From the NCBI GenBank assembly GCA_963796325.1, contig CAWCLF010000001.1, positions 404,928 through 468,927 of the forward strand: a stretch of DNA of 64,000 nt. The letters are read 5' to 3'. A program made the position numbers and the translations under genes. A model generated the notes under the pieces. The model made no database searches and had not been told where the DNA came from. It was given only the letters and a program-made list of their open reading frames with translations. This DNA comes from an uncultured Spirochaetota bacterium. GTDB taxonomy: Bacteria > Spirochaetota > Brevinematia > Brevinematales > JAOACQ01. Positions 1 through 64,000 of the stretch are shown piece after piece; position 1 is the first letter of the stretch, and each line of letters opens with the position of its first letter.

Positions 1-132
1 GCATACTTTTTTCATCCCGCGCCCGCATATCGAATCCGGGTTGGTTACTACTGCGCATATGTCATGATTTCTGCTTAATATTTCAAGGGAAGGAATGGAA
101 AAATCCGAACTGCCCCAGAACAAAATCTTCAT
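1..132 (-). CDS. fmt: methionyl-tRNA formyltransferase, N-terminal 44 codons (gene runs off the window start)
   Basis: Reverse translation from ATG (132..130) reads MKILFWGSSDFSIPSLEILSRNHDICAVVTNPDSICGRGMKKV, a typical Fmt N-terminus. ATGA overlap with the def stop; def-fmt is a conserved pair. Confidence 0.8.
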   Translation of the reverse strand, partial: MKILFWGSSDFSIPSLEILSRNHDICAVVTNPDSICGRGMKKVC

Positions 133-665
133 AAACAGACTTTCCCGAACAGCTTCCTGTTTCTTTCCAGGATCGCATCAATCTTATCTTTGTTCTTTAA
201 CCGGTCTTCAGCGGAAAGGTAATCGATGAAAAGGCGTCCCTCGAGGTGGTCCATTTCGTGCTGAAGCACTCGGGCCAGATAATTATCGGCGTCTATAAGG
301 ATTGTCCTGCCCCCGGGCAGGGTACCCTTGAGCCTGACGGTCTTCGGCCTTGACACATTACCCCATACATCGGGGACCGACAGGCAGCCTTCTTCGTATT
401 CCTCTTCTTCAAAGGAATGGTCGATTATTTTCGGGTTTATAAGGGCGAACTTTTTCCCTTCCTCGTATTTTGTCAGATTTATTACCATAATCCTTTTAGA
501 AATCCCGATTTGAGGCGCGGCCAGGCCGACGCCCTTCTCGTCCTCCTCAAGAGTGTCCATCATATCATGGACAATCCTCATTATGTCCCTGTCAACCGAG
601 TTTATCACTTCGGCTTTATTCCTGAGGACCGGATTGCCGTAAGTTAATATTTCATTTTTAGTCAT
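129..665 (-). CDS. def: peptide deformylase
   Basis: 178 aa with the three PDF motifs: GVGLAAPQIG, EGCLSVP, QHEMDHLEG. Confidence 0.95.
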   Translation of the reverse strand: MTKNEILTYGNPVLRNKAEVINSVDRDIMRIVHDMMDTLEEDEKGVGLAAPQIGISKRIMVINLTKYEEGKKFALINPKIIDHSFEEEEYEEGCLSVPDVWGNVSRPKTVRLKGTLPGGRTILIDADNYLARVLQHEMDHLEGRLFIDYLSAEDRLKNKDKIDAILERNRKLFGKVCL

Positions 666-892
666 TATATCTCTCTACCCCTGTTTATCAAACTATGGGC
701 GCCGCCTTTCTAAGCCGGTAATGCCCATAGGTTTACAATCGCCCATAATATTTTAAAGAAAAGTAATATGTAATGCCAGTATTTGACCTGTTTTTTATCA
801 TTTTCTCTCTCTCCTGTTCCCCCCGCCTTAATTCCTGTTTCATTCATGGAATTTATATATATAACATAATGAAATAAAAATAAATCGAAAAC

Positions 893-919
893 TAAGGCAT
901 TTTGCAAATCTGCCGATTT
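893..919 (+). promoter_or_regulatory. sigma-28 (FliA)-like promoter candidate upstream of flaA
   Basis: TAAG-N15-GCCGATTT, compared with the consensus TAAA-N15-GCCGATAA. Lies about 57 nt upstream of the ATG at 976. Confidence 0.4.
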
Positions 920-975
920 TTAATTTAAGATATGAATTATATTGAGTTACCTAATAATCGAGAAGGAGAGTAGTT

Positions 976-1959
976 ATGAAAACAAGGATCTTAATGACAG
1001 GTATATTATTTTCATTATTTTGCATGACATTTTCACATGCCGTGATTATGAGAACCCTTATCGACTTCAATAAATATGATGAAAATGTCAAGACTGAATT
1101 TCCCCAGCCGGCGGAAAGCTATATAACAAATGTCGACGGATTCCCAAAGGTTGTCGTGGGTTATTTGGATTATATGCTTGATAACTGGAAAATCGAGCTC
1201 AATGAATCGGCTGATATGATCAACAACAGGATTAACAGCTACTGCAAACCTGTCGTTTCCCTGAGATTTGCTACTACGCTCGGCGTGCGCGTGCACTTTC
1301 CCAGCTGGAACAACAACAGCTATGCAGTAATAAAACCCCCCTTCCCGATCAAAATTTACGATACCAACGGCCAGTTCGCCAATGCGGAAAACGGCGTAAT
1401 GCCGAACGTTTCCGAAGTCAAGAGCCTGTCGATCTGGGTCAACGGTAAAAATTACCGCTTCGGCATCGCCGTAAGACTCAGGGACCGTTTTGAGAATATC
1501 CATGAATACTTCCTGGGCTGGCTCTTTTTCGACGGATGGAGGAAACTTGTTTTTACAAACCCTAACTTTACGGAAAAGGTCAGTTCGAAGACACTGTCCA
1601 GGGAACCTCTTTATCCCTTCGATATTCCTTTCATGGTCCTCGATTCGATCGTAATCTACAGGCCTGCCGACCAGCTAGGCGGAGATTTCGTCACATACAT
1701 AAAATCGATTGAAATGGAATATACTCCTTATATAATCGACGACGAAGTCACCCAGGACATCAAGGACGAGCAGGTATGGGGAATCATTACCGCGAGGACC
1801 CAGAAGAGGATGGATGTCGAAAACAAGAAATTCACCGAAGACCTCTACCTGTACCAGCAGGAAAAGAAGAGGATGCAGATCAACAGCACGAACGCCACTT
1901 CAGCGACAATCGGAGCCTCTTCTTCAAATACAGCCACAGCTCCTTCTACAAATAAATAA
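976..1959 (+). CDS. flaA: periplasmic flagellar filament outer-layer (sheath) protein FlaA-like
   Basis: Signal peptide followed by blocks I recall from spirochaete FlaA: LIDF..., NW.IELNESA, LGVRVHFPSWNNNSYAVIKP, SREPLYP, GGDFVTYIKSIEMEY. Confidence 0.7.
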   Translation: MKTRILMTGILFSLFCMTFSHAVIMRTLIDFNKYDENVKTEFPQPAESYITNVDGFPKVVVGYLDYMLDNWKIELNESADMINNRINSYCKPVVSLRFATTLGVRVHFPSWNNNSYAVIKPPFPIKIYDTNGQFANAENGVMPNVSEVKSLSIWVNGKNYRFGIAVRLRDRFENIHEYFLGWLFFDGWRKLVFTNPNFTEKVSSKTLSREPLYPFDIPFMVLDSIVIYRPADQLGGDFVTYIKSIEMEYTPYIIDDEVTQDIKDEQVWGIITARTQKRMDVENKKFTEDLYLYQQEKKRMQINSTNATSATIGASSSNTATAPSTNK

Positions 1960-1982
1960 ACAGCCTTTTCTTAAATCAGGAG

Positions 1983-2016
1983 CCCGGCTTCCTAAAAGAA
2001 GCCGGGTTTTCTTTTT
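1983..2016 (+). terminator. rho-independent terminator after flaA
   Basis: Stem cccggcttc / gaagccggg with a 6-nt loop, followed by ttttcttttt. Confidence 0.75.
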
Positions 2017-2094
2017 CTTGATTATACGGCGGGATGAACTTATAATTTTTCATGCAGGCTGCCTATATAAGCCTTTGAATATAAGGGAAGGGCG

Positions 2095-3858
2095 ATGAAC
2101 AGGATCATTCCGTTTACTTTATTTCTCTTTCTCCTGCCGCTCGCCGGCGCCGCAAAAGCCGCCGGCTTCGGGGACCCCGCCGCAGTCAGGGGGGGGACAT
2201 TCACTACCCATAAAACCGAATTTCCGGAATCTTTCAATTTTTATATAAATCCTGCGGTAGATGCATCGGACGCTTTCAATCTTGTGTACGATACCCTGCT
2301 TGATGTGGACCCCGATACGCTCGATTTCGAGCCTCTCGTCGCTTCGTCCTGGACGGTTTCCACCGATAAAAAAACTTTTACTTTCAGGATCGATCCGAGG
2401 GCCCGGTGGGCGGACGGGACGAAGATCACTGCCCGGGATGTAAAGTTCACTTTCGATACGATCATGGATAAACGCAACATGACTTCCGTTCAGAGGATAT
2501 TCTTCTACCGCTTTGAAGAGCCCATGGTAATCGGCGACGGCACGATCGTTTTTAAAGCGAAATCAGTCCATTACCTGAATTTTGCAAACCTCGCTAAATT
2601 GAACATACTTCCCATGCATATTTATGAAGGTCAGGATTTCAATAAAAGCTTTAACCTGGTCCTGCCCTGCCCGAGCGGCCCCTACGCCCTTTCGGAAGTC
2701 AAGGAGGGGCGCTATTATATATTGTCCAGGCGCGGCGATTACTGGGGGGATATACTGCCCGCACGGGCCCACATGTTCAATTTCGACAGGATCATGTATA
2801 AAATCATCAGGGACCCCAATGTCGCATTCGAGGCTTTCAAGAAGGGCGAATTCGACGCATTGACTTCAACTATCGATATAACGCCGAGGCGCTGGTTTAC
2901 CGAGACTTCGAGCCTTAAATTCCTTAACAACTGGATAATAAAACAGAAGTTATATAATCATTATCCCCGGGGGTTCAGGGGTATCGCCCTTAACATGAGG
3001 AAAAAGATCTTTCAGGATATCCGGGTGCGGAAGGCCCTCTTCATGCTCTTCGACCGGAAAACGATAATAGATAAAATGATGTACGGCTTCGTCAAGCCCC
3101 TTGATTCATATTACCCCGATAAGAGTGTTAATGCACCCGTTCCTTACGATCCTGCCGGCGCACGCGATCTTCTCCGCCTCGCCGGATACGATAAGCTCGA
3201 TAATAACGGTTACCTTGTCAACGGACGGGGGGAAAGGCTTGAATTTACGATCCTGTCGAGGCAGGACGAAGATGCCGAGAAATTCATGACTTATTATGCC
3301 GAAGCATGCAAACAGTCGGGGGTCAAGGTCGATCTTTACCTGACTTCATGGGCGACCCTGCTAAAAATGGTCGATTCATATGAATTCGACGCAGTAGCCA
3401 TAGGCTGGGCGAGTACGATATTCGACGATCCGGAGCAGCTTTGGCATTCGAGGCATATCGGGGAGCAGGGCGGTTCCAACCTGCCGGGTTATAAAAATAA
3501 AAGGGTCGACGCCCTTGTAGACGCATTTGGGCAGGCGTTCGGCGCTGCGGAAAGGGACGGCATCCTTGCCCGGATGGACCATATAATTTACCCTGAAATC
3601 CCCTATATCCTCACCTGGGAAATCGATTTTTTCCCCGTCATATACAGGAACGTTTTCGGAAAGCCGAAAGAAGGGGTTCCCAGGGTCGGGAGGATGTACA
3701 CCGACGACCTGGATATCGAAATGATTAGCTACTGGTGGTACGATCCTGAAAAGGTAAAAAAACTCGGGCAGGCGGAGGCTTCGGGGCAGGCGCTTCCCGG
3801 AGAACCGGAAGAACTCCATTATTACGAGCCTGTTAAAAAAAATAAATCCGGCTTTTGA
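2095..3858 (+). CDS. ABC transporter substrate-binding protein, family 5 (peptide/YejA-like), copy 1
   Basis: 587 aa with a signal peptide and SBP_bac_5-like length and pattern. Heads a permease/permease/ATPase/ATPase operon. Confidence 0.85.
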   Translation: MNRIIPFTLFLFLLPLAGAAKAAGFGDPAAVRGGTFTTHKTEFPESFNFYINPAVDASDAFNLVYDTLLDVDPDTLDFEPLVASSWTVSTDKKTFTFRIDPRARWADGTKITARDVKFTFDTIMDKRNMTSVQRIFFYRFEEPMVIGDGTIVFKAKSVHYLNFANLAKLNILPMHIYEGQDFNKSFNLVLPCPSGPYALSEVKEGRYYILSRRGDYWGDILPARAHMFNFDRIMYKIIRDPNVAFEAFKKGEFDALTSTIDITPRRWFTETSSLKFLNNWIIKQKLYNHYPRGFRGIALNMRKKIFQDIRVRKALFMLFDRKTIIDKMMYGFVKPLDSYYPDKSVNAPVPYDPAGARDLLRLAGYDKLDNNGYLVNGRGERLEFTILSRQDEDAEKFMTYYAEACKQSGVKVDLYLTSWATLLKMVDSYEFDAVAIGWASTIFDDPEQLWHSRHIGEQGGSNLPGYKNKRVDALVDAFGQAFGAAERDGILARMDHIIYPEIPYILTWEIDFFPVIYRNVFGKPKEGVPRVGRMYTDDLDIEMISYWWYDPEKVKKLGQAEASGQALPGEPEELHYYEPVKKNKSGF

Positions 3859-3911
3859 CTGCTGACTGTCGACTGCTGACTGCCGACTGTCGACTGTCGA
3901 CTGTTGACTGA
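3857..3911. repeat. heptanucleotide tandem repeat (GACTGYY) x about 8
   Basis: Reads gactgct gactgtc gactgct gactgcc gactgtc gactgtc gactgtt gactga. Begins within the stop codon of SBP copy 1 and ends 15 nt before the ATG of copy 2. Confidence 0.9.
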
Positions 3912-3926
3912 TACGGGAGGTTTACC

Positions 3927-5666
3927 ATGAAAAGGCTTTTGTTTTTATTTATTTCATTATTACTGCTGGTTCCGGCGCTTGCCGATGCATGGATCGGCGA
4001 TCCCGCAGCGGTAAGGGGCGGTACGCTGACCCTGCATACAAGCGAATTTCCCGCTTCGTTCAATCTTTTTGTCAACAATGACGCCGATGTAGCCGTAGTG
4101 TTCGGGCTGGTATACGACACGCTCCTGGATATGGACCCGGACACAAAGGAATTCGAACCTCTCATTGCAAGTTCATGGTCGATTTCGAAGGATTTAAAGA
4201 CATTTACATTCAGGATCGACCCGCGCGCCAGATGGTCCGACGGTCAGCCCATTACCGCTCTTGATGTAAGTTTTACATACGACCTTATAATGGACCCCAA
4301 AAACAGGACTTCCGTTATGAGACTTTATTATTCCCGTTTTGAGAAACCGGTTGTCATCGACGACCATACGATACAATTCAGGGCTAAAACCGTCCATTTC
4401 GGAAATTTTGTCCAGCTTGCAACATTCAATGTTCTTCCCAAACATTTATTTGAAGGCAAGGATTTCAATAAGAGCTTCAACATGCAGCTTCCGGGGTCCA
4501 GCGGGCCTTATATGCTGTCCGGGGTCAGGGACGGCCGATTCTATACCCTTACAAGGAGAAATGATTACTGGGCTGACATACTTCCAAATCGAATGCATCT
4601 GTTTAACTTCGACAGGGTCGTCTTCAAGATCGTCAGGGATGATAATATCGCATTCGAATCCTTTAAGAAAGGCGATTTCGATGTTTTTACATATGTAACT
4701 CCGAGGCGGTGGACCACCCAGACGGATTCCGAAAAATTTCAAAAGAACTGGATTATAAAGCAGAAAATTCACAACCATCTGCCCAGGGGCTTCAGCGGAC
4801 TGGCAATCAATATGAGAAAAAACATTTTCAAGGATGTACGGGTGCGTGAAGCCCTCTCAATGCTCCTTGACAGGAAAACCATAATCGATAAACTGCAGTA
4901 TGGCATGGCCGTTCCGTTGAATTCCTACTGGCCCGATTTCGGGAATAATCCTCCGATTCCCTACGATCCGGCACAGGCTGAAAAGCTTCTCCGCCATGCC
5001 GGTTACGACAGGCTTGACAGCTCGGGATACCTGGTCAACGGGAAAGGCGAGAGGCTTGAATTCTCTATACTGGCAATAATGGATGAAACTATGGAAAAAT
5101 ACCTGACAATTTATGCGCAGTCCTGCAGAAACGCCGGAGTCAAGGTAAACCTCGATCTGACATCGGGAGCTACCATGTTTAAAAGAATGGAGCAATACGA
5201 CTTCGATATGATCGCCATGGGCTGGACGAGCGTGCTTTTTGAAGACCCGGAACAGCTTTGGCATTCGAAGCATACCAATGAAATCGGCGGAAGCAACCTG
5301 CCATGTTACGGCAACCCCGAGGTCGACAGGCTGATTGAAGAAATGCAGAGGGTATTCGACGAAGGGGAACGCGAGAAGATCATCCGGAGGATCGACGCTT
5401 TGATATATCCCGATGTTCCATATATACTGTTCTGGTGGCGGAATTATTACATGGTATTTTACAAAAACTGTTTCGGCATGCCGAAGACTGTCGTTTCAAA
5501 GTACGGCTCGCCGATAGGATCTTCCAATATCGAAGTCGAGATCATATCTTACTGGTGGTACGATCCCTTAAAGGTAAAGAGGCTTAGCGAAGCCGGAAAG
5601 AAAGGAGCGGCTCTGCCGGCGGAACCGGAAGAAATTTATTTCGATAAACTTTACAAGGGGCGGTAA
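3927..5666 (+). CDS. ABC transporter substrate-binding protein, family 5, copy 2 (tandem paralog)
   Basis: 579 aa, colinear with copy 1 (e.g. GDPAAVRGGT, FRIDPRARW.DG, EDPEQLWHS.H, ISYWWYDP). Confidence 0.85.
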   Translation: MKRLLFLFISLLLLVPALADAWIGDPAAVRGGTLTLHTSEFPASFNLFVNNDADVAVVFGLVYDTLLDMDPDTKEFEPLIASSWSISKDLKTFTFRIDPRARWSDGQPITALDVSFTYDLIMDPKNRTSVMRLYYSRFEKPVVIDDHTIQFRAKTVHFGNFVQLATFNVLPKHLFEGKDFNKSFNMQLPGSSGPYMLSGVRDGRFYTLTRRNDYWADILPNRMHLFNFDRVVFKIVRDDNIAFESFKKGDFDVFTYVTPRRWTTQTDSEKFQKNWIIKQKIHNHLPRGFSGLAINMRKNIFKDVRVREALSMLLDRKTIIDKLQYGMAVPLNSYWPDFGNNPPIPYDPAQAEKLLRHAGYDRLDSSGYLVNGKGERLEFSILAIMDETMEKYLTIYAQSCRNAGVKVNLDLTSGATMFKRMEQYDFDMIAMGWTSVLFEDPEQLWHSKHTNEIGGSNLPCYGNPEVDRLIEEMQRVFDEGEREKIIRRIDALIYPDVPYILFWWRNYYMVFYKNCFGMPKTVVSKYGSPIGSSNIEVEIISYWWYDPLKVKRLSEAGKKGAALPAEPEEIYFDKLYKGR

Positions 5667-5676
5667 GGCATCTTTT

Positions 5677-6696
5677 ATGAGGGTTTATTTTTTAAAAAGG
5701 ATCCTTCTCATATTTCCCACGCTTTTAGGCATCACAATCGCCTGTTTTCTCGTCATGCAGGCGGTCCCGGGCGGACCGGTCGAGCAGGCCATCCAGAAAA
5801 TAAAAAGGGCCCAGCAGCAGTCGGGGCAGGGCGGCGGCCTGCAGACCGGGATGACCGAAGAGGAACTTCAGAATATCAGGCATTATTACGGTTTCGATAA
5901 ACCTGTACCGGTCCGTTATATTATCTGGCTGGGCAAGCTTCTCAGGGGAGACCTGGGTACGAGCTATACTTATGAAAAACCTGTCAGCGAAGTCATATTC
6001 AGCAGGCTTCCCGTATCCCTCACATTCGGGATAACAAGCCTCTTTTTTACTTATCTTATCTGCATACCCCTGGGCGTCAAAAAAGCGCTCACCCACAGGA
6101 AGAGTTTCGACCATATTTCAAGCATCCTTATATTCATCGGTTATTCCATACCCTCGTTTGTTCTCGGGGTAGTTCTCATAGTGCTTTTCGGAGGAGGAAG
6201 CTTTTTTAACTTTTTCCCGATAAGCGGGTTTGTTTCGGACAATTTCGAAGACCTGACGCTTCCGGGCAAAATCGGGGATTATATTTCGCATATGTTCCTG
6301 CCCGTGCTCTGCTATACGATCGGCAGTTTTGCAGCCCTCACCCTTTTGATGAAGAATTCGATGATGGAGCAGCTCGGCCAGGACTATATCAAGACGGCCG
6401 TTGCCAAGGGGCTTTCATACAGGGAGGCGGTTTTCCGCCATGCTTTCCGAAATTCCCTCATACCGGTAGCAACGAATTTCGGAGCGATTATCGGGGTTGT
6501 ATTGTCCGGATCATTCCTGATAGAAACCATATTTACAATCGACGGCATGGGACTCCTGGGATATGAATCGATCATCAACAGGGACTATCCGGTAGCCCTG
6601 GGGATTATAGTAATTTCAAGCCTGCTCGTGCTCGTCGGAAGGATCATATCCGATTTCTGCCTTGTCCTGGTCGATCCCAGGATAAGATTCAGGTAG
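5677..6696 (+). CDS. peptide ABC transporter permease (YejB/OppB-like)
   Basis: 339 aa and multi-TM. N-terminus ILLIFPTLLGITIACFLVMQAVPGGP is typical of the BPD_transp_1 OppB family. Confidence 0.85.
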   Translation: MRVYFLKRILLIFPTLLGITIACFLVMQAVPGGPVEQAIQKIKRAQQQSGQGGGLQTGMTEEELQNIRHYYGFDKPVPVRYIIWLGKLLRGDLGTSYTYEKPVSEVIFSRLPVSLTFGITSLFFTYLICIPLGVKKALTHRKSFDHISSILIFIGYSIPSFVLGVVLIVLFGGGSFFNFFPISGFVSDNFEDLTLPGKIGDYISHMFLPVLCYTIGSFAALTLLMKNSMMEQLGQDYIKTAVAKGLSYREAVFRHAFRNSLIPVATNFGAIIGVVLSGSFLIETIFTIDGMGLLGYESIINRDYPVALGIIVISSLLVLVGRIISDFCLVLVDPRIRFR

Positions 6697-6704
6697 GGGG
6701 GTGA

Positions 6705-7742
6705 ATGAAAATATCGCCTATAACGAGTATGAGGTTAGCAAAATTCCGGAGGATGAAAAGGGCTTTTTATTCATTCGCTTTCCTTATTATACTGTATACC
6801 ATATCCCTTTTCGCGGATTTCATAGTCAACGACAAGCCTATAGCCGTAAGTTATAACGGCCGGCTTTTTTTTCCGGTTTTCCGGTTCTATTCGGGAGATA
6901 ATTTCGGTTTAAGGCCTACCGATGTCCCCGATTACAAAGAGATAAACAAAAGTGTGAAGTTTAAACGGGGAGGGCGGAATTTCATGGTATTTCCGCTCAT
7001 ACCTTACGGATATAACGAAAGCCTCCTAACATTGCCCGGAAATCCGCCGACCCCGCCTACATTGCAGAACCTCCTGGGCACCGATGACCGCGGCAGGGAT
7101 ATTTTGACGCGCCTTCTTTACGGGTTCCGGATAAGTTTCAGTTTTGCCCTGCTTATTACTATTTCAAGCATGATACTGGGTACCGTCATAGGCGGCATCC
7201 AGGGATTTTACGGAGGACTATTCGATCTGTTTATGCAGAGGCTGATTGAAATCGTTTCAGCGCTGCCTTTCCTGTATATAGTTATTATCCTGGGAAGTTC
7301 CCTCGGGCAGAGCTTTGCAATCCTGCTTTTCGTGTTCACTATTTTCGAATGGATCGATATCTCATATTTTATCAGGTCCGAGTTTTACAGGCTTCGCGAG
7401 ATGCCGTTCGTGGAAGCCTCCCGGGCGCTGGGCGCAGGAAACGCAAAGATCATGTTCGGGCACATATTGCCCAACGCTCTTACCCCGATAGTCACTTTTC
7501 TGCCTTTTAACCTGATCGGGTCGATATTCGCCCTTTCCGCTCTCGACTTCCTGGGTTTCGGACTTCCGGCGCCGACGCCGAGCATCGGCGAACTTCTCAA
7601 GCAGGGTACGGGCAACCTGTTTTCATACTGGATTTCACTGTATCCGGCAGCCTTTCTTTTTTTTATACTTCTTCTGATAGCTTTCGTCGGCGAAGGAATA
7701 CGCGACGCTTTCGACCCGAAAGAATATTTTAAAATGGAATGA
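6705..7742 (+). CDS. peptide ABC transporter permease (YejE/OppC-like)
   Basis: 345 aa. Contains the LGTDDRGRDILTRLLYG motif typical of OppC/DppC-type permeases. Confidence 0.85.
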   Translation: MKISPITSMRLAKFRRMKRAFYSFAFLIILYTISLFADFIVNDKPIAVSYNGRLFFPVFRFYSGDNFGLRPTDVPDYKEINKSVKFKRGGRNFMVFPLIPYGYNESLLTLPGNPPTPPTLQNLLGTDDRGRDILTRLLYGFRISFSFALLITISSMILGTVIGGIQGFYGGLFDLFMQRLIEIVSALPFLYIVIILGSSLGQSFAILLFVFTIFEWIDISYFIRSEFYRLREMPFVEASRALGAGNAKIMFGHILPNALTPIVTFLPFNLIGSIFALSALDFLGFGLPAPTPSIGELLKQGTGNLFSYWISLYPAAFLFFILLLIAFVGEGIRDAFDPKEYFKME

Positions 7743-7748
7743 GGCGCG

Positions 7749-8717
7749 ATGAAAGATATAATTCTGGATATTAAAAACCTGACTGTAACGTTTGAAAACG
7801 AAAGCGGTTTGATTAAAGCCGTCGATGATGTTTCCCTGCCTGTAAGGTCTTCTGAAATTTTAGGCCTTGTCGGGGAGTCGGGCTGCGGTAAAAGCACGAC
7901 AGCCCTGTCTATACTGAGGCTTATACCCTCGCCTCCGGGGAAAATATCGGGAGGAGGAATTTTCTGGAAGGGGACCGATCTATCCGGCATTCCGCCTGAA
8001 AAGATGCGTAAAGTGAGGGGGGCCGAAATAAGCATGATCTTCCAGGAGCCGCTTACCAGTTTCAATCCCGTGCAGAAAATCGGGAAACAGGTCGAGGAAG
8101 CCCTTCTGATACACAGGAAAGCGGAAGATTCCCGTTCTCTTGTCATTGAAATGCTTGAAAAGACGGGTCTTAAGAATCCGGCCAGGGTTTACGGGTCTTA
8201 TCCTCATGAGCTGTCGGGAGGCATGAGGCAGCGTGCTATGATCGCAATGGCGCTTATCTGCGGGCCGGAGCTTCTCATCGCGGATGAACCGACAACCGCC
8301 CTCGATGTGACAATACAGGCAGGCATTCTCGACCTTTTAAAAAAGCTGCAGAAGGATACGGGTATGTCAGTCCTCCTTATCACCCATAATCTTGGAATAA
8401 TAGCAGGGACAGCGGACAGCGTGGCGGTAATGTACGCGGGGAAAATGATAGAATATTCGCCTGTAGCGGATCTATTCGGGCATCCTCTTCATCCTTATAC
8501 GGCGGCTCTTTTAAAATCGGTCCCCAATCCGGGCAATAAAGGCGCGCTTTATGCAATTCCCGGAACGATACCCGATCTTTCCGACCTGCCGTCGGGCTGC
8601 ACTTTTCATCCCCGCTGCGAACATGCCATGAAAATCTGCAGTAAGCAATTTCCCCCCACGAAAGAAGTGGAAAACGGCCTCAGTACCGCCTGCTGGCTTT
8701 ACCTGGAGCATTCATAA
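7749..8717 (+). CDS. peptide ABC transporter ATP-binding protein (OppD-like)
   Basis: Walker A GESGCGKS, signature LSGGMRQR, Walker [13 protein letters not shown], and a C-terminal oligopeptide-ATPase extension with Cys residues. Confidence 0.9.
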
Positions 8718-9688
8718 TGAGCCTTCTTGAAGTGAGAAATCTCAAAAAATATTTTCAGCTGCGGTCTGGATTTGTTAAAAACGATAAGAGAAGGGTGGCC
8801 GCCGTCGACGGCATCAGTTTCTCAGTCGCACCCGGGGAGACCCTGGGTCTTGTCGGCGAATCGGGATGCGGCAAAACTACCGCGGCCCGGTGCATACTGA
8901 AGCTCATCGAAGCCTCCTCGGGAGAGGTTTTATTCGGCGGAAAGAATATCCTGGAATTGAAACCATCCGAAATGAGGGCTTTGAGGCAGAAAATACAGAT
9001 AATTTTCCAGGACCCTTATTCCTCGCTCAATCCCCGCAGGGTCATACTTGACATCGTCGGAGAGGGCCTTTCAATCCACAGACTTGTAAAATCAAGGGCT
9101 GAAATGACGGACAGGGTCAGGGACCTTGCTGTCAAAGTCGGTCTCAGCCCCGATATCGTTTACCGTTATCCCCATGAATTTTCCGGGGGGCAGAGGCAGA
9201 GGATCGCAATAGCAAGGGCGCTTTCAGTTTCCCCTTCGTTCATTGTCTGCGACGAACCCGTCTCTTCGCTCGATGTTTCGATACAGGCCCAGATCATCAA
9301 TCTTCTGATGAATTTTCAAAGGGAAATGAATATTGCCTACCTTTTTATCGCCCATGACCTGGCCGTCGTCAAGCATATTTCGCACAGGATAGCGGTGATG
9401 TACATGGGCCAGATCGTGGAAACCGCCCCTTCCGACGAGCTGTTCCGGAGCCCCCTGCATCCATATACTCTGATGCTTCTTTCATCGATACCGGTTCCCG
9501 ATCCTTCATATAAACAGGAAAGGATCATTACGCCTTTCGACGATTCCATGCAGGGCGCTGCGGATAGCGGCTGCATTTTCGGACCAAACTGCCCCGATGC
9601 GAAAAAGGAATGCCTCGAAGGGAAAATATCCGAAACCTATGTCAATGATGATCACATGGTAAGATGCATAAAATACAAAAATGGCTAG
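8717..9688 (+). CDS. peptide ABC transporter ATP-binding protein (OppF-like)
   Basis: Walker A GESGCGKT, signature FSGGQRQR, Walker [13 protein letters not shown]. Start overlaps the stop of the upstream gene. Confidence 0.9.
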
Positions 9689-9779
9689 AACTGAATAATT
9701 CAGTAATTTAGTAATTACTAAACATTGATTGAAATTTATTCCTTATAGTGATAAAATTATTTAAAATAAGGAGCATCGT

Positions 9780-11024
9780 ATGAAAAAGTGGTTAATTGCC
9801 ATCATTCTTGTTATTCCTGCTTTTTTTTATTCCGAAGAGACTCTTTCCGACGCGGTAGGCAATGGCGATATCCCGTTTATTAGAAATTACAGAGGGAATA
9901 TTAATAAACCGCTGAATAATGACGGTTTGACGGCTTTAATGCTGGCGGCGCAGGCAGATAACACCAACATGATTAAAGTATTATTAGAAGTGAAAGACGA
10001 TGTCAACATCAGGGATGGAAGCGATAAAACGGCATTGATATATGCGATCGAAAAAGGCAGTACCGACATGGTAAAAGCTTTGATCGGCGCAGGCGCTAAA
10101 GTGGCTGCGGGGCATTTTAAGGGCTGGACTCCTTTGATGAGTGCGGCGGTAAACGGCAATCCTGATTCGATTAAAGTGCTGATTGAGTCGGGGGCAAAAG
10201 TAAACGATCTGGATAACGATAACAAAACGGCATTGATATACGCGGTCGAAAACGGGAACACGGATGCGGCTAATGCAATGATCAAAGAGGGGGCGGATAT
10301 AAACGTTTGGGGCAAGGACGGGGTTACAGCTTTGATTAATGCGGCGGAAAACGGCAATGCCGATATAGTTAAAGCTCTTATCGGGGCGAAGGCTGATGCC
10401 GATATCGGGGATAAGCACGGCAAGACGGCTTTGATTTACGCGGCAGAGAAGGGAAATACCGGCATAGTTAAATCATTAATCCAGGCAAAGGCCGGTATCA
10501 ATACAGGAGATGATGAAAAAAAAACGGTTTTAATGTACGCGGCCGATAACGGCAGCCCTGAAATAGTAAAAATATTAATCGGGTTGAAGGCGGATGTCAA
10601 CGCTGCGGATGTCGATAAAATGACGCCTCTAATGAACGCGGCGAGGGCTGGCAAAACTGACGCGGTTAAAGAATTGATAGATGCCGGGGCTCATATCGAT
10701 TCGGTAAATAAGTTCGGAATGACGGCTTTAATGTTCGCGGTTCAGGAAGAGCAAACGGATGCTGTCAGGACCTTGATCGAGGCGAAAGCCGATGCCAACC
10801 TGGCGGCCGGGAATGGCGATACGGCGATGAAAATCGCTGAATATAAAGAAAATACCGATATTATGAATCTTTTGAAAAATAACGGAGCTACAAATTCCTT
10901 GTATGGCGCCAAGAGAGAAACATTGCTCGATGCCGCCAACAACAACGATGCCGAGTTTATTAAAAATTATAAGGGAAATATTAAGGGCACTTCTAATAAC
11001 TGCCCCTTCGGGGCAGCAAGGTAG
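9780..11024 (+). pseudogene. secreted ankyrin-repeat protein, 5' portion (native sequence ends at 10984, then reads into the IS)
   Basis: Signal peptide plus about 11 ANK repeats (G.TALI.AA..G....VK.LI..GA). The last 14 codons (KGTSNNCPFGAAR*) are encoded by the IS terminal repeat. Confidence 0.85.
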
Positions 11025-12264
11025 TGCCCATTGGGCGGAATTATTAGATTCGTCATATATTTTTCATATTTCTAAACAAAACTGTTTGGTGGCATAAATA
11101 TTCCCATTTTCAAGGGGGTTTATACAAAATATTGAGCCTTTTGCCTCATTATAAATGTATATCTTGCCATATTATATACAAGATTCATTAAACCAATGTT
11201 AGCTTCTGCCCTCTTTTTCCCGATTGTTCTGATGAAGCTTCTGTTCATGCTGTTTTCAATGAAGCCAAAAATATGCTCAACTCGACATCGAATGGCGCTT
11301 TTAAGTCTGTTAAGCTTCTTCTGACCTTTCCTTAAAGTCTTGTTCCTGTATCCCTTTTCATGAATGAAGTTTTTCATTTTATATTTGCTCACTATACTTT
11401 CTACTTTCTGTCCAACATAGGCGCTATCAGCATATAATGATTTTCCTGTATCTTTCTCATTCAATAAATCATTTACTTCTAACGAGTCATGAACACTTGC
11501 ATCGGTTACAGAATATTCTCTTACTATTTTTGTTAATATCTCGGCTTTAACATGATTTTTATATCCGTAATGCGCTTTATTATGCTTAATTGTCCAGCGA
11601 GCATCCATGTCTTTGTGTGAAAGCTTATGCTGATTATCTTTCCATCCTTCAGGCGTTTTACCATCTTTTATCTTTTTATTTTCTTCACGATTATTCCGTT
11701 GCCTGGGGACTTCGACAAAACTGGCGTCTATTATTGATCCAGACTTTCCGACAATACCCTGACTTTCAAGAACCGTATCGAACGCTTTAAAAAGGCCCTT
11801 TATAGCCCCTGATTTCATCAGCTTTTCCCTGAAGTCCCATATTTTGTTATGATCTGGAACCTTGTCCGCCAAAGTTATTCCCAGGAATCTCTGCAATGAC
11901 AGACTGTCATTTATCCTGAATTCGGTCTGCTCGTCGGAAAGGTTATAATACTTCTGTATAATGAGGATTTTGAACATAAAAACGTAATCATAATGTGAAG
12001 CCCCGCCTGGAGCCTTTTGTTCTTTTGGAGCAAGTAGTTCAGTGAGTATAGGACGAAAATCTTCCCATTCCATATATTCGTTAAGTTTGTCCAATGGAGT
12101 TTTGCCAAGTATTTCCATTCGCTCCTGATATTCAAATAACCTCTGATTCACCTGCTTCTTGATTTTTGTCATTTTAATATTCCCCTCTAAAATGTTAATC
12201 TTGACTATTATTTTATCTTAAATTAGCCTATTTGTACATGTAAGGGCAGTTTTTGGAACCGCCC
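10985..12264 (-). mobile_element. IS5-family insertion sequence (1280 bp) inside the ankyrin gene
   Basis: Imperfect terminal IRs gggcacttctaataactgccc / gggcggttccaaaaactgccc (reverse complement of the right end). Flanked by TTAA at 10981-10984 and 12265-12268. Confidence 0.85.
11120..12172 (-). CDS. IS5-family DDE transposase
   Basis: 350 aa. N-terminal InsH/DUF772-like block YDYVFMFKILIIQKYYNLSDEQTEFRINDSLSLQRFLG and a C-terminal DDE_Tnp_1-like region (YADSAY...RVEHIF). Confidence 0.85.
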   Translation of the reverse strand: MTKIKKQVNQRLFEYQERMEILGKTPLDKLNEYMEWEDFRPILTELLAPKEQKAPGGASHYDYVFMFKILIIQKYYNLSDEQTEFRINDSLSLQRFLGITLADKVPDHNKIWDFREKLMKSGAIKGLFKAFDTVLESQGIVGKSGSIIDASFVEVPRQRNNREENKKIKDGKTPEGWKDNQHKLSHKDMDARWTIKHNKAHYGYKNHVKAEILTKIVREYSVTDASVHDSLEVNDLLNEKDTGKSLYADSAYVGQKVESIVSKYKMKNFIHEKGYRNKTLRKGQKKLNRLKSAIRCRVEHIFGFIENSMNRSFIRTIGKKRAEANIGLMNLVYNMARYTFIMRQKAQYFV

Positions 12265-13010
12265 TTAACGCAATATTGGAAGACGCCGGCAGGCAAAAAT
12301 TGAAAGCCAATTCTTTTATGATTCATGGCAGGACAGCTTTGATTATTGCCGCTAAAAAGGGCAGCACGGAAGCGGTAAAAGCGCTGATCAACGCGAAAGC
12401 CAAGGTCAACATAGAGGATAAAGACGGCTGGACGGCTTTGATGGCGGCAGCTCAATACAGCAATTTGAGCGTAGTTCAGGCGTTGATCGAGGCCTCCGGG
12501 ACCGACATTGACGCCTGGGATATTTACGGCAATACGGCTTTGATGTTCGCGGCCATGAGTGAAAATACAGAAATTCTTAAAGCACTGATCGGGGCAAAGG
12601 CCAACGTCGATATCTCCGACGAATACGGCAAAACGGCTTTGATTAAAGCGGCCGAAAGCGGAAATACGGACATCGTTAAAGTTTTGATTGCGGCCAAGGC
12701 CAATGTCAACATGTATGACAAGTTCGACAGGACGGCCCTGTCATATGGGGCCGAGCTTGGCAGCACGGATGCGGTTAAATTATTGATCAAAGCAAAGGCC
12801 GATGTCAACACAAAGGATAATGACGGAATGACAGCGCTGATGTACGCGGTCCGCGGGAGCAGTACGGATATCGTTAAGGCATTGATAGACGCCAAAGCGG
12901 ACATTAACAGGACTGCTAAAAACGGGGATACAGCGCTGAAAATCGCGAATGATAAAGGAAATGCCGATATTATAGATCTTTTAAAAAAGTCCGGTGATTC
13001 AACCAAATAA
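12265..13010 (+). pseudogene. ankyrin-repeat protein, 3' portion (continuation of 9780..10984)
   Basis: Reading frame is open from 12267 (NAILEDAGRQKLKANSFMIHGRTALIIAAKKG...). About 7 ANK repeats, in frame with the 5' portion once the IS and one TTAA copy are removed. Confidence 0.85.
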
Positions 13011-13197
13011 ATTCGAAGTTTTCAGCTAGTTTGAATCTGGCACAGAAAAAGCTGAGTAGGAAGGAAGGTTTTCAGAACTAATGGTGCTAAAAAATAATTA
13101 TATTTTAGATATTTAATTTTCCATTAAGAAATAAGTAAAATCCATTCCCCGAAGTTGCATACCATAAAGTTGAAAATTTCTCTAAAACTTCAAGTAT

Positions 13198-14504
13198 CAA
13201 GACCTTTGCATAAGCGTTTAAATTCATGCCATTTTCCCTTGTCATAAAAATTTTAAACCGGAATTTTTAAATTCTACACAAAACAACCGGAATAATAGGT
13301 AATTATTACCTTTTCCAGTACCTTTTTCAGTTTTATTCCGCTGAAAAAGGGATTTTGGGCGCAGTTCACCCTATACAACTAATAAATTAACTGCCTTTTT
13401 CAAATTAAAAGCCATGGCCTTTAGATAAAACTCCATCAGGCCTTTTTTCAAGCTGAGGTACCTCATTCTATTAAAGCCATATAACCGCTTCAGTGTTCCA
13501 AATGTCCTCTCGACCTTATATCGAACCTGACTTATCTTTTTGTTCCATATTTTTTCTTTTTCATTCAGCGGATGATTTCTTACTCCTTTCTTCATAATCC
13601 CGTTTACCAGTTTTCTATGCCTGATTATTTTCCTGTTTTCACGGCTGGCGTATCCTTTGTCTGCATGCACTTTAGTACCAGGCCTTATCTTGCTTTCCTG
13701 GATAACAGCCTCCATATTTTTCATGTCTGTTTCATTAGCGGGAGTAACAACACCCCCAAGTACAAAGCCATCCTTGGAATCGACCATTACATGAGCCTTA
13801 TACCCGTAAACCGCTTTGCCTCCTTTCGAAATCCATTTTGCATCGGAATCATCTGAATATTCTATATTCACATCGGGTTCCGTTTCTTCCTCCTTGCGAT
13901 CTTCCGGAGCCGTTTCAACAGTCTTCCTCGGCCTTCTTGCCGATTCTATCACAGTGGCATCGATTATGACCCCTTTCTTTACAATAAGTTCCCTTTTATC
14001 AAGCTGGCGGTTAATTTCCCTGAAAAGCTTCTCGTATAACCCGGTTTTCATCAACTCATTTCTGAAACGGCATATCGTGCTGTGATCCGGAATATCATCG
14101 CTTGATGAAAAACCGGTAAATCTCTGGAAAGATAATCTGTCGAGAAGCGCCTCCTCCGTCATCGGATCGGACAGGTCATACCATGTTTGAAGCAGTAAAA
14201 CCTTGAACATTTTGAGAGGGGGATAAGATGGGTTTCCTGTCGCATCAGATGTCCTCTTATAGTTCCTGAATATGATATTATTTATGCTGACCCAATCCAT
14301 CATCTCATTAACTTCGTCGAGAAAATTATCGGTCCTGGTTTTTCTTTTCCTTTGCAGTTCATAATCGGCAAAACTCATTTCAATCTTTTTCGTAGGCATA
14401 TTCCCCTCCAACTCTAAGATCAGGCTACAATTAGATTAAAGGAGAACCGCTTTATTTTCAATATTTTCATGAATGATTTATACTATCACCGTGCAAAGGT
14501 CTTG
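13198..14504 (-). mobile_element. second, different IS5-family insertion sequence (1307 bp)
   Basis: A 13-bp perfect terminal IR caagacctttgca at 13198-13210 and, inverted, at 14492-14504. Flanked by TAT at 13195-13197 and 14505-14507. Confidence 0.75.
13371..14411 (-). CDS. IS5-family DDE transposase
   Basis: 346 aa. DUF772-like block PLKMFKVLLLQTWYDLSDPMTEEALLDRLSFQRFTGF and a DDE region (HADKGYAS...KVERTFG). Confidence 0.85.
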   Translation of the reverse strand: MEGNMPTKKIEMSFADYELQRKRKTRTDNFLDEVNEMMDWVSINNIIFRNYKRTSDATGNPSYPPLKMFKVLLLQTWYDLSDPMTEEALLDRLSFQRFTGFSSSDDIPDHSTICRFRNELMKTGLYEKLFREINRQLDKRELIVKKGVIIDATVIESARRPRKTVETAPEDRKEEETEPDVNIEYSDDSDAKWISKGGKAVYGYKAHVMVDSKDGFVLGGVVTPANETDMKNMEAVIQESKIRPGTKVHADKGYASRENRKIIRHRKLVNGIMKKGVRNHPLNEKEKIWNKKISQVRYKVERTFGTLKRLYGFNRMRYLSLKKGLMEFYLKAMAFNLKKAVNLLVV

Positions 14505-14718
14505 TATCATTATTTTCAAAAGCTTCTATCAATTCTGCAAAATATGAAAATAATGAATTCCAAAGTTCTTCGGGTATACTATTAGATAAAGCTCCTGTTT
14601 TTGGTAAAGCAAGACGTCTGTTTTATACTTTTCAGTAGCAAAAATTATTTTATATTTAACATAGAATTATTGCAACAATAAACTCTTTTTAAGTTAAATG
14701 AAGAAGTGTTAATTATTA

Positions 14719-14916
14719 TCCCTCATTATGAGGGAAGCGTAGAGACGTAGGCGAAAAACGTCGGTAAGCAAGCGGATGTCCGAACCCCGCCCCTGTGGTT
14801 CGACCTTTATTGTTAAAAAACTTATAAAAATTTAAACATAGTTTTACAGGGGCGGGGTGAGTTCCGCTTGCAGACGTTTTGAGCCGATACGGCTCAAGCT
14901 TCCCGAATAAGAGGGA
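14719..14916. repeat. 198-bp imperfect foldback (MITE-like element or structured RNA)
   Basis: Arm 14719-14796 is the approximate reverse complement of arm 14846-14916. The apex stem is 12 bp perfect (ccccgcccctgt / acaggggcgggg), with further blocks gcaagcgga/tccgcttgc, aaaacgtc/gacgtttt and gggaagc/gcttccc. The central spacer is 49 nt and A+T-rich. Confidence 0.7.
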
Positions 14917-14929
14917 CGGTTTTCTTTCG

Positions 14930-14963
14930 GTTACCTTTCTTTTGCCGCCAAAAGAAAGGTAAC
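14930..14963 (-). terminator. 14-bp perfect hairpin 10 nt downstream of the thioredoxin-fusion gene (no U-tract)
   Basis: gttacctttctttt-gccgcc-aaaagaaaggtaac. No T-run on either strand, so terminator function is uncertain. Confidence 0.35.
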
Positions 14964-14973
14964 GATATCGACG

Positions 14974-16017
14974 CTACACAATTATCATCTTGAGGGCTTT
15001 GTTGACTTCGCTTTCAAGCATGGGCTTGGGCAAAGCGCCCTGAAGAGAGCCGGCAACGATTCCGTTCTGGAATATGAGCACGGTTGGTATCGCGGTTATC
15101 TGGAATTCCGAAGATATTCCGGGGTTTTCATCGACATTGAGTTTCCCGTATACGACCCTTCCGCTGTACTGCCTGGCAAGCTCTTCGATAAACGGGGACA
15201 TTACCTTGCATGGCGCGCACCATTCGGCCCAGCAGTCCACTACGAGACGCGGATATTTTGAAACAGCTTCTTTAAAATTCATATCCCCGAGTGTTACAAC
15301 GCCTTCGGGATTGTCATGCAGGATCATTGCCTCTATCTTTTTCTTTTCCTGTTCCTTCAGGAAATCTGTAAATACGCTTGAACCATGCTTCATAACCTCG
15401 CTCAATACCCTGTTCTCGGGCTGGACCCCGAGCATGCCGGCCGTCCTGTCCTCATTAACCACCTGTATCGGAACGGAAGATATATTGAGGTTTTCCGAAA
15501 GGGCCAGATTTTCCTCGGCTTCTATGATTTCCGAAGAAATATATTCGGTATTGGCAACTGCAAAGCGGTTTGCCAGGGTCGCCGCTTGAGGGCAGTAAGG
15601 GCATGACGTAGTTACAAAAGTCTGGAGTTTAACAGGCTTGTCAATTTTTTTTATCGCTTCAAGAGATTCTTTTGCGAGTTCAGGTTCTCCCGTCGATATC
15701 ATTTTAATCGTATCGATGATAGTATTCGCTTCATGGCCTGCCGGAGTTCCGTTGAAATATATGCGGTAGCCGAGTTCTTCTCCGAAAGAGAGGTAGGGGT
15801 CTGTCCGGAATCCTCTGTCGGCGCCCTCTTTTTCGCTGTGAATATCGATTTTTATCTTGTCCGACAATAAACCCAGCTCCCTGAAAAATTCAGCGGTAAA
15901 CTCGGCGAATTGCCCCTTCTGGGACGAATACATTTTTATATCTACATCTCTTTTGAGAGTCTTATCGAACACATCCTTCAGAAAAGTGGATGTCGCTTCG
16001 TCAATCAGTCTTTCCAT
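14974..16017 (-). CDS. thioredoxin-fold fusion protein (glutaredoxin-like CPYC module + C-terminal thioredoxin WCAPC module)
   Basis: 347 aa. TSCPYCPQA in the centre (PDO/AhpF-N-like) and CWAEWCAPCK near the C-terminus (classical Trx active site). Confidence 0.8.
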   Translation of the reverse strand: MERLIDEATSTFLKDVFDKTLKRDVDIKMYSSQKGQFAEFTAEFFRELGLLSDKIKIDIHSEKEGADRGFRTDPYLSFGEELGYRIYFNGTPAGHEANTIIDTIKMISTGEPELAKESLEAIKKIDKPVKLQTFVTTSCPYCPQAATLANRFAVANTEYISSEIIEAEENLALSENLNISSVPIQVVNEDRTAGMLGVQPENRVLSEVMKHGSSVFTDFLKEQEKKKIEAMILHDNPEGVVTLGDMNFKEAVSKYPRLVVDCWAEWCAPCKVMSPFIEELARQYSGRVVYGKLNVDENPGISSEFQITAIPTVLIFQNGIVAGSLQGALPKPMLESEVNKALKMIIV

Positions 16018-16093
16018 TTCATGCTCCTAGAACTATTATAAATATAGCCAAATATCCTTTTTTCGTAAAATTTTTGTGCCGGGCAGGAACAAA

Positions 16094-16127
16094 GAAAAAG
16101 GGCCGTCCCTTAAGGAACGGCCCTTTT
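16094..16127 (-). terminator. rho-independent terminator after the OMP gene
   Basis: On the minus strand: gggccgt-tccttaaggg-acggccc followed by tttttcttt. Confidence 0.8.
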
Positions 16128-16147
16128 GTTCAAATATTTTATGAAAG

Positions 16148-17146
16148 CTAAAATGCGAAGCATATGCCGGCAGTCCAGGCAAGGTCGTTGTTCAGGAGTC
16201 CGTATTCAAGGGCCCCATTGAGGAAAAAGAGATGCACTCCCGCTATGAGCCGCAAATCCAGCAGGTTGTATCCGACGGGAGAAGCTGCACTGAGCGCTGG
16301 AAGCGACGATTGTCCGAGGCCGCCGTTTGCCGTGAACGTATCGTTCATGGTGAGAGATGTTTTCACGCCTCCCAGGTTGAGGTTGAGACCGAGGCCTACA
16401 AAAGGACCGCCTATGAACGGGACGTTGAGACCTGCCATTACCTTCGTGCCGATGGAGACGCCGCCCCAGTTAAATGCGAAAGCGGCATTATACGAGTTGG
16501 TTCCTATCAAATTTCCGCTGTTATCGTATGCGGCTCCCGAACCGCTGTAGCTGTAGGAAACATTGCCTGTATCGTAATCCACCGAAAGGCGGGCATCGAT
16601 CTTTATCATATCGAAAAATGACCACAGCAGGTAGCGTCCTTCAACGCCGGCGCGGAATTCATAAAAGGATATCGTTGAACCTGTCCCGGTAGAAAAGCTG
16701 AACGAGGGTATGAAACCCAGCCTTATTCCCACGTCCATAGGCAGCGTCGGGATTCCCAGCTTGAAGTATGCATCGTCGTAGGGGAACGGCACAATCGATA
16801 TATCCTGTCCTACGGCGTTAACGTAATTCGTCATGGGACTGGAATTGGTGTTTGAGAAAATATTATCTCCCTTGCCTATCCTGTATAAGATATCGGATGT
16901 GTTCACCCCTGCGTCAAGCCCGAATTTTATGCCGAAATCGCCCGAGGTATTGACAGGCGTGACATTTCCCGAACCGGTATAATAGCCCATATGCCTGGCC
17001 ATTTCAACAGATACGGGCGATACCGCCGAGGCGAGGATGTTGTTCAGGCTCTGGACAAGCTGGTTCGTATAGTCGTCAAATTGCCCTGCATAAAGACCCG
17101 CAGAAAAGAATAATGAAACTAATACGCCTGGGATGATCCGTTTCAT
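16148..17146 (-). CDS. putative outer-membrane beta-barrel protein
   Basis: 332 aa with a signal peptide. Gly/Ser/Asn/Tyr-rich alternating pattern and a C-terminal aromatic residue (…GICFAF). No family recognised. Confidence 0.5.
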   Translation of the reverse strand: MKRIIPGVLVSLFFSAGLYAGQFDDYTNQLVQSLNNILASAVSPVSVEMARHMGYYTGSGNVTPVNTSGDFGIKFGLDAGVNTSDILYRIGKGDNIFSNTNSSPMTNYVNAVGQDISIVPFPYDDAYFKLGIPTLPMDVGIRLGFIPSFSFSTGTGSTISFYEFRAGVEGRYLLWSFFDMIKIDARLSVDYDTGNVSYSYSGSGAAYDNSGNLIGTNSYNAAFAFNWGGVSIGTKVMAGLNVPFIGGPFVGLGLNLNLGGVKTSLTMNDTFTANGGLGQSSLPALSAASPVGYNLLDLRLIAGVHLFFLNGALEYGLLNNDLAWTAGICFAF

Positions 17147-17230
17147 AATGCCCTCCTATAACAAACTTAGAGTTAAAGAAATATACACGAATTTCATGAA
17201 AAAAGCAATGGTAAATTTCTTATTTTATTT

Positions 17231-17260
17231 AAAACCGAACCGGAGGGCATCCGGTTTTAA
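17231..17260 (-). terminator. hairpin terminator after ilvE
   Basis: aaccgga-gggca-tccggtt, with T/A-rich runs on both sides. Confidence 0.5.
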
Positions 17261-17270
17261 CAGGGTCGGT

Positions 17271-18146
17271 TCAATCGATCGGCGTTCCGTTGGACATAAC
17301 GTAGGCTCTGAATTTCTTCATAAGGTCCCTGGTAACCGGCCCGGGTTTGCCGCCGCCTATAACTCTTCCGTCGATCTTTACTACAGGGACGACTTCCGCT
17401 CCCGTACCTGTTATGAATACCTCGTCGGCGATGAACATTTCCACCCTTGAAAAGAATTTTTCGGAAACCGTATAGCCTGAAATGCCGGCAATCTCGGAAA
17501 CCGTGTCCCTGGTGATTCCGGGCAAAGCCCCGGCTACCGCGGGCGGCATGAAAATTTTACTGCCCTTAACCATAAAGATATTATCTCCTGAACATTCTGC
17601 GACATATCCCTCATTGTTGAGCATTATCACTTCCTCGACGCCCGAGTTCCTGCCTTCCAGTTTAGCCATTATGTTATTGAGATAATTCAGCGATTTAATT
17701 ACAGGGCTTATCGATTCTATTGAATTCCTTCGGGTCGGGACGGTAATTACCGGCAGTCCCTTTTCATACAGGACGTCGGGATAAAGCTGAATTTTATCCG
17801 CAATGATTATCATCGAAGGGTTTTTACATTTCCATGGGTCGAGTCCCAGGTCCCCGATTCCCCTTGTCACTATGGGGCGGATGTACCCATCCTTTATTTT
17901 ATTTGCCCTGCATACATCAATAACCGCTTTTTTAAAGCTGTCCGCCGGGATCGGCATATCCAGCATTATTACTTTGGCGGAATTGTACAGACGTTCTGCG
18001 TGTTCGTCAAGCTTGAATATCCTGCCGTTATATGCCCGGATACCCTCGAATACTCCGTCGCCGTAAAGAAGTCCATGGTCGAAAACGGAAATGCATGCCT
18101 TTTCGCTTTCAACGATTTTACCGTTAAGATAAACATATAAAGCCAT
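17271..18146 (-). CDS. ilvE: branched-chain amino acid aminotransferase (class IV)
   Basis: 291 aa. N-terminus …VFDHGLLYGDGVFEGIRAYNGRIFKLDEHAERLYNSAK and …EGYVAECSGDNIF are typical of IlvE. Confidence 0.9.
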   Translation of the reverse strand: MALYVYLNGKIVESEKACISVFDHGLLYGDGVFEGIRAYNGRIFKLDEHAERLYNSAKVIMLDMPIPADSFKKAVIDVCRANKIKDGYIRPIVTRGIGDLGLDPWKCKNPSMIIIADKIQLYPDVLYEKGLPVITVPTRRNSIESISPVIKSLNYLNNIMAKLEGRNSGVEEVIMLNNEGYVAECSGDNIFMVKGSKIFMPPAVAGALPGITRDTVSEIAGISGYTVSEKFFSRVEMFIADEVFITGTGAEVVPVVKIDGRVIGGGKPGPVTRDLMKKFRAYVMSNGTPID

Positions 18147-18182
18147 ATAATTCTCCTTTATCCTGCCGGATGGGTACCTGAC

Positions 18183-18845
18183 CTACCCCAGGTTGATTAT
18201 TATATCGCATTTATTGGCAATATCCGTATTGTGCGTTGCGATTATAAAAGTTTTATTGAATTTTTCTTTCAAAGTCCATAGAAGATCCTCGACATTTGCA
18301 GCGTTTTTCCTGTCAAGGCTTCCGGTAGGTTCGTCAGCGAATACAACCGGAGGATCGTTTATCAGGGCCCTTATTATTGCCACCCTCTGCCTCTCCCCTC
18401 CGCTCAGCTGATCGGGATAATGCGAGTGCCTTTCCTGCAGACCGACGCTGTCCAGAAGACTCATTGCTCTTTCGCGTACGGCCCTGTCGATGATATCGCC
18501 TTTTATCCTCAGCGGAATAAGGACATTGTCAAGCGCCGTAAAATCTTCAAGGAGGTAGTGATGCTGGAAAATAAATCCGACATTGGTATTTCTGAATTCA
18601 GACAATCTTTCCTCGTCGATGGAGTCTATCCTCTGGCCGTTGAATATTACTTCGCCGGAGGTGGGCCTGTCCAGCCCGCTTAGAATATTGAGCATAGTCG
18701 TCTTGCCCCGGCCGCTCTGGCCGATAATTGCAACTGCGGAACCCCTTGCTATTCCGGCATTGAAGTTCTCGAAAACAGTTATGCTGTCTACGGCCGTCCG
18801 GTATATCTTGGAGATGAATTTCGCATCGATTATATTGTCAGTCAT
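18183..18845 (-). CDS. lolD: ABC transporter ATP-binding protein, LolD/MacB-type
   Basis: Walker A GQSGRGKT, signature LSGGERQR, Walker B VVFADEPTGSLD. Start overlaps the stop of the FtsX-type permease gene upstream in the same transcription direction. Confidence 0.8.
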   Translation of the reverse strand: MTDNIIDAKFISKIYRTAVDSITVFENFNAGIARGSAVAIIGQSGRGKTTMLNILSGLDRPTSGEVIFNGQRIDSIDEERLSEFRNTNVGFIFQHHYLLEDFTALDNVLIPLRIKGDIIDRAVRERAMSLLDSVGLQERHSHYPDQLSGGERQRVAIIRALINDPPVVFADEPTGSLDRKNAANVEDLLWTLKEKFNKTFIIATHNTDIANKCDIIINLG

Positions 18846-20118
18846 TTCTTAAAACCTCTACAGGCCTGAATTTGGAAGCATTCATGGCGGGCAGGATCAC
18901 CGCCACTGTGCTCAGGACAACGGAAAGCAGCATTACGAAAATTATATCGGAGAACATTATTTTGATCGGAAATTTATCGATATAATATACGTTCGAATTG
19001 AAAAACTGGAAAACGGCGGGCGCCGTGACGGGTTTAACGATGCTTGCCAGCCTGTATCCAGACGATAATGTAAAATTGACGATTATTTCTATAAACTTCA
19101 ATATATCGTTGAGCGTGACGGTTACGAGAAGTCCGGCGAGGATCCCGACGGCGCTTCCGGAAATGCCCAGGAGGAACCCGTCCAGCAGGAACACCTGCAG
19201 CGTCCCGCTCGGCTTGAGGCCCATTGCCTTGAGAATGCCGATTTCCTCCTTTTTATCGAGGACCATAGCTATCATGGTGCTTAAAATATTAAAAGCCACC
19301 ACGAAAAAAAAGAAAAAGAGTATGATATCTATGAGCATTTTTTCGTCCTGGAGAGCCGCCAGGTCGTTGTGGTGCAGGTCTTTCCAGCTGTACACATAAT
19401 AAGGCGCGGCCCTTTTGAACTCCGGAATATATTTTTCAATTTCATAAGGATCTTCGACTTTGACCCTCAGCCCGTCGGCATAGCTTCCCGCGTCGAAGAT
19501 TTCATTGGCATCCTTGAAGGACATGAAGGCGAGCCCCGAGTCATATTCTTTCTGCCCTGCCGTAAAGATACACCTTACCCTGAACCGGTATTCGATAGGG
19601 ATGAAATCTTCGCCGTAAACCATTATCCCGATGGTATCGCCCACGCCGGTTCCCAGATTGAGCGCCAGATTGTAGCCGAGCGCGATCGATCTTCCGGTCT
19701 TGAAGTCGAAACTCCCGTCGTTGATCTGAAATTGTTTGCGGAATTCCTTGTCATTATAAACATCGCCGGGCATTCCCATGATCATGGAGCCCCAGGTATT
19801 GAAGCTTCCCTTGAGGAGGGCCTGCTTTTCATAATAAGGAAATACCGTTGTGACTCCCTTTATTTTTGAAATTTCCTTCTCTACTTTTTCATAATTCTCG
19901 ATGCCCCTTCCCGGGCCCATAATAACTGCATGAAAATCCTTGGCCATCAGTTTCTGCATAAAGTTGTCATGGATTCCGTTCGCGGCCGAAAGTATGACGA
20001 TTGCAGCGGCACAGCTTATTACGATGGTCAGGAGGGCTATGACTGCGATAACGGACAGCCCCCTGTCGCTGGCCTTGAAATTAAGGTATTTTGTAGACAG
20101 ATAGAGTATGATGTCCAT
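18838..20118 (-). CDS. LolC/LolE-family (FtsX-type) permease
   Basis: 426 aa with the MacB/FtsX architecture: N-terminal TM, large periplasmic domain and three C-terminal TMs (ILKAMGLKPS motif). Confidence 0.8.
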   Translation of the reverse strand: MDIILYLSTKYLNFKASDRGLSVIAVIALLTIVISCAAAIVILSAANGIHDNFMQKLMAKDFHAVIMGPGRGIENYEKVEKEISKIKGVTTVFPYYEKQALLKGSFNTWGSMIMGMPGDVYNDKEFRKQFQINDGSFDFKTGRSIALGYNLALNLGTGVGDTIGIMVYGEDFIPIEYRFRVRCIFTAGQKEYDSGLAFMSFKDANEIFDAGSYADGLRVKVEDPYEIEKYIPEFKRAAPYYVYSWKDLHHNDLAALQDEKMLIDIILFFFFFVVAFNILSTMIAMVLDKKEEIGILKAMGLKPSGTLQVFLLDGFLLGISGSAVGILAGLLVTVTLNDILKFIEIIVNFTLSSGYRLASIVKPVTAPAVFQFFNSNVYYIDKFPIKIMFSDIIFVMLLSVVLSTVAVILPAMNASKFRPVEVLRND

Positions 20119-20392
20119 TCAAGATAATACCTTCCTTTTCCGATTATCAATACAAAAGATTATAATGAAAAGGGAAATATAAGTAAATAAAATAGTTATG
20201 GCCGCATCTATTTTAAACCCTTCGGATGGGAAGCGGCCATGGACCTTTAAAGACCATTGGTTTTGAGACTGAATAATGGTATAATATTTTGGCGATAAAT
20301 TGATGTTTAAAGATGGAAGACTTATAATTATATGTTCATTAATGCGGGAATTTGCCGCTGTTTGATTTAAAAATCGCCGGATAGAGGTTGTT

Positions 20393-21409
20393 ATGAACCC
20401 TGAAATAAAGACTGAAAATACTTATATAGTTATAAAAGGAAGATTCAGAGCGCCGGCAACAAGTTCCTTCGGCATATTTATAGTTTTTGTCGACAACTTA
20501 TCAAAAAATGTGGATAAGTACGATATAGTTTCATCTCATTTCAGCACTCTCTATGAAAACAATATCAATATGCCCTGGCACGAATTCGAGGAGATAATAT
20601 CGAAGCTTAAATGGAAAGGGGAATATGCCACAAGCCTCACCCATGACATACAGGCAAGCATGGACGATATTTTCCAGGCCGGAACGGGAAGGACCCAGGA
20701 TATCTGGTCGAATATAAAAAAATCCCAGCTGAACAAGGTTACAGATATTTTTGATGAAGTGATGGCAAGACCGACTACCGATAAGGCTGTCAAGTGTGAA
20801 ATTGCCATTGAAAATATAATGAAAAGCGAGATCGAGGAAGCTAAAAAGCTGCGTACTGAAAGAGAAGCAAAGGAAATGCTTTCAACACCCGATGCGCAGG
20901 GTCAGCAGCTTCCCGGTTCGATGCCGGTCCTTGAGGAGTCGGCGGTCGTTCTCGAAGTTTCACTGATACTTTCTCCCATAGCAGGCATTCCTATTTACGA
21001 CCTGAAAGAGGGAGATAAAATATTTGTCAAGATCAGCGAGCAGACTTCCAGGGGACAGTATTTCATCGATCTTTTGAATGCGTCCGAGAATAATGAAATC
21101 GTCCCTATTCCCGCAAGCGTCGTTAAAATGGCTAAAGAAGGGAAAATTTATACGGTCCTGGTCAACATAGGCCCGGGTATTTACGGCAAATCCCTCGATG
21201 AAGATACGGTTAAAGTGAAAAAATACGATCCTGTAGACGATAAAAGAAAGATCAAGGGCATGCCCGAGGAAGCTGCTTCAGCACAGCCCGCACAAACCGC
21301 CTCTCCCGATCCCGCGCAGAAACCCAAGGGATCGATGAATATCATCTTTATTCTGATCGGCATTACCGCTTTTATTGTAATAATAATCCTTATATGGCTT
21401 CTTTTCTAG
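20393..21409 (+). CDS. hypothetical protein with a single C-terminal TM anchor
   Basis: 338-aa ORF. A Pro/Ala/Gln-rich linker is followed by a hydrophobic tail IIFILIGITAFIVIIILIWLLF. No family recognised. Confidence 0.5.
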   Translation: MNPEIKTENTYIVIKGRFRAPATSSFGIFIVFVDNLSKNVDKYDIVSSHFSTLYENNINMPWHEFEEIISKLKWKGEYATSLTHDIQASMDDIFQAGTGRTQDIWSNIKKSQLNKVTDIFDEVMARPTTDKAVKCEIAIENIMKSEIEEAKKLRTEREAKEMLSTPDAQGQQLPGSMPVLEESAVVLEVSLILSPIAGIPIYDLKEGDKIFVKISEQTSRGQYFIDLLNASENNEIVPIPASVVKMAKEGKIYTVLVNIGPGIYGKSLDEDTVKVKKYDPVDDKRKIKGMPEEAASAQPAQTASPDPAQKPKGSMNIIFILIGITAFIVIIILIWLLF

Positions 21410-21411
21410 GT

Positions 21412-22020
21412 TCAAACGCTTTGCGAATCGGCTATTAAAACACCGGCCTTCTTCATTTCCTCCACCGCTTTATCGGCGTCGCCCGGCGATAAATTCACCC
21501 CCCTGCATGCATCGAGAACCACATGAGTCTCGAATCCCAGCATCTTCGAATCGAGGGCTGAAAATTTAACGCAGTAATCCGTGGTCAGCCCTGCGATATA
21601 AACATCGTTAACGCCGTTCTCTTTCAGGTAATCCCCGAGACCTGTCGATTTTTTATGCCCGTTATCAAAGAACCCGCTGTAGCTGTCTATATTCCTGTCG
21701 GTCCCCTTTTTAAAAATCCTTTTGATCCTGTCCGTCCTGAGTTCGGGGTGCAGTTCGGCCCCTCTTGTTTCCTGGACGCAATGGTCGGGCCATAAGGTCT
21801 GGTCGAGGCCCGACAGTTTTATTTTTTCGTAAACCTTTTTCCCGTAAATACTGGCAAAACTGCCATGGTCCTTAGGGTGCCAGTCCTGAGTAGCTACGAT
21901 AAAATCGAATTTGTCCTGCAGTCTATTTATAACAGGGACGACTTCCGATCCGTTATTTACAGCAAGAGCGCCGCCGGGACAAAAGTCGTTCTGGACATCG
22001 ACTATAATAAGAGCTTTCAT
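21412..22020 (-). CDS. pncA: nicotinamidase/pyrazinamidase (isochorismatase family)
   Basis: ALIIVDVQNDFCPGGAL, WPDHC and YIAGLTTDYCV motifs. Start overlaps the stop of upstream pncB. Confidence 0.9.
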   Translation of the reverse strand: MKALIIVDVQNDFCPGGALAVNNGSEVVPVINRLQDKFDFIVATQDWHPKDHGSFASIYGKKVYEKIKLSGLDQTLWPDHCVQETRGAELHPELRTDRIKRIFKKGTDRNIDSYSGFFDNGHKKSTGLGDYLKENGVNDVYIAGLTTDYCVKFSALDSKMLGFETHVVLDACRGVNLSPGDADKAVEEMKKAGVLIADSQSV

Positions 22021-23501
22021 AGGGGTCCTCCCTTTTTTATTTTTCTTTTTGAAAGTATCATATCAGTCTGGAGGCCGTACAGCGACAGTTCAAGGCCTAC
22101 GGGATACCTGTGGGGATTTATAAATCTTTTTATACCGGAGTGGAATTTCAGAAGGTTCCTGGCGGTATTTTCACGCAGGCTGTGAATGCCGGTTTCCGGG
22201 CTGACCCTTTTCCCTTTCCTCATGACAGGGACAAGGATATCGATGAAAACGGTTCCTGCCTCTATATTTTTTCTCCTGGTGCCGTCCTCAGGATCTACAA
22301 TCATGCAGCCGTCGGGAACGGCGCTGTTAATATCAAAAATGCAGTCGGCGATATTTTCGCCGCTTTTTTCAAACCGCCTTATCTGAAGAATTCCCGGTAT
22401 GGTGATCTTTTCCTTCTGCTCGGAAAGTTTGAGCTTGTAATTCCATTCCTTCCCGGGGGTCCTTACGGCGGAAAGCTTGTAAACTCCGTCAAGCGCCGGT
22501 TCGTCGTATGCGGTTATCAGTTTGGTGCCGACGCCCCAGACATCTATTTTTGCGCCCTGGTCCTTGAGACTGGATATGATATTTTCGTCCAGCTGGTTCG
22601 ATGCAAGTATTTTTGTGTCCTTAAAACCGTTTTCATCGAGGATCTTCCTGGCCTCCTTGCTTAAATACGCCAGGTCGCCCGAATCAAGGCGTATTCCCGA
22701 AAGATCGAACCCTTTTTCTCGCAGCCGGATCCCGGTTTTGACCGCCTTTCTTACGCCTTCAAGGCTGTCATATGTGTCGACTAAAAGAATGCAGTTGTTA
22801 GGAAGGGCTTTGGCATACTCCAGGAACGCTTCATCCTCATCGTCGAAAGACATTACCCAGCTATGGGCATGAGTCCCTTTTACGGGTATCCCAAGGATTT
22901 TACCCGCCAGCATGTTCGAAGTCGCCGCGCACCCCCCTATGTACGCCGCTCTCGATGCCGCCATGGCTCCGTCGAATCCCTGGGCCCTCCTGAGGCCGAA
23001 CTCGAGTATGGGGTCGCCTCCCGAAGCCTGGACCATCCTGGCGGCTTTTGTGGCGATCAGCGTCTGGAAGTTAACGATGTTTAAAAGGACCGTTTCAAGG
23101 ATCTGGCACTGGATAATCGGGCCTTTTACCCTGACAATAGGTTCATAAGGAAATATTATCGTTCCTTCGGGAACGGCATCGATATCGCATTCGAAACTGA
23201 AATTCCCAAGATACCGGATGAATCCCTCCTCGAACAGAGGCTTGCCGTCATTGCCCGATAAACCTCTCATATATGACAGATCGGTATCGTCGAAATGGAA
23301 ATTTTCAAGAAATTTCAGGATATTTTCGAGGCCGCATGCGACAGCGTAGCCTCCCCTGAAAGGGTTTGAGCGGAAAAACATGTGAAAAACGGATTCTTTC
23401 TCCGCGGTGCCGCTCTTCCAGTAGGCATAGGACATGGTTACCTGGTATAAATCGGTCAATAACGACAGGGACTGATTGTACATGAGAGTACCGCTTTTCA
23501 T
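22017..23501 (-). CDS. pncB: nicotinate phosphoribosyltransferase
   Basis: 494 aa. LLTDLYQVTMSYAYW N-terminus and GTHAHSWVMSF motif, typical of NAPRTase. Confidence 0.9.
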   Translation of the reverse strand: MKSGTLMYNQSLSLLTDLYQVTMSYAYWKSGTAEKESVFHMFFRSNPFRGGYAVACGLENILKFLENFHFDDTDLSYMRGLSGNDGKPLFEEGFIRYLGNFSFECDIDAVPEGTIIFPYEPIVRVKGPIIQCQILETVLLNIVNFQTLIATKAARMVQASGGDPILEFGLRRAQGFDGAMAASRAAYIGGCAATSNMLAGKILGIPVKGTHAHSWVMSFDDEDEAFLEYAKALPNNCILLVDTYDSLEGVRKAVKTGIRLREKGFDLSGIRLDSGDLAYLSKEARKILDENGFKDTKILASNQLDENIISSLKDQGAKIDVWGVGTKLITAYDEPALDGVYKLSAVRTPGKEWNYKLKLSEQKEKITIPGILQIRRFEKSGENIADCIFDINSAVPDGCMIVDPEDGTRRKNIEAGTVFIDILVPVMRKGKRVSPETGIHSLRENTARNLLKFHSGIKRFINPHRYPVGLELSLYGLQTDMILSKRKIKKGGPL

Positions 23502-23676
23502 AAAGGTTCCCCGCTTTTTTATAAAAATTAATAAACATTACAATATTAATCAAATGACTCCCTGCCCCTCCGGACTGCCGGGCGGCAATAACATTTTATT
23601 TATTGATTTAACCTCAGATATAATATAAAATATCATTGAGGGTATTGCCCTCCTATACTCAGGGCAATGAGGTAAT

Positions 23677-26253
23677 ATGAAATCTGTCGGCATGGTGAAA
23701 ATCACCCCGGAAATTCCTTCGAATATAAAGAGAATAAAAGAACTGGCCTATAATTTATGGTGGACCTGGAATTCGGATGCGTTGAATATTTTTAAAAGTA
23801 TCGATGAAGATCTCTGGGAGAAGATGTACCACAATCCCGTGAAATTCCTCCTGTATGTTACTCAGGCGAAACTCGAAAAAGCGGGAAAATCAAAGCCGTT
23901 CCTTGACAGCTATAATAAAGTCATGGATGAATTCGACAGGTACATGGCAGGCGAGAATACATGGTTCAGGCAAACATACCCCGATTTAAAAAATGAGCTG
24001 ATAGCTTATTTTTCAGCGGAATACGGTCTGCATGAATCCCTGCCGATCTATTCCGGAGGCCTTGGGATCCTGGCTGGCGATCATATCAAGAGTGCAAGCC
24101 AGACCGGCCTTCCCTGCGTCGGCGTGGGGCTCCTTTACAAGCAGGGGTATTTCTCGCAGAAGATCTCGAGCGAAGGATGGCAGGAAGCGGTGTATTATAA
24201 CATGGACTTTTCACAGCTTCCTCTTAATAAGGCGCTGGACCCGAAGGGTGAACAGCTCATGATAGATGTCGACCTGCCCGGCAGGAAGGTATATGCAGAT
24301 ATATGGTATATACAGGCCGGAAGGGTAAGGATATATCTCCTTGATACCAATGTCGATAAAAACAAGGCCGACGACAGGTGGTTTACCTCCCAGTTATACG
24401 GCGGAGATCAGGAAATGAGGATCTCGCAGGAAATAATCCTGGGTATAGGAGGGGTCAAGGCATTAAGGGCGCTGGGGCTTGAGCCGACCGTCTGGCACAT
24501 GAACGAAGGCCATTCCGTATTCCTGGTGCTTGAAAGGATCAGGGAACTGCAGGCCCAGGGGCTCGGTTTCAATGAAGCCCTTGAAGCCATAAGGTCAAGC
24601 ACGGTTTTTACCACTCATACGCCTGTCCCGGCAGGAAACGATGTCTTTCCGCTTCCTCTCATTTCCAAATATTTCCGCTCCTACTTTGAAAAAGACAAGA
24701 TAAACGAAGGGCAGTTCATGGAACTGGGGAAGGAACAGGATTCCGGCGGCCAGATTTTCAGCAATACAATGTTCGCTTTGAAATCGTCGGGAAGGATGAA
24801 CGGCGTCAGCGAACTGCATGGCCATGTTTCGAGAAAACTCTGGGAAAAGGCATGGAGCGGCGTGCCGTATGAAGAAAATCCCATTACGCACATTACCAAC
24901 GGTGTCAATACAAACACGTGGGTAGCCGAAGAAATCAGGGATTTATTCGACGACCATCTCGGAGGGGATTGGGAAAACCGCCTGAGCGACGAGAAGTTCT
25001 GGGAAAATATCAGGAACATACCGGACAGGGAATTATGGCGGGCCCATCAGGCTCTCAAGCAGAAGATGATCGGATTTATCAGGAATAAGGCGGTCCAGGA
25101 ATGGACCAGGTACGGGGAAATGATCTCAGATATATCGGATGACGTGGAAACGCTGCTCGATCCCGGATTCTTTACGATAGGATTTGCCAGGAGGTTTGCA
25201 ACTTATAAAAGGGCGACCCTTCTTTTCAATGATATTGAAAGGCTTAAAAAGATCATGAATAATCCCGGTATGCCGATGCAGTTAATATTTGCAGGGAAAG
25301 CGCATCCCAAGGACAAACCCGGCCAGGAATTGATCAAGATGATATTCGATACGGCCAAAAATGAAGGATTCAAGGGCAGGATATTCTTTCTTGAAGATTA
25401 CGATATGAATGTGGCAAGATATCTTATACAGGGCGTGGACGTATGGCTGAACACTCCGAGAAGGCCTTACGAGGCTAGCGGAACAAGCGGCCAGAAAGGG
25501 CCTATCAACGGAGTCATCAATTTCAGCGTGCTTGACGGATGGTGGAGGGAAGCATTCAATATCAACCCTGAATGCGGCTGGTCCATCGGGCTCGACAGGG
25601 AATACCCGAGTACGGATATACAGGATAAAGAAGACGCCCTCGATATATATTCAAAACTTGAAAAGGAAATACTTCCGGTTTTTTATGAAAGGGATAAGGA
25701 CGGCGTTCCATTGAAGTGGGTGAAAAAAATGAAGCAGTCGATGCAGACGGTGATACCTCACTTCAGCACCGACAGGATGGTCAAGGAATACGCTGAAAAG
25801 TTCTATATACCTGCCGCAGCGCAGTGGAAGGTTTATTCGGGCAACGGCTATGAAAAGTCGAAAAGCACGGCGGCATGGAAGAACAGGGTGATCTCCCAGT
25901 GGAACCAGGTCCGTATCGAGCAGGATTCGATTACAAAAACGGACGGGTTCAAGGAAATATCGATTAGCGAAGGATTTAACGTGAGCGCGACCGTTATGCT
26001 CGGCCAGCTTAAAACCCGGGATGTTTATGTTGAGATATATTATAAAAAAGTCGATGATAAAGGTGCTGTAATTGAAGATAATCTTAATGCAAGGATGGAA
26101 GAAACGGAAGACCTAGGCGGCGGAAGGTATCGATTCCAGGGCGTAATGAAGCCCGAGAATGGGGGAAATTACGAATATACGGTCCGTATTTTCCCGTTTA
26201 TGGAAAATTTTGCTCATAAGTTCGAAATGGGTCTGATCAGGTGGCTTGAATAG
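23677..26253 (+). CDS. glgP: alpha-glucan (glycogen/maltodextrin) phosphorylase, GT35
   Basis: 858 aa. LAYNLWWTWN N-terminus (DUF3417-type), SGGLGILAGDH, and the PLP-lysine region EASGTSGQK. Confidence 0.9.
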   Translation: MKSVGMVKITPEIPSNIKRIKELAYNLWWTWNSDALNIFKSIDEDLWEKMYHNPVKFLLYVTQAKLEKAGKSKPFLDSYNKVMDEFDRYMAGENTWFRQTYPDLKNELIAYFSAEYGLHESLPIYSGGLGILAGDHIKSASQTGLPCVGVGLLYKQGYFSQKISSEGWQEAVYYNMDFSQLPLNKALDPKGEQLMIDVDLPGRKVYADIWYIQAGRVRIYLLDTNVDKNKADDRWFTSQLYGGDQEMRISQEIILGIGGVKALRALGLEPTVWHMNEGHSVFLVLERIRELQAQGLGFNEALEAIRSSTVFTTHTPVPAGNDVFPLPLISKYFRSYFEKDKINEGQFMELGKEQDSGGQIFSNTMFALKSSGRMNGVSELHGHVSRKLWEKAWSGVPYEENPITHITNGVNTNTWVAEEIRDLFDDHLGGDWENRLSDEKFWENIRNIPDRELWRAHQALKQKMIGFIRNKAVQEWTRYGEMISDISDDVETLLDPGFFTIGFARRFATYKRATLLFNDIERLKKIMNNPGMPMQLIFAGKAHPKDKPGQELIKMIFDTAKNEGFKGRIFFLEDYDMNVARYLIQGVDVWLNTPRRPYEASGTSGQKGPINGVINFSVLDGWWREAFNINPECGWSIGLDREYPSTDIQDKEDALDIYSKLEKEILPVFYERDKDGVPLKWVKKMKQSMQTVIPHFSTDRMVKEYAEKFYIPAAAQWKVYSGNGYEKSKSTAAWKNRVISQWNQVRIEQDSITKTDGFKEISISEGFNVSATVMLGQLKTRDVYVEIYYKKVDDKGAVIEDNLNARMEETEDLGGGRYRFQGVMKPENGGNYEYTVRIFPFMENFAHKFEMGLIRWLE

Positions 26254-26280
26254 TACTGCCCCCGGGAACAGGAGGTTAGA

Positions 26281-27420
26281 ATGATAAATATTAAAGAAGA
26301 AATGGAAAAAGCCAGGAATTTATATAAAAAGCAGGAATACGAAGAAACCGAAAAGATATATTCCCAGGTGCTGAACGAATTAAAATCGTCGGGTAATCCG
26401 GATACTCCGCTTATGATCGAGGTCCTTCAGGGGATCGGGGATTGCCTTAGGGAGCAGCTTTACTTTGAAGAAGCTATACCGTATTTCAGGGACATCCTGA
26501 ATATCGAGGCGGAGAACAAGAAGGCGATGCTCGGAATGGCCGACAGCTACAGGGGCCTCAAGGACTGGGACAAGGCTCTTGAATTCTGGTTTACGCTTCT
26601 GAAAATCGATCCGGGCGATTTCCTTGTTACGACGAGGATCGCCGATGCGTTCAGAAAGAAGAATGATTTTGCAAACGCTGAAAAATATTATCTTATGTCT
26701 CTTGAATTGAATTCGAAGAATAAATTCGCCCTTATGGGGCTCGGCGACCTGTATTATAAAAACAAAAAATACAACAAAGCCCTGGATTACTGGAAAACGC
26801 TCCTGGAAATAAACCCCAAATTCATAAATATCCTTACAATGGTCGGCAATATTTACAGGACCTGGAAGCAGTTCGATAAAGCCATAGATTACTATCAGAA
26901 AGCCCTGGAAATCGACAGGAATAACTTTTACGCTCTTTACGGCATAGCGGATTCCCTGAGGGGAAAGAAAAGATTCAGGGACGCTATAAAATACTGGAAG
27001 AAGATCCTGTCTAAAGAACCCGGCAACGACAGGATACTGACAAGGCTTGCCGATTGCTACCTCAAGGTTGGAAAAATCGACGATGCTGAAAAGATTTACA
27101 ATGAAGTTATGGCGACAAGTTCGAATAAATATACTATGATCGGGCTGATCCGCATACATATCGAAAGAAAAGAATGGGACAGCGCAATTGAAATGTGCAA
27201 CGATTACCTTAAAAAATACCCCAACGACTCGAGAGTAATACTTATACTCGCAAAGATTTACGAGGATACCGGCCAGAAAGAAAAGACCATGGAAGTTTAT
27301 GAAAAGTACAGCGCGATATTCAACGATATAAAAGAATTTACTTCGAAACTCGCTTCCTCTACAATCCAGAATTTCCAGAATGAGATAGAAGAGTATACAG
27401 AGCATGACAGGGATAAATAA
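26281..27420 (+). CDS. TPR-repeat protein
   Basis: 379 aa with regular 34-residue periodicity (A..Y..AL.L.P.N..AL.GLG..Y). Confidence 0.8.
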   Translation: MINIKEEMEKARNLYKKQEYEETEKIYSQVLNELKSSGNPDTPLMIEVLQGIGDCLREQLYFEEAIPYFRDILNIEAENKKAMLGMADSYRGLKDWDKALEFWFTLLKIDPGDFLVTTRIADAFRKKNDFANAEKYYLMSLELNSKNKFALMGLGDLYYKNKKYNKALDYWKTLLEINPKFINILTMVGNIYRTWKQFDKAIDYYQKALEIDRNNFYALYGIADSLRGKKRFRDAIKYWKKILSKEPGNDRILTRLADCYLKVGKIDDAEKIYNEVMATSSNKYTMIGLIRIHIERKEWDSAIEMCNDYLKKYPNDSRVILILAKIYEDTGQKEKTMEVYEKYSAIFNDIKEFTSKLASSTIQNFQNEIEEYTEHDRDK

Positions 27421-27991
27421 ATACTTCGTTCCGCCTCTTGCCATACTTTTTTTATGTATTACATTCAAAGTCATGTATTCCATTCGAATGCCGGAAGTGC
27501 CTTATTTCCCGGTTTATCCCAATTACAGTTTCAACCTTACCGGAGATAAGGGAAGCACCATCAGTATGACCCTGCGGATAGATATTCCCAACGAGAATGA
27601 GACCATCGACAAGTTTTTCCTCAACTGGTCCATGATAATGAAATCGGGACCCGATAAACTCGCATATTCTCTGAGGCTGATACTATTAACAAACGGCAAT
27701 ATATACCTCGATCAAATGAAGGACGGAGTGTATGAACGCTCCTTTCCTCCTGAAATTATCATTTTCCCTTCCGCACCGGTTTTCAACAGGGAACTCGAAA
27801 TAGGCGAAAATATTTCGTTCAAGTTCACAAGGTTTATCGGCAGGCTCAGCGATGCCGCCCTGTCCCAGGTATATTACAATGTTATCGAAGGGGAACTAAA
27901 GCTCCTCGACAGGGACTGCAGGATTTATTTTTCGAAGGATAACGGCGTCGTCATGATCAGGACCCCGGACGAGACTTACATTCAGAAATAA
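27404..27991 (+). CDS. hypothetical membrane-anchored/exported protein
   Basis: 195-aa ORF with an N-terminal hydrophobic segment. Overlaps the TPR gene stop. No family recognised. Confidence 0.45.
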   Translation: MTGINKYFVPPLAILFLCITFKVMYSIRMPEVPYFPVYPNYSFNLTGDKGSTISMTLRIDIPNENETIDKFFLNWSMIMKSGPDKLAYSLRLILLTNGNIYLDQMKDGVYERSFPPEIIIFPSAPVFNRELEIGENISFKFTRFIGRLSDAALSQVYYNVIEGELKLLDRDCRIYFSKDNGVVMIRTPDETYIQK

Positions 27992-27997
27992 AACCGC

Positions 27998-28031
27998 TCC
28001 GGTAAACAGGTCTGAACCCGGACTTTTTTTC
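27998..28031 (+). terminator. weak hairpin + T7 run
   Basis: tccgg…ccgga (5-bp stem, long loop) followed by cttttttt. Confidence 0.35.
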
Positions 28032-28127
28032 TTTGAAAATTGCTGTTATATTACTATATTAATAACATTGTCGATTTTAAAAACCGCCTTTATAATTATT
28101 CGTATCCGCCCGATGAATGGAGGACAT

Positions 28128-29606
28128 ATGAGTTCATACCTGAAATTTACCCCGGTTTTGTTCATTTCTCTTTTTTTACTGGCGTCATGCACAGCCGCCG
28201 GCAGGGCGGACAATCAGCCGGGCGGCGTATCAGGCGGCGCTCCTTCGTGGGTTGCCGTTCCGAAAAAGGATAAAATATATTTCTATGCGGCGGGCTATAT
28301 CGAGGATACGGGTAATTTCGAGGACATAAAGGCGAAGGCTTTTCAAAACGCCAAGGGCCGCATAGCCGATGCTATTTTCGAGGAGACGTCGGTCGAAAAG
28401 GTCCTGACGACATCGGGCGGACTAGGCGACAACGAGGAATTAAGAAAATCCTACAGGGAAACCGTAAAATCGAGCAGCACGGTCAACCTTTCCGGGGTTG
28501 AAATCGACGACGTCTATTATGAAAAATCCACGGATTCAGGCCTTGACGTATACAAAGTCTGGGTTCTTGCCAGGATTTCTTACCGGAACCTTGAAAGGGA
28601 AAGGAACAGGATCATACAGGAACTGCAGAGGAAACTCGAACTCGTCGACAATACCATACGCGAGGCGCTTAAACTCGCCGGCGAGGGCAGGATAATCGAC
28701 GCCGTCGGAGCATATATTACAGCCGCGGTGAGCTCGGCGCATGTCAGGGATAGAATGGACGAATTTCCCATATATATAAACCAGGCCGGAAATCTTCTGG
28801 ATAAAATCTCTATAGAACCCCTGGACAATCCCGGATCGATAGATACCGCCGGAGGGGGTAAATGCCGGTTCGCAGTATTTTATGCGGACAGGACGGGTAA
28901 AATTCCTTTAAGCGGCATCAAGACGGTCTTTGTCGTCAAAAACAACAGCGGAGATTATACCAGGGCCGATGTTTCACAGACAAACGGCACTGTCGAATGC
29001 GATATTAAAAAGCTTGCAGAAGTCAAAGGCGGAAACCGTCTTTACGCGTCAATTTCGCTGGATTTTTCTTCGATTGAAGGATTGGGGGCGGATTATTCAA
29101 AGTATTACTCAATACTAATAGACCGGAGGGACAAAATAAGCGCTTATACGGAATTCAGGACAGTCTCCTCCATTAACAGGAATATCCCCGCCGGTGTAAT
29201 GGCTTTTTCAGGTGAAAGCGGTTCATACGAAGCCGAGCCTGATCTGGCTGCCGAGGCGCGGTCGTACCTGATCGGCAAAGGTTACAAGGTCGTTAATTAC
29301 CCGAAAGAGGTTTCCCCCGATGATATTTCGCAGGGAAAACCCGGGGTAATGAGTAATTTAATTTCATCGGGAATCAAGAGGATCATGCTGATCATGGTCA
29401 GGGAACCGGCTGAAATTGAATACAACACGGATCTCGGAAGGTTCCTGGGAGTTTATTCCGTTACGGTGGAATTCCTGGATACTTCGACAGGAGAGATCGT
29501 ATCGAGCGGCAATTTCAAGGTCAGCGCCACGGCTATGACTAAAAATTCCGTAAAAGATTCTTTTATCAAAGCCGCCGGCAAACAGATCAAAAATCTTATT
29601 GAATAA
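28128..29606 (+). CDS. lipoprotein (LPP20-like N-terminal region), function unknown
   Basis: Start chosen at the ATG 6 nt after GGAGGA. Lipobox LFLLASC. The track ORF extends to 28068, but that extension has no RBS. Confidence 0.6.
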   Translation: MSSYLKFTPVLFISLFLLASCTAAGRADNQPGGVSGGAPSWVAVPKKDKIYFYAAGYIEDTGNFEDIKAKAFQNAKGRIADAIFEETSVEKVLTTSGGLGDNEELRKSYRETVKSSSTVNLSGVEIDDVYYEKSTDSGLDVYKVWVLARISYRNLERERNRIIQELQRKLELVDNTIREALKLAGEGRIIDAVGAYITAAVSSAHVRDRMDEFPIYINQAGNLLDKISIEPLDNPGSIDTAGGGKCRFAVFYADRTGKIPLSGIKTVFVVKNNSGDYTRADVSQTNGTVECDIKKLAEVKGGNRLYASISLDFSSIEGLGADYSKYYSILIDRRDKISAYTEFRTVSSINRNIPAGVMAFSGESGSYEAEPDLAAEARSYLIGKGYKVVNYPKEVSPDDISQGKPGVMSNLISSGIKRIMLIMVREPAEIEYNTDLGRFLGVYSVTVEFLDTSTGEIVSSGNFKVSATAMTKNSVKDSFIKAAGKQIKNLIE

Positions 29607-29611
29607 ATGCA

Positions 29612-32539
29612 ATGGGTTTTGTAAATTTTCATGTCCATAGCGAATATTCTTTCCGTTCGTCGCTGTTAACCGTTGAAAAAATGGCGCGGTTTGCGGCCGG
29701 GAACGGGTTTGACGGCTGCGCAGTAACGGATTTGAATTCAACTTCCGGCTTCATCGAACTTTCCTGCCGCTGCCCCCTTTCAGGGTTAAAGCCTGTATTC
29801 GGCTGCGAGATTTTCGTGCGGGGCACCGCCGGGAAGGGCAGGTATCCCTTGATAATTATCGCCCTTAATGCGGCGGGGCTCTTAAACCTTTACGCACTCA
29901 ATACCGAAGCAAACAGGACGAATTCCGGCGGCAGGCTCCAGGCGCTGCCCCAGTCCTTTCTTTTCGAACATTCCGAAGGCCTGGCCGTTCTGGCGGAATC
30001 TGAAATTTATTCATATAGAAACGACCCGGAGCTTCTTAAAAAAACCGCCGGGAGATATTCCGAAGCTTTCGGCGTTAATTTTTTCCTGGAGATCAATTAT
30101 AAGGGCGAAAAAAGCATACAGGCATTAAGAGAACTCGCGGAATTGTCCGAAAAGCATTCATTGAAGCCTGTCGCAACCTGCGAAGCCAGGTATCTCTATC
30201 CCGACAGGGAGGCATATCAATTAATAAGAGCCCGCAGAAGCGCGCCCGGTTCCGCCGGGGAATTCGATTATTCCCTCAGGGGAAAGGACGAATTTATAAA
30301 AATTTTCAAGAATCATCCGCCATTCATTGAAAACGCCGAAATGCTGTTCGACTCCATCGGCGGCGGGCTTATTGCAAAGGCTTTCCCGGCTCCCGGGTAT
30401 GTCAACTCCCATTCAAGGCTTAAAAAAATATGCTCCAACAGGCTTGACGAGTTTGAAGGAGATGTAAAATACAGGGAGAGGCTTGAATTCGAATTAAAGG
30501 CTATAAAAGAAGGGGGGATATCGGATTTTTTCCTGTTTTCCCATGAACTGGCCTGCTTTATGAAAGCGAAAGGCATCTTGAGCGGGTACGGGAAAGGTTC
30601 GAATGCCGCGTCCCTGGTACTTTTCCTTATACAGCTCACAAAGATAGATCCATTAAAGCATGAGCTGGACTTTGAATTTTATAAAACGCCGGGAACCGCT
30701 TTTTTTACGGGCATTGAAATCGATATCGACGGCAGGAAAAGGAACGATATTTTTAAATTCATCACGGCGAAATTCGGTCCTCGGAATACGGCTTTATTAT
30801 CCCATATCGACCGCTGGACCGCCCGTTCGGCATTAAGCATGCTGGCCCGGAAACCCGGACCGGGGGAATATTCCGAAACGGCCGGGAAACTGGCCGGCCT
30901 TGCAAAAAAATCAGAGGCGGATCCATCGAGCATTGCCGTTACAGCCGGAAACATCGCAAATTATGCGCCGGTTTACGAAAGTACCGGGGGAGTCATATTT
31001 TCAGGGCTGACCCGGGAGGATTCATCGTTTGTCAATTTCCTCAGGGTGACTCTGAACCCTAACCGGTACGTGTCGATTTTAAGAGACGCCCAGAGGCTTG
31101 CAAAAAAGAGGAACATTGATTTTAGAGATAAGGAAACATTTTCGCTTATCGTCGAGGGCGGCACGGAAGGCGTGTATATTCTCGAAAATTACGGGATACG
31201 CGAATATTTGAAGGAGTGCGCTGCCGACACGGTGCAGGGCCTGTGCGATATAATAGCTGTCTACAGATCGGGGCCCATCGGCGACGGGACAGCCGGGAAT
31301 TACATAACAAGGCGGAAAAACAATCTGAGCTACGGCAGGACTTCCCCGGGCGCGCATAAAACGAACCCGATTACCTGGCAGACTTACGGCCTCATTCTTT
31401 ATGAAGAACAGATCATTAAAATTGCATTTGAAGCCGCGGGCATGGAATGGAAAAGAGCTTTTGAATTTATGAAGGCTGTCCTCGGCAATGACAATCCGGC
31501 GATGCTTTCCTTCAAGGATGAATTTATCGGCGGCTGCATGGAAAAGGGCGGCGACGAGGAATCGAGCTACAGGCTTTACGGCATTCTTGTAGATACGGGA
31601 AGATGGGCGGTAAAAAAAACTCAAACCCTTTCATATGCTTATCTGGCTTATTCCCTGGCTTATATGAAAAAACACAATCCCGCGGAATATCTGACAGCCG
31701 GAATCAACAACAACATGTCAAGTCCCGACATTGTCAACCGCATAATACTGGATATGAAAATCCGTACCGGAATAAAAATACTTCCGGTCGATATAAACAG
31801 GAGCCCGGTGAAATTTTCAATGGAGGACGGCAGTCCAAGGGCCGGCCTCCTGGCTGTAAGGCACCTGGGGAAGGACACTGCGAAGAAAATCGTTACAGAG
31901 AGGGGAAAAAACGGACCGTTTAAGGACATGCTCGACTTCGCGCTAAGGACGGCTTCATCCGGCCTGCATGAAAAAGCGCTTGAAAACCTGGTTAAGGCCG
32001 GGGCTTTCAAAGACTGCGGGTACGGCATTAAAGAACTTTTGAAAGCGGTCCCCCAGGTCCGCAGGTATGCCTGCAGGGAAAACGGCGGAGAGAGCGCAAG
32101 CCTTTTCGGAAGCGACGATATAAAACCGGAGCTCGGGCATTTCATAAAAACGGGCGCCGATTGCGATATAGATTTATCGGAGGCGGAAAAGGAAGCTACG
32201 GATATATTCATCTCGGGGCATCCTCTCGACAGGGTGGAAAACGAACTGGGGCGGTTCAATGTCTGCACGCTTGACAGGGCCGCAGGGCAGGGTTATTGCG
32301 CATTTATTGTATACCTTTTCCAGGTAAAGATATCCTTAAGACCGGCAGGGGCGCCTTCTGCGGCGGCCGTGATCTGCGATAAAAAGGGGATGATGAAAGC
32401 CGTCTTCATACCCGCGGTCTATAAAAATTATTCTTCGATAATCAGGAACCATACTATTTACCTTGTCAAGGGAACGGTAAAGAACGGCCAGCTCATTGTC
32501 GAACAGATTTTTCTTTTCGATGAGATCGTCCGGGAATAA
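29612..32539 (+). CDS. DNA polymerase III alpha-subunit-like protein, short and divergent (PHP + pol core)
   Basis: 975 aa. PHP N-terminus FVNFHVHSEYSFRSSLL. GKGSNAASLVLFLIQLTKIDPL corresponds to canonical GRGSAAGS…DP, IEIDIDG lies at the catalytic-Asp position, and YRSGPI and ILYEEQIIKIA correspond to canonical YRPGP and YQEQ. Confidence 0.65.
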   Translation: MGFVNFHVHSEYSFRSSLLTVEKMARFAAGNGFDGCAVTDLNSTSGFIELSCRCPLSGLKPVFGCEIFVRGTAGKGRYPLIIIALNAAGLLNLYALNTEANRTNSGGRLQALPQSFLFEHSEGLAVLAESEIYSYRNDPELLKKTAGRYSEAFGVNFFLEINYKGEKSIQALRELAELSEKHSLKPVATCEARYLYPDREAYQLIRARRSAPGSAGEFDYSLRGKDEFIKIFKNHPPFIENAEMLFDSIGGGLIAKAFPAPGYVNSHSRLKKICSNRLDEFEGDVKYRERLEFELKAIKEGGISDFFLFSHELACFMKAKGILSGYGKGSNAASLVLFLIQLTKIDPLKHELDFEFYKTPGTAFFTGIEIDIDGRKRNDIFKFITAKFGPRNTALLSHIDRWTARSALSMLARKPGPGEYSETAGKLAGLAKKSEADPSSIAVTAGNIANYAPVYESTGGVIFSGLTREDSSFVNFLRVTLNPNRYVSILRDAQRLAKKRNIDFRDKETFSLIVEGGTEGVYILENYGIREYLKECAADTVQGLCDIIAVYRSGPIGDGTAGNYITRRKNNLSYGRTSPGAHKTNPITWQTYGLILYEEQIIKIAFEAAGMEWKRAFEFMKAVLGNDNPAMLSFKDEFIGGCMEKGGDEESSYRLYGILVDTGRWAVKKTQTLSYAYLAYSLAYMKKHNPAEYLTAGINNNMSSPDIVNRIILDMKIRTGIKILPVDINRSPVKFSMEDGSPRAGLLAVRHLGKDTAKKIVTERGKNGPFKDMLDFALRTASSGLHEKALENLVKAGAFKDCGYGIKELLKAVPQVRRYACRENGGESASLFGSDDIKPELGHFIKTGADCDIDLSEAEKEATDIFISGHPLDRVENELGRFNVCTLDRAAGQGYCAFIVYLFQVKISLRPAGAPSAAAVICDKKGMMKAVFIPAVYKNYSSIIRNHTIYLVKGTVKNGQLIVEQIFLFDEIVRE

Positions 32540-32548
32540 TTTAAAATA

Positions 32549-32577
32549 TTGACATATTTAATAGTACTTATTACAAT
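32549..32577 (+). promoter_or_regulatory. sigma-70 promoter for the rimP-nusA-infB operon
   Basis: TTGACA (32549-54), 17 nt, TACAAT (32572-77). Confidence 0.6.
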
Positions 32578-32658
32578 TATGACGGTGATTGGATGAAAAT
32601 GATAATAGGGAGTCGGATAAACCGGCTCCTTTTTTTTATCAGTAATTTCGGAATTGTT

Positions 32659-33132
32659 ATGAAAGATAAAATCACTGTTATTGCTGAGGATACCGTTTCG
32701 GCGCTCGGCTATATTTTAGTGGAAGCAAAGCGTATCCCGGGAAGGGCCGGAATGGTTTTAAGGGTTGTCATACATAAGAAGAACGCCGATGTTTCGATGA
32801 AGGACTGCGCGTCCGTTTCTAATGTTCTCTTAAGGAGGCTGGAAGTCGAAATCAGGGGATTTTCCGAGAAATATGCCCTTGTCGTCGAATCGCCGGGAGC
32901 CGACAGGAAGATCGGCTCGATGCGGGAACTTTCCTTGTTCCAGGACAGGGAAATGCTTTTTTCTTTGAAAGATCCTGCGAAGCTGGGCTTATTAGACGGC
33001 AGGATTTCAGGCAAACCCTCTGAAATCAGCGGCTCAAGCTTCAAAGTCCTGTATGAAGGCAGGGTATTGGAATTGGACTGGAACGATATTACAGGAGTTA
33101 AATTGTATTTCAACATTAAGGATTACCTGTAA
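32659..33132 (+). CDS. rimP: ribosome maturation factor RimP
   Basis: Start taken at MKDKITVIAEDTVSALGYILVEAK (RimP-like N-terminus). ESPGADRK motif. Directly precedes nusA. Confidence 0.8.
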   Translation: MKDKITVIAEDTVSALGYILVEAKRIPGRAGMVLRVVIHKKNADVSMKDCASVSNVLLRRLEVEIRGFSEKYALVVESPGADRKIGSMRELSLFQDREMLFSLKDPAKLGLLDGRISGKPSEISGSSFKVLYEGRVLELDWNDITGVKLYFNIKDYL

Positions 33133-33146
33133 ACGGAGGAATCATA

Positions 33147-34508
33147 ATGGCTATTACCGATTATATTTTCGAGTTTGCAAAAGAAAATAAAATTTCCAAA
33201 GAACTGGCTATGCAGATATTGACCGAAGCCATGGTAAGCGTTTATAAAAAGAAATTCGGCAAAGAATATGATAATGTGGAAATAGAGCTCGATAAAAAAC
33301 TTTCCATCAACCAGATAAAAGAGATAGCCGAGACGGTCGAAAACAACGTCACCCAGATAACCCTGGAAGAAGCCAAGGGGTATTCCAAGAAAAAAAGCCT
33401 CGACATAGGCGACAAGGTTAAAATACCCCTGACCGTCGAATCGTTCGGCCGCCAGATCGCGCAGATAGTAAAGCAGATATTGAAGCAGAAAGTCAATGAA
33501 ATTCAGAAAGACATCATATACAACGAATTCAAGGGGAAAGTCGGCGAGATCGTAGTCGGCAAGATCAAATCCAGGATGGAAGGCCGCAACAGCGGATATT
33601 TTGTTTCCATCGAGCCCAAAGACGTCGAAGCGTTCCTCCCCGCGTCCGAAACGATCCCCGATGAAATTTTCGAAAGAGGCGATTTCCTGAAAGCCCTGCT
33701 TCTTGAAGTGAACGAAGTTTCGAGCCGCGAAGAATCGCAGCTTATACTTTCAAGGGCAAGCGAAGATTTTGCAAGGGAGCTTTTAAGGACAAACGTGCCT
33801 GAAATCACGGACGGCACCTTCATCATCAGGGCTATTGCAAGGAAAGCGGGAGAAGTAACAAAGGTCGTGCTTTATTCCAATGTCGATTCCATCGATCCGG
33901 TAAGCGTTACGATAGGAAAGCAGGGATCGAGAATAAAACCGATCAGGGCCGAGCTCGGCTCGGAAAGGATCGAAATTATCCGGTACAACGACGACCCTAA
34001 ATTTCTTATAAAAAATGTAATAACTGCAAGCCGCGTACTGAAAAACAGGATAGCCGAAGTTTATCACATCGATCTGAACGGAGAAACCAAGGAAGCGTCC
34101 ATTGTAGTTCCGAATGAATTTGTCGCCCCGCTGATAGGCAAAAAAGGCGTGCATCAGAGGATGCTTGAAAGGATCACGGGATGGCATATAAGGTTCACAC
34201 CTTATTCCGATTATGAAACGAAAATTGCCGAAAAACAGAAAGAGGTCGACCAGATCCTCGGCATTACCGGCAATGAAGAAGTCGAATTCATTGAGGAAGA
34301 GCAGATCCCGATCTCGATGCTTCCTTTTAACGAGAAACAGGTGGAAATTCTTAAGAATGCCGGATTTGAGGATGTGGCTGAAATTATCGAATATTCGATT
34401 GAAGACCTGGCCCGTAAATGTGAAATAAGCCTCGACGAAGCGATGGTGATCTGGAAGGTCATAGAAGATAATGTCGATATTGAAGAGGAAGCAGAAGGGA
34501 ACGAATAA
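33147..34508 (+). CDS. nusA: transcription termination/antitermination factor NusA
   Basis: 453 aa with the NusA N-terminus, S1 and two KH regions (GRQIAQIVKQ…, IGKQGSRIKPI, IGKKGVHQRM). Conserved rimP-nusA-infB order. Confidence 0.9.
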   Translation: MAITDYIFEFAKENKISKELAMQILTEAMVSVYKKKFGKEYDNVEIELDKKLSINQIKEIAETVENNVTQITLEEAKGYSKKKSLDIGDKVKIPLTVESFGRQIAQIVKQILKQKVNEIQKDIIYNEFKGKVGEIVVGKIKSRMEGRNSGYFVSIEPKDVEAFLPASETIPDEIFERGDFLKALLLEVNEVSSREESQLILSRASEDFARELLRTNVPEITDGTFIIRAIARKAGEVTKVVLYSNVDSIDPVSVTIGKQGSRIKPIRAELGSERIEIIRYNDDPKFLIKNVITASRVLKNRIAEVYHIDLNGETKEASIVVPNEFVAPLIGKKGVHQRMLERITGWHIRFTPYSDYETKIAEKQKEVDQILGITGNEEVEFIEEEQIPISMLPFNEKQVEILKNAGFEDVAEIIEYSIEDLARKCEISLDEAMVIWKVIEDNVDIEEEAEGNE

Positions 34509-34538
34509 GGGGCAGTCTTAAGTAAAGGAGGCCTTGAT

Positions 34539-36887
34539 ATGTCCGATGAACAGAAAAAGAAAATTATCAAGAAAATCATAAAATTAAAAACCCCGCAAGC
34601 GGCCGAAAAAAAGATCGACGAGGATAAAGCCGTCGAAAAGGCCGCGGCCTCCGGAAAAGCGCCCGTCGAGACAGTTAAAAAAGCAAAGCCTGCCGCCGAA
34701 GCAGCACCCGTCCGTGCAGCCGAAAAGGACTTTAAACCCAGGGAAGCAGCGAAACCCCAGGGAGCGATGCCGCCCAGGAAATTCGAATACCAGAGGCATA
34801 ACAGGGACCCCAGGGAAGCCGGGATCGGACAGCGGACCGGGCAGCCTTTCCAGCAGAGGGATAGAATGCGGCCCCCGGGCAGCGGCGGATTCAGAAGCGG
34901 AGGATTCGGATTCAAACAGGGCGGCGCCGAAGCGCCGGTGGTCGAAAAGGACCTGGCCGGAAAGGGAAAGCACAGGAATGTGTTTTACGAAAGGGGAAAA
35001 AGCGCTGCCGACATCAAGGAAAAGACCAAAAACAGGGAAGAGGCGATTATCCTTTCAAAAATGGAAGATTCCATCAGGAAAAGATCCAGGAAGGGCGAAG
35101 CCGCAATACCTGAAGCGATCGAGATAGGAGAACTGATCAAAATTTCAGACCTGGCAAAAAAAATGAATCTCAAAGCCGGTGAAATCATACAAAGGCTTGT
35201 GGATCTCGGACTTCAGGCAACGATAAACGACACCATAGACTCCGACACCGCATCGATCGTCGCATCCGAATTCAACTGCAAGGTGACTATCAAGAGCCTG
35301 AAAGAAGAAGTGGAGATCAAGGAAGAAGAGGATAAGGAAAAGAACCTCAAGCCGAGGTCGCCAATAGTGACGATAATGGGGCATGTAGACCATGGCAAAA
35401 CGAAGCTCCTTGACGCAATCAGGAATTCTTCGATAGCCGAGCATGAAACCGGCGGAATAACACAGCATATAGGCGCCTACAGGGTTAAAACCCCGAAGGG
35501 CGAGATCACATTTATAGATACCCCCGGCCACGAAGCTTTTACAGCCATGCGGGCGAGAGGGGCCAATGTCACCGATATAGTCATTCTTGTAGTATCGGCG
35601 GTTGACGGAGTCATGCCCCAGACAATCGAGGCGCTCAATCACGCGAAAGCGGCGCATGTCCCCGTCATAGTCGCCGTCAATAAAATTGACCTCCCCGACG
35701 CAAGCGTCGACAGGGTGAAACAGCAGTTGTCCGAACATGGAGTATTGTGGGAAGAATGGGGCGGCGAAGCGATTTATGTAAACGTTTCGGCGCTGAAAAA
35801 GATCGGCATACAGGACCTGCTCGATGCGATCCTCCTCCAGGCTGAAATGCTGGAATTGAAGGCGGACCCCGATAAAAAGGGGATCGGATTTATAATTGAA
35901 TCGAAAATGGATATCGGTAGGGGGGCTGTCGCCACGGTCATTGTCAAGAACGGCTGCGTCAGGATCGGCGACAACTTTGTCGTTGGAACTACAAAGGGCA
36001 AAGTCAGGGGAATGTTCGACGAAAACGGAAGCAAGGTCGAAATCGCTCTTCCGTCATATCCGGTCGAGATCATGGGCTTCGACGAAGTCCCCAAGGCCGG
36101 CGACAAGTTCTATATCGTGGAAAACGAAGAAATAGCCAAGTCGATTTCGAGCAAGCGCCAGGACCTCAAACGCATCGACGATTCCGCCAATATCAAGAGG
36201 GTCCAGATGCAGAATGCCATGGAGGCTATTACAACTGTTACTGCGATAAAAGAGCTCAAAGTAATAGTGAAGGGAGACGTCCAGGGCTCCGTCGAAGCTA
36301 TCAATAATATGCTGTCCAGGATAGAGAACCCGGATATCAAGGTAACCATAATACATTCCGGAGTGGGAACGGTCCTTGAAAGCGATGTAATGCTGGCGAC
36401 CGCTACGGCGAATACCGCTGAAACGGGGGTAATAATACTGGCCTTCAGGGTAAGAGTGGATTCCATCGCCAAGGAGAAGGCCGAATCCGAGGGCATCGAA
36501 ATTAAGAGATTTACGATCATTTACGAGCTTCTGGATTACATCGAAGGCATTATGAAAGGCATGCATAAGGATGAGATCGTAGAAAAAATAATCGGCAGCG
36601 CCGAAATAAAGGAAATATTCAAGATAAAGGACGTCGGCAAGATCGCAGGCGGCATAGTAAAAGAAGGGTTTATCCGCAAAGCCGAAAAAGTAAGGCTTTA
36701 CAGGGAAGGCGCCCAGGTATGGGGCGGCAAGATCAAGGACCTCAGGCGATTCAAGGACGATGTCGCGGAAGTCCAGGAGGGCTTCGAATTCGGGGTCTCC
36801 TTTGTAAACTACGAGAATTTCAAAAAGGGCGATATACTTGAATGCTTCACCGAAGAGGTGAAAAAATCGGCCAGGGCATCCGAATAG
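34539..36887 (+). CDS. infB: translation initiation factor IF-2
   Basis: 782 aa. Basic low-complexity N-terminus; G domain [17 protein letters not shown]. Confidence 0.95.
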
Positions 36888-36919
36888 ATCCCTGAACGGC
36901 CGGATGGAGAAAATAAACT

Positions 36920-37294
36920 ATGGCTACAGGCAGAAGGATACAGAGAATAAATAAAACCCTCATGAAAGAGGTAAGCGAAGTAATCCTGCGCGAGGTGAAA
37001 GATCCCAGGATTTTATCCCTGGTGTCGATAGTAGAAGCGAATATGTCGAGCGATCTGAAAACCGCGAAAATACTTGTCAGCATATTCGGTAAGAACGAGC
37101 TCGACAATCTCAAAACTCTCGAGGCATTGAACAGCGCGGCCGGTTTTATTTCTTCCGTTGTCAGCAGGGCCCTTCGCCTGCCCTATGCGCCTCATTTCAC
37201 CTTTGAAAGGACTAATTCGATAGAACTCGGCGTATCGATGAACGTCAAATTGAAGGAACTGGCTGAAAATGAAGATAAAATACAGCGAGATTGA
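36920..37294 (+). CDS. rbfA: ribosome-binding factor A
   Basis: 124 aa. RIQRINKTLMKEVSEVILREVKDPR is typical of RbfA, and the gene follows infB. Confidence 0.9.
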   Translation: MATGRRIQRINKTLMKEVSEVILREVKDPRILSLVSIVEANMSSDLKTAKILVSIFGKNELDNLKTLEALNSAAGFISSVVSRALRLPYAPHFTFERTNSIELGVSMNVKLKELAENEDKIQRD

Positions 37295-38288
37295 CAGGCC
37301 GCCTCTAAAGGTTAAATTAAAAAAACTTCATAAACTTATCCTGGAATCGAAAGCCGTAATTATAGCAGGCCATGTTACCCCGGACGGGGACGATATAGCA
37401 AGCCAGCTCGCCCTGGGGGAGTTCCTGAGGGGCCTGGGCAAAAAATATGTCATAGCCTGGAGCGAGGACGTCCCGAGGGCCTTTAAGTTTCTGCCGAATT
37501 CGGGCTCCATCGAGAATGTCGGCAGGGCCGGCATAGACCCTTCAGGGTACGACTTATTCATTATCGTGGATTCGGGAGACCTTGGCAGGATCGGCAGGAT
37601 AAAAGATTATATCAGGCCCCATCATACGGTCGTGAACATCGACCACCACCGGATGAATACGATGTTCGGCAGCCTCAACATAGTCGAAGAAAAGGCATGC
37701 AGCATAGGGGAGATATTATACTACTATTTCCTGGCGAACGAGGTGCCGATAACGCATGAAATGGCGGTGGACCTTTACGTTTCGATCGTTACCGATACGG
37801 GTTCGTTCAATTACGACTGCATGCACAGGGACGTGCACTACATGGCCGCGGATCTCATGGACGCCGGCATCGTACCCTCTGATTTCAATATACTGCTTTA
37901 CCAGAATAAATCCGGAGATTACATTAAACTCCTCGGAATAGTCCTGAACCGCCTCGAACTCCTCGAGGACGCGAGGATCGCCGTATCGCACCTGGATCTC
38001 GAAGATTTTACGGATACGGACGACGATACCGACGGCATCATCGAGTACCTGGGGATGATCGAAAGCGTTTCCGTTTATATCCTGATCAAGGAAAAATCAC
38101 GGGGGGTCTATACTGCAAGCATGCGGAGCAAATACGACGTCGATGTCGCGAAGATAGCTTCAGGCCTGAACGGCGGAGGCCATATGAGGGCAGCGGGCTG
38201 CAGGACGTCCGACCTCGGCTACGAAGAATTCAAGTCGGAAATCGTCGATAAAATCAGGCTCCAGCTCGGCAGCCGGGCAGGGGTTTGA
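37269..38288 (+). CDS. nrnA: DHH/DHHA1 phosphoesterase (NrnA-like nanoRNase/pAp phosphatase)
   Basis: Motifs HVTPDGDD, VDSGD, NIDHHRMN, VTDTGSF and GGGHMRAAG. Confidence 0.8.
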   Translation: MKIKYSEIDRPPLKVKLKKLHKLILESKAVIIAGHVTPDGDDIASQLALGEFLRGLGKKYVIAWSEDVPRAFKFLPNSGSIENVGRAGIDPSGYDLFIIVDSGDLGRIGRIKDYIRPHHTVVNIDHHRMNTMFGSLNIVEEKACSIGEILYYYFLANEVPITHEMAVDLYVSIVTDTGSFNYDCMHRDVHYMAADLMDAGIVPSDFNILLYQNKSGDYIKLLGIVLNRLELLEDARIAVSHLDLEDFTDTDDDTDGIIEYLGMIESVSVYILIKEKSRGVYTASMRSKYDVDVAKIASGLNGGGHMRAAGCRTSDLGYEEFKSEIVDKIRLQLGSRAGV

Positions 38289-38326
38289 AGCAGGAGATAC
38301 TTAAAGAAAATCAGGAGGATACATAT

Positions 38327-39604
38327 ATGCGTTACGTTTCAAAGCTTGCAATGTCTTGGGGTCTACTGACATTCCTGGCTTTGCCTCTATTCGGAAGCGA
38401 TATTTCGGCCGATTTTTCGAAAGTCACCGTTAAAATCAAACCGGAAGCCATACGCGGCCAGAATGTGAACAATTCGATGCAGATCGCGATGATCAAGAAA
38501 AAGGTAAATCTTATGAAAATACCCGATATCGAGTACCCGGCCGGCAATATCGGGGACCAGATCGACCAGCATCCGACCGACTTGAACAGCCTTAACTTTT
38601 TCCACCTGCAGCAGAGCATGCTCTTAACTCCTTTTACCTTTATGCAGATCAGGCTTTACAAGGGTTCCATAGACGAGGCCCTCCAGGCCATAGACAATGC
38701 GAAAACAAACAAAGTGAGGGTCGATGTATGGAACATCGGGAACGAACCGGACCGCTACAGCGTATTCGGCGCGGCGGAATGGACGGCCGATAAGTACAAC
38801 AGCGCTTTCCGCGAATACTTAACGGCAATGAAGAAAGCCGATCCTGCCGCAAAATTCGCCGGCCCGCTCGTAAGCCAGCCCAAAGACGACTGGGTTTTGA
38901 GCTTTATAAAGGAAGACGGCGATATAGTCGACGTTCTCGACTGGCACTGGTATCCTACAGACGGGAACTGGCAGCCTGCGGATGCGATAGCGACGGCGGG
39001 CGATATTACAAACCAGATCGTACGCTACAGGGGATGGCTTAAAGACCCGGCGGCGAACCCCAAGGGCTATAAAAGGGACATCAAGCTTGCGCTGGGCGAA
39101 TACGCCGTCAGCTGGAACACCCCGAATCCCAATCTTTTGACCGATATGACGGGAGCGATATGGACCGCGGAGGTCATGGGCTACATGGCCATGTACGAGA
39201 TTGATTATTCGACATTTTTCTGCCTGGGCGCCCTCGGCGCCAACGCCGTTTTCGAGGATAAGACCCTGGCTGCACGCCCCGTTTACTGGGTATTTTTATT
39301 CTATGCCAACCATTTCGGCGACGAGATGGTAAATTCCGCATCGTCCGACGGCAGCGTCAAGGTGTTTGCAAGCAAGGACAGCACCGACAACACCGGGCAT
39401 ATATTAATTATCAACGAGGACCTTGCTAATGATAAGGATATCAGCATATCCGTCGACGGCATGGAAGCAAAATCCGTCAAGGGCTATGTTCTCGCCGACG
39501 ATTCGAAGGGCCTGGAACTCGATGCGAAAAAAATCTCGATAAAAGGGAAAAAGATCACCGTCAATATCCCGGCCAAAAGCGTTACGGCCCTTGACATCGA
39601 CTGA
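38327..39604 (+). CDS. secreted TIM-barrel glycoside-hydrolase-like protein (clan GH-A-type NEP motif)
   Basis: Start at the ATG after AGGAGGA, then a signal peptide. VDVWNIGNEPD (acid/base-type NEP motif) and LGEYAVSW (candidate nucleophile). Family not identified. Confidence 0.4.
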   Translation: MRYVSKLAMSWGLLTFLALPLFGSDISADFSKVTVKIKPEAIRGQNVNNSMQIAMIKKKVNLMKIPDIEYPAGNIGDQIDQHPTDLNSLNFFHLQQSMLLTPFTFMQIRLYKGSIDEALQAIDNAKTNKVRVDVWNIGNEPDRYSVFGAAEWTADKYNSAFREYLTAMKKADPAAKFAGPLVSQPKDDWVLSFIKEDGDIVDVLDWHWYPTDGNWQPADAIATAGDITNQIVRYRGWLKDPAANPKGYKRDIKLALGEYAVSWNTPNPNLLTDMTGAIWTAEVMGYMAMYEIDYSTFFCLGALGANAVFEDKTLAARPVYWVFLFYANHFGDEMVNSASSDGSVKVFASKDSTDNTGHILIINEDLANDKDISISVDGMEAKSVKGYVLADDSKGLELDAKKISIKGKKITVNIPAKSVTALDID

Positions 39605-40553
39605 CAAAGCCGGAAGCCCGGACAAATATTCGTTTACCGTGCAGGGCGAAACGTCGGGCCTGCGCCTCGACGTGGCGATAACGCTTTACTGCAGTGAAAA
39701 CGATATCGAATTCTCCAGGAGCTCGCTAAAAGCGAGGAACATGCCCGTGTTTGTCAACGGCAGGACCGAGAAAATGAGCTTCAGGGTAAGCGAAGGCGAC
39801 AAGGTCGAATTCACTCTTATAAAAGCGCCTGAAATGAGGGCGTTCCCCCAGGATGTGGACTTCGGCGTCGTATATTCCGACGAAGACATAGCGGTCGTCA
39901 ACAAGCCTTTCGGCCTGACGGTCCATCCGGCAAAGGGGCATGAAGAAGGCACGCTCGTGCACGGGCTCCTTTATAAAATGGGCGGAGGACTCCCGGTCCT
40001 CTCGGGCAGGGACCGCCCCGGCATCGTGCACAGGCTCGACAAGGACACGGCGGGCCTGATGATAATCGCCCTCAACGAAAAGGCGCACCGCCGACTGTCG
40101 GAAGATTTCAGCGACAGGAAGATCTCGAAGATCTACCATGCGGTGGTCAAAGGCAGGATTACGGAAAACGGCAGGATCGACGAACCGATAGGCCGCTCCC
40201 GCAGGGACCGTAAAAAGATGGCGGTAGTATCCGGGGGCAAAAACGCCGTAACCGAATACAAAGTCCTTGAAAATTTCACATATCACACTTATGTCGAAAT
40301 AAATCTCCTTACCGGAAGGACCCACCAGATCAGGGTCCATTTTAACCATATAGGCCACCCCGTCGAAGGGGACAGATTATATTCCTCGTCGCCTTCCAGG
40401 TACGGTCTAACGGGGCTTGCGCTGTGCGCCAAGAAGATATCGTTTATGCATCCCGTGAAGGGGCTGCCGATGAGTTTCGAGATAGATCTGCCCGGCGAGA
40501 TGGAGGAACTATTGGAGAAGCTGCGGGGGGAGGAAGGGACGATCCGCAGATGA
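39591..40553 (+). CDS. rluD: RluA/RluD-family 23S rRNA pseudouridine synthase
   Basis: S4-like N-terminus (RLDVAI…), catalytic HRLDKDTAGLMIIA, and TGRTHQIRVH. The start is a TTG in the track, so the exact start is uncertain. Confidence 0.8.
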   Translation: MTSTDKAGSPDKYSFTVQGETSGLRLDVAITLYCSENDIEFSRSSLKARNMPVFVNGRTEKMSFRVSEGDKVEFTLIKAPEMRAFPQDVDFGVVYSDEDIAVVNKPFGLTVHPAKGHEEGTLVHGLLYKMGGGLPVLSGRDRPGIVHRLDKDTAGLMIIALNEKAHRRLSEDFSDRKISKIYHAVVKGRITENGRIDEPIGRSRRDRKKMAVVSGGKNAVTEYKVLENFTYHTYVEINLLTGRTHQIRVHFNHIGHPVEGDRLYSSSPSRYGLTGLALCAKKISFMHPVKGLPMSFEIDLPGEMEELLEKLRGEEGTIRR

Positions 40554-40563
40554 CGCAGATAAG

Positions 40564-40584
40564 TCCCTGAGCAAAGCTCAGGGA
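40564..40584 (+). other. perfect 9-bp hairpin 11 nt after the rluD stop, embedded among three CGCAGAT repeats
   Basis: tccctgagc-aaa-gctcaggga, flanked by ccgcagat, gacgcagat and gacgcagat. No U-tract. Confidence 0.5.
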
Positions 40585-40670
40585 GGACGCAGATGGGGAG
40601 GAGTTTCAAGAACCGGAGTGGTTGACAAGAAGCTTTTTAGTACTGATCGGACGGGAGGAACAGGGGGGCT

Positions 40671-40701
40671 CCGCTAATTCACGCGAATAGACGCGAAGGG
40701 G
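40671..40701. repeat. left copy of a roughly 30-bp inverted repeat (partner at 50397-50428)
   Basis: ccgctaattcacgcgaatagacgcgaagggg. Its reverse complement matches gcccatttgcgtgtattcgcattaattagcgg at about 85% identity. Confidence 0.75.
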
Positions 40702-41006
40702 CACCTGCCGATACCGGAGATTAAACGCCGGTTCGAGTAGCGGTGCGAGGCAAACGGGATTCAAATCAAGTTTTTAATTCATATCAAAGAAATTCACAAC
40801 TATTGACAAATAATTATTAATTAACGATAATAAATGAAAGATGAAGAGTTTTAATAACTAAAAGGGTAATATATGCCATATATTATTGAGAGAATTAATA
40901 GCTTTAAAGAATTATTAAAGTCAGTAACAGTTCACCTATACAAATTGTTCGCCGCAGAATTGTATATGGAGATCCATTTGTTTTTGAACAAAATTTAGAT
41001 TTATAT

Positions 41007-41462
41007 ATGTCATTGAAAGAGGATATTTCTGACGAATTTAATGTAAATCCTCACAATGTAATAATGGTCGGTTCAGCTAAACTTGGTTTTAGCATTTCTC
41101 CTCAAAAACTATGGCAACATTTTAATGAAAATTCAGATATTGATATAGTAATTATTTCAGAAGATTTATTTAAATCATTCTGGAAAACATTATTTTTATT
41201 TAATAATAATATATCTAGATCAGAAGATGATGATAAACAATTTAATTCTTTTAAAGATTATTTTTTTAAAGGCTGGATCAGACCTGATAAATTTAATTTT
41301 AACTTCAATGGAAAGCAAAAATGGTTTGAATATTTCCAAAAGATGGCTATTAAGTATAAACTTGAAAGGAAGTTAAGAGTAGCTTTATATATTAATTTTG
41401 AATTCTTTGAGAAGTATCATATCAATAATATTGAAAACTTAAAAACGGGAGTTTCATTATGA
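41007..41462 (+). CDS. minimal Pol-beta-superfamily nucleotidyltransferase (MNT-like); true start probably upstream
   Basis: VIMVGSAKLGFSISP…ENSDIDIVIIS gives the G-S … D-x-D NTase signature. No SD precedes the ATG at 41007. The frame is open back to 40908, and an SD-less 41-codon ORF (40873-40998) overlaps in another frame. Confidence 0.6.
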   Translation: MSLKEDISDEFNVNPHNVIMVGSAKLGFSISPQKLWQHFNENSDIDIVIISEDLFKSFWKTLFLFNNNISRSEDDDKQFNSFKDYFFKGWIRPDKFNFNFNGKQKWFEYFQKMAIKYKLERKLRVALYINFEFFEKYHINNIENLKTGVSL

Positions 41463-42472
41463 GTCAAACATTAGGAATAGCTACGAATAAAAAAATAATT
41501 GAAATATTTGATGACTATAGGAGTAAAAAACTTGTTTTAAAACCAAGATTTCAAAGAAATCTTGTGTGGAATAGTACCCATAAAGAAGCATTTATTGAGA
41601 CTATATTAAAAAATCTTCCTTTCCCTGAAGTATATTTTGCAGATGGTCCAATTGATCTTGAGAGCCAAACATCAACGATAATTGTTGTTGATGGACAACA
41701 AAGATTGAATACAATCTTTGAATATATAAACAATTCTTCAGATTTAAAATTCTCAAAAATAATAAATTTTTCAAAATTATCAAAAGAGGAACAAACTTCA
41801 TTTTTTGACTATATCGTTGTAGTAAGGTCGCTTGGTCGCCTTTCCGAAGAAGCGATTATTGATATATTTAGACGGATTAATTCAGTACAATATGCTTTAA
41901 ATGCTATAGAGGTAAATAATGCTTTATATGAAGGAGCTTTTATTTCAACGGCAAAAGATATTGCATCAAGTGATTTATTTAAAGAAATGGAAATTCTTAG
42001 TGAAGAAGAAAACGCCAGAATGAAAGATGTTGAATATGTTTTACTAGTGATGGCAACGTTGGAAACAGGTCAATATTTTACTGAAACAAATGAATTAGAG
42101 AATTTAATTACTACCTATGATGATTATTATGATAACAGCGATAAAATTAAAAACTCTATTTTACATACTTGTGAAATTATTAACCGTTTAAATCTTGAAA
42201 CTGATTCTATGTGGTACAGAAAATCAGCGATGTTCTCATTAATATGTGAATTATCAAAAATATTTATCCAAAAAAAAGAGATAAAATTAGATCATATTAA
42301 ACTGGTTTTGAATGAGTTAGAAGAAACAATTATGAATAGTAAAAAGAAAGATCCCAACATTGATGAATATGCTAAGTTTTACAAATTTATGTTCCAGCAA
42401 ACAACAAGTAGAATCGGCCGTTATGCAAGAGGTAATGTAATTAATAATCATTTGTCTAAATATATAATTTGA
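41459..42472 (+). CDS. stand-alone DUF262 (ParB/Srx-like NTP-binding) domain protein
   Basis: FQRNLVWNSTHKEAFIETILKNLPFPEVYF and VVDGQQRLNTIFEYI are the DUF262 hallmarks. No DUF1524/His-Me motif in the C-terminal half. GGGAG RBS and ATGA overlap with the upstream gene. Confidence 0.75.
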   Translation: MSQTLGIATNKKIIEIFDDYRSKKLVLKPRFQRNLVWNSTHKEAFIETILKNLPFPEVYFADGPIDLESQTSTIIVVDGQQRLNTIFEYINNSSDLKFSKIINFSKLSKEEQTSFFDYIVVVRSLGRLSEEAIIDIFRRINSVQYALNAIEVNNALYEGAFISTAKDIASSDLFKEMEILSEEENARMKDVEYVLLVMATLETGQYFTETNELENLITTYDDYYDNSDKIKNSILHTCEIINRLNLETDSMWYRKSAMFSLICELSKIFIQKKEIKLDHIKLVLNELEETIMNSKKKDPNIDEYAKFYKFMFQQTTSRIGRYARGNVINNHLSKYII

Positions 42473-42593
42473 AATAAAAGTTAACAGTGATGATTTTCAC
42501 CTGACAATTAGATTTATTTGTGGAAAGATATCTAACTTACATAGAATTGCAGTTACTATAAGATATATTAAATACAAAAATCCAGGAGAATAT

Positions 42594-44399
42594 ATGCGAT
42601 TAAAAAAACTTTCAGTATTTGGTTATCGTTCCATTAAAAAAGAAGAGATTTTGCTATTGGATGGGAGGGTAACAATACTTATTGGTGCAAATGATCATGG
42701 TAAAAGCAATATATTGGATGCTATAAGGTGTCTTAATGATAATAATAAGATAGAAACAGAAGATAAAAATTGGGATTTATCTAAGGAAGAAAGTGTAAGA
42801 ATAGAATGGCATTTTTCCGCATCACAAGACATTTTAGCAAAACTCGATGAATTAACTATCAAAAGAAAAGAAATTGCTGATAAAACTGCTGAAAAAGAAC
42901 TTAATGAAAAAGGATCAGCACTTCTAGAAAATAACTTTCGACAGAATTTAGATAATGAAATAGTTTTTATTCGAGATGATCAAACAAACGAAGTTAAGGT
43001 CGATTCATTGCCAATTGAAGCTCCTAAAACAATAGAGAAAGATGTCTTGCAGTTAAGGCCAAGAATTGAATTATTTGAATCACCAAAATCAAATTTAACT
43101 GATCAGATCAATCTTGAGCAACTAAATTCTCCTGATTTTGAATTTATGCAAGGAATATTTAGGTTAGCCGGGTTGTGGGATTTCCGTAATGAAATATTCA
43201 CACAAAACGATAGAACTTCTAGATTATTATCAGAAGCATCAGAAACCTTAACTCAAATATTGAATGATAAATGGAAACAGGGTGGCGATTTAATATGGAA
43301 ATTCGAACATACAGGGATGAATGGTGATCAAATCGTTATTAAAATAAAAGACCCTGCTATTCAAAGCAGATATACAAGACCATCTCTTCGATCTTCCGGG
43401 TTTAGAACTTATTTTCTTCTTTCAATGCTAACATTTGCTCGAACACAAAATGATGCTAGTAACACTTATTTTTTTTTATTTGATGAACCCGGTATATACC
43501 TTCATCCTTTTGCGCAACTAGATCTTCAAAGAAGTTTTGAAAGCATTGCTGATAAAACTCAATTAGTTTATACGACTCACTCTCTTTTCTTAGTAAACAA
43601 AAACTATCCTGAGAGGAATCGTGTCATCAGTAAAACAAAAGAAGGCACGAAAATTGACCAAAAACCATTTTCAAAAAACTGGAAATCAGTTAGAGAATCT
43701 CTAGGAATTTTGTTAAGTAATAATTTTTTAATTGCAGAAAAAACCTTACTTGTAGAAGGACCATCAGATGTAATTTATATTATTGATGCCATCAAGAGAT
43801 TAAAAAATTTAGGGAGTCTTGATATAGATGTAAATGCTTTTAGTGTTGTTGATGCTGGCACGTTAAAAAATTATATTGCCATGGCAAAATTGATGCTTTC
43901 CGAGGGTAGAGGTGTAGTTGCACTTATTGATGGAGACAATGGTGGAAAAGCAATTGACAAGGAATTAAAAGAGATTTGTAAATTAGAATTATCCTCTAAA
44001 AAATTAACGATATTAGCATTACCTAATAATAAGTCATCTGAAGAAATTTTTTTAGATAAAGAATTAATCAAAAAAGCTATTGGTATTGTTTGTAAGAATC
44101 TTATTGATATTAATGTACGAAAATTAAAGGATGGACTTAAAATAGAAGATGCAATAAAAGGAGTAGAAATTGAAACTGATAGAACTTTTGGGAAAACAAT
44201 AGAACAAGTGACTTCTGGGTGGTTTGAGAAAGAAGAAAAAATATCGAAGTTATCAATTGCACTTGAATATGAAAATTTGAGACAAATAGATACAACTACA
44301 GTGCCTGATCTTGCACTGGCCGAACTTGAAAAAATAAAAAAGGCTCTTGAACTCCGAGGAGAAAAATCAGTAGAAACTGGTGTTTTTGAAGAGGTTTAA
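42594..44399 (+). CDS. OLD-family ATP-dependent nuclease (ABC-type ATPase + TOPRIM)
   Basis: N-terminus MRLKKLSVFGYRSIK, Walker A GANDHGKSN, Walker B FFLFDEPGIYLHP, TTHS, TOPRIM LLVEGPSDVIYI and ALIDGDNGG. AGGAG RBS. Confidence 0.85.
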   Translation: MRLKKLSVFGYRSIKKEEILLLDGRVTILIGANDHGKSNILDAIRCLNDNNKIETEDKNWDLSKEESVRIEWHFSASQDILAKLDELTIKRKEIADKTAEKELNEKGSALLENNFRQNLDNEIVFIRDDQTNEVKVDSLPIEAPKTIEKDVLQLRPRIELFESPKSNLTDQINLEQLNSPDFEFMQGIFRLAGLWDFRNEIFTQNDRTSRLLSEASETLTQILNDKWKQGGDLIWKFEHTGMNGDQIVIKIKDPAIQSRYTRPSLRSSGFRTYFLLSMLTFARTQNDASNTYFFLFDEPGIYLHPFAQLDLQRSFESIADKTQLVYTTHSLFLVNKNYPERNRVISKTKEGTKIDQKPFSKNWKSVRESLGILLSNNFLIAEKTLLVEGPSDVIYIIDAIKRLKNLGSLDIDVNAFSVVDAGTLKNYIAMAKLMLSEGRGVVALIDGDNGGKAIDKELKEICKLELSSKKLTILALPNNKSSEEIFLDKELIKKAIGIVCKNLIDINVRKLKDGLKIEDAIKGVEIETDRTFGKTIEQVTSGWFEKEEKISKLSIALEYENLRQIDTTTVPDLALAELEKIKKALELRGEKSVETGVFEEV

Positions 44400-44624
44400 G
44401 AATAATAATAATAAAATTTATAGTTATATTACTGCTGTTTACAGATAATCCTATAAAACAAATCTTTTATAATCTTATTTGGGGGGGTATAACCTAAGCT
44501 GATCGATTCTTTTTTGGATGATAAGACAAAAACCATGTTAAAATAAAGAGGGGCAAGGAAATGTTTAGCGACCTTCCCTGCCCCTAATAAACACCTAACA
44601 GGTGTAAAAAGTGGTTGTCTAATT

Positions 44625-45473
44625 ATGAAACAATTACATGAAAATCTCAAAAAGAACGCAAATGAAATAGTGGATATCGGAATAACAAACGACAGCTTAT
44701 CCGGGAGAGGCGGTTTAGCTTTCATACTCCGTTATCTAAAGAAAATCAATATAATACCCGGGATTTGCGAAGTATTTAAAGGTGTAAGAAAAAGCAGGAA
44801 AGGCAAGGATATCGGGAAAATCATAAGCCAATTGATGTTCTACTTTATGGACGGAAGCAAACAGACAATGACAAGATTCGACGAATTATCGGATAACGAA
44901 GGATACAGGAAGACAATCGAGACATCGAATAAGGATATGTGTTCCTCGCATACTATGAAAAGGTTTTTTAACATCGCAAGTAGTGCTATGTTTAAAAAGC
45001 TCCAGACTATTCTTTTACAACTTTTCATCTGGAGACTGAGAGTTGAAAAGCCAAAGATTGTGATCCTGGGAATAGACACCATGGTGCTTGATAATAATGA
45101 CGCGAAGAAAAGAGAAGGCGTGAGCCCGACCTATAAAAAGGTAAACGGTTATCACCCTTTGCATATTTACTGGAAAAACTATGTTGTAAACATGGCTTTT
45201 CATGAAGGCAGCGAAGCCCCAAATCATGATAACGACCTGTTCGATTCGATAGAGGCGACGGTAAAGATAATCAGGAAAAAATACAACCATAAAATCCAGA
45301 TTATTGTAGTATCCGATTGCGGATTTTCAGATCAGAAATATTTCAAGTTCATGGATTCCTTGAAAGTGTATTTCATCTGCGGAGCAAAAATACTCGATTC
45401 GATCAAGCTGAAATTGATGCTGACACTTCCGAGAGAATGGGATAAATTCGAATACAGGCTTGAAAGCTGTTAG
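44625..45473 (+). pseudogene. IS1380-family transposase, C-terminally truncated (282 aa)
   Basis: N-terminus …ITNDSLSGRGGLAFILRYLKKINI… and GIDTMVLDN…YKKVNGYHPLHIY resemble IS1380 transposases (compare the intact 439-aa copy at 51297-52616). The ORF ends where an unrelated repeat begins. Confidence 0.6.
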
Positions 45474-45497
45474 CACCGATTTAAATTTTCCGCTTTT
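45474..45497. repeat. 24-nt repeat, left copy (inverted partner at 53184-53207)
   Basis: caccgatttaaattttccgctttt versus the reverse complement of the partner, caccggaaataattttccgctttt. They share the exact 14-mer aattttccgctttt. A second ttccgctttt lies 23 nt downstream. Confidence 0.7.
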
Positions 45498-45772
45498 CAC
45501 CGATCTAACTTTCCGCTTTTGTCAAACCGAAACCCAATTTGTTAATGAGCTATGACATTTCGAAACCTCCCATTTTCAATCTATCTTTCATTCTAAAGGA
45601 ATCGCCTTTAAGGGAGAAATCATGCGCATGTGCAATCCGGCACCCGTAGTGACCCACCATCGGCAAAAATAATGACCCACCCATCGTCATTTTAAGTGTC
45701 CCACCCCCCGGCAATTTTAGTGACCCACCCTGATGTGGTAAAATAAAAGAAACCGCATTGGGAGGGTAATAA

Positions 45773-47323
45773 ATGCCGAGGATAAAATCCATGACGCAAT
45801 TAATCGAAATTCTAATTCGTTTAAAGAAAGGCGAATCTATTAGAAATATCTGTAAAGAGACCGGGAATCATCGTAAAGTTATTCGAAAAGTTAAAGAAAT
45901 AAGCGCCGAAAAGGGATGGCTCAAACCATCGGTGACGCTGCCATCAGAAAGCGAAATGGACAAAGCTTACAACGAACCGGGAAAGTCCGAATTAAAGCCT
46001 CATATTCTGGATAATCATCAAAGCGATCTAAAAAGGTACAGAGAAGAGGAAAAAAGCTTTGTGATTATTCATAAACTTGTAACAGAACATGAAGACTGCA
46101 AAGGTATTTCCGAGGCAACCGTCAGGCGGTACATTCACAGGAATTTTCCAAGAGAACCGGTTTCTGTAATGATCCGTCCGCATGAAGATGGAGTGATGGA
46201 AGTAGATTTCGGATACCTCGGACTTGTTTATGATCCCTTCCAATGCCGTAACAGGAAAGCCTGGGTATTTTCAGGCAGGCTTCGCAAATCCCGAAAGGCA
46301 TATCGTGAGACAGTATACGACCAGAAAAGCGGGACGTTTTTCAAGTGCCATATAAGGGCTTTTCATCATTTTGGAGGTGTTCCAAAGAAAATTGTCCCGG
46401 ATAACCTTAAATCCGCAGTTGTAAAAGCCGCATTTTATGATCCGATCATCAACAGATCGTATCAGGAACTGGCCAGGCACTATGATTTTCTCATCAGTCC
46501 CTGCCTTCCCGCAACACCACAGCACAAAGGGGGAGTGGAAAACGATATTAAATATATCATTAACAATTTCTGGCCGTATTTCGTTGAAAAACAGAAGCAG
46601 AAAGGCCGAACTATTCCTTTGTTAACCGATCTGGAAGAAGCCCTGAACAATTGGGACAAGGATACTGCGGATATCAGGATAATCAAAGGCGTCGGAATGT
46701 CGCCTTGTGAGTTGTTTATCGAAGAATCGAAGACCCTATCAAAGCTTCCTCTTGAAGATTGGGATATGACCGACTGGAAAGAATGCACTGTCCGGGCTGA
46801 ATGGATGGTTCAGTACGATTGCGCTTACTATAGCGTCCCTTACAGGTATATTGGTGAGAAAGTAATGGTGTGCGCCAATTCAAGCTCTGTGAAAGTGTTT
46901 TACGGGCACGATTTGATATCAAGCCATACAAGAGCGCAGAAAAAATGGGAATACAAACGAAACAAGCTGCATGCTCCGCCATACAAGGAGGAATACCTGT
47001 CCATGACAAAGGAGTCCCTCCTCGCCTGGGCCGGGAGCATCGGCAAATCGACGCTTGAAGTGGCGGAACTGATATTCTCACGAAAGAATATCGACGGATT
47101 ACGCCCTGTCAGGGGGCTTCTCTTTCTTTCTAATAAATATTCCAGGGAAAGGCTCGAAGCCGCCTGCAGGAGGGCCATATATTACGATACTCCGGTCTAT
47201 ATGAGCGTAAAAAGCATTCTTGAAAAGAAACTGGACAGGGAGCCCTGCAATACTGATGAAACAACCATGGTAAATCATCTCCCTTTCAAGTTTGCCAGGG
47301 ATGACAGCTACTTCAATTATTGA
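45773..47323 (+). CDS. istA: IS21-family transposase IstA
   Basis: 516 aa. N-terminal HTH, then a DDE integrase core (MEVDFGYL…, VPDNLKSAV, ARHYDF…PCLPATPQHKGGVE). Confidence 0.9.
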   Translation: MPRIKSMTQLIEILIRLKKGESIRNICKETGNHRKVIRKVKEISAEKGWLKPSVTLPSESEMDKAYNEPGKSELKPHILDNHQSDLKRYREEEKSFVIIHKLVTEHEDCKGISEATVRRYIHRNFPREPVSVMIRPHEDGVMEVDFGYLGLVYDPFQCRNRKAWVFSGRLRKSRKAYRETVYDQKSGTFFKCHIRAFHHFGGVPKKIVPDNLKSAVVKAAFYDPIINRSYQELARHYDFLISPCLPATPQHKGGVENDIKYIINNFWPYFVEKQKQKGRTIPLLTDLEEALNNWDKDTADIRIIKGVGMSPCELFIEESKTLSKLPLEDWDMTDWKECTVRAEWMVQYDCAYYSVPYRYIGEKVMVCANSSSVKVFYGHDLISSHTRAQKKWEYKRNKLHAPPYKEEYLSMTKESLLAWAGSIGKSTLEVAELIFSRKNIDGLRPVRGLLFLSNKYSRERLEAACRRAIYYDTPVYMSVKSILEKKLDREPCNTDETTMVNHLPFKFARDDSYFNY

Positions 47324-47333
47324 ATTGCAGTAA

Positions 47334-48113
47334 ATGGAGGAATATATTATGAATGATTTGGCACAGTTAAAGCCTCAGTTAAAGAGATTAAAGCTCTCAG
47401 GTATACTTGAAACCCTCGATTATCATGTCCAGAAGGCACTGAACGAGAAGATATCTTATACCGATTTTCTTCTCAATTTACTGCTTGAGGAACTGGAGCG
47501 CAGGGATCACAAGGTTCTGAGCATCCGTTTAAAAAGGAGCGGGCTCGATTATGGTTGCACCCTGGAAAACTTCGACTTCGGGTTTAATTCTCAGATAAGG
47601 GAACCTCTTATCAAAGAACTTGCGACCTGTAATTTTCTGAAAAAGCATGAAAACATCTTCTTTTTAGGCCCCTCAGGCGTAGGTAAAACATGCCTGGCCC
47701 AGGCAATCGGACATGAAGCCATTAGGAGAGGCTTTGAGGTCCTTTTTATTAACACACTTTTACTTCTCAGGTCTCTTAACTCAGCCAGGGGTGATGGAAG
47801 ATATCCATTGAGGCTGAAAAATTTATGCCGGATCGACCTTCTCATTCTTGATGATTTCGGGCTTCAGAGTTTAAATCAACAGCAACAGGAAGATCTCTAT
47901 GAGGTTATTTGCGGGAGATATTCAAAAACTTCAATGATTATCACAAGCAATCGTGATATCTCCGAATGGCCCGCTGTCTTTTCTAACCCATTAATGGGGA
48001 GCGCTGCCATAGACAGGCTCATTGATGGTGCAGTTAAGATCAGCATAGAAGATGGAAATAGTTATAGGTTGAATAATTTTATCAAGAAAAATGAGTTAAA
48101 ATCTTTGACCTGA
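47334..48113 (+). CDS. istB: IS21-family helper ATPase IstB
   Basis: 259 aa. Walker A GPSGVGKT, Walker B LLILDDFG, TSNRDISEW, typical of IstB/DnaC-like proteins. Confidence 0.9.
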   Translation: MEEYIMNDLAQLKPQLKRLKLSGILETLDYHVQKALNEKISYTDFLLNLLLEELERRDHKVLSIRLKRSGLDYGCTLENFDFGFNSQIREPLIKELATCNFLKKHENIFFLGPSGVGKTCLAQAIGHEAIRRGFEVLFINTLLLLRSLNSARGDGRYPLRLKNLCRIDLLILDDFGLQSLNQQQQEDLYEVICGRYSKTSMIITSNRDISEWPAVFSNPLMGSAAIDRLIDGAVKISIEDGNSYRLNNFIKKNELKSLT

Positions 48114-48394
48114 AAACCTGGAATTGGTATACTGAAGGTACACTGGGGGGTGGGTCACTAAAAATGCCGACCCTGGGTCACTAAACCTGCCGGACGGCAG
48201 CATGATGCAGTAAGCTTCCAGGGTAGCGGTAGCATTGGCATTGTCATTCATCATTTCTCCCCATTGTGAAAATGTTGTATTTGTTGTTATTACAAATGAA
48301 ACATTAATTTTCTTGAAACAATGACTACAATTTTTTTTGGACTTAACCGGACAACCATCTTAAAATATAAAAAAGATTATTTATCAGGTATTTC

Positions 48395-49501
48395 ATGCAT
48401 CAATTTATAGTCTCCGAAAACACTCTTCCTGTCCATCTTGAATATTCATTTGCCGGTGTTTCAATCGATAATGACTGTTATTTTGATAATATTTCCATTG
48501 ATGGTCATGAAGAAAGAGGATTTTCTTCACTTTATGCTGACATTTGCGGTGTTCATAAAGGAGATGAAATTCTTTTTTATATGAATAAACCCGATAATGA
48601 TTCAAAAAGAGAAGGCGGAAGATTCTTCGGTTTTTTTGAGTGTGTTTCCGATTTTCCATTTTATGAGCCTCAAGGAAATTATCTTAAAGATGATCTTGGT
48701 GTACCGCTTGTATTTCGTCATAAAATTATCCCAAAAAAAATCTATTCCATAGGACTAACTGAATGGCAAGCAATGGATGAAATGAGTGATTTCAAAACTG
48801 TATTAGATATTCCCTGGACTTTAATATATCGTAAGATATCCGGAAAGCGGGGATGTACACCAATACTTCCGCATGAAGAAATAATAATTAAAAAAATGCT
48901 TGATAGGATTAATGCCGGGCAACCTGTTTTTTCAAGTAAAATAGGTTATAATGATAAAGAAATAGGGCTTTATGGTAATGGCGCCTCAACCGCTTACTCG
49001 GGACGAACGGATATATTTAATAAAATTGATAATCGGCTTAAAGAATTAATGGAAATACGAGGCCGTAAATGGGAACTCCAGCTCCAGGCATATCTCATGC
49101 AGGAAATAAAAAGAAATAAATTATTAACCGAACTTTTATTTCCTAATGTTGAGATTTTTTGGATCGGCAATGAAATCTACGCCGGCGCCGGTATGCAAAG
49201 CATTGATCTGCTTGTTTATACAAAAAATGATTTCAATACATTCATCCATCTGATCGAATTGAAATCTGTTACTGCCGACCGGGAAGCTGCCGCACAGCTA
49301 AACCGATATATTATGTGGCTTATGTCTCATATACCTGACCTTAAAATTCACCAGATTGTTCCTACTCTAATCGCCCCGGATGCCTCCCCGGAATTTCACC
49401 AGGAATTAAAAATATATTTGAGAGGAAGGGGTATAAACCAATATCGCATAGTAAATATTGATAATAACTTAAATTTTGACCAGGCAGTATATAATGTTTG
49501 A
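48395..49501 (+). CDS. type II restriction endonuclease candidate (N-terminal beta-barrel-like module + NucS/RecB-like PD-(D/E)xK core)
   Basis: GMQSIDLLVYTKNDFNTFIHLIELKSVTADREAAAQLNRYIMW gives D…E-L-K plus a Q..RY motif, as in NucS/DUF91-type nucleases. The gene ends 11 nt before the MTase ATG. Confidence 0.6.
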   Translation: MHQFIVSENTLPVHLEYSFAGVSIDNDCYFDNISIDGHEERGFSSLYADICGVHKGDEILFYMNKPDNDSKREGGRFFGFFECVSDFPFYEPQGNYLKDDLGVPLVFRHKIIPKKIYSIGLTEWQAMDEMSDFKTVLDIPWTLIYRKISGKRGCTPILPHEEIIIKKMLDRINAGQPVFSSKIGYNDKEIGLYGNGASTAYSGRTDIFNKIDNRLKELMEIRGRKWELQLQAYLMQEIKRNKLLTELLFPNVEIFWIGNEIYAGAGMQSIDLLVYTKNDFNTFIHLIELKSVTADREAAAQLNRYIMWLMSHIPDLKIHQIVPTLIAPDASPEFHQELKIYLRGRGINQYRIVNIDNNLNFDQAVYNV

Positions 49502-49512
49502 CAGGAATTTTT

Positions 49513-50247
49513 ATGATTGAAACAAATAATATATATAATATTGGGGCTCTTGAATTATTAAAACAGATAGATGACAATTCTATCGATTTAATATTCACTG
49601 ATCCCCCCTATATTATTTCAAGAAATACAGGTTTTAAAGCCTGTGGCCCTAAAGGAGTAGAACGCTTTAGGATCAGTATGGACTTCGGCCATTGGGACAA
49701 TCTCTCCATGAAAGAACATACAAAATTAATGAAAGCAGCAATAAAAGAATATTACAGAGTATTAAAAAAAAGCGGAACTTGCATTATCTGGTACGATTTA
49801 TATAAAATTGGGGTTTTAAAAGACTGGATAGAAGCTGCTGGGTTCAAGCAGGTTCGATTTATCGAATGGATAAAGACAAATCCTGTACCGATAAATAGTA
49901 AAACCAATTACCTTACTAATAGCAGAGAAGTTGCTTTATCCGCTGTAAAAAATGGCAAACCTGTTTTCAATAGCGAATATGATAACGGTGTATATTCAGC
50001 TCCCATTCATCGTGATGGTGGGAAACGACTTCATCCAACTCAAAAACCTCTTGGAATCAGTAAGGATTTAATAAAAAAACATTCCAAAGAGGGTGATATT
50101 GTTTTGGATACTTTTTTTGGAAGTGCGACAACATTTATCGCTGCCATCCAGACTGGACGAAACTATATAGGATGTGAAATAGATAAAAATTATTTTGAAA
50201 TTGGATCAAAACGAATAGAAAAAGAAAAAATTAAATTATATGCATAA
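49513..50247 (+). CDS. beta-class DNA methyltransferase (N6-adenine or N4-cytosine)
   Basis: Motif IV IDLIFTDPPYII precedes motif I VLDTFFGSATTFIAA, and HPTQKP is present. Start taken at the ATG 49513 after AGGA; the track start at 49498 is a TTG. Confidence 0.85.
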   Translation: MIETNNIYNIGALELLKQIDDNSIDLIFTDPPYIISRNTGFKACGPKGVERFRISMDFGHWDNLSMKEHTKLMKAAIKEYYRVLKKSGTCIIWYDLYKIGVLKDWIEAAGFKQVRFIEWIKTNPVPINSKTNYLTNSREVALSAVKNGKPVFNSEYDNGVYSAPIHRDGGKRLHPTQKPLGISKDLIKKHSKEGDIVLDTFFGSATTFIAAIQTGRNYIGCEIDKNYFEIGSKRIEKEKIKLYA

Positions 50248-50396
50248 GCATTATTGTATCAACCAATTAATATTTATTTGCTAAAATATAAAAAAATAAA
50301 ATTATTTTTATTGTAATATAAGGAATTATAAAACTTTTATTTGATGTTATAGTGAAAAGATTTAGTATTTACCTGGCACTAATAATAATTCAGAGC

Positions 50397-50428
50397 GCCC
50401 ATTTGCGTGTATTCGCATTAATTAGCGG
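50397..50428. repeat. right copy of the roughly 30-bp inverted repeat (partner at 40671-40701)
   Basis: gcccatttgcgtgtattcgcattaattagcgg. Confidence 0.75.
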
Positions 50429-50500
50429 ATCGTCCAGATTAATAATGATAATATGACTGCTATATTGACAACAAATTTTGATTTGAGATAAAATTAATAG

Positions 50501-51081
50501 ATGGTCAAAATACAAAGGCGAAATAATATTATCATAAGGAATGAATTTATGGAGATTAAAACGGGTAACGATTTTATTCGAAACAGGAATATCAGGACCA
50601 TGGCGCTGTTGGGAATAGCTGCATCGGTTATATTTCTATTATATTCAATTGAGACGCTTATACAAACGATGATATTAGGGACACCTCCTGACAGTATCGC
50701 CGATGTATTTGAATTATTGAATAAAAATCATTTCCTGGGGCTGATCAGGCTGGATATCCTTACGGTTATAGTCATGCCGGTATATTTCATTGTGTTTTAT
50801 TCGATATCCCGGATTTTAAAAATAGAATATGAAAATGACGACATAAATAATCTCATCATAATATTTCTGATTATCGGTTTCACCTTATTTCTTTCAACAT
50901 CAAATATTTTTCAAATGATGGAATTAAGCCATAGATATAATAATGAGCAAAATGAAATCATAAAGAATAATTTAGTGGTCATAGGAGAATCGTTAAGGGT
51001 ATCGGATATGTGGCATAGCACAGGAACGGTATTAAGCGGAATAATAATTCAAATATGCGCGATATTATATTCAATATTAAT
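50501..51081 (+). pseudogene. multi-TM membrane protein (DUF4386-like?), 5' portion, interrupted by IS1380
   Basis: Hydrophobic helices. The track ORF continues to 51163 only by reading into the IS terminal repeat. Confidence 0.6.
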
Positions 51082-52709
51082 CCTGAATCCGTTAAGTTAT
51101 CGACAAACAACCTTCTCTTGTTCTTTCCGCTTCAATTTTTGGCCAGTTCCTGCTGTATTATAACCAATAGTTGTGAATCATAACAAATTTTCGAAAATTA
51201 AATCTCCCAATAATCCTAAAAGTACATCTTTTAAAAATTTTAGGCGCAAACCCACTCTTTTCTTAAAACGCTAAAAACGGATCCTTTAACTCTTTTTTAA
51301 ACAGTTAGCGTCCCGTATAACTTACGAAATAGAGGCAGACACGGATTATTCCTATATATCTTCAGAGCAAACTTTCTTGCATGGCAGACCAATTTTGCAG
51401 CCATATACATTATATCCTGTATGACGGTTTTGAGCCTTATCCTTTCTTTAGCTTTACTTCCAGGAATACCTTTATACCTTAGCGCATTTTGCCCGACCCA
51501 CCTCAAAAGATTATAGGTAAAACATCCCAGTGACAATACCAAAGAATTTGTTTTAAATTTTCCGCTGGGAAATCTCTCCAATCCAATATCTGACTTAATT
51601 TCCGAATGGAACTGTTCGCTTGTGCCGTGTTCCTCATACAAGCTGATAATTGTATCGGCATCATCCGATAATGATGTCCAGTAAGCTTTTACTTCAATGT
51701 CGGCTAATAGATTTGGATTGCCTTGCTTATCTATCGTCCTTTCAATAACCTCATAAACCAGTTTTATTTCTTCTTTCAGCCCAACGTCCGCTCTTAACTT
51801 ATCCCGATATACCGTTTTCCCTTCCCGTGGATTTTCAACTGACGCTGTTTCCGATTTTTCTATTCTTTCCAGATAATCAAGCGGGCTCTCTCTTCTTAAA
51901 TTTCTTTTGATTATGAAATCAACTTTTTCATCTTCCGCACAGATTTTTATCGTATCATTGCTGTCATTCCCGCTGTCTACTCTCACAAGTATTTTACGTT
52001 CAAATATTTTCGCATTTTGTATTGCCTTGCGGATAAATTCTCCTTTATCACATTGGGAGTGACTTTTACCTTCACGCAGCTCAACGCCAACAATCCATCC
52101 TTCTGCTTTCCCAAAATACGCAAATATTGGTGCATAGCCGTAATACCCTGCGTAAGTCCTTGAGACTCCTTCCTTTTTTGTCTGTTCATTATTGAATGGT
52201 GATACATCTATATCCAGAGGAACTAAATCCCTGATTGTCGGAGTTAAGCGGCCTTTCATCCTTTTTACCAGCCTTATGCTTTCATCGCTTATTTTATCGG
52301 GCCAGCTTTCAGGGGCCATATCCATTCGCTGTCTCAAATTTTCCTCCGATGGCACGGTCGGTATATCCATCATCGCTTTGAAAAATCTATCATTTCGATA
52401 TTGCTCTATTTTTGCGAATTCTGTTTTGCCCATAGCAAGCAGACTTGTATAGCTCTTTACGATATCTATATCTTTAATCTGCGGCCTTTTTCCCGAACTT
52501 TCCAATCTTTTATCAAGATTTGATTTGCGTATTAAAGAACCTATCAGTGTCAGTCCGCTTTCAGCCGCAATTAGCTCGTCTGTTTCCTCCAGGTCAAAAC
52601 GGATAATTGTTTTCATTCCTTCACCCTCTGGGTGAACCTTATTAGGTCCATAACCCTATATATTGTAAAGGGTTAATCTATATTTTTCTAATTAGTTAAC
52701 GGATTCAGG
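51082..52709 (-). mobile_element. IS1380-family insertion sequence (1628 bp), intact
   Basis: A 14-bp perfect terminal IR cctgaatccgttaa (51082-51095; inverted at 52696-52709). 5-bp direct repeat TTAAT at 51077-51081 and 52710-52714. Confidence 0.85.
51297..52616 (-). CDS. IS1380-family DDE transposase
   Basis: 439 aa. N-terminus …DELIAAESGLTLIGSLI… and YAGYYGYAPIFAY…, the length and a single ORF filling the element all fit the IS1380 family. Confidence 0.75.
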   Translation of the reverse strand: MKTIIRFDLEETDELIAAESGLTLIGSLIRKSNLDKRLESSGKRPQIKDIDIVKSYTSLLAMGKTEFAKIEQYRNDRFFKAMMDIPTVPSEENLRQRMDMAPESWPDKISDESIRLVKRMKGRLTPTIRDLVPLDIDVSPFNNEQTKKEGVSRTYAGYYGYAPIFAYFGKAEGWIVGVELREGKSHSQCDKGEFIRKAIQNAKIFERKILVRVDSGNDSNDTIKICAEDEKVDFIIKRNLRRESPLDYLERIEKSETASVENPREGKTVYRDKLRADVGLKEEIKLVYEVIERTIDKQGNPNLLADIEVKAYWTSLSDDADTIISLYEEHGTSEQFHSEIKSDIGLERFPSGKFKTNSLVLSLGCFTYNLLRWVGQNALRYKGIPGSKAKERIRLKTVIQDIMYMAAKLVCHARKFALKIYRNNPCLPLFRKLYGTLTV

Positions 52710-52919
52710 TTAATGATTAAAGGCAAACTGTTTAAAAAAATCACGGGGATCGTCGGTATTGTCGCATTTTCCCTGGACTTAATTCATATTTTCGCCAGTT
52801 TTTCTTCCGTAAAAATTGCCTCCTATATAATGGTAATTGCCGGTACGTTATATTTAGCATGGTTTCCCTTACTGATAATTGATTTCAGCAGAATAAGAAA
52901 ACCTTTAACGGAAAAGTAA
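52710..52919 (+). pseudogene. membrane protein, 3' portion (continuation of 50501..51081)
   Basis: In frame with the 5' part after removing the IS and one TTAAT copy (…YSIL|MIKGKLFKKITGIVGIVAF…). Two further TM helices. Confidence 0.6.
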
Positions 52920-53183
52920 AGCGGGATGCTGATGCTGAGGCATACTGCCCAGCGCCTGCAAATGTCGTAAAAAATATTGTTCATTCATATACTTATAACC
53001 CATTAATCACCTCTCCGAATGTATTCGTAGAGTATGACCCATTTTCAGGTATTTTTAAACAGATAGGAATTTTAGATTGTAAAATACGTTTTACCATGGG
53101 GGTAAACCTCCTTTCAGTTTTTGCTTGTCTGATTGGTCGGTTACCCTTAATTATTACTGAAGTTGTTAATGCACCTTTAGGCT

Positions 53184-53207
53184 AAAAGCGGAAAATTATT
53201 TCCGGTG
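53184..53207. repeat. 24-nt repeat, right (inverted) copy of 45474-45497
   Basis: aaaagcggaaaattatttccggtg. Confidence 0.7.
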
Positions 53208-53291
53208 GAAAGAGGAATTATAACACCGGAGCAGTAATAGACTGAAAATAAAAAAGATATACAAAAATATGTTTTCAAAGGGGGTTTCTTT

Positions 53292-54092
53292 ATGATTGAA
53301 GACCATATTGCTGATGATAAAGTTAAAAGATTAATCTATAAAACTGTTAATAATGTTTCATTAAAAATGCTTATGAGTTTCCCCAATGGTAATAATCATA
53401 AAAGATCAATTATTCTGTTTGTTCATGGTGGAGGATGGGTCAGAGGTAAACCAGAATGGTTCTTAGAAGAATGTAAGCATTTTAACGATATTGGATTTAT
53501 AACTTTTTCTGAAGAATATCGATTAGTAAATGTAAATTCCAAATCACCTGCTGATGGAATATCTGATGTAAAAGACGCTATTAAGTGGATTAGAAATAAT
53601 TCAGTAGAATTTGGTACCGACCCAAATCAAATTGTTGTTGTTGGTGCATCTGCAGGTGGGCATCTCGCAGCTTGTTCGGCAATGATTATAAATGATGAAG
53701 AAAAAAATGAATTTGTTAACTCAGTTCCAAATGCATTGATACTTTGGTCATCTTGTGTTAATCCTGCTGTTGATAACTGGTTTTTGAGTCTTCTTCCAAA
53801 TAATTCAAGCCCGCTTTCTAAAGAGATAAAAGCTAAAGATTACTCACCATATCATCATATTAAATCAGGGTTACCTCCAATGATATTATTCCATGGAACA
53901 AATGATCAAATTGTTCCATATAATACGGCAAAGGATTTCACTGAAGAAATGCAGCAAATGGGAAATCAGTGCAAATTGTATACTTATGAAAAAAGAGGCC
54001 ATAATTTTTATTCGAACCCTGCAGATTATAATGATGTTTTAAAGAAAATGGATGAATTTATTACAAATGTTTTCAATAAAACCAATATTTAG
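53292..54092 (+). CDS. alpha/beta-hydrolase, HSL-type carboxylesterase/lipase
   Basis: Oxyanion HGGGW, nucleophile elbow GASAGG, and a late HGTNDQIV/…GH pattern. Confidence 0.8.
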   Translation: MIEDHIADDKVKRLIYKTVNNVSLKMLMSFPNGNNHKRSIILFVHGGGWVRGKPEWFLEECKHFNDIGFITFSEEYRLVNVNSKSPADGISDVKDAIKWIRNNSVEFGTDPNQIVVVGASAGGHLAACSAMIINDEEKNEFVNSVPNALILWSSCVNPAVDNWFLSLLPNNSSPLSKEIKAKDYSPYHHIKSGLPPMILFHGTNDQIVPYNTAKDFTEEMQQMGNQCKLYTYEKRGHNFYSNPADYNDVLKKMDEFITNVFNKTNI

Positions 54093-54123
54093 CTAATCCG
54101 CTCATCAAAGAAATAATCCGTAG

Positions 54124-54471
54124 TTAAGCTTCACCATCCACTTTCTTCACCTTCGGCTTGGGTCCTCTCTTTGCTCCAGGCTTCTTGGGAGCAATTGCCT
54201 TCTTTGCCGCAGCTTTCCTGCCTGCAGCTTTCACGGTCTTTTTAGCGGTTCTCTTGCCCCTGGCCTTCACAACCTCATTGTAAGGTTTCTCTGAAAGAGT
54301 AAACATCTCTTCTATTCGTGATTTCTTAATTAAGATGCTTCTGCCTTTTTTTACAACAGGGGTGTTGTATTCTCTAAGCATATTCTTAAACGTGAAAATG
54401 CTGACGCCAATGCTCTTGGCGGCCGCCTTTAAATCAAGCAGATCAGATTCTAATATTTTACCCTCATCCAT
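54124..54471 (-). CDS. excisionase-family HTH DNA-binding protein with a histone-H1-like Lys/Ala/Pro-rich tail
   Basis: LLDLKAAAKSIGVSIFTFKNMLREYNTPVVKKGRSILIKKSRIEEMF is an HTH_17-like pattern. The C-terminal 45 aa read KRTAKKTVKAAGRKAAAKKAIAPKKPGAKRGPKPKVKK. Confidence 0.6.
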   Translation of the reverse strand: MDEGKILESDLLDLKAAAKSIGVSIFTFKNMLREYNTPVVKKGRSILIKKSRIEEMFTLSEKPYNEVVKARGKRTAKKTVKAAGRKAAAKKAIAPKKPGAKRGPKPKVKKVDGEA

Positions 54472-54663
54472 TTAAAAAACTCCCATTATTATTTTTAATT
54501 AATTATCGAAAGATATGAGGGAAAAATGAAAGAAAGGGATTTTCTAAGCTTCGGTGGCTTCGCCTGTGCCGCACCGTTAAACGCCATTTTTATTATTTGA
54601 CATTTAAGCATAATGGAATATATATTATTAGCATAGAATAATATTTATTCATATGAGGTGAAT

Positions 54664-54909
54664 ATGCCTAAAACAATTACATTAAGAATTGATGAACCCT
54701 TACTGGAACGATTCAAAAAACATGCAGAAATTGAAAATCGTTCCTTATCTAATTTCATAGAAACTGCAACATTGAAATACTTAGAGGAAATCGAATCGGC
54801 TGATGATTTTGAAATGGAGGACATGACAAATAATAATAATCTTATGTCTCGATTAAAAAAAGGAAGCGATGATGCCGCAAAAAAAAGAGGAAGATTCGTT
54901 GCGGTTTAA
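54664..54909 (+). CDS. ribbon-helix-helix (CopG/RelB-type) antitoxin
   Basis: ITLRIDEPLLERFKKHAEIENRSLSNFIETA is the RHH pattern. ATG follows GAGGTG. Overlaps the toxin gene. Confidence 0.75.
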   Translation: MPKTITLRIDEPLLERFKKHAEIENRSLSNFIETATLKYLEEIESADDFEMEDMTNNNNLMSRLKKGSDDAAKKRGRFVAV

Positions 54910-55174
54910 AATATTTGAGACTGATCAATTCAATGAGGATATTAATCAAATAAAAGGGAAGAAGCAGGAAAAGTTTTATTTAAAGGTTAAAAATTATGTA
55001 TATCCGCAAATCATGGAAAATCCATACTATGGCCTGAACATCAAAAAATTAAAGAATTACAAACCTGAAACCTGGAGATATAGAATTGGTGATTATAGAT
55101 TATTTTATGAAATCAATGATGATGAAAAAATAATATCAATGATAGCTTTTGATATAAGACAGGATGCATATTAA
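54869..55174 (+). CDS. RelE/ParE-family type II toxin
   Basis: C-terminus WRYRIGDYRLFYEINDDEKIISMIAFDIRQDAY is the classical RelE/ParE signature. The real start may be the TTG at 54899 (LRFKIFETDQF). Confidence 0.8.
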   Translation: MMPQKKEEDSLRFKIFETDQFNEDINQIKGKKQEKFYLKVKNYVYPQIMENPYYGLNIKKLKNYKPETWRYRIGDYRLFYEINDDEKIISMIAFDIRQDAY

Positions 55175-55271
55175 ATCTGGCAGGCACTTAATTCCTCGGG
55201 TTCGCCCTGAGGGAGGTGTCGCCGCTGATACAGGGATGCCGGGCATACGGTAAAAATTAATGGAGTAAAAA

Positions 55272-55673
55272 ATGACAAATTGTTTTGTAAATACAATTGT
55301 GTTTGTAAAAGATATCGACAAATCGAAACAGTTCTATTCCGAAGTTTTAGGTTTAAAAATAATCCGGGATTATGATACTATCGTATTTTTCGAAAACCAT
55401 TTTGTTCTGCATTCTGCAGTCAGCATAATAAAAACAGTATTTAAAAGGAATTATCCTTTTTCTAAAATTAAGCAGGGTAAAAAGAATATCCTTATATATT
55501 TTGAAACGGATCAATTGGACGAATGCTTTAGTAAAATAAAAATGCAGGATGTCAGGTTTATTCATGAAATTGAAAAACAGGCCTGGGGTCAAAAAGTTTT
55601 CAGGTTTTACGACCCTGACGGACATATTGTTGAAATCGGCGAACAGTTCAGGGTAAAAGAGTTTACTGCATAG
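55272..55673 (+). CDS. VOC-family (glyoxalase/bleomycin-resistance fold) protein
   Basis: 133 aa. …VKDIDKSKQFYSEVLGLKI… and …FRFYDPDGHIVEIGE are typical of paired beta-alpha-beta-beta-beta modules. Confidence 0.8.
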   Translation: MTNCFVNTIVFVKDIDKSKQFYSEVLGLKIIRDYDTIVFFENHFVLHSAVSIIKTVFKRNYPFSKIKQGKKNILIYFETDQLDECFSKIKMQDVRFIHEIEKQAWGQKVFRFYDPDGHIVEIGEQFRVKEFTA

Positions 55674-55831
55674 CGATAAAATATATATGATTTTTCAGGC
55701 TGTGGTCGACTTTTCACAATTTTCACGTACAAATTCAAGCGCTAAATTCAGACCATTTTCCCAAACTATGGTATCTTTTCTTGATTTTATGGATTTTATG
55801 CCAAGATAATTTTCTCCACTTTCTAGAGGTA

Positions 55832-57169
55832 TTATGCGGCATGATTCTTCGATTTTTTGTTTTTATACATATTTTTATCAGCTTCATCGAGAGTTTTTTT
55901 AATGTTTTCACTGCCGTAATTGGAAAGTCTGGATACTCCGAAAGACAGCGAAAAATCAGTATATTTGTTAAATGAATACCTGGATACCGCTTCATTGATC
56001 CTCGGGATTACAGTTGAATTTATTTCATTCAAACCTCCGGATAATACCATTAGAACAAATTCATCTCCGCCCATCCTTGCGATAACGTCCCATTCTCTGA
56101 GCTCTCTTTTGAGCAAATCCGCAATTCCGACAAGAATTTTGTCGCCTTCAGCATGTCCGAATTTATCATTGAACTCTTTGAAATTATTAATATCAATATA
56201 TATTAAAAAAGAATCGAGGCCATGCCTGTAAGCGAATTTATAATGCTTTTTGATTAATTTAAATAGTCCCCTTCTGTTATAAAGCTGTGTAAGCGGATCG
56301 GTATCAGCTTTTTCCTTCAATCTAAACATGGCTGTGTGGTGGCGCAGGGCTTGCAATAAATCCTTTTTTTTCAATTCTGCCAGAATGAAAGATTCCAGCA
56401 TTTTACGTCTGCTGATATCCCGGATATTGCATTGAATCACCTTTTTATAATTTTCCTGATAAGTATTACTGACAAATTCTACCTGAAGAACATCTCCATT
56501 CTTGTTCATAAGGGGGAGGTTTTCGTAATGAACATAAGCATGCTTTTTAAGCTCTTCAAATTTCGCTTTATTTTCAGCAATATCTTTGAATGGGCTGATT
56601 TCCCAGAGATATTTGCCGATAAGCTCGGTATAAGTGTATCCTGTCAGCTCCATCAGATATGGATTAACATCAATTATCGCCCCGGTGTCGCTGTCGAGGA
56701 TAAGAATACCGTCACGGGCTGCTTCAAAAAGCCGCCTGTAACGGATTTCGGAATCGACCAGGGATTGAGATCTTTTCTTTATTACCTCGTTAACCTTGTA
56801 GAGCTTGAAGGCGTTTTTGACAGCGTTGTAAACTATATTTTCAATCCCGGACTTCTCAATAATACCGTATGAGGCGATCTTATCGATTTTTTTAATCAAA
56901 TCCGCATCATCCGGCCCTGCTAAAAATATGAGGGGTATTTTATGCCTGGAAAGGATTTTTTTTGCAGCCAGTGGGCCGTCAATCCCGCTTCCGAGATCTA
57001 AATCCATTAAAATCAAATCAATATTTTTATCTCTTCCGGTAATTTCAATGGAATTTTCTCCGCTTATTGCGGTAATCACCCTGTACCCCTTATTTTCCAG
57101 TTCTTTGGTCAGCGACAGCCTGATCAAAGGATCATCGTCGACAACTAAAATCCTTTTTAACTTATTCAT
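55832..57169 (-). CDS. response regulator receiver-PAS-GGDEF diguanylate cyclase
   Basis: REC (ILVVDDDPLIR…DLILMDLDL), PAS (RYRRLFEAARDGILILD…), and GGDEF (DPLTQLYNRRG…ARMGGDEFVLM). Confidence 0.9.
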   Translation of the reverse strand: MNKLKRILVVDDDPLIRLSLTKELENKGYRVITAISGENSIEITGRDKNIDLILMDLDLGSGIDGPLAAKKILSRHKIPLIFLAGPDDADLIKKIDKIASYGIIEKSGIENIVYNAVKNAFKLYKVNEVIKKRSQSLVDSEIRYRRLFEAARDGILILDSDTGAIIDVNPYLMELTGYTYTELIGKYLWEISPFKDIAENKAKFEELKKHAYVHYENLPLMNKNGDVLQVEFVSNTYQENYKKVIQCNIRDISRRKMLESFILAELKKKDLLQALRHHTAMFRLKEKADTDPLTQLYNRRGLFKLIKKHYKFAYRHGLDSFLIYIDINNFKEFNDKFGHAEGDKILVGIADLLKRELREWDVIARMGGDEFVLMVLSGGLNEINSTVIPRINEAVSRYSFNKYTDFSLSFGVSRLSNYGSENIKKTLDEADKNMYKNKKSKNHAA

Positions 57170-57458
57170 AAAATCTTCTTTTTCATTTTACATATAAAAT
57201 ATAATAAAATATTATTAAAATAAATTTAATTTTACATTAATATGTTTCAAAGGTTTTAAAGTCAATGTAGTTAAAACAAAATTCGCGGATCGTATCCCTC
57301 CTGCCGATCGGAATTAAAATGCCTCTTTTCAACTACGAATACATCGGGAAAAACAGCATCACGACATTAGAGAAATTCGTATTTTTGCGCCGATTTTTTT
57401 TAATGTCAAGTCATACATAGGACTGTTAACTTTAACTAAAATTGCTCTTGGCAAGTCC

Positions 57459-58019
57459 TCAACCCAATAAAATATGCTTCTGGTATATGGGCTGACAAGC
57501 GCTCCTATAAATGGATCTGCCATTTTGAGTTAATTTTAAACCGTCCCAGGTAATATTATTGTATATTGCGATTTTATTATCAAAATCAACCTTCAATGAT
57601 GAGGTATAGCCTTTTGTGTTGGTTTTTCGAATAACTTCGAGACTTTTTAACTGGCTTTCCAGAACCGACCCGTTTTTCAAAGAGACCAGCATATGAGAAT
57701 CAAAATTGGAGTAATTTGACGGCATTTTATCTTTGCCGTTTGGATCGATTATCTGGTAATAAACCATTACTGAATCGGGATCGGCCGGATCGGGAATAAT
57801 CCGGGAAACGGTTCTTAAATCATAGTCTGTACCGGATATAGTAAAGATATAATCCAGGGATTCTTTATCGGCAATGTTGCATTTTGACGGTTTTAAAGGA
57901 GGATATATTACTTTACCTCCCATGGATAACATTTTGTCAAAAGAGATTGATAGCAATAATCCGACGAGCAGAACAGCGGCTGTTTGTTTTACAATCATTT
58001 TTATTCTCTTTATCTTCAT
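57459..58019 (-). CDS. hypothetical exported protein
   Basis: 186-aa ORF with an N-terminal signal/anchor. No family recognised. Confidence 0.45.
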   Translation of the reverse strand: MKIKRIKMIVKQTAAVLLVGLLLSISFDKMLSMGGKVIYPPLKPSKCNIADKESLDYIFTISGTDYDLRTVSRIIPDPADPDSVMVYYQIIDPNGKDKMPSNYSNFDSHMLVSLKNGSVLESQLKSLEVIRKTNTKGYTSSLKVDFDNKIAIYNNITWDGLKLTQNGRSIYRSACQPIYQKHILLG

Positions 58020-58632
58020 ACAGTTAAATATAACACCGTTTTTTGAATTATCAATTATTTGCTGCGTAAATTTAAATATTTTGTTGACAGCTATTGCTGA
58101 TTTTTAATAAAATTTAATACCTGATAAAAATAGAAAATGGTGGTCGGCGGGTGGATGACATTGTCCAGCACGATGAAGACGCCTTTTTCTCGATAGCTTT
58201 GTCGCCCGGTATCACCAGCGGTGATATAATTCCTCTGGAATATTGAAAAATCTTCGAGATAAGTTACAATAATGGAAATCTTGAATAATATTGGTTGTAA
58301 AATGAAATTTAATCCTGTAAATCTCTTAATAGGCTTGATAGTCGGCTGGTTCGTTGCTTCACTTTTGCAGGCTGCCGGTTATGCCGTTATATTCGGCGGA
58401 TATTCGATCGGGGCATTTATCCGGATTATGAATAATAAATCAAAATGATTTATTGTTCCCGTTGCAAAAAGATGATGCAGCATCTAAAATACTCGATTGG
58501 ACAAAAGGAGGAACGACAGCGAGATAAAGTCCATATTCACTGAAAACGGCTGGAAATAGGATGCGCTCAACTCATCCGAAATTGTTTCAGGGCCATACTT
58601 ATTAAATATCATTTAATATTTTATTTAATTAA

Positions 58633-58665
58633 TTGACATGGAACAAAAATGATGATATTATCATC
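58633..58665 (+). promoter_or_regulatory. sigma-70 promoter with an overlapping 15-bp palindrome (candidate ROK-repressor operator) for the sugar ABC operon
   Basis: TTGACA (58633-38), 17 nt, TATTAT (58656-61). The perfect palindrome gatgatattatcatc (58651-58665) covers the -10. Confidence 0.5.
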
Positions 58666-58735
58666 GAAATTAATACTATAATTTAGACATAAATCCAATT
58701 TATTTCAGGAAAAAATTTTTATGGAGGGATAGTTT

Positions 58736-59821
58736 ATGAAGAAGTTGTTCACACTAGCGGTTGTTCTTGTTGTTGCAGCCGGACTTTTCTCCTGTGCTAA
58801 AACAGGCGGGAAGTTTATAGGCGTTGCGATGCCTGAAACCCATGTCCTGCGCTGGTATAAGGATGGCGCCTCGCTTGTTGCGGATGCAATTGCCAAGGGT
58901 TACAGGGCTGAAGTTTCCTACGGTGACGCCGACCAGAGCAAGCAGAACGGGCAGATCCAGGATTTCCTGACAAAAGGCGCAAAGCTTCTCGTTATCGGCG
59001 ACGTTAACGAAGGTGTTGATCCCGTTGTAGCAGATGCCGCAAAGGATGGAGTGATTGTTATCGCTTACGACCGTTTGATAACCGGTTCCAAAGATTATGA
59101 CTACTATATCACATTTGATAACTTCAAGGTCGGAACATTACAGGGTAAAGCCCTTGAAACGGCGCTCGACCTTCCCAATGCTACGAAGGCCAAACCGAAG
59201 ATCATCACGCTGTTCTCAGGGTCTCCCACGGACAACAATTCAAGGATGTTCTTCGACGGCGCTATGAGCATTCTCGCCCCTTACGTACAGAAGGGAGTTC
59301 TTAAGATCGCCGGCCCTGCTCCGCTCAAAGACAGCGATCCGGCCTGGATGAAGATCACGACGGAAAACTGGATGCCGGATATTGCAAAGACCCGCATGGA
59401 AAACCTTCTCAGCGGAGATTGCAAAAATGTAGTTCTTGACGGCATTCTCGCTCCTAACGACACGCTTGCCAGAGCGATAATCGAAGCATGTTCTTCGGAT
59501 GCGAAATATGCAGCGAAGCTTCCTGTGGTGACAGGCCAGGACGGTGAAGCCGCATCTATCGCGTTCATCCGCGACGGAAAGCAGTATATGACCGTTTTCA
59601 AGGATACGCGCAGCCTCGCGGCCGCGACCATCGAGCTTGCCGATGCTTTGCTTAAAGGCACCGAACCCGATATTAAGGGCGCACGCCTCGACACTAGTAC
59701 CTATAATACCGGACTGAAAGCTGTAAAAGCTTACCTCCTCGAACCAGTTGCCGTTACTAAAGACAACTGGAAGGCTGTCATGGTAGACAGCGGATACTAC
59801 AAGGATACCGATATAAAATAA
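58736..59821 (+). CDS. CUT2-family monosaccharide ABC transporter substrate-binding lipoprotein (xylose/ChvE-type)
   Basis: Lipobox LFSCAK. Periplasmic-binding-protein type I pattern (IGVAMP…, VIAYDRLI…). Operon with a double-ABC ATPase and a roughly 400-aa permease. Confidence 0.8.
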   Translation: MKKLFTLAVVLVVAAGLFSCAKTGGKFIGVAMPETHVLRWYKDGASLVADAIAKGYRAEVSYGDADQSKQNGQIQDFLTKGAKLLVIGDVNEGVDPVVADAAKDGVIVIAYDRLITGSKDYDYYITFDNFKVGTLQGKALETALDLPNATKAKPKIITLFSGSPTDNNSRMFFDGAMSILAPYVQKGVLKIAGPAPLKDSDPAWMKITTENWMPDIAKTRMENLLSGDCKNVVLDGILAPNDTLARAIIEACSSDAKYAAKLPVVTGQDGEAASIAFIRDGKQYMTVFKDTRSLAAATIELADALLKGTEPDIKGARLDTSTYNTGLKAVKAYLLEPVAVTKDNWKAVMVDSGYYKDTDIK

Positions 59822-59838
59822 CCTGTTAGAGTAAGCCG

Positions 59839-59876
59839 GCCGGGCCTTTACAGGCCCGGCATGTTTTATTATTTTT
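59839..59876 (+). terminator. intra-operon hairpin terminator/attenuator after the SBP gene
   Basis: gccgggcc-tttaca-ggcccggc followed by atgttttattatttttt. Confidence 0.65.
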
Positions 59877-59896
59877 TACTATGGGATATTAAGGCG

Positions 59897-61438
59897 ATGA
59901 ACGATTATATACTGGAGATTGAGAATCTCACCAAGGATTTCCCGGGGGTTCGTGCTCTGGATTCGGTGAACGTGAAGGTAAAAAAGGGAGAGATCCATTC
60001 GATAGTAGGTGAGAACGGAGCAGGGAAATCCACCCTCATGAGCGTAATAAGCGGCGTGTTCCCGAAAGGCAGCTACCAGGGAAAGGTTTTTTATAAAGGC
60101 AAAGAAACTCACTATTTAAGCGTTAAGGACAGCGAAAGGGAAAATCTTGCCATTATTCACCAGGAACTTGCCCTGAGCCCGTATCTTTCAATTTACGAGA
60201 ATATCTTTCTCGGGCATATGAAAACGACGCTGGGTATAATAAACTGGGATAAATACATAGTCGAATCGAAGAAATACCTTGACCGGGTCGGCCTGAAGGA
60301 AAATCCGGGCATAATCGTGAGCAAGCTCGGGGTTGGAAAGCAGCAGCTCGTTGAAATTGCGCGCGCTCTCTCAAAAAAGGTAGAGCTGCTTATTCTTGAC
60401 GAACCGACTTCATCTCTCAATGACGATGAAAGCGACAAGCTGCTCGATCTCATCCTGGACCTTAAAAAGCATGGTATTACCTGCATAATGATATCACATA
60501 AATTGAAGGAAGTGCTTAAGATCGCTGATTCCGTCACGGTTTTGCGCGACGGGAAATCGATATCTTCCTATAATGTAAAAAAGGATTCCCTGAACGAAAT
60601 GACGCTTATAAGGGATATGGTCGGACGGGATCTGGATACGCGCCTGGAAAAACACCCCATAGAGACGGAGGAGAAAGTCCTCGAAGTCAGGAACTGGACC
60701 GTCTATCATCCCGATTATCATTCGCTCAAGGTCGTCGACAACGTTTCATTCTATCTTCGAAAAGGAGAGATCCTTGCGTTCTGCGGACCTATGGGTGCCG
60801 GCAGGACGGAACTGATGATGAGCATTTACGGACAATCCTACGGCTCCAGCTGCAGGGGGGAAATATATATCCATGGAAAGCGGGCTCATACCGCAAAGCC
60901 TATGATGGCTCTTAAAGCGGGTATCGGGTATGTTACCGAGGACCGCAAGAGCCTCGGCCTGATCCTGATACAGAGCGTCAAGACGAATATATCCATCTCC
61001 AGTTTAAGCAAATTGTCGAAAATAGGCATAGTCAACAGCCATGAAGAAATCCGCGCTGCTGAAAAATACCGCGATACGCTGCGTATTAAGACGCCTACCA
61101 TAAACCAGCTTGCCCGAAACCTTTCCGGCGGCAACCAGCAGAAAGTCATATTGAGCCGGACGCTTCTTGCCAATCCGGACATCTTTATTGTAGACGAACC
61201 GACCCGCGGCATCGATGTCGGCGCGAAGTTCGAGATCCATTCCATCCTGAATAATCTTGTGCAGCAGGGGAAAAGTATAATTATAATCACGTCGGAATTA
61301 CCGGAAGCCCTCTCGATGGCGGACCGGATATACGTAATGAATGAGGGCAGGATTAAAGGTATGCTTATGCGCGAGGAAGCAACGCAGGAAAAAGTAATGC
61401 ATATGGCGTTAATAAAGCAGGAGGAAGTGCTTGTATGA
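59897..61438 (+). CDS. sugar ABC transporter ATP-binding protein (fused double ABC domain; XylG/MglA/GguA-type)
   Basis: Start at MNDYILEIENL. Walker A GENGAGKST, plus a second ABC domain with LSGGNQQK and FIVDEPTRGIDV. Confidence 0.9.
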   Translation: MNDYILEIENLTKDFPGVRALDSVNVKVKKGEIHSIVGENGAGKSTLMSVISGVFPKGSYQGKVFYKGKETHYLSVKDSERENLAIIHQELALSPYLSIYENIFLGHMKTTLGIINWDKYIVESKKYLDRVGLKENPGIIVSKLGVGKQQLVEIARALSKKVELLILDEPTSSLNDDESDKLLDLILDLKKHGITCIMISHKLKEVLKIADSVTVLRDGKSISSYNVKKDSLNEMTLIRDMVGRDLDTRLEKHPIETEEKVLEVRNWTVYHPDYHSLKVVDNVSFYLRKGEILAFCGPMGAGRTELMMSIYGQSYGSSCRGEIYIHGKRAHTAKPMMALKAGIGYVTEDRKSLGLILIQSVKTNISISSLSKLSKIGIVNSHEEIRAAEKYRDTLRIKTPTINQLARNLSGGNQQKVILSRTLLANPDIFIVDEPTRGIDVGAKFEIHSILNNLVQQGKSIIIITSELPEALSMADRIYVMNEGRIKGMLMREEATQEKVMHMALIKQEEVLV

Positions 61439-62625
61439 GTGAGGTCCGAAAGCAACATACTACATTAAGTTCATTGCTGGTAAGCAATATCCGCAATTAT
61501 TCAATGATCATGATGCTTGCTGTGATCTTGATAGCCTTTTCATTTTTGACCGGCGGCGTCAATCTGGATTCGCGCAATATCACGAATATCTTTATGCAGA
61601 ACAGCTATATACTTCTCCTTGCCGTCGGAATGATGATGGTTATTATCATCGGTAATATCGATCTTTCGGTCGGTTCCTTATGCGCGCTGACCGGGGCTTT
61701 CAGCGCGATGATATACAATACCGGAATCGGTATGATCGCGACGGTGCTCCTGACTATCGGCATCGGCGTTTTAATAGGCGCTTTTCAGGGTTACTGGATA
61801 GCATATCTCAGGATACCGGCATTTATCGTTACCCTTGCCGGAATGCTTCTTTTCCGCGGCCTTACATATATTGTAACCAATGTTACCCCGATCTCGCTCA
61901 AGGACGACCAGTTCAAGCAGATTGCCACCGGCACAATAAATATTCCCGGACTGACTGCAGGCAACGTGCATTATACATCGCTTCTTATCGGCGCCCTGAT
62001 TTTTATTATTTATTTAGTTTTTGAAATAATTTCACGGAATAACAAAAAACGCTACAATTTTGAAGTGCTTTCGCCGGTATTTTTCATGGCGAAGGTCCTT
62101 TTGATCGGCATTTTTATAGGGGCATTGTCCTGGGAGTTCGCGACCTACCGCGGTATCCCGATAGTTGTGATAGTTCTGGGAGCGACCATAGTGCTCTTTA
62201 CGTTTATCACAAATAATACCATGCTTGGACGCTATATCTATGCCGTAGGGGGTAACGCCCGTTCGGCCAAACTGTCCGGCATCAACACCGAGAGGGTGAC
62301 GTTTACCGTTCATGTTATTATGGGCGCGTTATGCGGGCTTGCCGGCGTCATATTCGCAGCTTATATGGATTCGGCTCTTCCCCAGGCGGGAAACCTTTTC
62401 GAACTCGATGCCATCGGTGCATGTTTTATCGGAGGGGCTTCGACTTCCGGAGGCATCGGCACGATCGTCGGCGCAATGACCGGCGGCCTTGTAATTGCAT
62501 CGATCGACAACGGTATGTCTCTTATGAATATAGCGGCCCAATGGCAGTACGTGGTAAAAGCCTTTGTCCTGCTTTTTGCCGTCCTGTACGATATTTATAC
62601 CCGACGCAAATCCGGGCTGGGTTGA
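61435..62625 (+). CDS. sugar ABC transporter permease (XylH/GguB-type)
   Basis: 396 aa and about 10-12 TM. …GGNARSAKLSGIN… motif typical of CUT2 permeases. ATGA-type overlap with the ATPase gene. Confidence 0.85.
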   Translation: MSEVRKQHTTLSSLLVSNIRNYSMIMMLAVILIAFSFLTGGVNLDSRNITNIFMQNSYILLLAVGMMMVIIIGNIDLSVGSLCALTGAFSAMIYNTGIGMIATVLLTIGIGVLIGAFQGYWIAYLRIPAFIVTLAGMLLFRGLTYIVTNVTPISLKDDQFKQIATGTINIPGLTAGNVHYTSLLIGALIFIIYLVFEIISRNNKKRYNFEVLSPVFFMAKVLLIGIFIGALSWEFATYRGIPIVVIVLGATIVLFTFITNNTMLGRYIYAVGGNARSAKLSGINTERVTFTVHVIMGALCGLAGVIFAAYMDSALPQAGNLFELDAIGACFIGGASTSGGIGTIVGAMTGGLVIASIDNGMSLMNIAAQWQYVVKAFVLLFAVLYDIYTRRKSGLG

Positions 62626-63792
62626 TTATTCAAGATATTCCTGGATTGGAAGGATTGCGGCTCCGAGCATAGGCGCCCGGAAACCGAGCCGTGAAGCTGT
62701 GATCGAGACATCGCCTGCGCCTTCGAATCCGACCGGCGTGAATACCTTTTCCTTGAGAGGTTCGATGAGGATATCGCCGAGAAGCCCTATTTTCCCGCCG
62801 ATAACGATCGTCTGAGGATCGAGCCCGAGCATTATGTTTTGAATGCCCACGGCAAAAAAGTCCAGGTATTCGTTGAATAAATTTATTGAATCTTTATCGC
62901 CGGATTTCATGGACGCCAGGAGATCCGAAATAGAATAATCCGCCGGAATTTTACCGCCCTTTGATTCGAAATAACGTCCTAATAGAGCTTTTTCAGAGGC
63001 GTAAAGTTCCCAGCAGCCCTTTCGTCCGCAATTGCAAAGTTTGCCGTCCGGGACTATTGTCATATGGCCGAACTCGCCGGCGCGCTGATTTTTACCCTTG
63101 TACAATTTTCCATGGATAATGATGCCTGTTCCGATTCCTCCTGTAATAGAGACGTAGACCAGGTTTCCCGATTTTGATAGTTTCCCGAGTTTCATTTCGG
63201 CGAGAGCGCCTGCATTCGCCTCGTTCTCTATAAATATCGGGTAGCGGAAAAGATTTTCAAACGGTTTAAAGAGGATATCCTTCATCCCGAGATTGGGCGC
63301 GAGCTCCAGGGCCATCTTTTTCTGGTTGACTGTGCCCGGCAGTGAAAACCCTATCCCGAGGACCTTTTCATCGGGAATATTCTGCGATAAAAGAATGCGT
63401 TCTATTTCTTCAGAAATTCGGAGCATAACATTATCTATGCGGCCGAAGGGTTCAGTTACAAGACCGGTCTCGAAGAGGATCTCCGAATCCAGATTCGAGA
63501 GGATAATTCCGACTTTTGCCTGTGTTATATCGATTCCGAAAGATACCTTGGCATCCGGCAGATAGCGGACGATAAGCGCTTTCCGGCCGCCGGTCGATGC
63601 GGCCGTACCGGCTTCCTCAACCAGGCCTTCCTCGATCAGTGACTGGATATTTGAAGCTACGGTCGGTATGCTGATATTTGTCTTTAATGAAATATCCTGC
63701 CTCGTTAATTCCCTTTTAACCGAGAGCAGATTTAAGATCTTATGCCTGTTGTAATCTTTGATAGCCCTATGGTTGATTACAGGGTGGATCAT
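62626..63792 (-). CDS. ROK-family transcriptional regulator (XylR/NagC-like)
   Basis: N-terminal wHTH (…LTRQDISLKTNISIPTVASNIQSLIEEGLV) and the ROK signature GEFGHM…CNCGRKGCWE. Convergent with and abutting the permease gene. Confidence 0.85.
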   Translation of the reverse strand: MIHPVINHRAIKDYNRHKILNLLSVKRELTRQDISLKTNISIPTVASNIQSLIEEGLVEEAGTAASTGGRKALIVRYLPDAKVSFGIDITQAKVGIILSNLDSEILFETGLVTEPFGRIDNVMLRISEEIERILLSQNIPDEKVLGIGFSLPGTVNQKKMALELAPNLGMKDILFKPFENLFRYPIFIENEANAGALAEMKLGKLSKSGNLVYVSITGGIGTGIIIHGKLYKGKNQRAGEFGHMTIVPDGKLCNCGRKGCWELYASEKALLGRYFESKGGKIPADYSISDLLASMKSGDKDSINLFNEYLDFFAVGIQNIMLGLDPQTIVIGGKIGLLGDILIEPLKEKVFTPVGFEGAGDVSITASRLGFRAPMLGAAILPIQEYLE

Positions 63793-64000
63793 AATTTACC
63801 TTCATCGGAGTTTTAATACTTGAAAGCCGCCGGATTGCCGGGATCCGGGCCTTCAATATTAATCCATATTATCATCTTCTTTTATTGCAGTATAAAGAAT
63901 TATATCATTCAATATAAATCATGTCAAAAAATAAATAACATTTAAAATAATATTTAGAAAGTATGCAAAATGTGCGCAGTTTTAAAAAATTCGTGGTATT

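Follow-up and report, generated by a model that had tools for sequence, protein, structure and literature searches.

The window analysed here is a 64,000-nt stretch of DNA from an uncultured Spirochaetota bacterium, and the open reading frame at 42594-44399 on its forward strand is an intact, ATG-initiated gene for a 601-amino acid OLD-family ATPase-Toprim nuclease, in which an N-terminal ABC ATPase is followed by a C-terminal Toprim nuclease and a helical tail of about 100 residues. An earlier note, drawn from the DNA letters without database searches, had reported that all five OLD motifs are intact, and each was recovered at its position: GANDHGKSN at residues 31-39, FDEPGIYLHP at 296-305, TTHS at 327-330, VEGPSD at 387-392, and IDGDNGG at 445-451. 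The same note's account of the surroundings also held in most respects. The gene begins 121 nt after the stop codon (42472) of a DUF262 gene on the same strand and has its own AGGAG ribosome-binding site, and Pfam confirmed that a truncated IS1380-type transposase gene begins 225 nt beyond its stop codon, at 44625, with an IS21 element further on. The genes and elements of the locus are as follows:

40873-41462, + strand: neighbour, outside the OLD unit; NTase-like gene of an independent two-gene cassette (tblastn of intact 198-210-aa partners)
41459-42472, + strand: neighbour, outside the OLD unit; gene for a ParB-DUF262 protein of 337 aa, NsnA-like (Pfam, PADLOC)
42584-42588, + strand: Shine-Dalgarno-like AGGAG, 5 nt before the OLD ATG (direct sequence reading)
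42594-44399, + strand: OLD-family ATPase-Toprim nuclease gene, sole gene of the unit (ORF, Pfam, PADLOC, homologues, AF2 model, Foldseek)
44625-45473, + strand: neighbour; IS1380-type transposase gene, 5' part only, 282 aa (Pfam DDE_Tnp_1_4, profile positions 8-248 of 435)
45637-48193, + strand: neighbour; IS21-family element with multiple terminal repeats (Pfam rve / Mu-transpos_C_2 and IstB_IS21; repeat families)

Within the OLD gene, the domains and motifs are arranged in this order:

42594-43595, + strand: ABC-type (AAA_15 / OLD-ABC) ATPase region, aa 1-334 (Pfam AAA_15, secondary structure of the model)
42684-42710, + strand: Walker A / P-loop GANDHGKSN, aa 31-39, with catalytic K37; G31-K37 nearly invariant, at least 90% conserved in the family
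43392-43403, + strand: putative ABC-signature-like SSGF, aa 267-270; S267, G269, and F270 invariant in the family alignment
43479-43508, + strand: Walker B and D-loop FDEPGIYLHP, aa 296-305; F296, D297, E298, P299, G300, L303, H304, and P305 invariant
43572-43583, + strand: H-loop TTHS, aa 327-330; T328 and H329 invariant, aligned with STHS in TsOLD and P2 Old
43734-44033, + strand: Toprim nuclease core, aa ~381-480 (Pfam PF20469 and PF01751, structure models)
43752-43769, + strand: VEGPSD, in which E388 is predicted to bind metal A and D392 metal B, both invariant in the family
43926-43946, + strand: IDGDNGG, the Toprim DxD after strand b3, with predicted metal-A ligands D446 (invariant) and D448 (nearly so)
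44028-44045, + strand: NKSSEE, with S481 and E483 as predicted metal-B ligands after strand b4, both invariant in the family
44037-44348, + strand: C-terminal helical domain, aa 482-585, six helices (models, pLDDT ~90)

The N-terminal region is matched by Pfam AAA_15 over residues 1-334 (E = 1.4e-24), and its fold resembles the heads of SMC, Rad50, PtuA, and OLD proteins in Foldseek searches. The Walker A motif aligns with those of TsOLD, PtuA, GajA, and P2 Old, and the Walker B/D-loop region aligns with EEPEMYLHP of TsOLD and DEPELYLHP of P2 Old. Among 26 family members, K37 is at least 90% conserved and D297/E298 and H329 are invariant, as expected of the ABC-type ATPase of OLD nucleases. 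The SSGF sequence, from its position ahead of Walker B, is likely to be the ABC signature motif. A helical segment is inserted into the ATPase region at about residues 78-110 and is variable, the insertions of longer homologues mapping after residues 91-100.

The Toprim region matches the OLD-like_TOPRIM family PF20469 over residues 381-448 with an E-value of 2.9e-5, exceeding the gathering score, and the Toprim family PF01751 over residues 385-467. Structure models place a four-stranded sheet there (b1 383-387, b2 416-420, b3 440-445, b4 471-475), and a BFVD search matched the core to DnaG-type Toprim domains. Judging from the aligned LLVEG motif and the residue list of PMC7049728, E388 and D392 are predicted to correspond to E377 and D381 of TsOLD; S481 and E483 would be equivalent, by position and without superposition, to S478 and E480 of TsOLD and to T506 and E508 of BpOLD (PMC7049728). 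Since E388, D392, D446, S481, and E483 are invariant and D448 is nearly so, all six metal-ligand positions of the OLD Toprim nucleases are conserved. In the helical domain that follows, R509, G533, S551, K552, L553, Y559, and E560 are invariant, and K552 starts the fifth helix.

The AF2 model of the full-length protein has a mean pLDDT of 81, and a Foldseek search with it retrieved TsOLD, GajA, and Eco8 OLD at E-values of 1e-13 to 1e-15, GajA coming first by a narrow margin (E = 2.3e-15). The global TM-scores of the full-length model against these three structures are poor because the domain orientations differ, and the E-values are similar. A model of the C-terminal region (pLDDT 87.6) found no significant match in the PDB or BFVD, where the Toprim core alone aligned, and neither class 2 CTR nor GajA structures were among its best 50 Foldseek matches.

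How does this protein behave, evolutionarily, outside the window? We found 732 homologues, most of those listed being full-length, which share 50-68% identity across CPR, Elusimicrobia, Acidobacteria, Proteobacteria, and other groups. More than 100 residues are invariant in the family alignment, with conservation running through to the C-terminal ...RGEKS..GVFEEV, a pattern that points to purifying selection on an OLD protein functioning alone. Phage and plasmid collections contained no close homologue, the best match being 31% identical over 41% of the query. The genomic context was surveyed in 47 non-redundant homologous loci, of which 37 extend at least 1.5 kb downstream and 36 at least 1.5 kb upstream; open reading frames were called by a simple longest-ORF heuristic, by which small partner genes could be missed. 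No neighbour family occupied a fixed position common to the 47 loci. In the 37 loci with sufficient downstream sequence, the gene that follows is in most cases convergent or very short, a plausible GajB/UvrD-like helicase directly after the OLD gene was never found, and only four have a same-strand open reading frame of 150 aa or more no further than 400 nt downstream, all mutually unrelated. Of these four, one alone has a family match, to MzaB of the Mza system, and the sole helicase-domain protein seen in the OLD loci is MzaC, two genes downstream in locus L024 and part of an Mza system. The neighbours that could be identified are a mixture of defence and mobility genes and include Type IIG restriction-modification (R-M) enzymes, HmaC, MzaB/MzaC, NERD proteins, an MvaI/BcnI restriction enzyme, N6/N4 methylases, and large serine recombinases. 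Homologues of the NTase-like protein or the 337-aa DUF262 protein of the window were absent from all of the OLD loci surveyed.

The OLD classes of the literature are defined by genomic context, and in that sense the gene is best described as a self-sufficient, single-gene, class 1 OLD nuclease, acquired by horizontal transfer and carried as cargo on a low-GC, IS-rich defence island, a reading to which we give a probability of about 0.8. Like P2 Old, the Thermus scotoductus enzyme TsOLD (PDB 6P74), and Vc OLD of Vibrio cholerae, it is encoded by one gene alone, beside which the 47 loci show no conserved partner, and like them it has an ABC ATPase with an inserted helical segment, then a Toprim domain, with Walker A, Walker B, H-loop, and the six metal ligands conserved. 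It aligns colinearly with P2 Old, with which it shares 25% identity over 304 aa (E = 7e-8) at a great sequence distance, and colinearly with TsOLD, which is similarly distant in sequence (39 bits from the family profile). Unlike these archetypes, the window OLD is chromosomal and comes from uncultured environmental bacteria, and its clade is known from sequence alone. Class 1 enzymes have been described as shorter and without a C-terminal helical domain; this protein has 601 aa and six helices after Toprim strand b4, whereas TsOLD, the only solved class 1 structure, lacks the helical domain of about 100 residues. Short length and a missing helical domain are descriptive rather than strictly defining traits of class 1, and length is not decisive, the archetype P2 Old itself having 586 aa. 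A 2023 review noted that class 1 OLD genes are typically not close to other defence genes; in contrast, the window OLD sits in a defence island with the DUF262 cassette and an R-M pair as its flanks, and similar company surrounds many of its homologues.

Neither sequence nor fold separates class 1 from class 2 for this protein. Both phmmer and an hmmsearch of the PDB with the family profile were tried for this purpose, and TsOLD and GajA score equally (39.1 and 39.0 bits, respectively, with the profile); the split by fold was equally unproductive, GajA, TsOLD, and Eco8 OLD lying at similar Foldseek E-values. Because of this tie, the class 1 placement comes from context only. In this clade, the structural features by which class 1 and class 2 have been told apart (TsOLD versus BpOLD) fail to track the context-based classes.

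The gene immediately upstream deserves attention, since the earlier note had offered the OLD gene as a possible third member of a larger system with the NTase/DUF262 pair. As a pair, the NTase-like and DUF262 genes are real, recurring together in 8/8 homologous contexts; the NTase assignment is less secure, as the Pfam match is borderline (19.9 bits against a cut-off of 21, with a GS...DxD signature present). No PADLOC model matched this first cassette gene, and the copy in the window is frameshifted near 40915-40925. The ATG at 40873 lies out of frame, the longest open reading frame that stays in frame spans 41007-41462, and the frameshifted sequence is identical in the Logan contig. The 337-aa protein matches Pfam GmrSD_N (8.4e-22) and, as its best PADLOC match, NsnA (E = 4.8e-36). 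In none of the 8 contexts does an OLD or other ATPase gene lie downstream of the cassette, which, together with the absence of cassette homologues from the OLD loci, leaves the third-gene proposal unsupported. Read-through co-transcription from the DUF262 gene into the OLD gene is possible. The 121-nt spacer contains no terminator-like site and no significant fold (z = 0.48), and a promoter and terminator scan of 40.6-44.7 kb gave the same site counts as shuffled sequence and was uninformative on operon structure. The OLD gene adjoins the cassette and the R-M pair through clustering of defence genes on the island, not through operonic partnership; it stands next to an unrelated DUF262 module by chance, on a mobile, low-GC island.

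Could the neighbourhood nevertheless be functional? In published Menshen systems (NsnA-NsnB-NsnC), a DUF262 protein is coupled with an AAA_15 "OLD-ABC" ATPase and with nucleases, some of them of Toprim fold. A compact relative can be envisaged here, in which phage DNA would be sensed by the NsnA-like DUF262 protein, alone or together with the NTase-like protein, and the signal passed to the OLD protein, the latter combining in one chain the role of NsnB, an OLD-type ABC ATPase transducer, and that of a Toprim-type NsnC effector. The NsnA match of the DUF262 protein, the membership of the OLD ATPase in the AAA_15 / OLD-ABC family of NsnB, the Toprim nucleases found among NsnC effectors, and the 121-nt same-strand spacing with no predicted terminator between the genes are all consistent with such a system, and in a Woesebacteria locus (L009) a different DUF262 protein is encoded 28 nt upstream of an OLD homologue, an independent second case. 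That protein, however, falls into the HEC-05/PDC-M55C type, which is a candidate system of its own, and lies beside a Type IIG R-M enzyme. Of the Menshen components, the ParB-DUF262 protein is present as the neighbour at 41459-42472, and the three-gene arrangement with NsnB-DUF3696 and NsnC is not: Pfam finds no DUF3696 tail on the OLD protein, there is no inPIN-type NsnC, and there is no third gene. By the published rule, an NsnB-like gene behind an NsnA-like one is nearly always accompanied by a third. Unlike in Menshen, the DUF262 gene of the window has its own conserved NTase-like partner, the first gene of the cassette being frameshifted in the window, and the GC content of the cassette (25-27%) differs from that of the OLD gene (31%; host, 47-49%). 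The window DUF262 and OLD genes co-occur in no other genome examined, the 36 loci with at least 1.5 kb upstream included, and we therefore regard a compact Menshen-like system as improbable. A more recent association, in which a DUF262/ParB-type sensor was newly set upstream of a normally autonomous OLD protein, here and independently in Woesebacteria, to work as a compact Menshen-like pair, is no less improbable; were it true, the pair would illustrate how modules set side by side within islands can build a defence system.

The lone nuclease could also be viewed as the remnant of a Gabija system, that is, a GajA (class 2 OLD) whose GajB helicase was deleted by IS1380/IS21 insertion or rearrangement. 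The IS elements that begin 225 nt past the stop codon and the truncation of the IS1380-type copy do indicate a rearranged region, and several features of the protein are GajA-like: the two-domain fold and similar length shared with B. cereus GajA (PDB 8SM3) and the B. pseudomallei OLD CTR (PDB 6NK8), a helical domain after Toprim that resembles class 2 more than TsOLD, with a conserved lysine on the fifth helix reminiscent of BpOLD K562 on alpha5H, and the narrow lead of GajA among the Foldseek matches. Class 2 enzymes are marked by an Insert-3 helix between alpha3 and beta4 and by a C-terminal bundle of five helices with a catalytic lysine. Against a Gabija origin, the PADLOC "Old" model (98.7 bits) outscores every GajA model (best, 61.9 bits), TsOLD and GajA tie under the family profile, and the helical domain has no detectable structural match to class 2 CTRs in Foldseek, GajA and class 2 CTRs being absent from the best 50. 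Inspection of the flanks of close homologues, a check that the earlier note had proposed, gave a clear answer: no gajB follows directly in any of the 37 loci, the lone MzaC of L024 belonging to Mza, and no homologue of the NTase/DUF262 pair is present in the OLD loci. In the window itself, the earlier observation that no UvrD/GajB-like helicase follows was borne out, and none was found among the island open reading frames scanned. The degraded Gabija is thus refuted in practice by the context survey, and its chances are very remote. The suggestion that a partner was deleted by IS activity is unnecessary because the C-terminus is conserved to its last residues and the family has no partner elsewhere. 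Equally remote is a group of other assignments, namely a class 3 retron-associated OLD, a class 4 fused PARIS-type OLD, or a housekeeping OLD like the archaeal Cran1 cell-cycle ATPase. Significant fold matches include retron Eco8 OLD, the PADLOC model of fused AriAB matches weakly (48.8 bits, against 98.7 for Old), and non-defence OLD ATPases do exist (PMC12796447). The class 3 assignment is opposed by the absence of a reverse transcriptase from the scanned island open reading frames and of any Rfam family from the window. PARIS and Septu PtuA share the AAA_15-type ABC ATPase, with generic AriA/PtuA model matches to residues 1-334 and Walker A; unlike PARIS, in which AriA and the DUF4435-Toprim AriB are separate and rarely fused, the window OLD has ATPase and Toprim in one chain, and its Toprim is the OLD-like PF20469, DUF4435 not being among the Pfam matches. 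A core housekeeping gene would not be expected in a low-GC, IS-rich variable island at whose right border the synteny with a sister genome ends, and the homologues adjoin recombinases and R-M genes. Of the three alternatives in the earlier note, the plain class 1 enzyme is the one that survives.

The analysis establishes the architecture of the protein, its conserved catalytic residues, the integrity of the gene, and the lack of a conserved partner. By analogy, the protein is most likely an anti-phage enzyme, and its biochemical activity and trigger may likewise resemble those of characterised OLD enzymes, from which the following mechanism is taken. The ABC-type ATPase would dimerise via the inserted helical segment and bind or hydrolyse ATP (K37, D297/E298, H329), a step that may license or position the C-terminal Toprim domain. 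The Toprim domain would then nick or degrade DNA by two-metal catalysis, with metal A held by E388, D446, and D448 and metal B by D392, S481, and E483, and a contribution to DNA binding or to the transition state probably comes from the helical domain at the C-terminus, in which K552 is invariant. The outcome could be a block of phage DNA replication or abortive infection.

The OLD gene is ordinary, a known kind of enzyme, neither a broken Gabija nor the third member of a larger system, and neither a lost Gabija partner nor a new three-gene system need be invoked at this locus. It represents a large, strongly conserved, uncharacterised single-gene OLD clade that is common in uncultured phyla (CPR, Elusimicrobia, Acidobacteria). 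P2 Old and Vc OLD are the sole class 1 enzymes shown to act against phage, and a representative of this clade is therefore a reasonable candidate for testing.

The mobile elements downstream have their own history. The truncated IS1380-type open reading frame shares just 22% identity with the full-length IS1380-type transposase at 51297-52616, and the rest of its gene does not occur in the window. The IS21 element encodes istA (45773-47323) and istB (47334-48113) and its repeats comprise the direct families D1 and D4 and the inverted families I4, I6, and I7. The repeats at 45637-45729, which the earlier note had taken for an unrelated repeat, were considered as an independent feature and rejected as such: they are the left terminal repeat array of IS21, with an inverted copy at 48148-48193. 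The Pfam scan of the island covered nearly all open reading frames of at least 90 aa between 40.7 and 58.6 kb, and the window contains no tRNA or tmRNA integration site. The sole relative found (86% nucleotide identity) shares synteny only beyond 58594, the right border of the island; its left context differs, and it therefore provides no "empty site" for the island. Of the genes on this island, the NTase-DUF262 cassette is a more interesting by-product than the OLD gene itself, a tightly conserved two-gene module of NTase-like and ParB-DUF262 proteins that may constitute an undescribed defence system.

To which of the OLD classes does the 601-aa ATPase-Toprim protein belong, and is it coupled to the genes beside it? 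The published classes rest on genomic context: class 1 is a single gene, in class 2 a UvrD-like GajB follows, class 3 is part of a retron with reverse transcriptase and noncoding RNA, and class 4 is split into the AriA and AriB of PARIS. The earlier note had offered three readings, a stand-alone class 1 enzyme, a Gabija GajA deprived of its GajB, and the third gene of a larger system with the NTase-like and DUF262 genes upstream.

42594-44399, plus strand: OLD gene, open reading frame with ATG start, 601 aa
OLD aa 31-39: GANDHGKSN
OLD aa 296-305: FDEPGIYLHP
OLD aa 327-330: TTHS
OLD aa 387-392: VEGPSD
OLD aa 445-451: IDGDNGG

All five of these motifs, as quoted in the earlier note, are found in the open reading frame, the claimed spacings are right (121 nt separate the gene from the stop codon of DUF262 and 225 nt from the ORF that follows), and the ribosome binding site attributed to the gene can be read from the sequence as AGGAG 5 nt before the ATG. 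Pfam places AAA_15 at residues 1-334 (E = 1.4e-24) and OLD-like_TOPRIM, which passes the gathering score, at residues 381-448 (E = 2.9e-5). Across the family, five residues (E388, D392, D446, S481 and E483) are invariant, with D448 nearly so; by motif position, E388, D392, D446, D448, S481 and E483 match Toprim residues E377, D381, D431, D433, S478 and E480 of the class 1 Thermus scotoductus enzyme, TsOLD (PMC7049728). Judged from the alignment, the complete residue set expected for two-metal Toprim catalysis is conserved. The ATPase has invariant D297/E298 and H329, with K37 conserved at 90% or more. The family C-terminus is conserved to its end (...RGEKS..GVFEEV), indicating that the downstream IS elements did not truncate the gene.

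AlphaFold2, run on 26 family members, gave a model (mean pLDDT 81) with three parts, an ABC-ATPase head that carries a helical insert (aa ~78-110), a Toprim core of four strands (b1 383-387, b2 416-420, b3 440-445, b4 471-475) and a confidently modelled six-helix C-terminal domain (aa 482-585, window 44037-44348), in which R509, G533, S551, K552, L553, Y559 and E560 are invariant. Foldseek found no match for this last domain in the PDB or BFVD; in class 2 OLD proteins, a helical domain bears a catalytic lysine. The best PDB matches to the whole model are OLD-family proteins, namely GajA (8SM3, E = 2.3e-15), TsOLD (6P74, 7.4e-15) and the retron Eco8 OLD (4e-13), followed by PtuA, RecN and SMC heads. 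P2 Old is colinear with the protein from Walker B through Toprim (25% identity over 304 aa, E = 7e-8). Some longer family members (P0010, P0011, P0025, P0036, P0070 and P0088, and those at loci L044-L051) have 654-699 aa, with 40-90 extra residues inserted after positions 91-100, within the ATPase helical insert. That stretch is a low-confidence loop in the model, and the insert is thus a hypervariable region of an otherwise very conserved protein.

Sequence and structure favour neither class 1 nor class 2, the family profile scoring 39.1 bits against TsOLD and 39.0 bits against GajA, and the PADLOC 'Old' model 98.7 bits against 61.9 bits for the best GajA model; the class 1 call comes from context alone. 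We found 732 OLD homologues at E ≤ 1e-5, and among the 120 best most are full-length and 50-68% identical. Their hosts are very diverse and mostly uncultured, and include Woesebacteria, Amesbacteria, Levyibacteriota, Elusimicrobia, Acidobacteriota, Phycisphaerae, Alpha- and Gammaproteobacteria and Saccharibacteria. Flanks were available for 21 genome and 66 metagenome loci, which yielded 62 full-length copies and 47 non-redundant loci. In none of the homologous loci surveyed does a UvrD-like helicase directly follow the OLD gene, which speaks against a Gabija that has lost its helicase. The next gene is mostly convergent or very small, and among the 37 loci whose downstream sequence reaches 1.5 kb or more, only 4 place an ORF of 150 aa or longer on the same strand within 400 nt. 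These four ORFs are mutually unrelated; one is MzaB of an Mza system, and the other three have no family assignment, the two scanned with Pfam giving no match.

The only neighbour families that recur, in varying positions and orientations, are large serine recombinases, at seven loci (L002, L011, L016, L026, L036, L038 and L056), and N6/N4 DNA methylases, in at least three scanned members of a six-locus cluster. The repeated recombinase neighbours suggest that the gene rides the edge of integrative mobile elements. These recombinases have a Resolvase, Recombinase and Zn ribbon arrangement, and often immediately adjoin the OLD gene on the opposite strand. The remaining immediate neighbours all come from other defence systems: a Type IIG R-M enzyme together with a HEC-05/PDC-M55C-type DUF262 protein, HmaC, MzaB/MzaC, a NERD protein and an MvaI/BcnI restriction enzyme. 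With no fixed neighbour and such varied defence and mobility genes around it, the pattern is the signature of a self-contained gene moving on mobile islands. Degraded homologues also occur: at L013 it is broken into two ORFs, and at L020 and L021 it matches only as separated pieces, with opposite-strand ORFs between them in L021.

As a single gene without a defining partner, the OLD gene and its clade are class 1 by the published definition, the only one of the three readings to survive the test that the earlier note itself set. Class 2 is ruled out by the lack of a helicase among the scanned island ORFs and directly downstream at the 37 homologous loci, class 3 by the lack of a reverse transcriptase among the scanned island ORFs and of an Rfam RNA in the window, and class 4 by the fused chain and a Toprim of OLD rather than DUF4435 type. 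Membership in a larger NTase/DUF262 system finds no counterpart elsewhere. By tblastn, the window NTase and DUF262 proteins have no match at the OLD loci apart from one weak case, a different, 677-aa DUF262 protein in one Woesebacteria lineage (24% identity over the N-terminus). Conversely, the 337-aa DUF262 protein belongs to its own large family (50-56% identity), and none of the eight contexts examined (L089-L092 and L094-L097: Flagellimonas, Bacillus cereus, Anabaena, a metagenome contig, Anoxybacillus, Gloeothece, an Ignavibacteria MAG and a 6.2-kb Cronobacter plasmid) contains an OLD homologue. All eight have an NTase homologue of ~200 aa directly 5' of the DUF262 gene, 29-55% identical to the window NTase by tblastn. 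The pair is therefore a cassette independent of OLD. Could the two have become newly coupled here, in the manner of Menshen? The OLD and DUF262 genes share a strand, and the 121 nt between them contain no predicted terminator, but given the separate lives of their homologues we regard such coupling as very unlikely. As a stand-alone class 1 OLD, the gene represents a widespread clade within a familiar type of defence gene.

The cassette is a more interesting by-product than the OLD gene. Its first gene encodes a pol-beta-NTase-like protein of ~200 aa and its second, abutting or overlapping the first, a ParB-DUF262 (NsnA-like) protein of 335-345 aa; the arrangement is tightly conserved and is spread over Bacteroidota, Bacillota, Cyanobacteria, Ignavibacteria and a small Cronobacter plasmid. 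In PADLOC, the DUF262 protein matches Menshen NsnA best (4.8e-36) and PD-T4-2_A next; intact NTase-like partners match no PADLOC model and give only borderline Pfam NTP_transf_2 matches. The definition of Menshen calls for NsnA together with an NsnB ATPase bearing a DUF3696 tail and an NsnC inPIN-effector. Unlike Menshen, the cassette has no NsnB or NsnC after the DUF262 gene, either in the window or in the eight contexts, and it may represent an undescribed DUF262-based defence system. The pair named by the earlier note is present upstream of OLD, although its first gene is damaged: NTase homology runs 5' of ATG 41007, in frame, up to a stop, and the opening ~17 residues encoded from ATG 40873 (MPYIIERINSFKELLKS) are not read in the frame of 41007-41462, which places a frameshift near 40915-40925. 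A Logan contig that was assembled separately (L001) has the identical sequence, and the cassette may be decaying in the window.

How might the OLD protein act? By analogy with P2 Old, TsOLD and the class 1 OLD of Vibrio cholerae, it would most likely form a dimer or higher oligomer through its ATPase insert. ATP binding or hydrolysis would control the Toprim domain, and conserved residues and homologues point to a protein that would nick or processively degrade DNA by two-metal catalysis, so that phage genome replication would be blocked or the infected cell killed.

The OLD gene lies in a variable low-GC island of ~17.8 kb (~40.77 to 58.59 kb; ~40770-58594), bounded by rluD on one side and a sugar ABC transporter operon on the other. 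GC content is 25-27% in the cassette, 31% in OLD, 38-44% in the IS elements and 47-49% in the host flanks. The window contains no tRNA gene, and in a sister genome (L098, 86% nucleotide identity) synteny is confined to the sequence from 58594 onwards to the right, the left context being different. Other island genes encode a glyoxalase, a GGDEF regulator and a hydrolase.

44625-45473: 5' fragment of an IS1380-type transposase gene, next ORF after OLD, Pfam profile positions 8-248 of 435
45637-48193: IS21-family element, istA 45773-47323, istB 47334-48113
48395-50247: overlapping gene pair, first 368 aa, second an N6/N4 DNA methylase
51070-52721, minus strand: complete IS1380-family element, transposase 51297-52616 (439 aa), 31-nt imperfect terminal inverted repeats
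54869-55174: ParE-family toxin gene, 101 aa

The overlapping pair is probably a Type II restriction-modification system: the methylase matches PADLOC MTase_II (E = 2.4e-54), and the 368-aa putative restriction enzyme has weak NucS/PD-(D/E)xK-like similarity and no Pfam family. The truncated IS1380 transposase gene and IS21 element that the earlier note placed downstream of OLD are both there; what it took for an unrelated repeat between them (45637-45729) is the multi-copy terminal repeat of IS21, with its inverted counterpart at 48148-48193. These repeats are of the GTGACCCACC type, three of them at the left end and two at the right. Because the truncated IS1380 gene abuts IS21 and its 3' part is not found within the window, a deletion or rearrangement has occurred at this junction. 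The complete IS1380 transposase and the truncated copy beside OLD share only 22% identity, and the two therefore belong to different IS1380-type elements.
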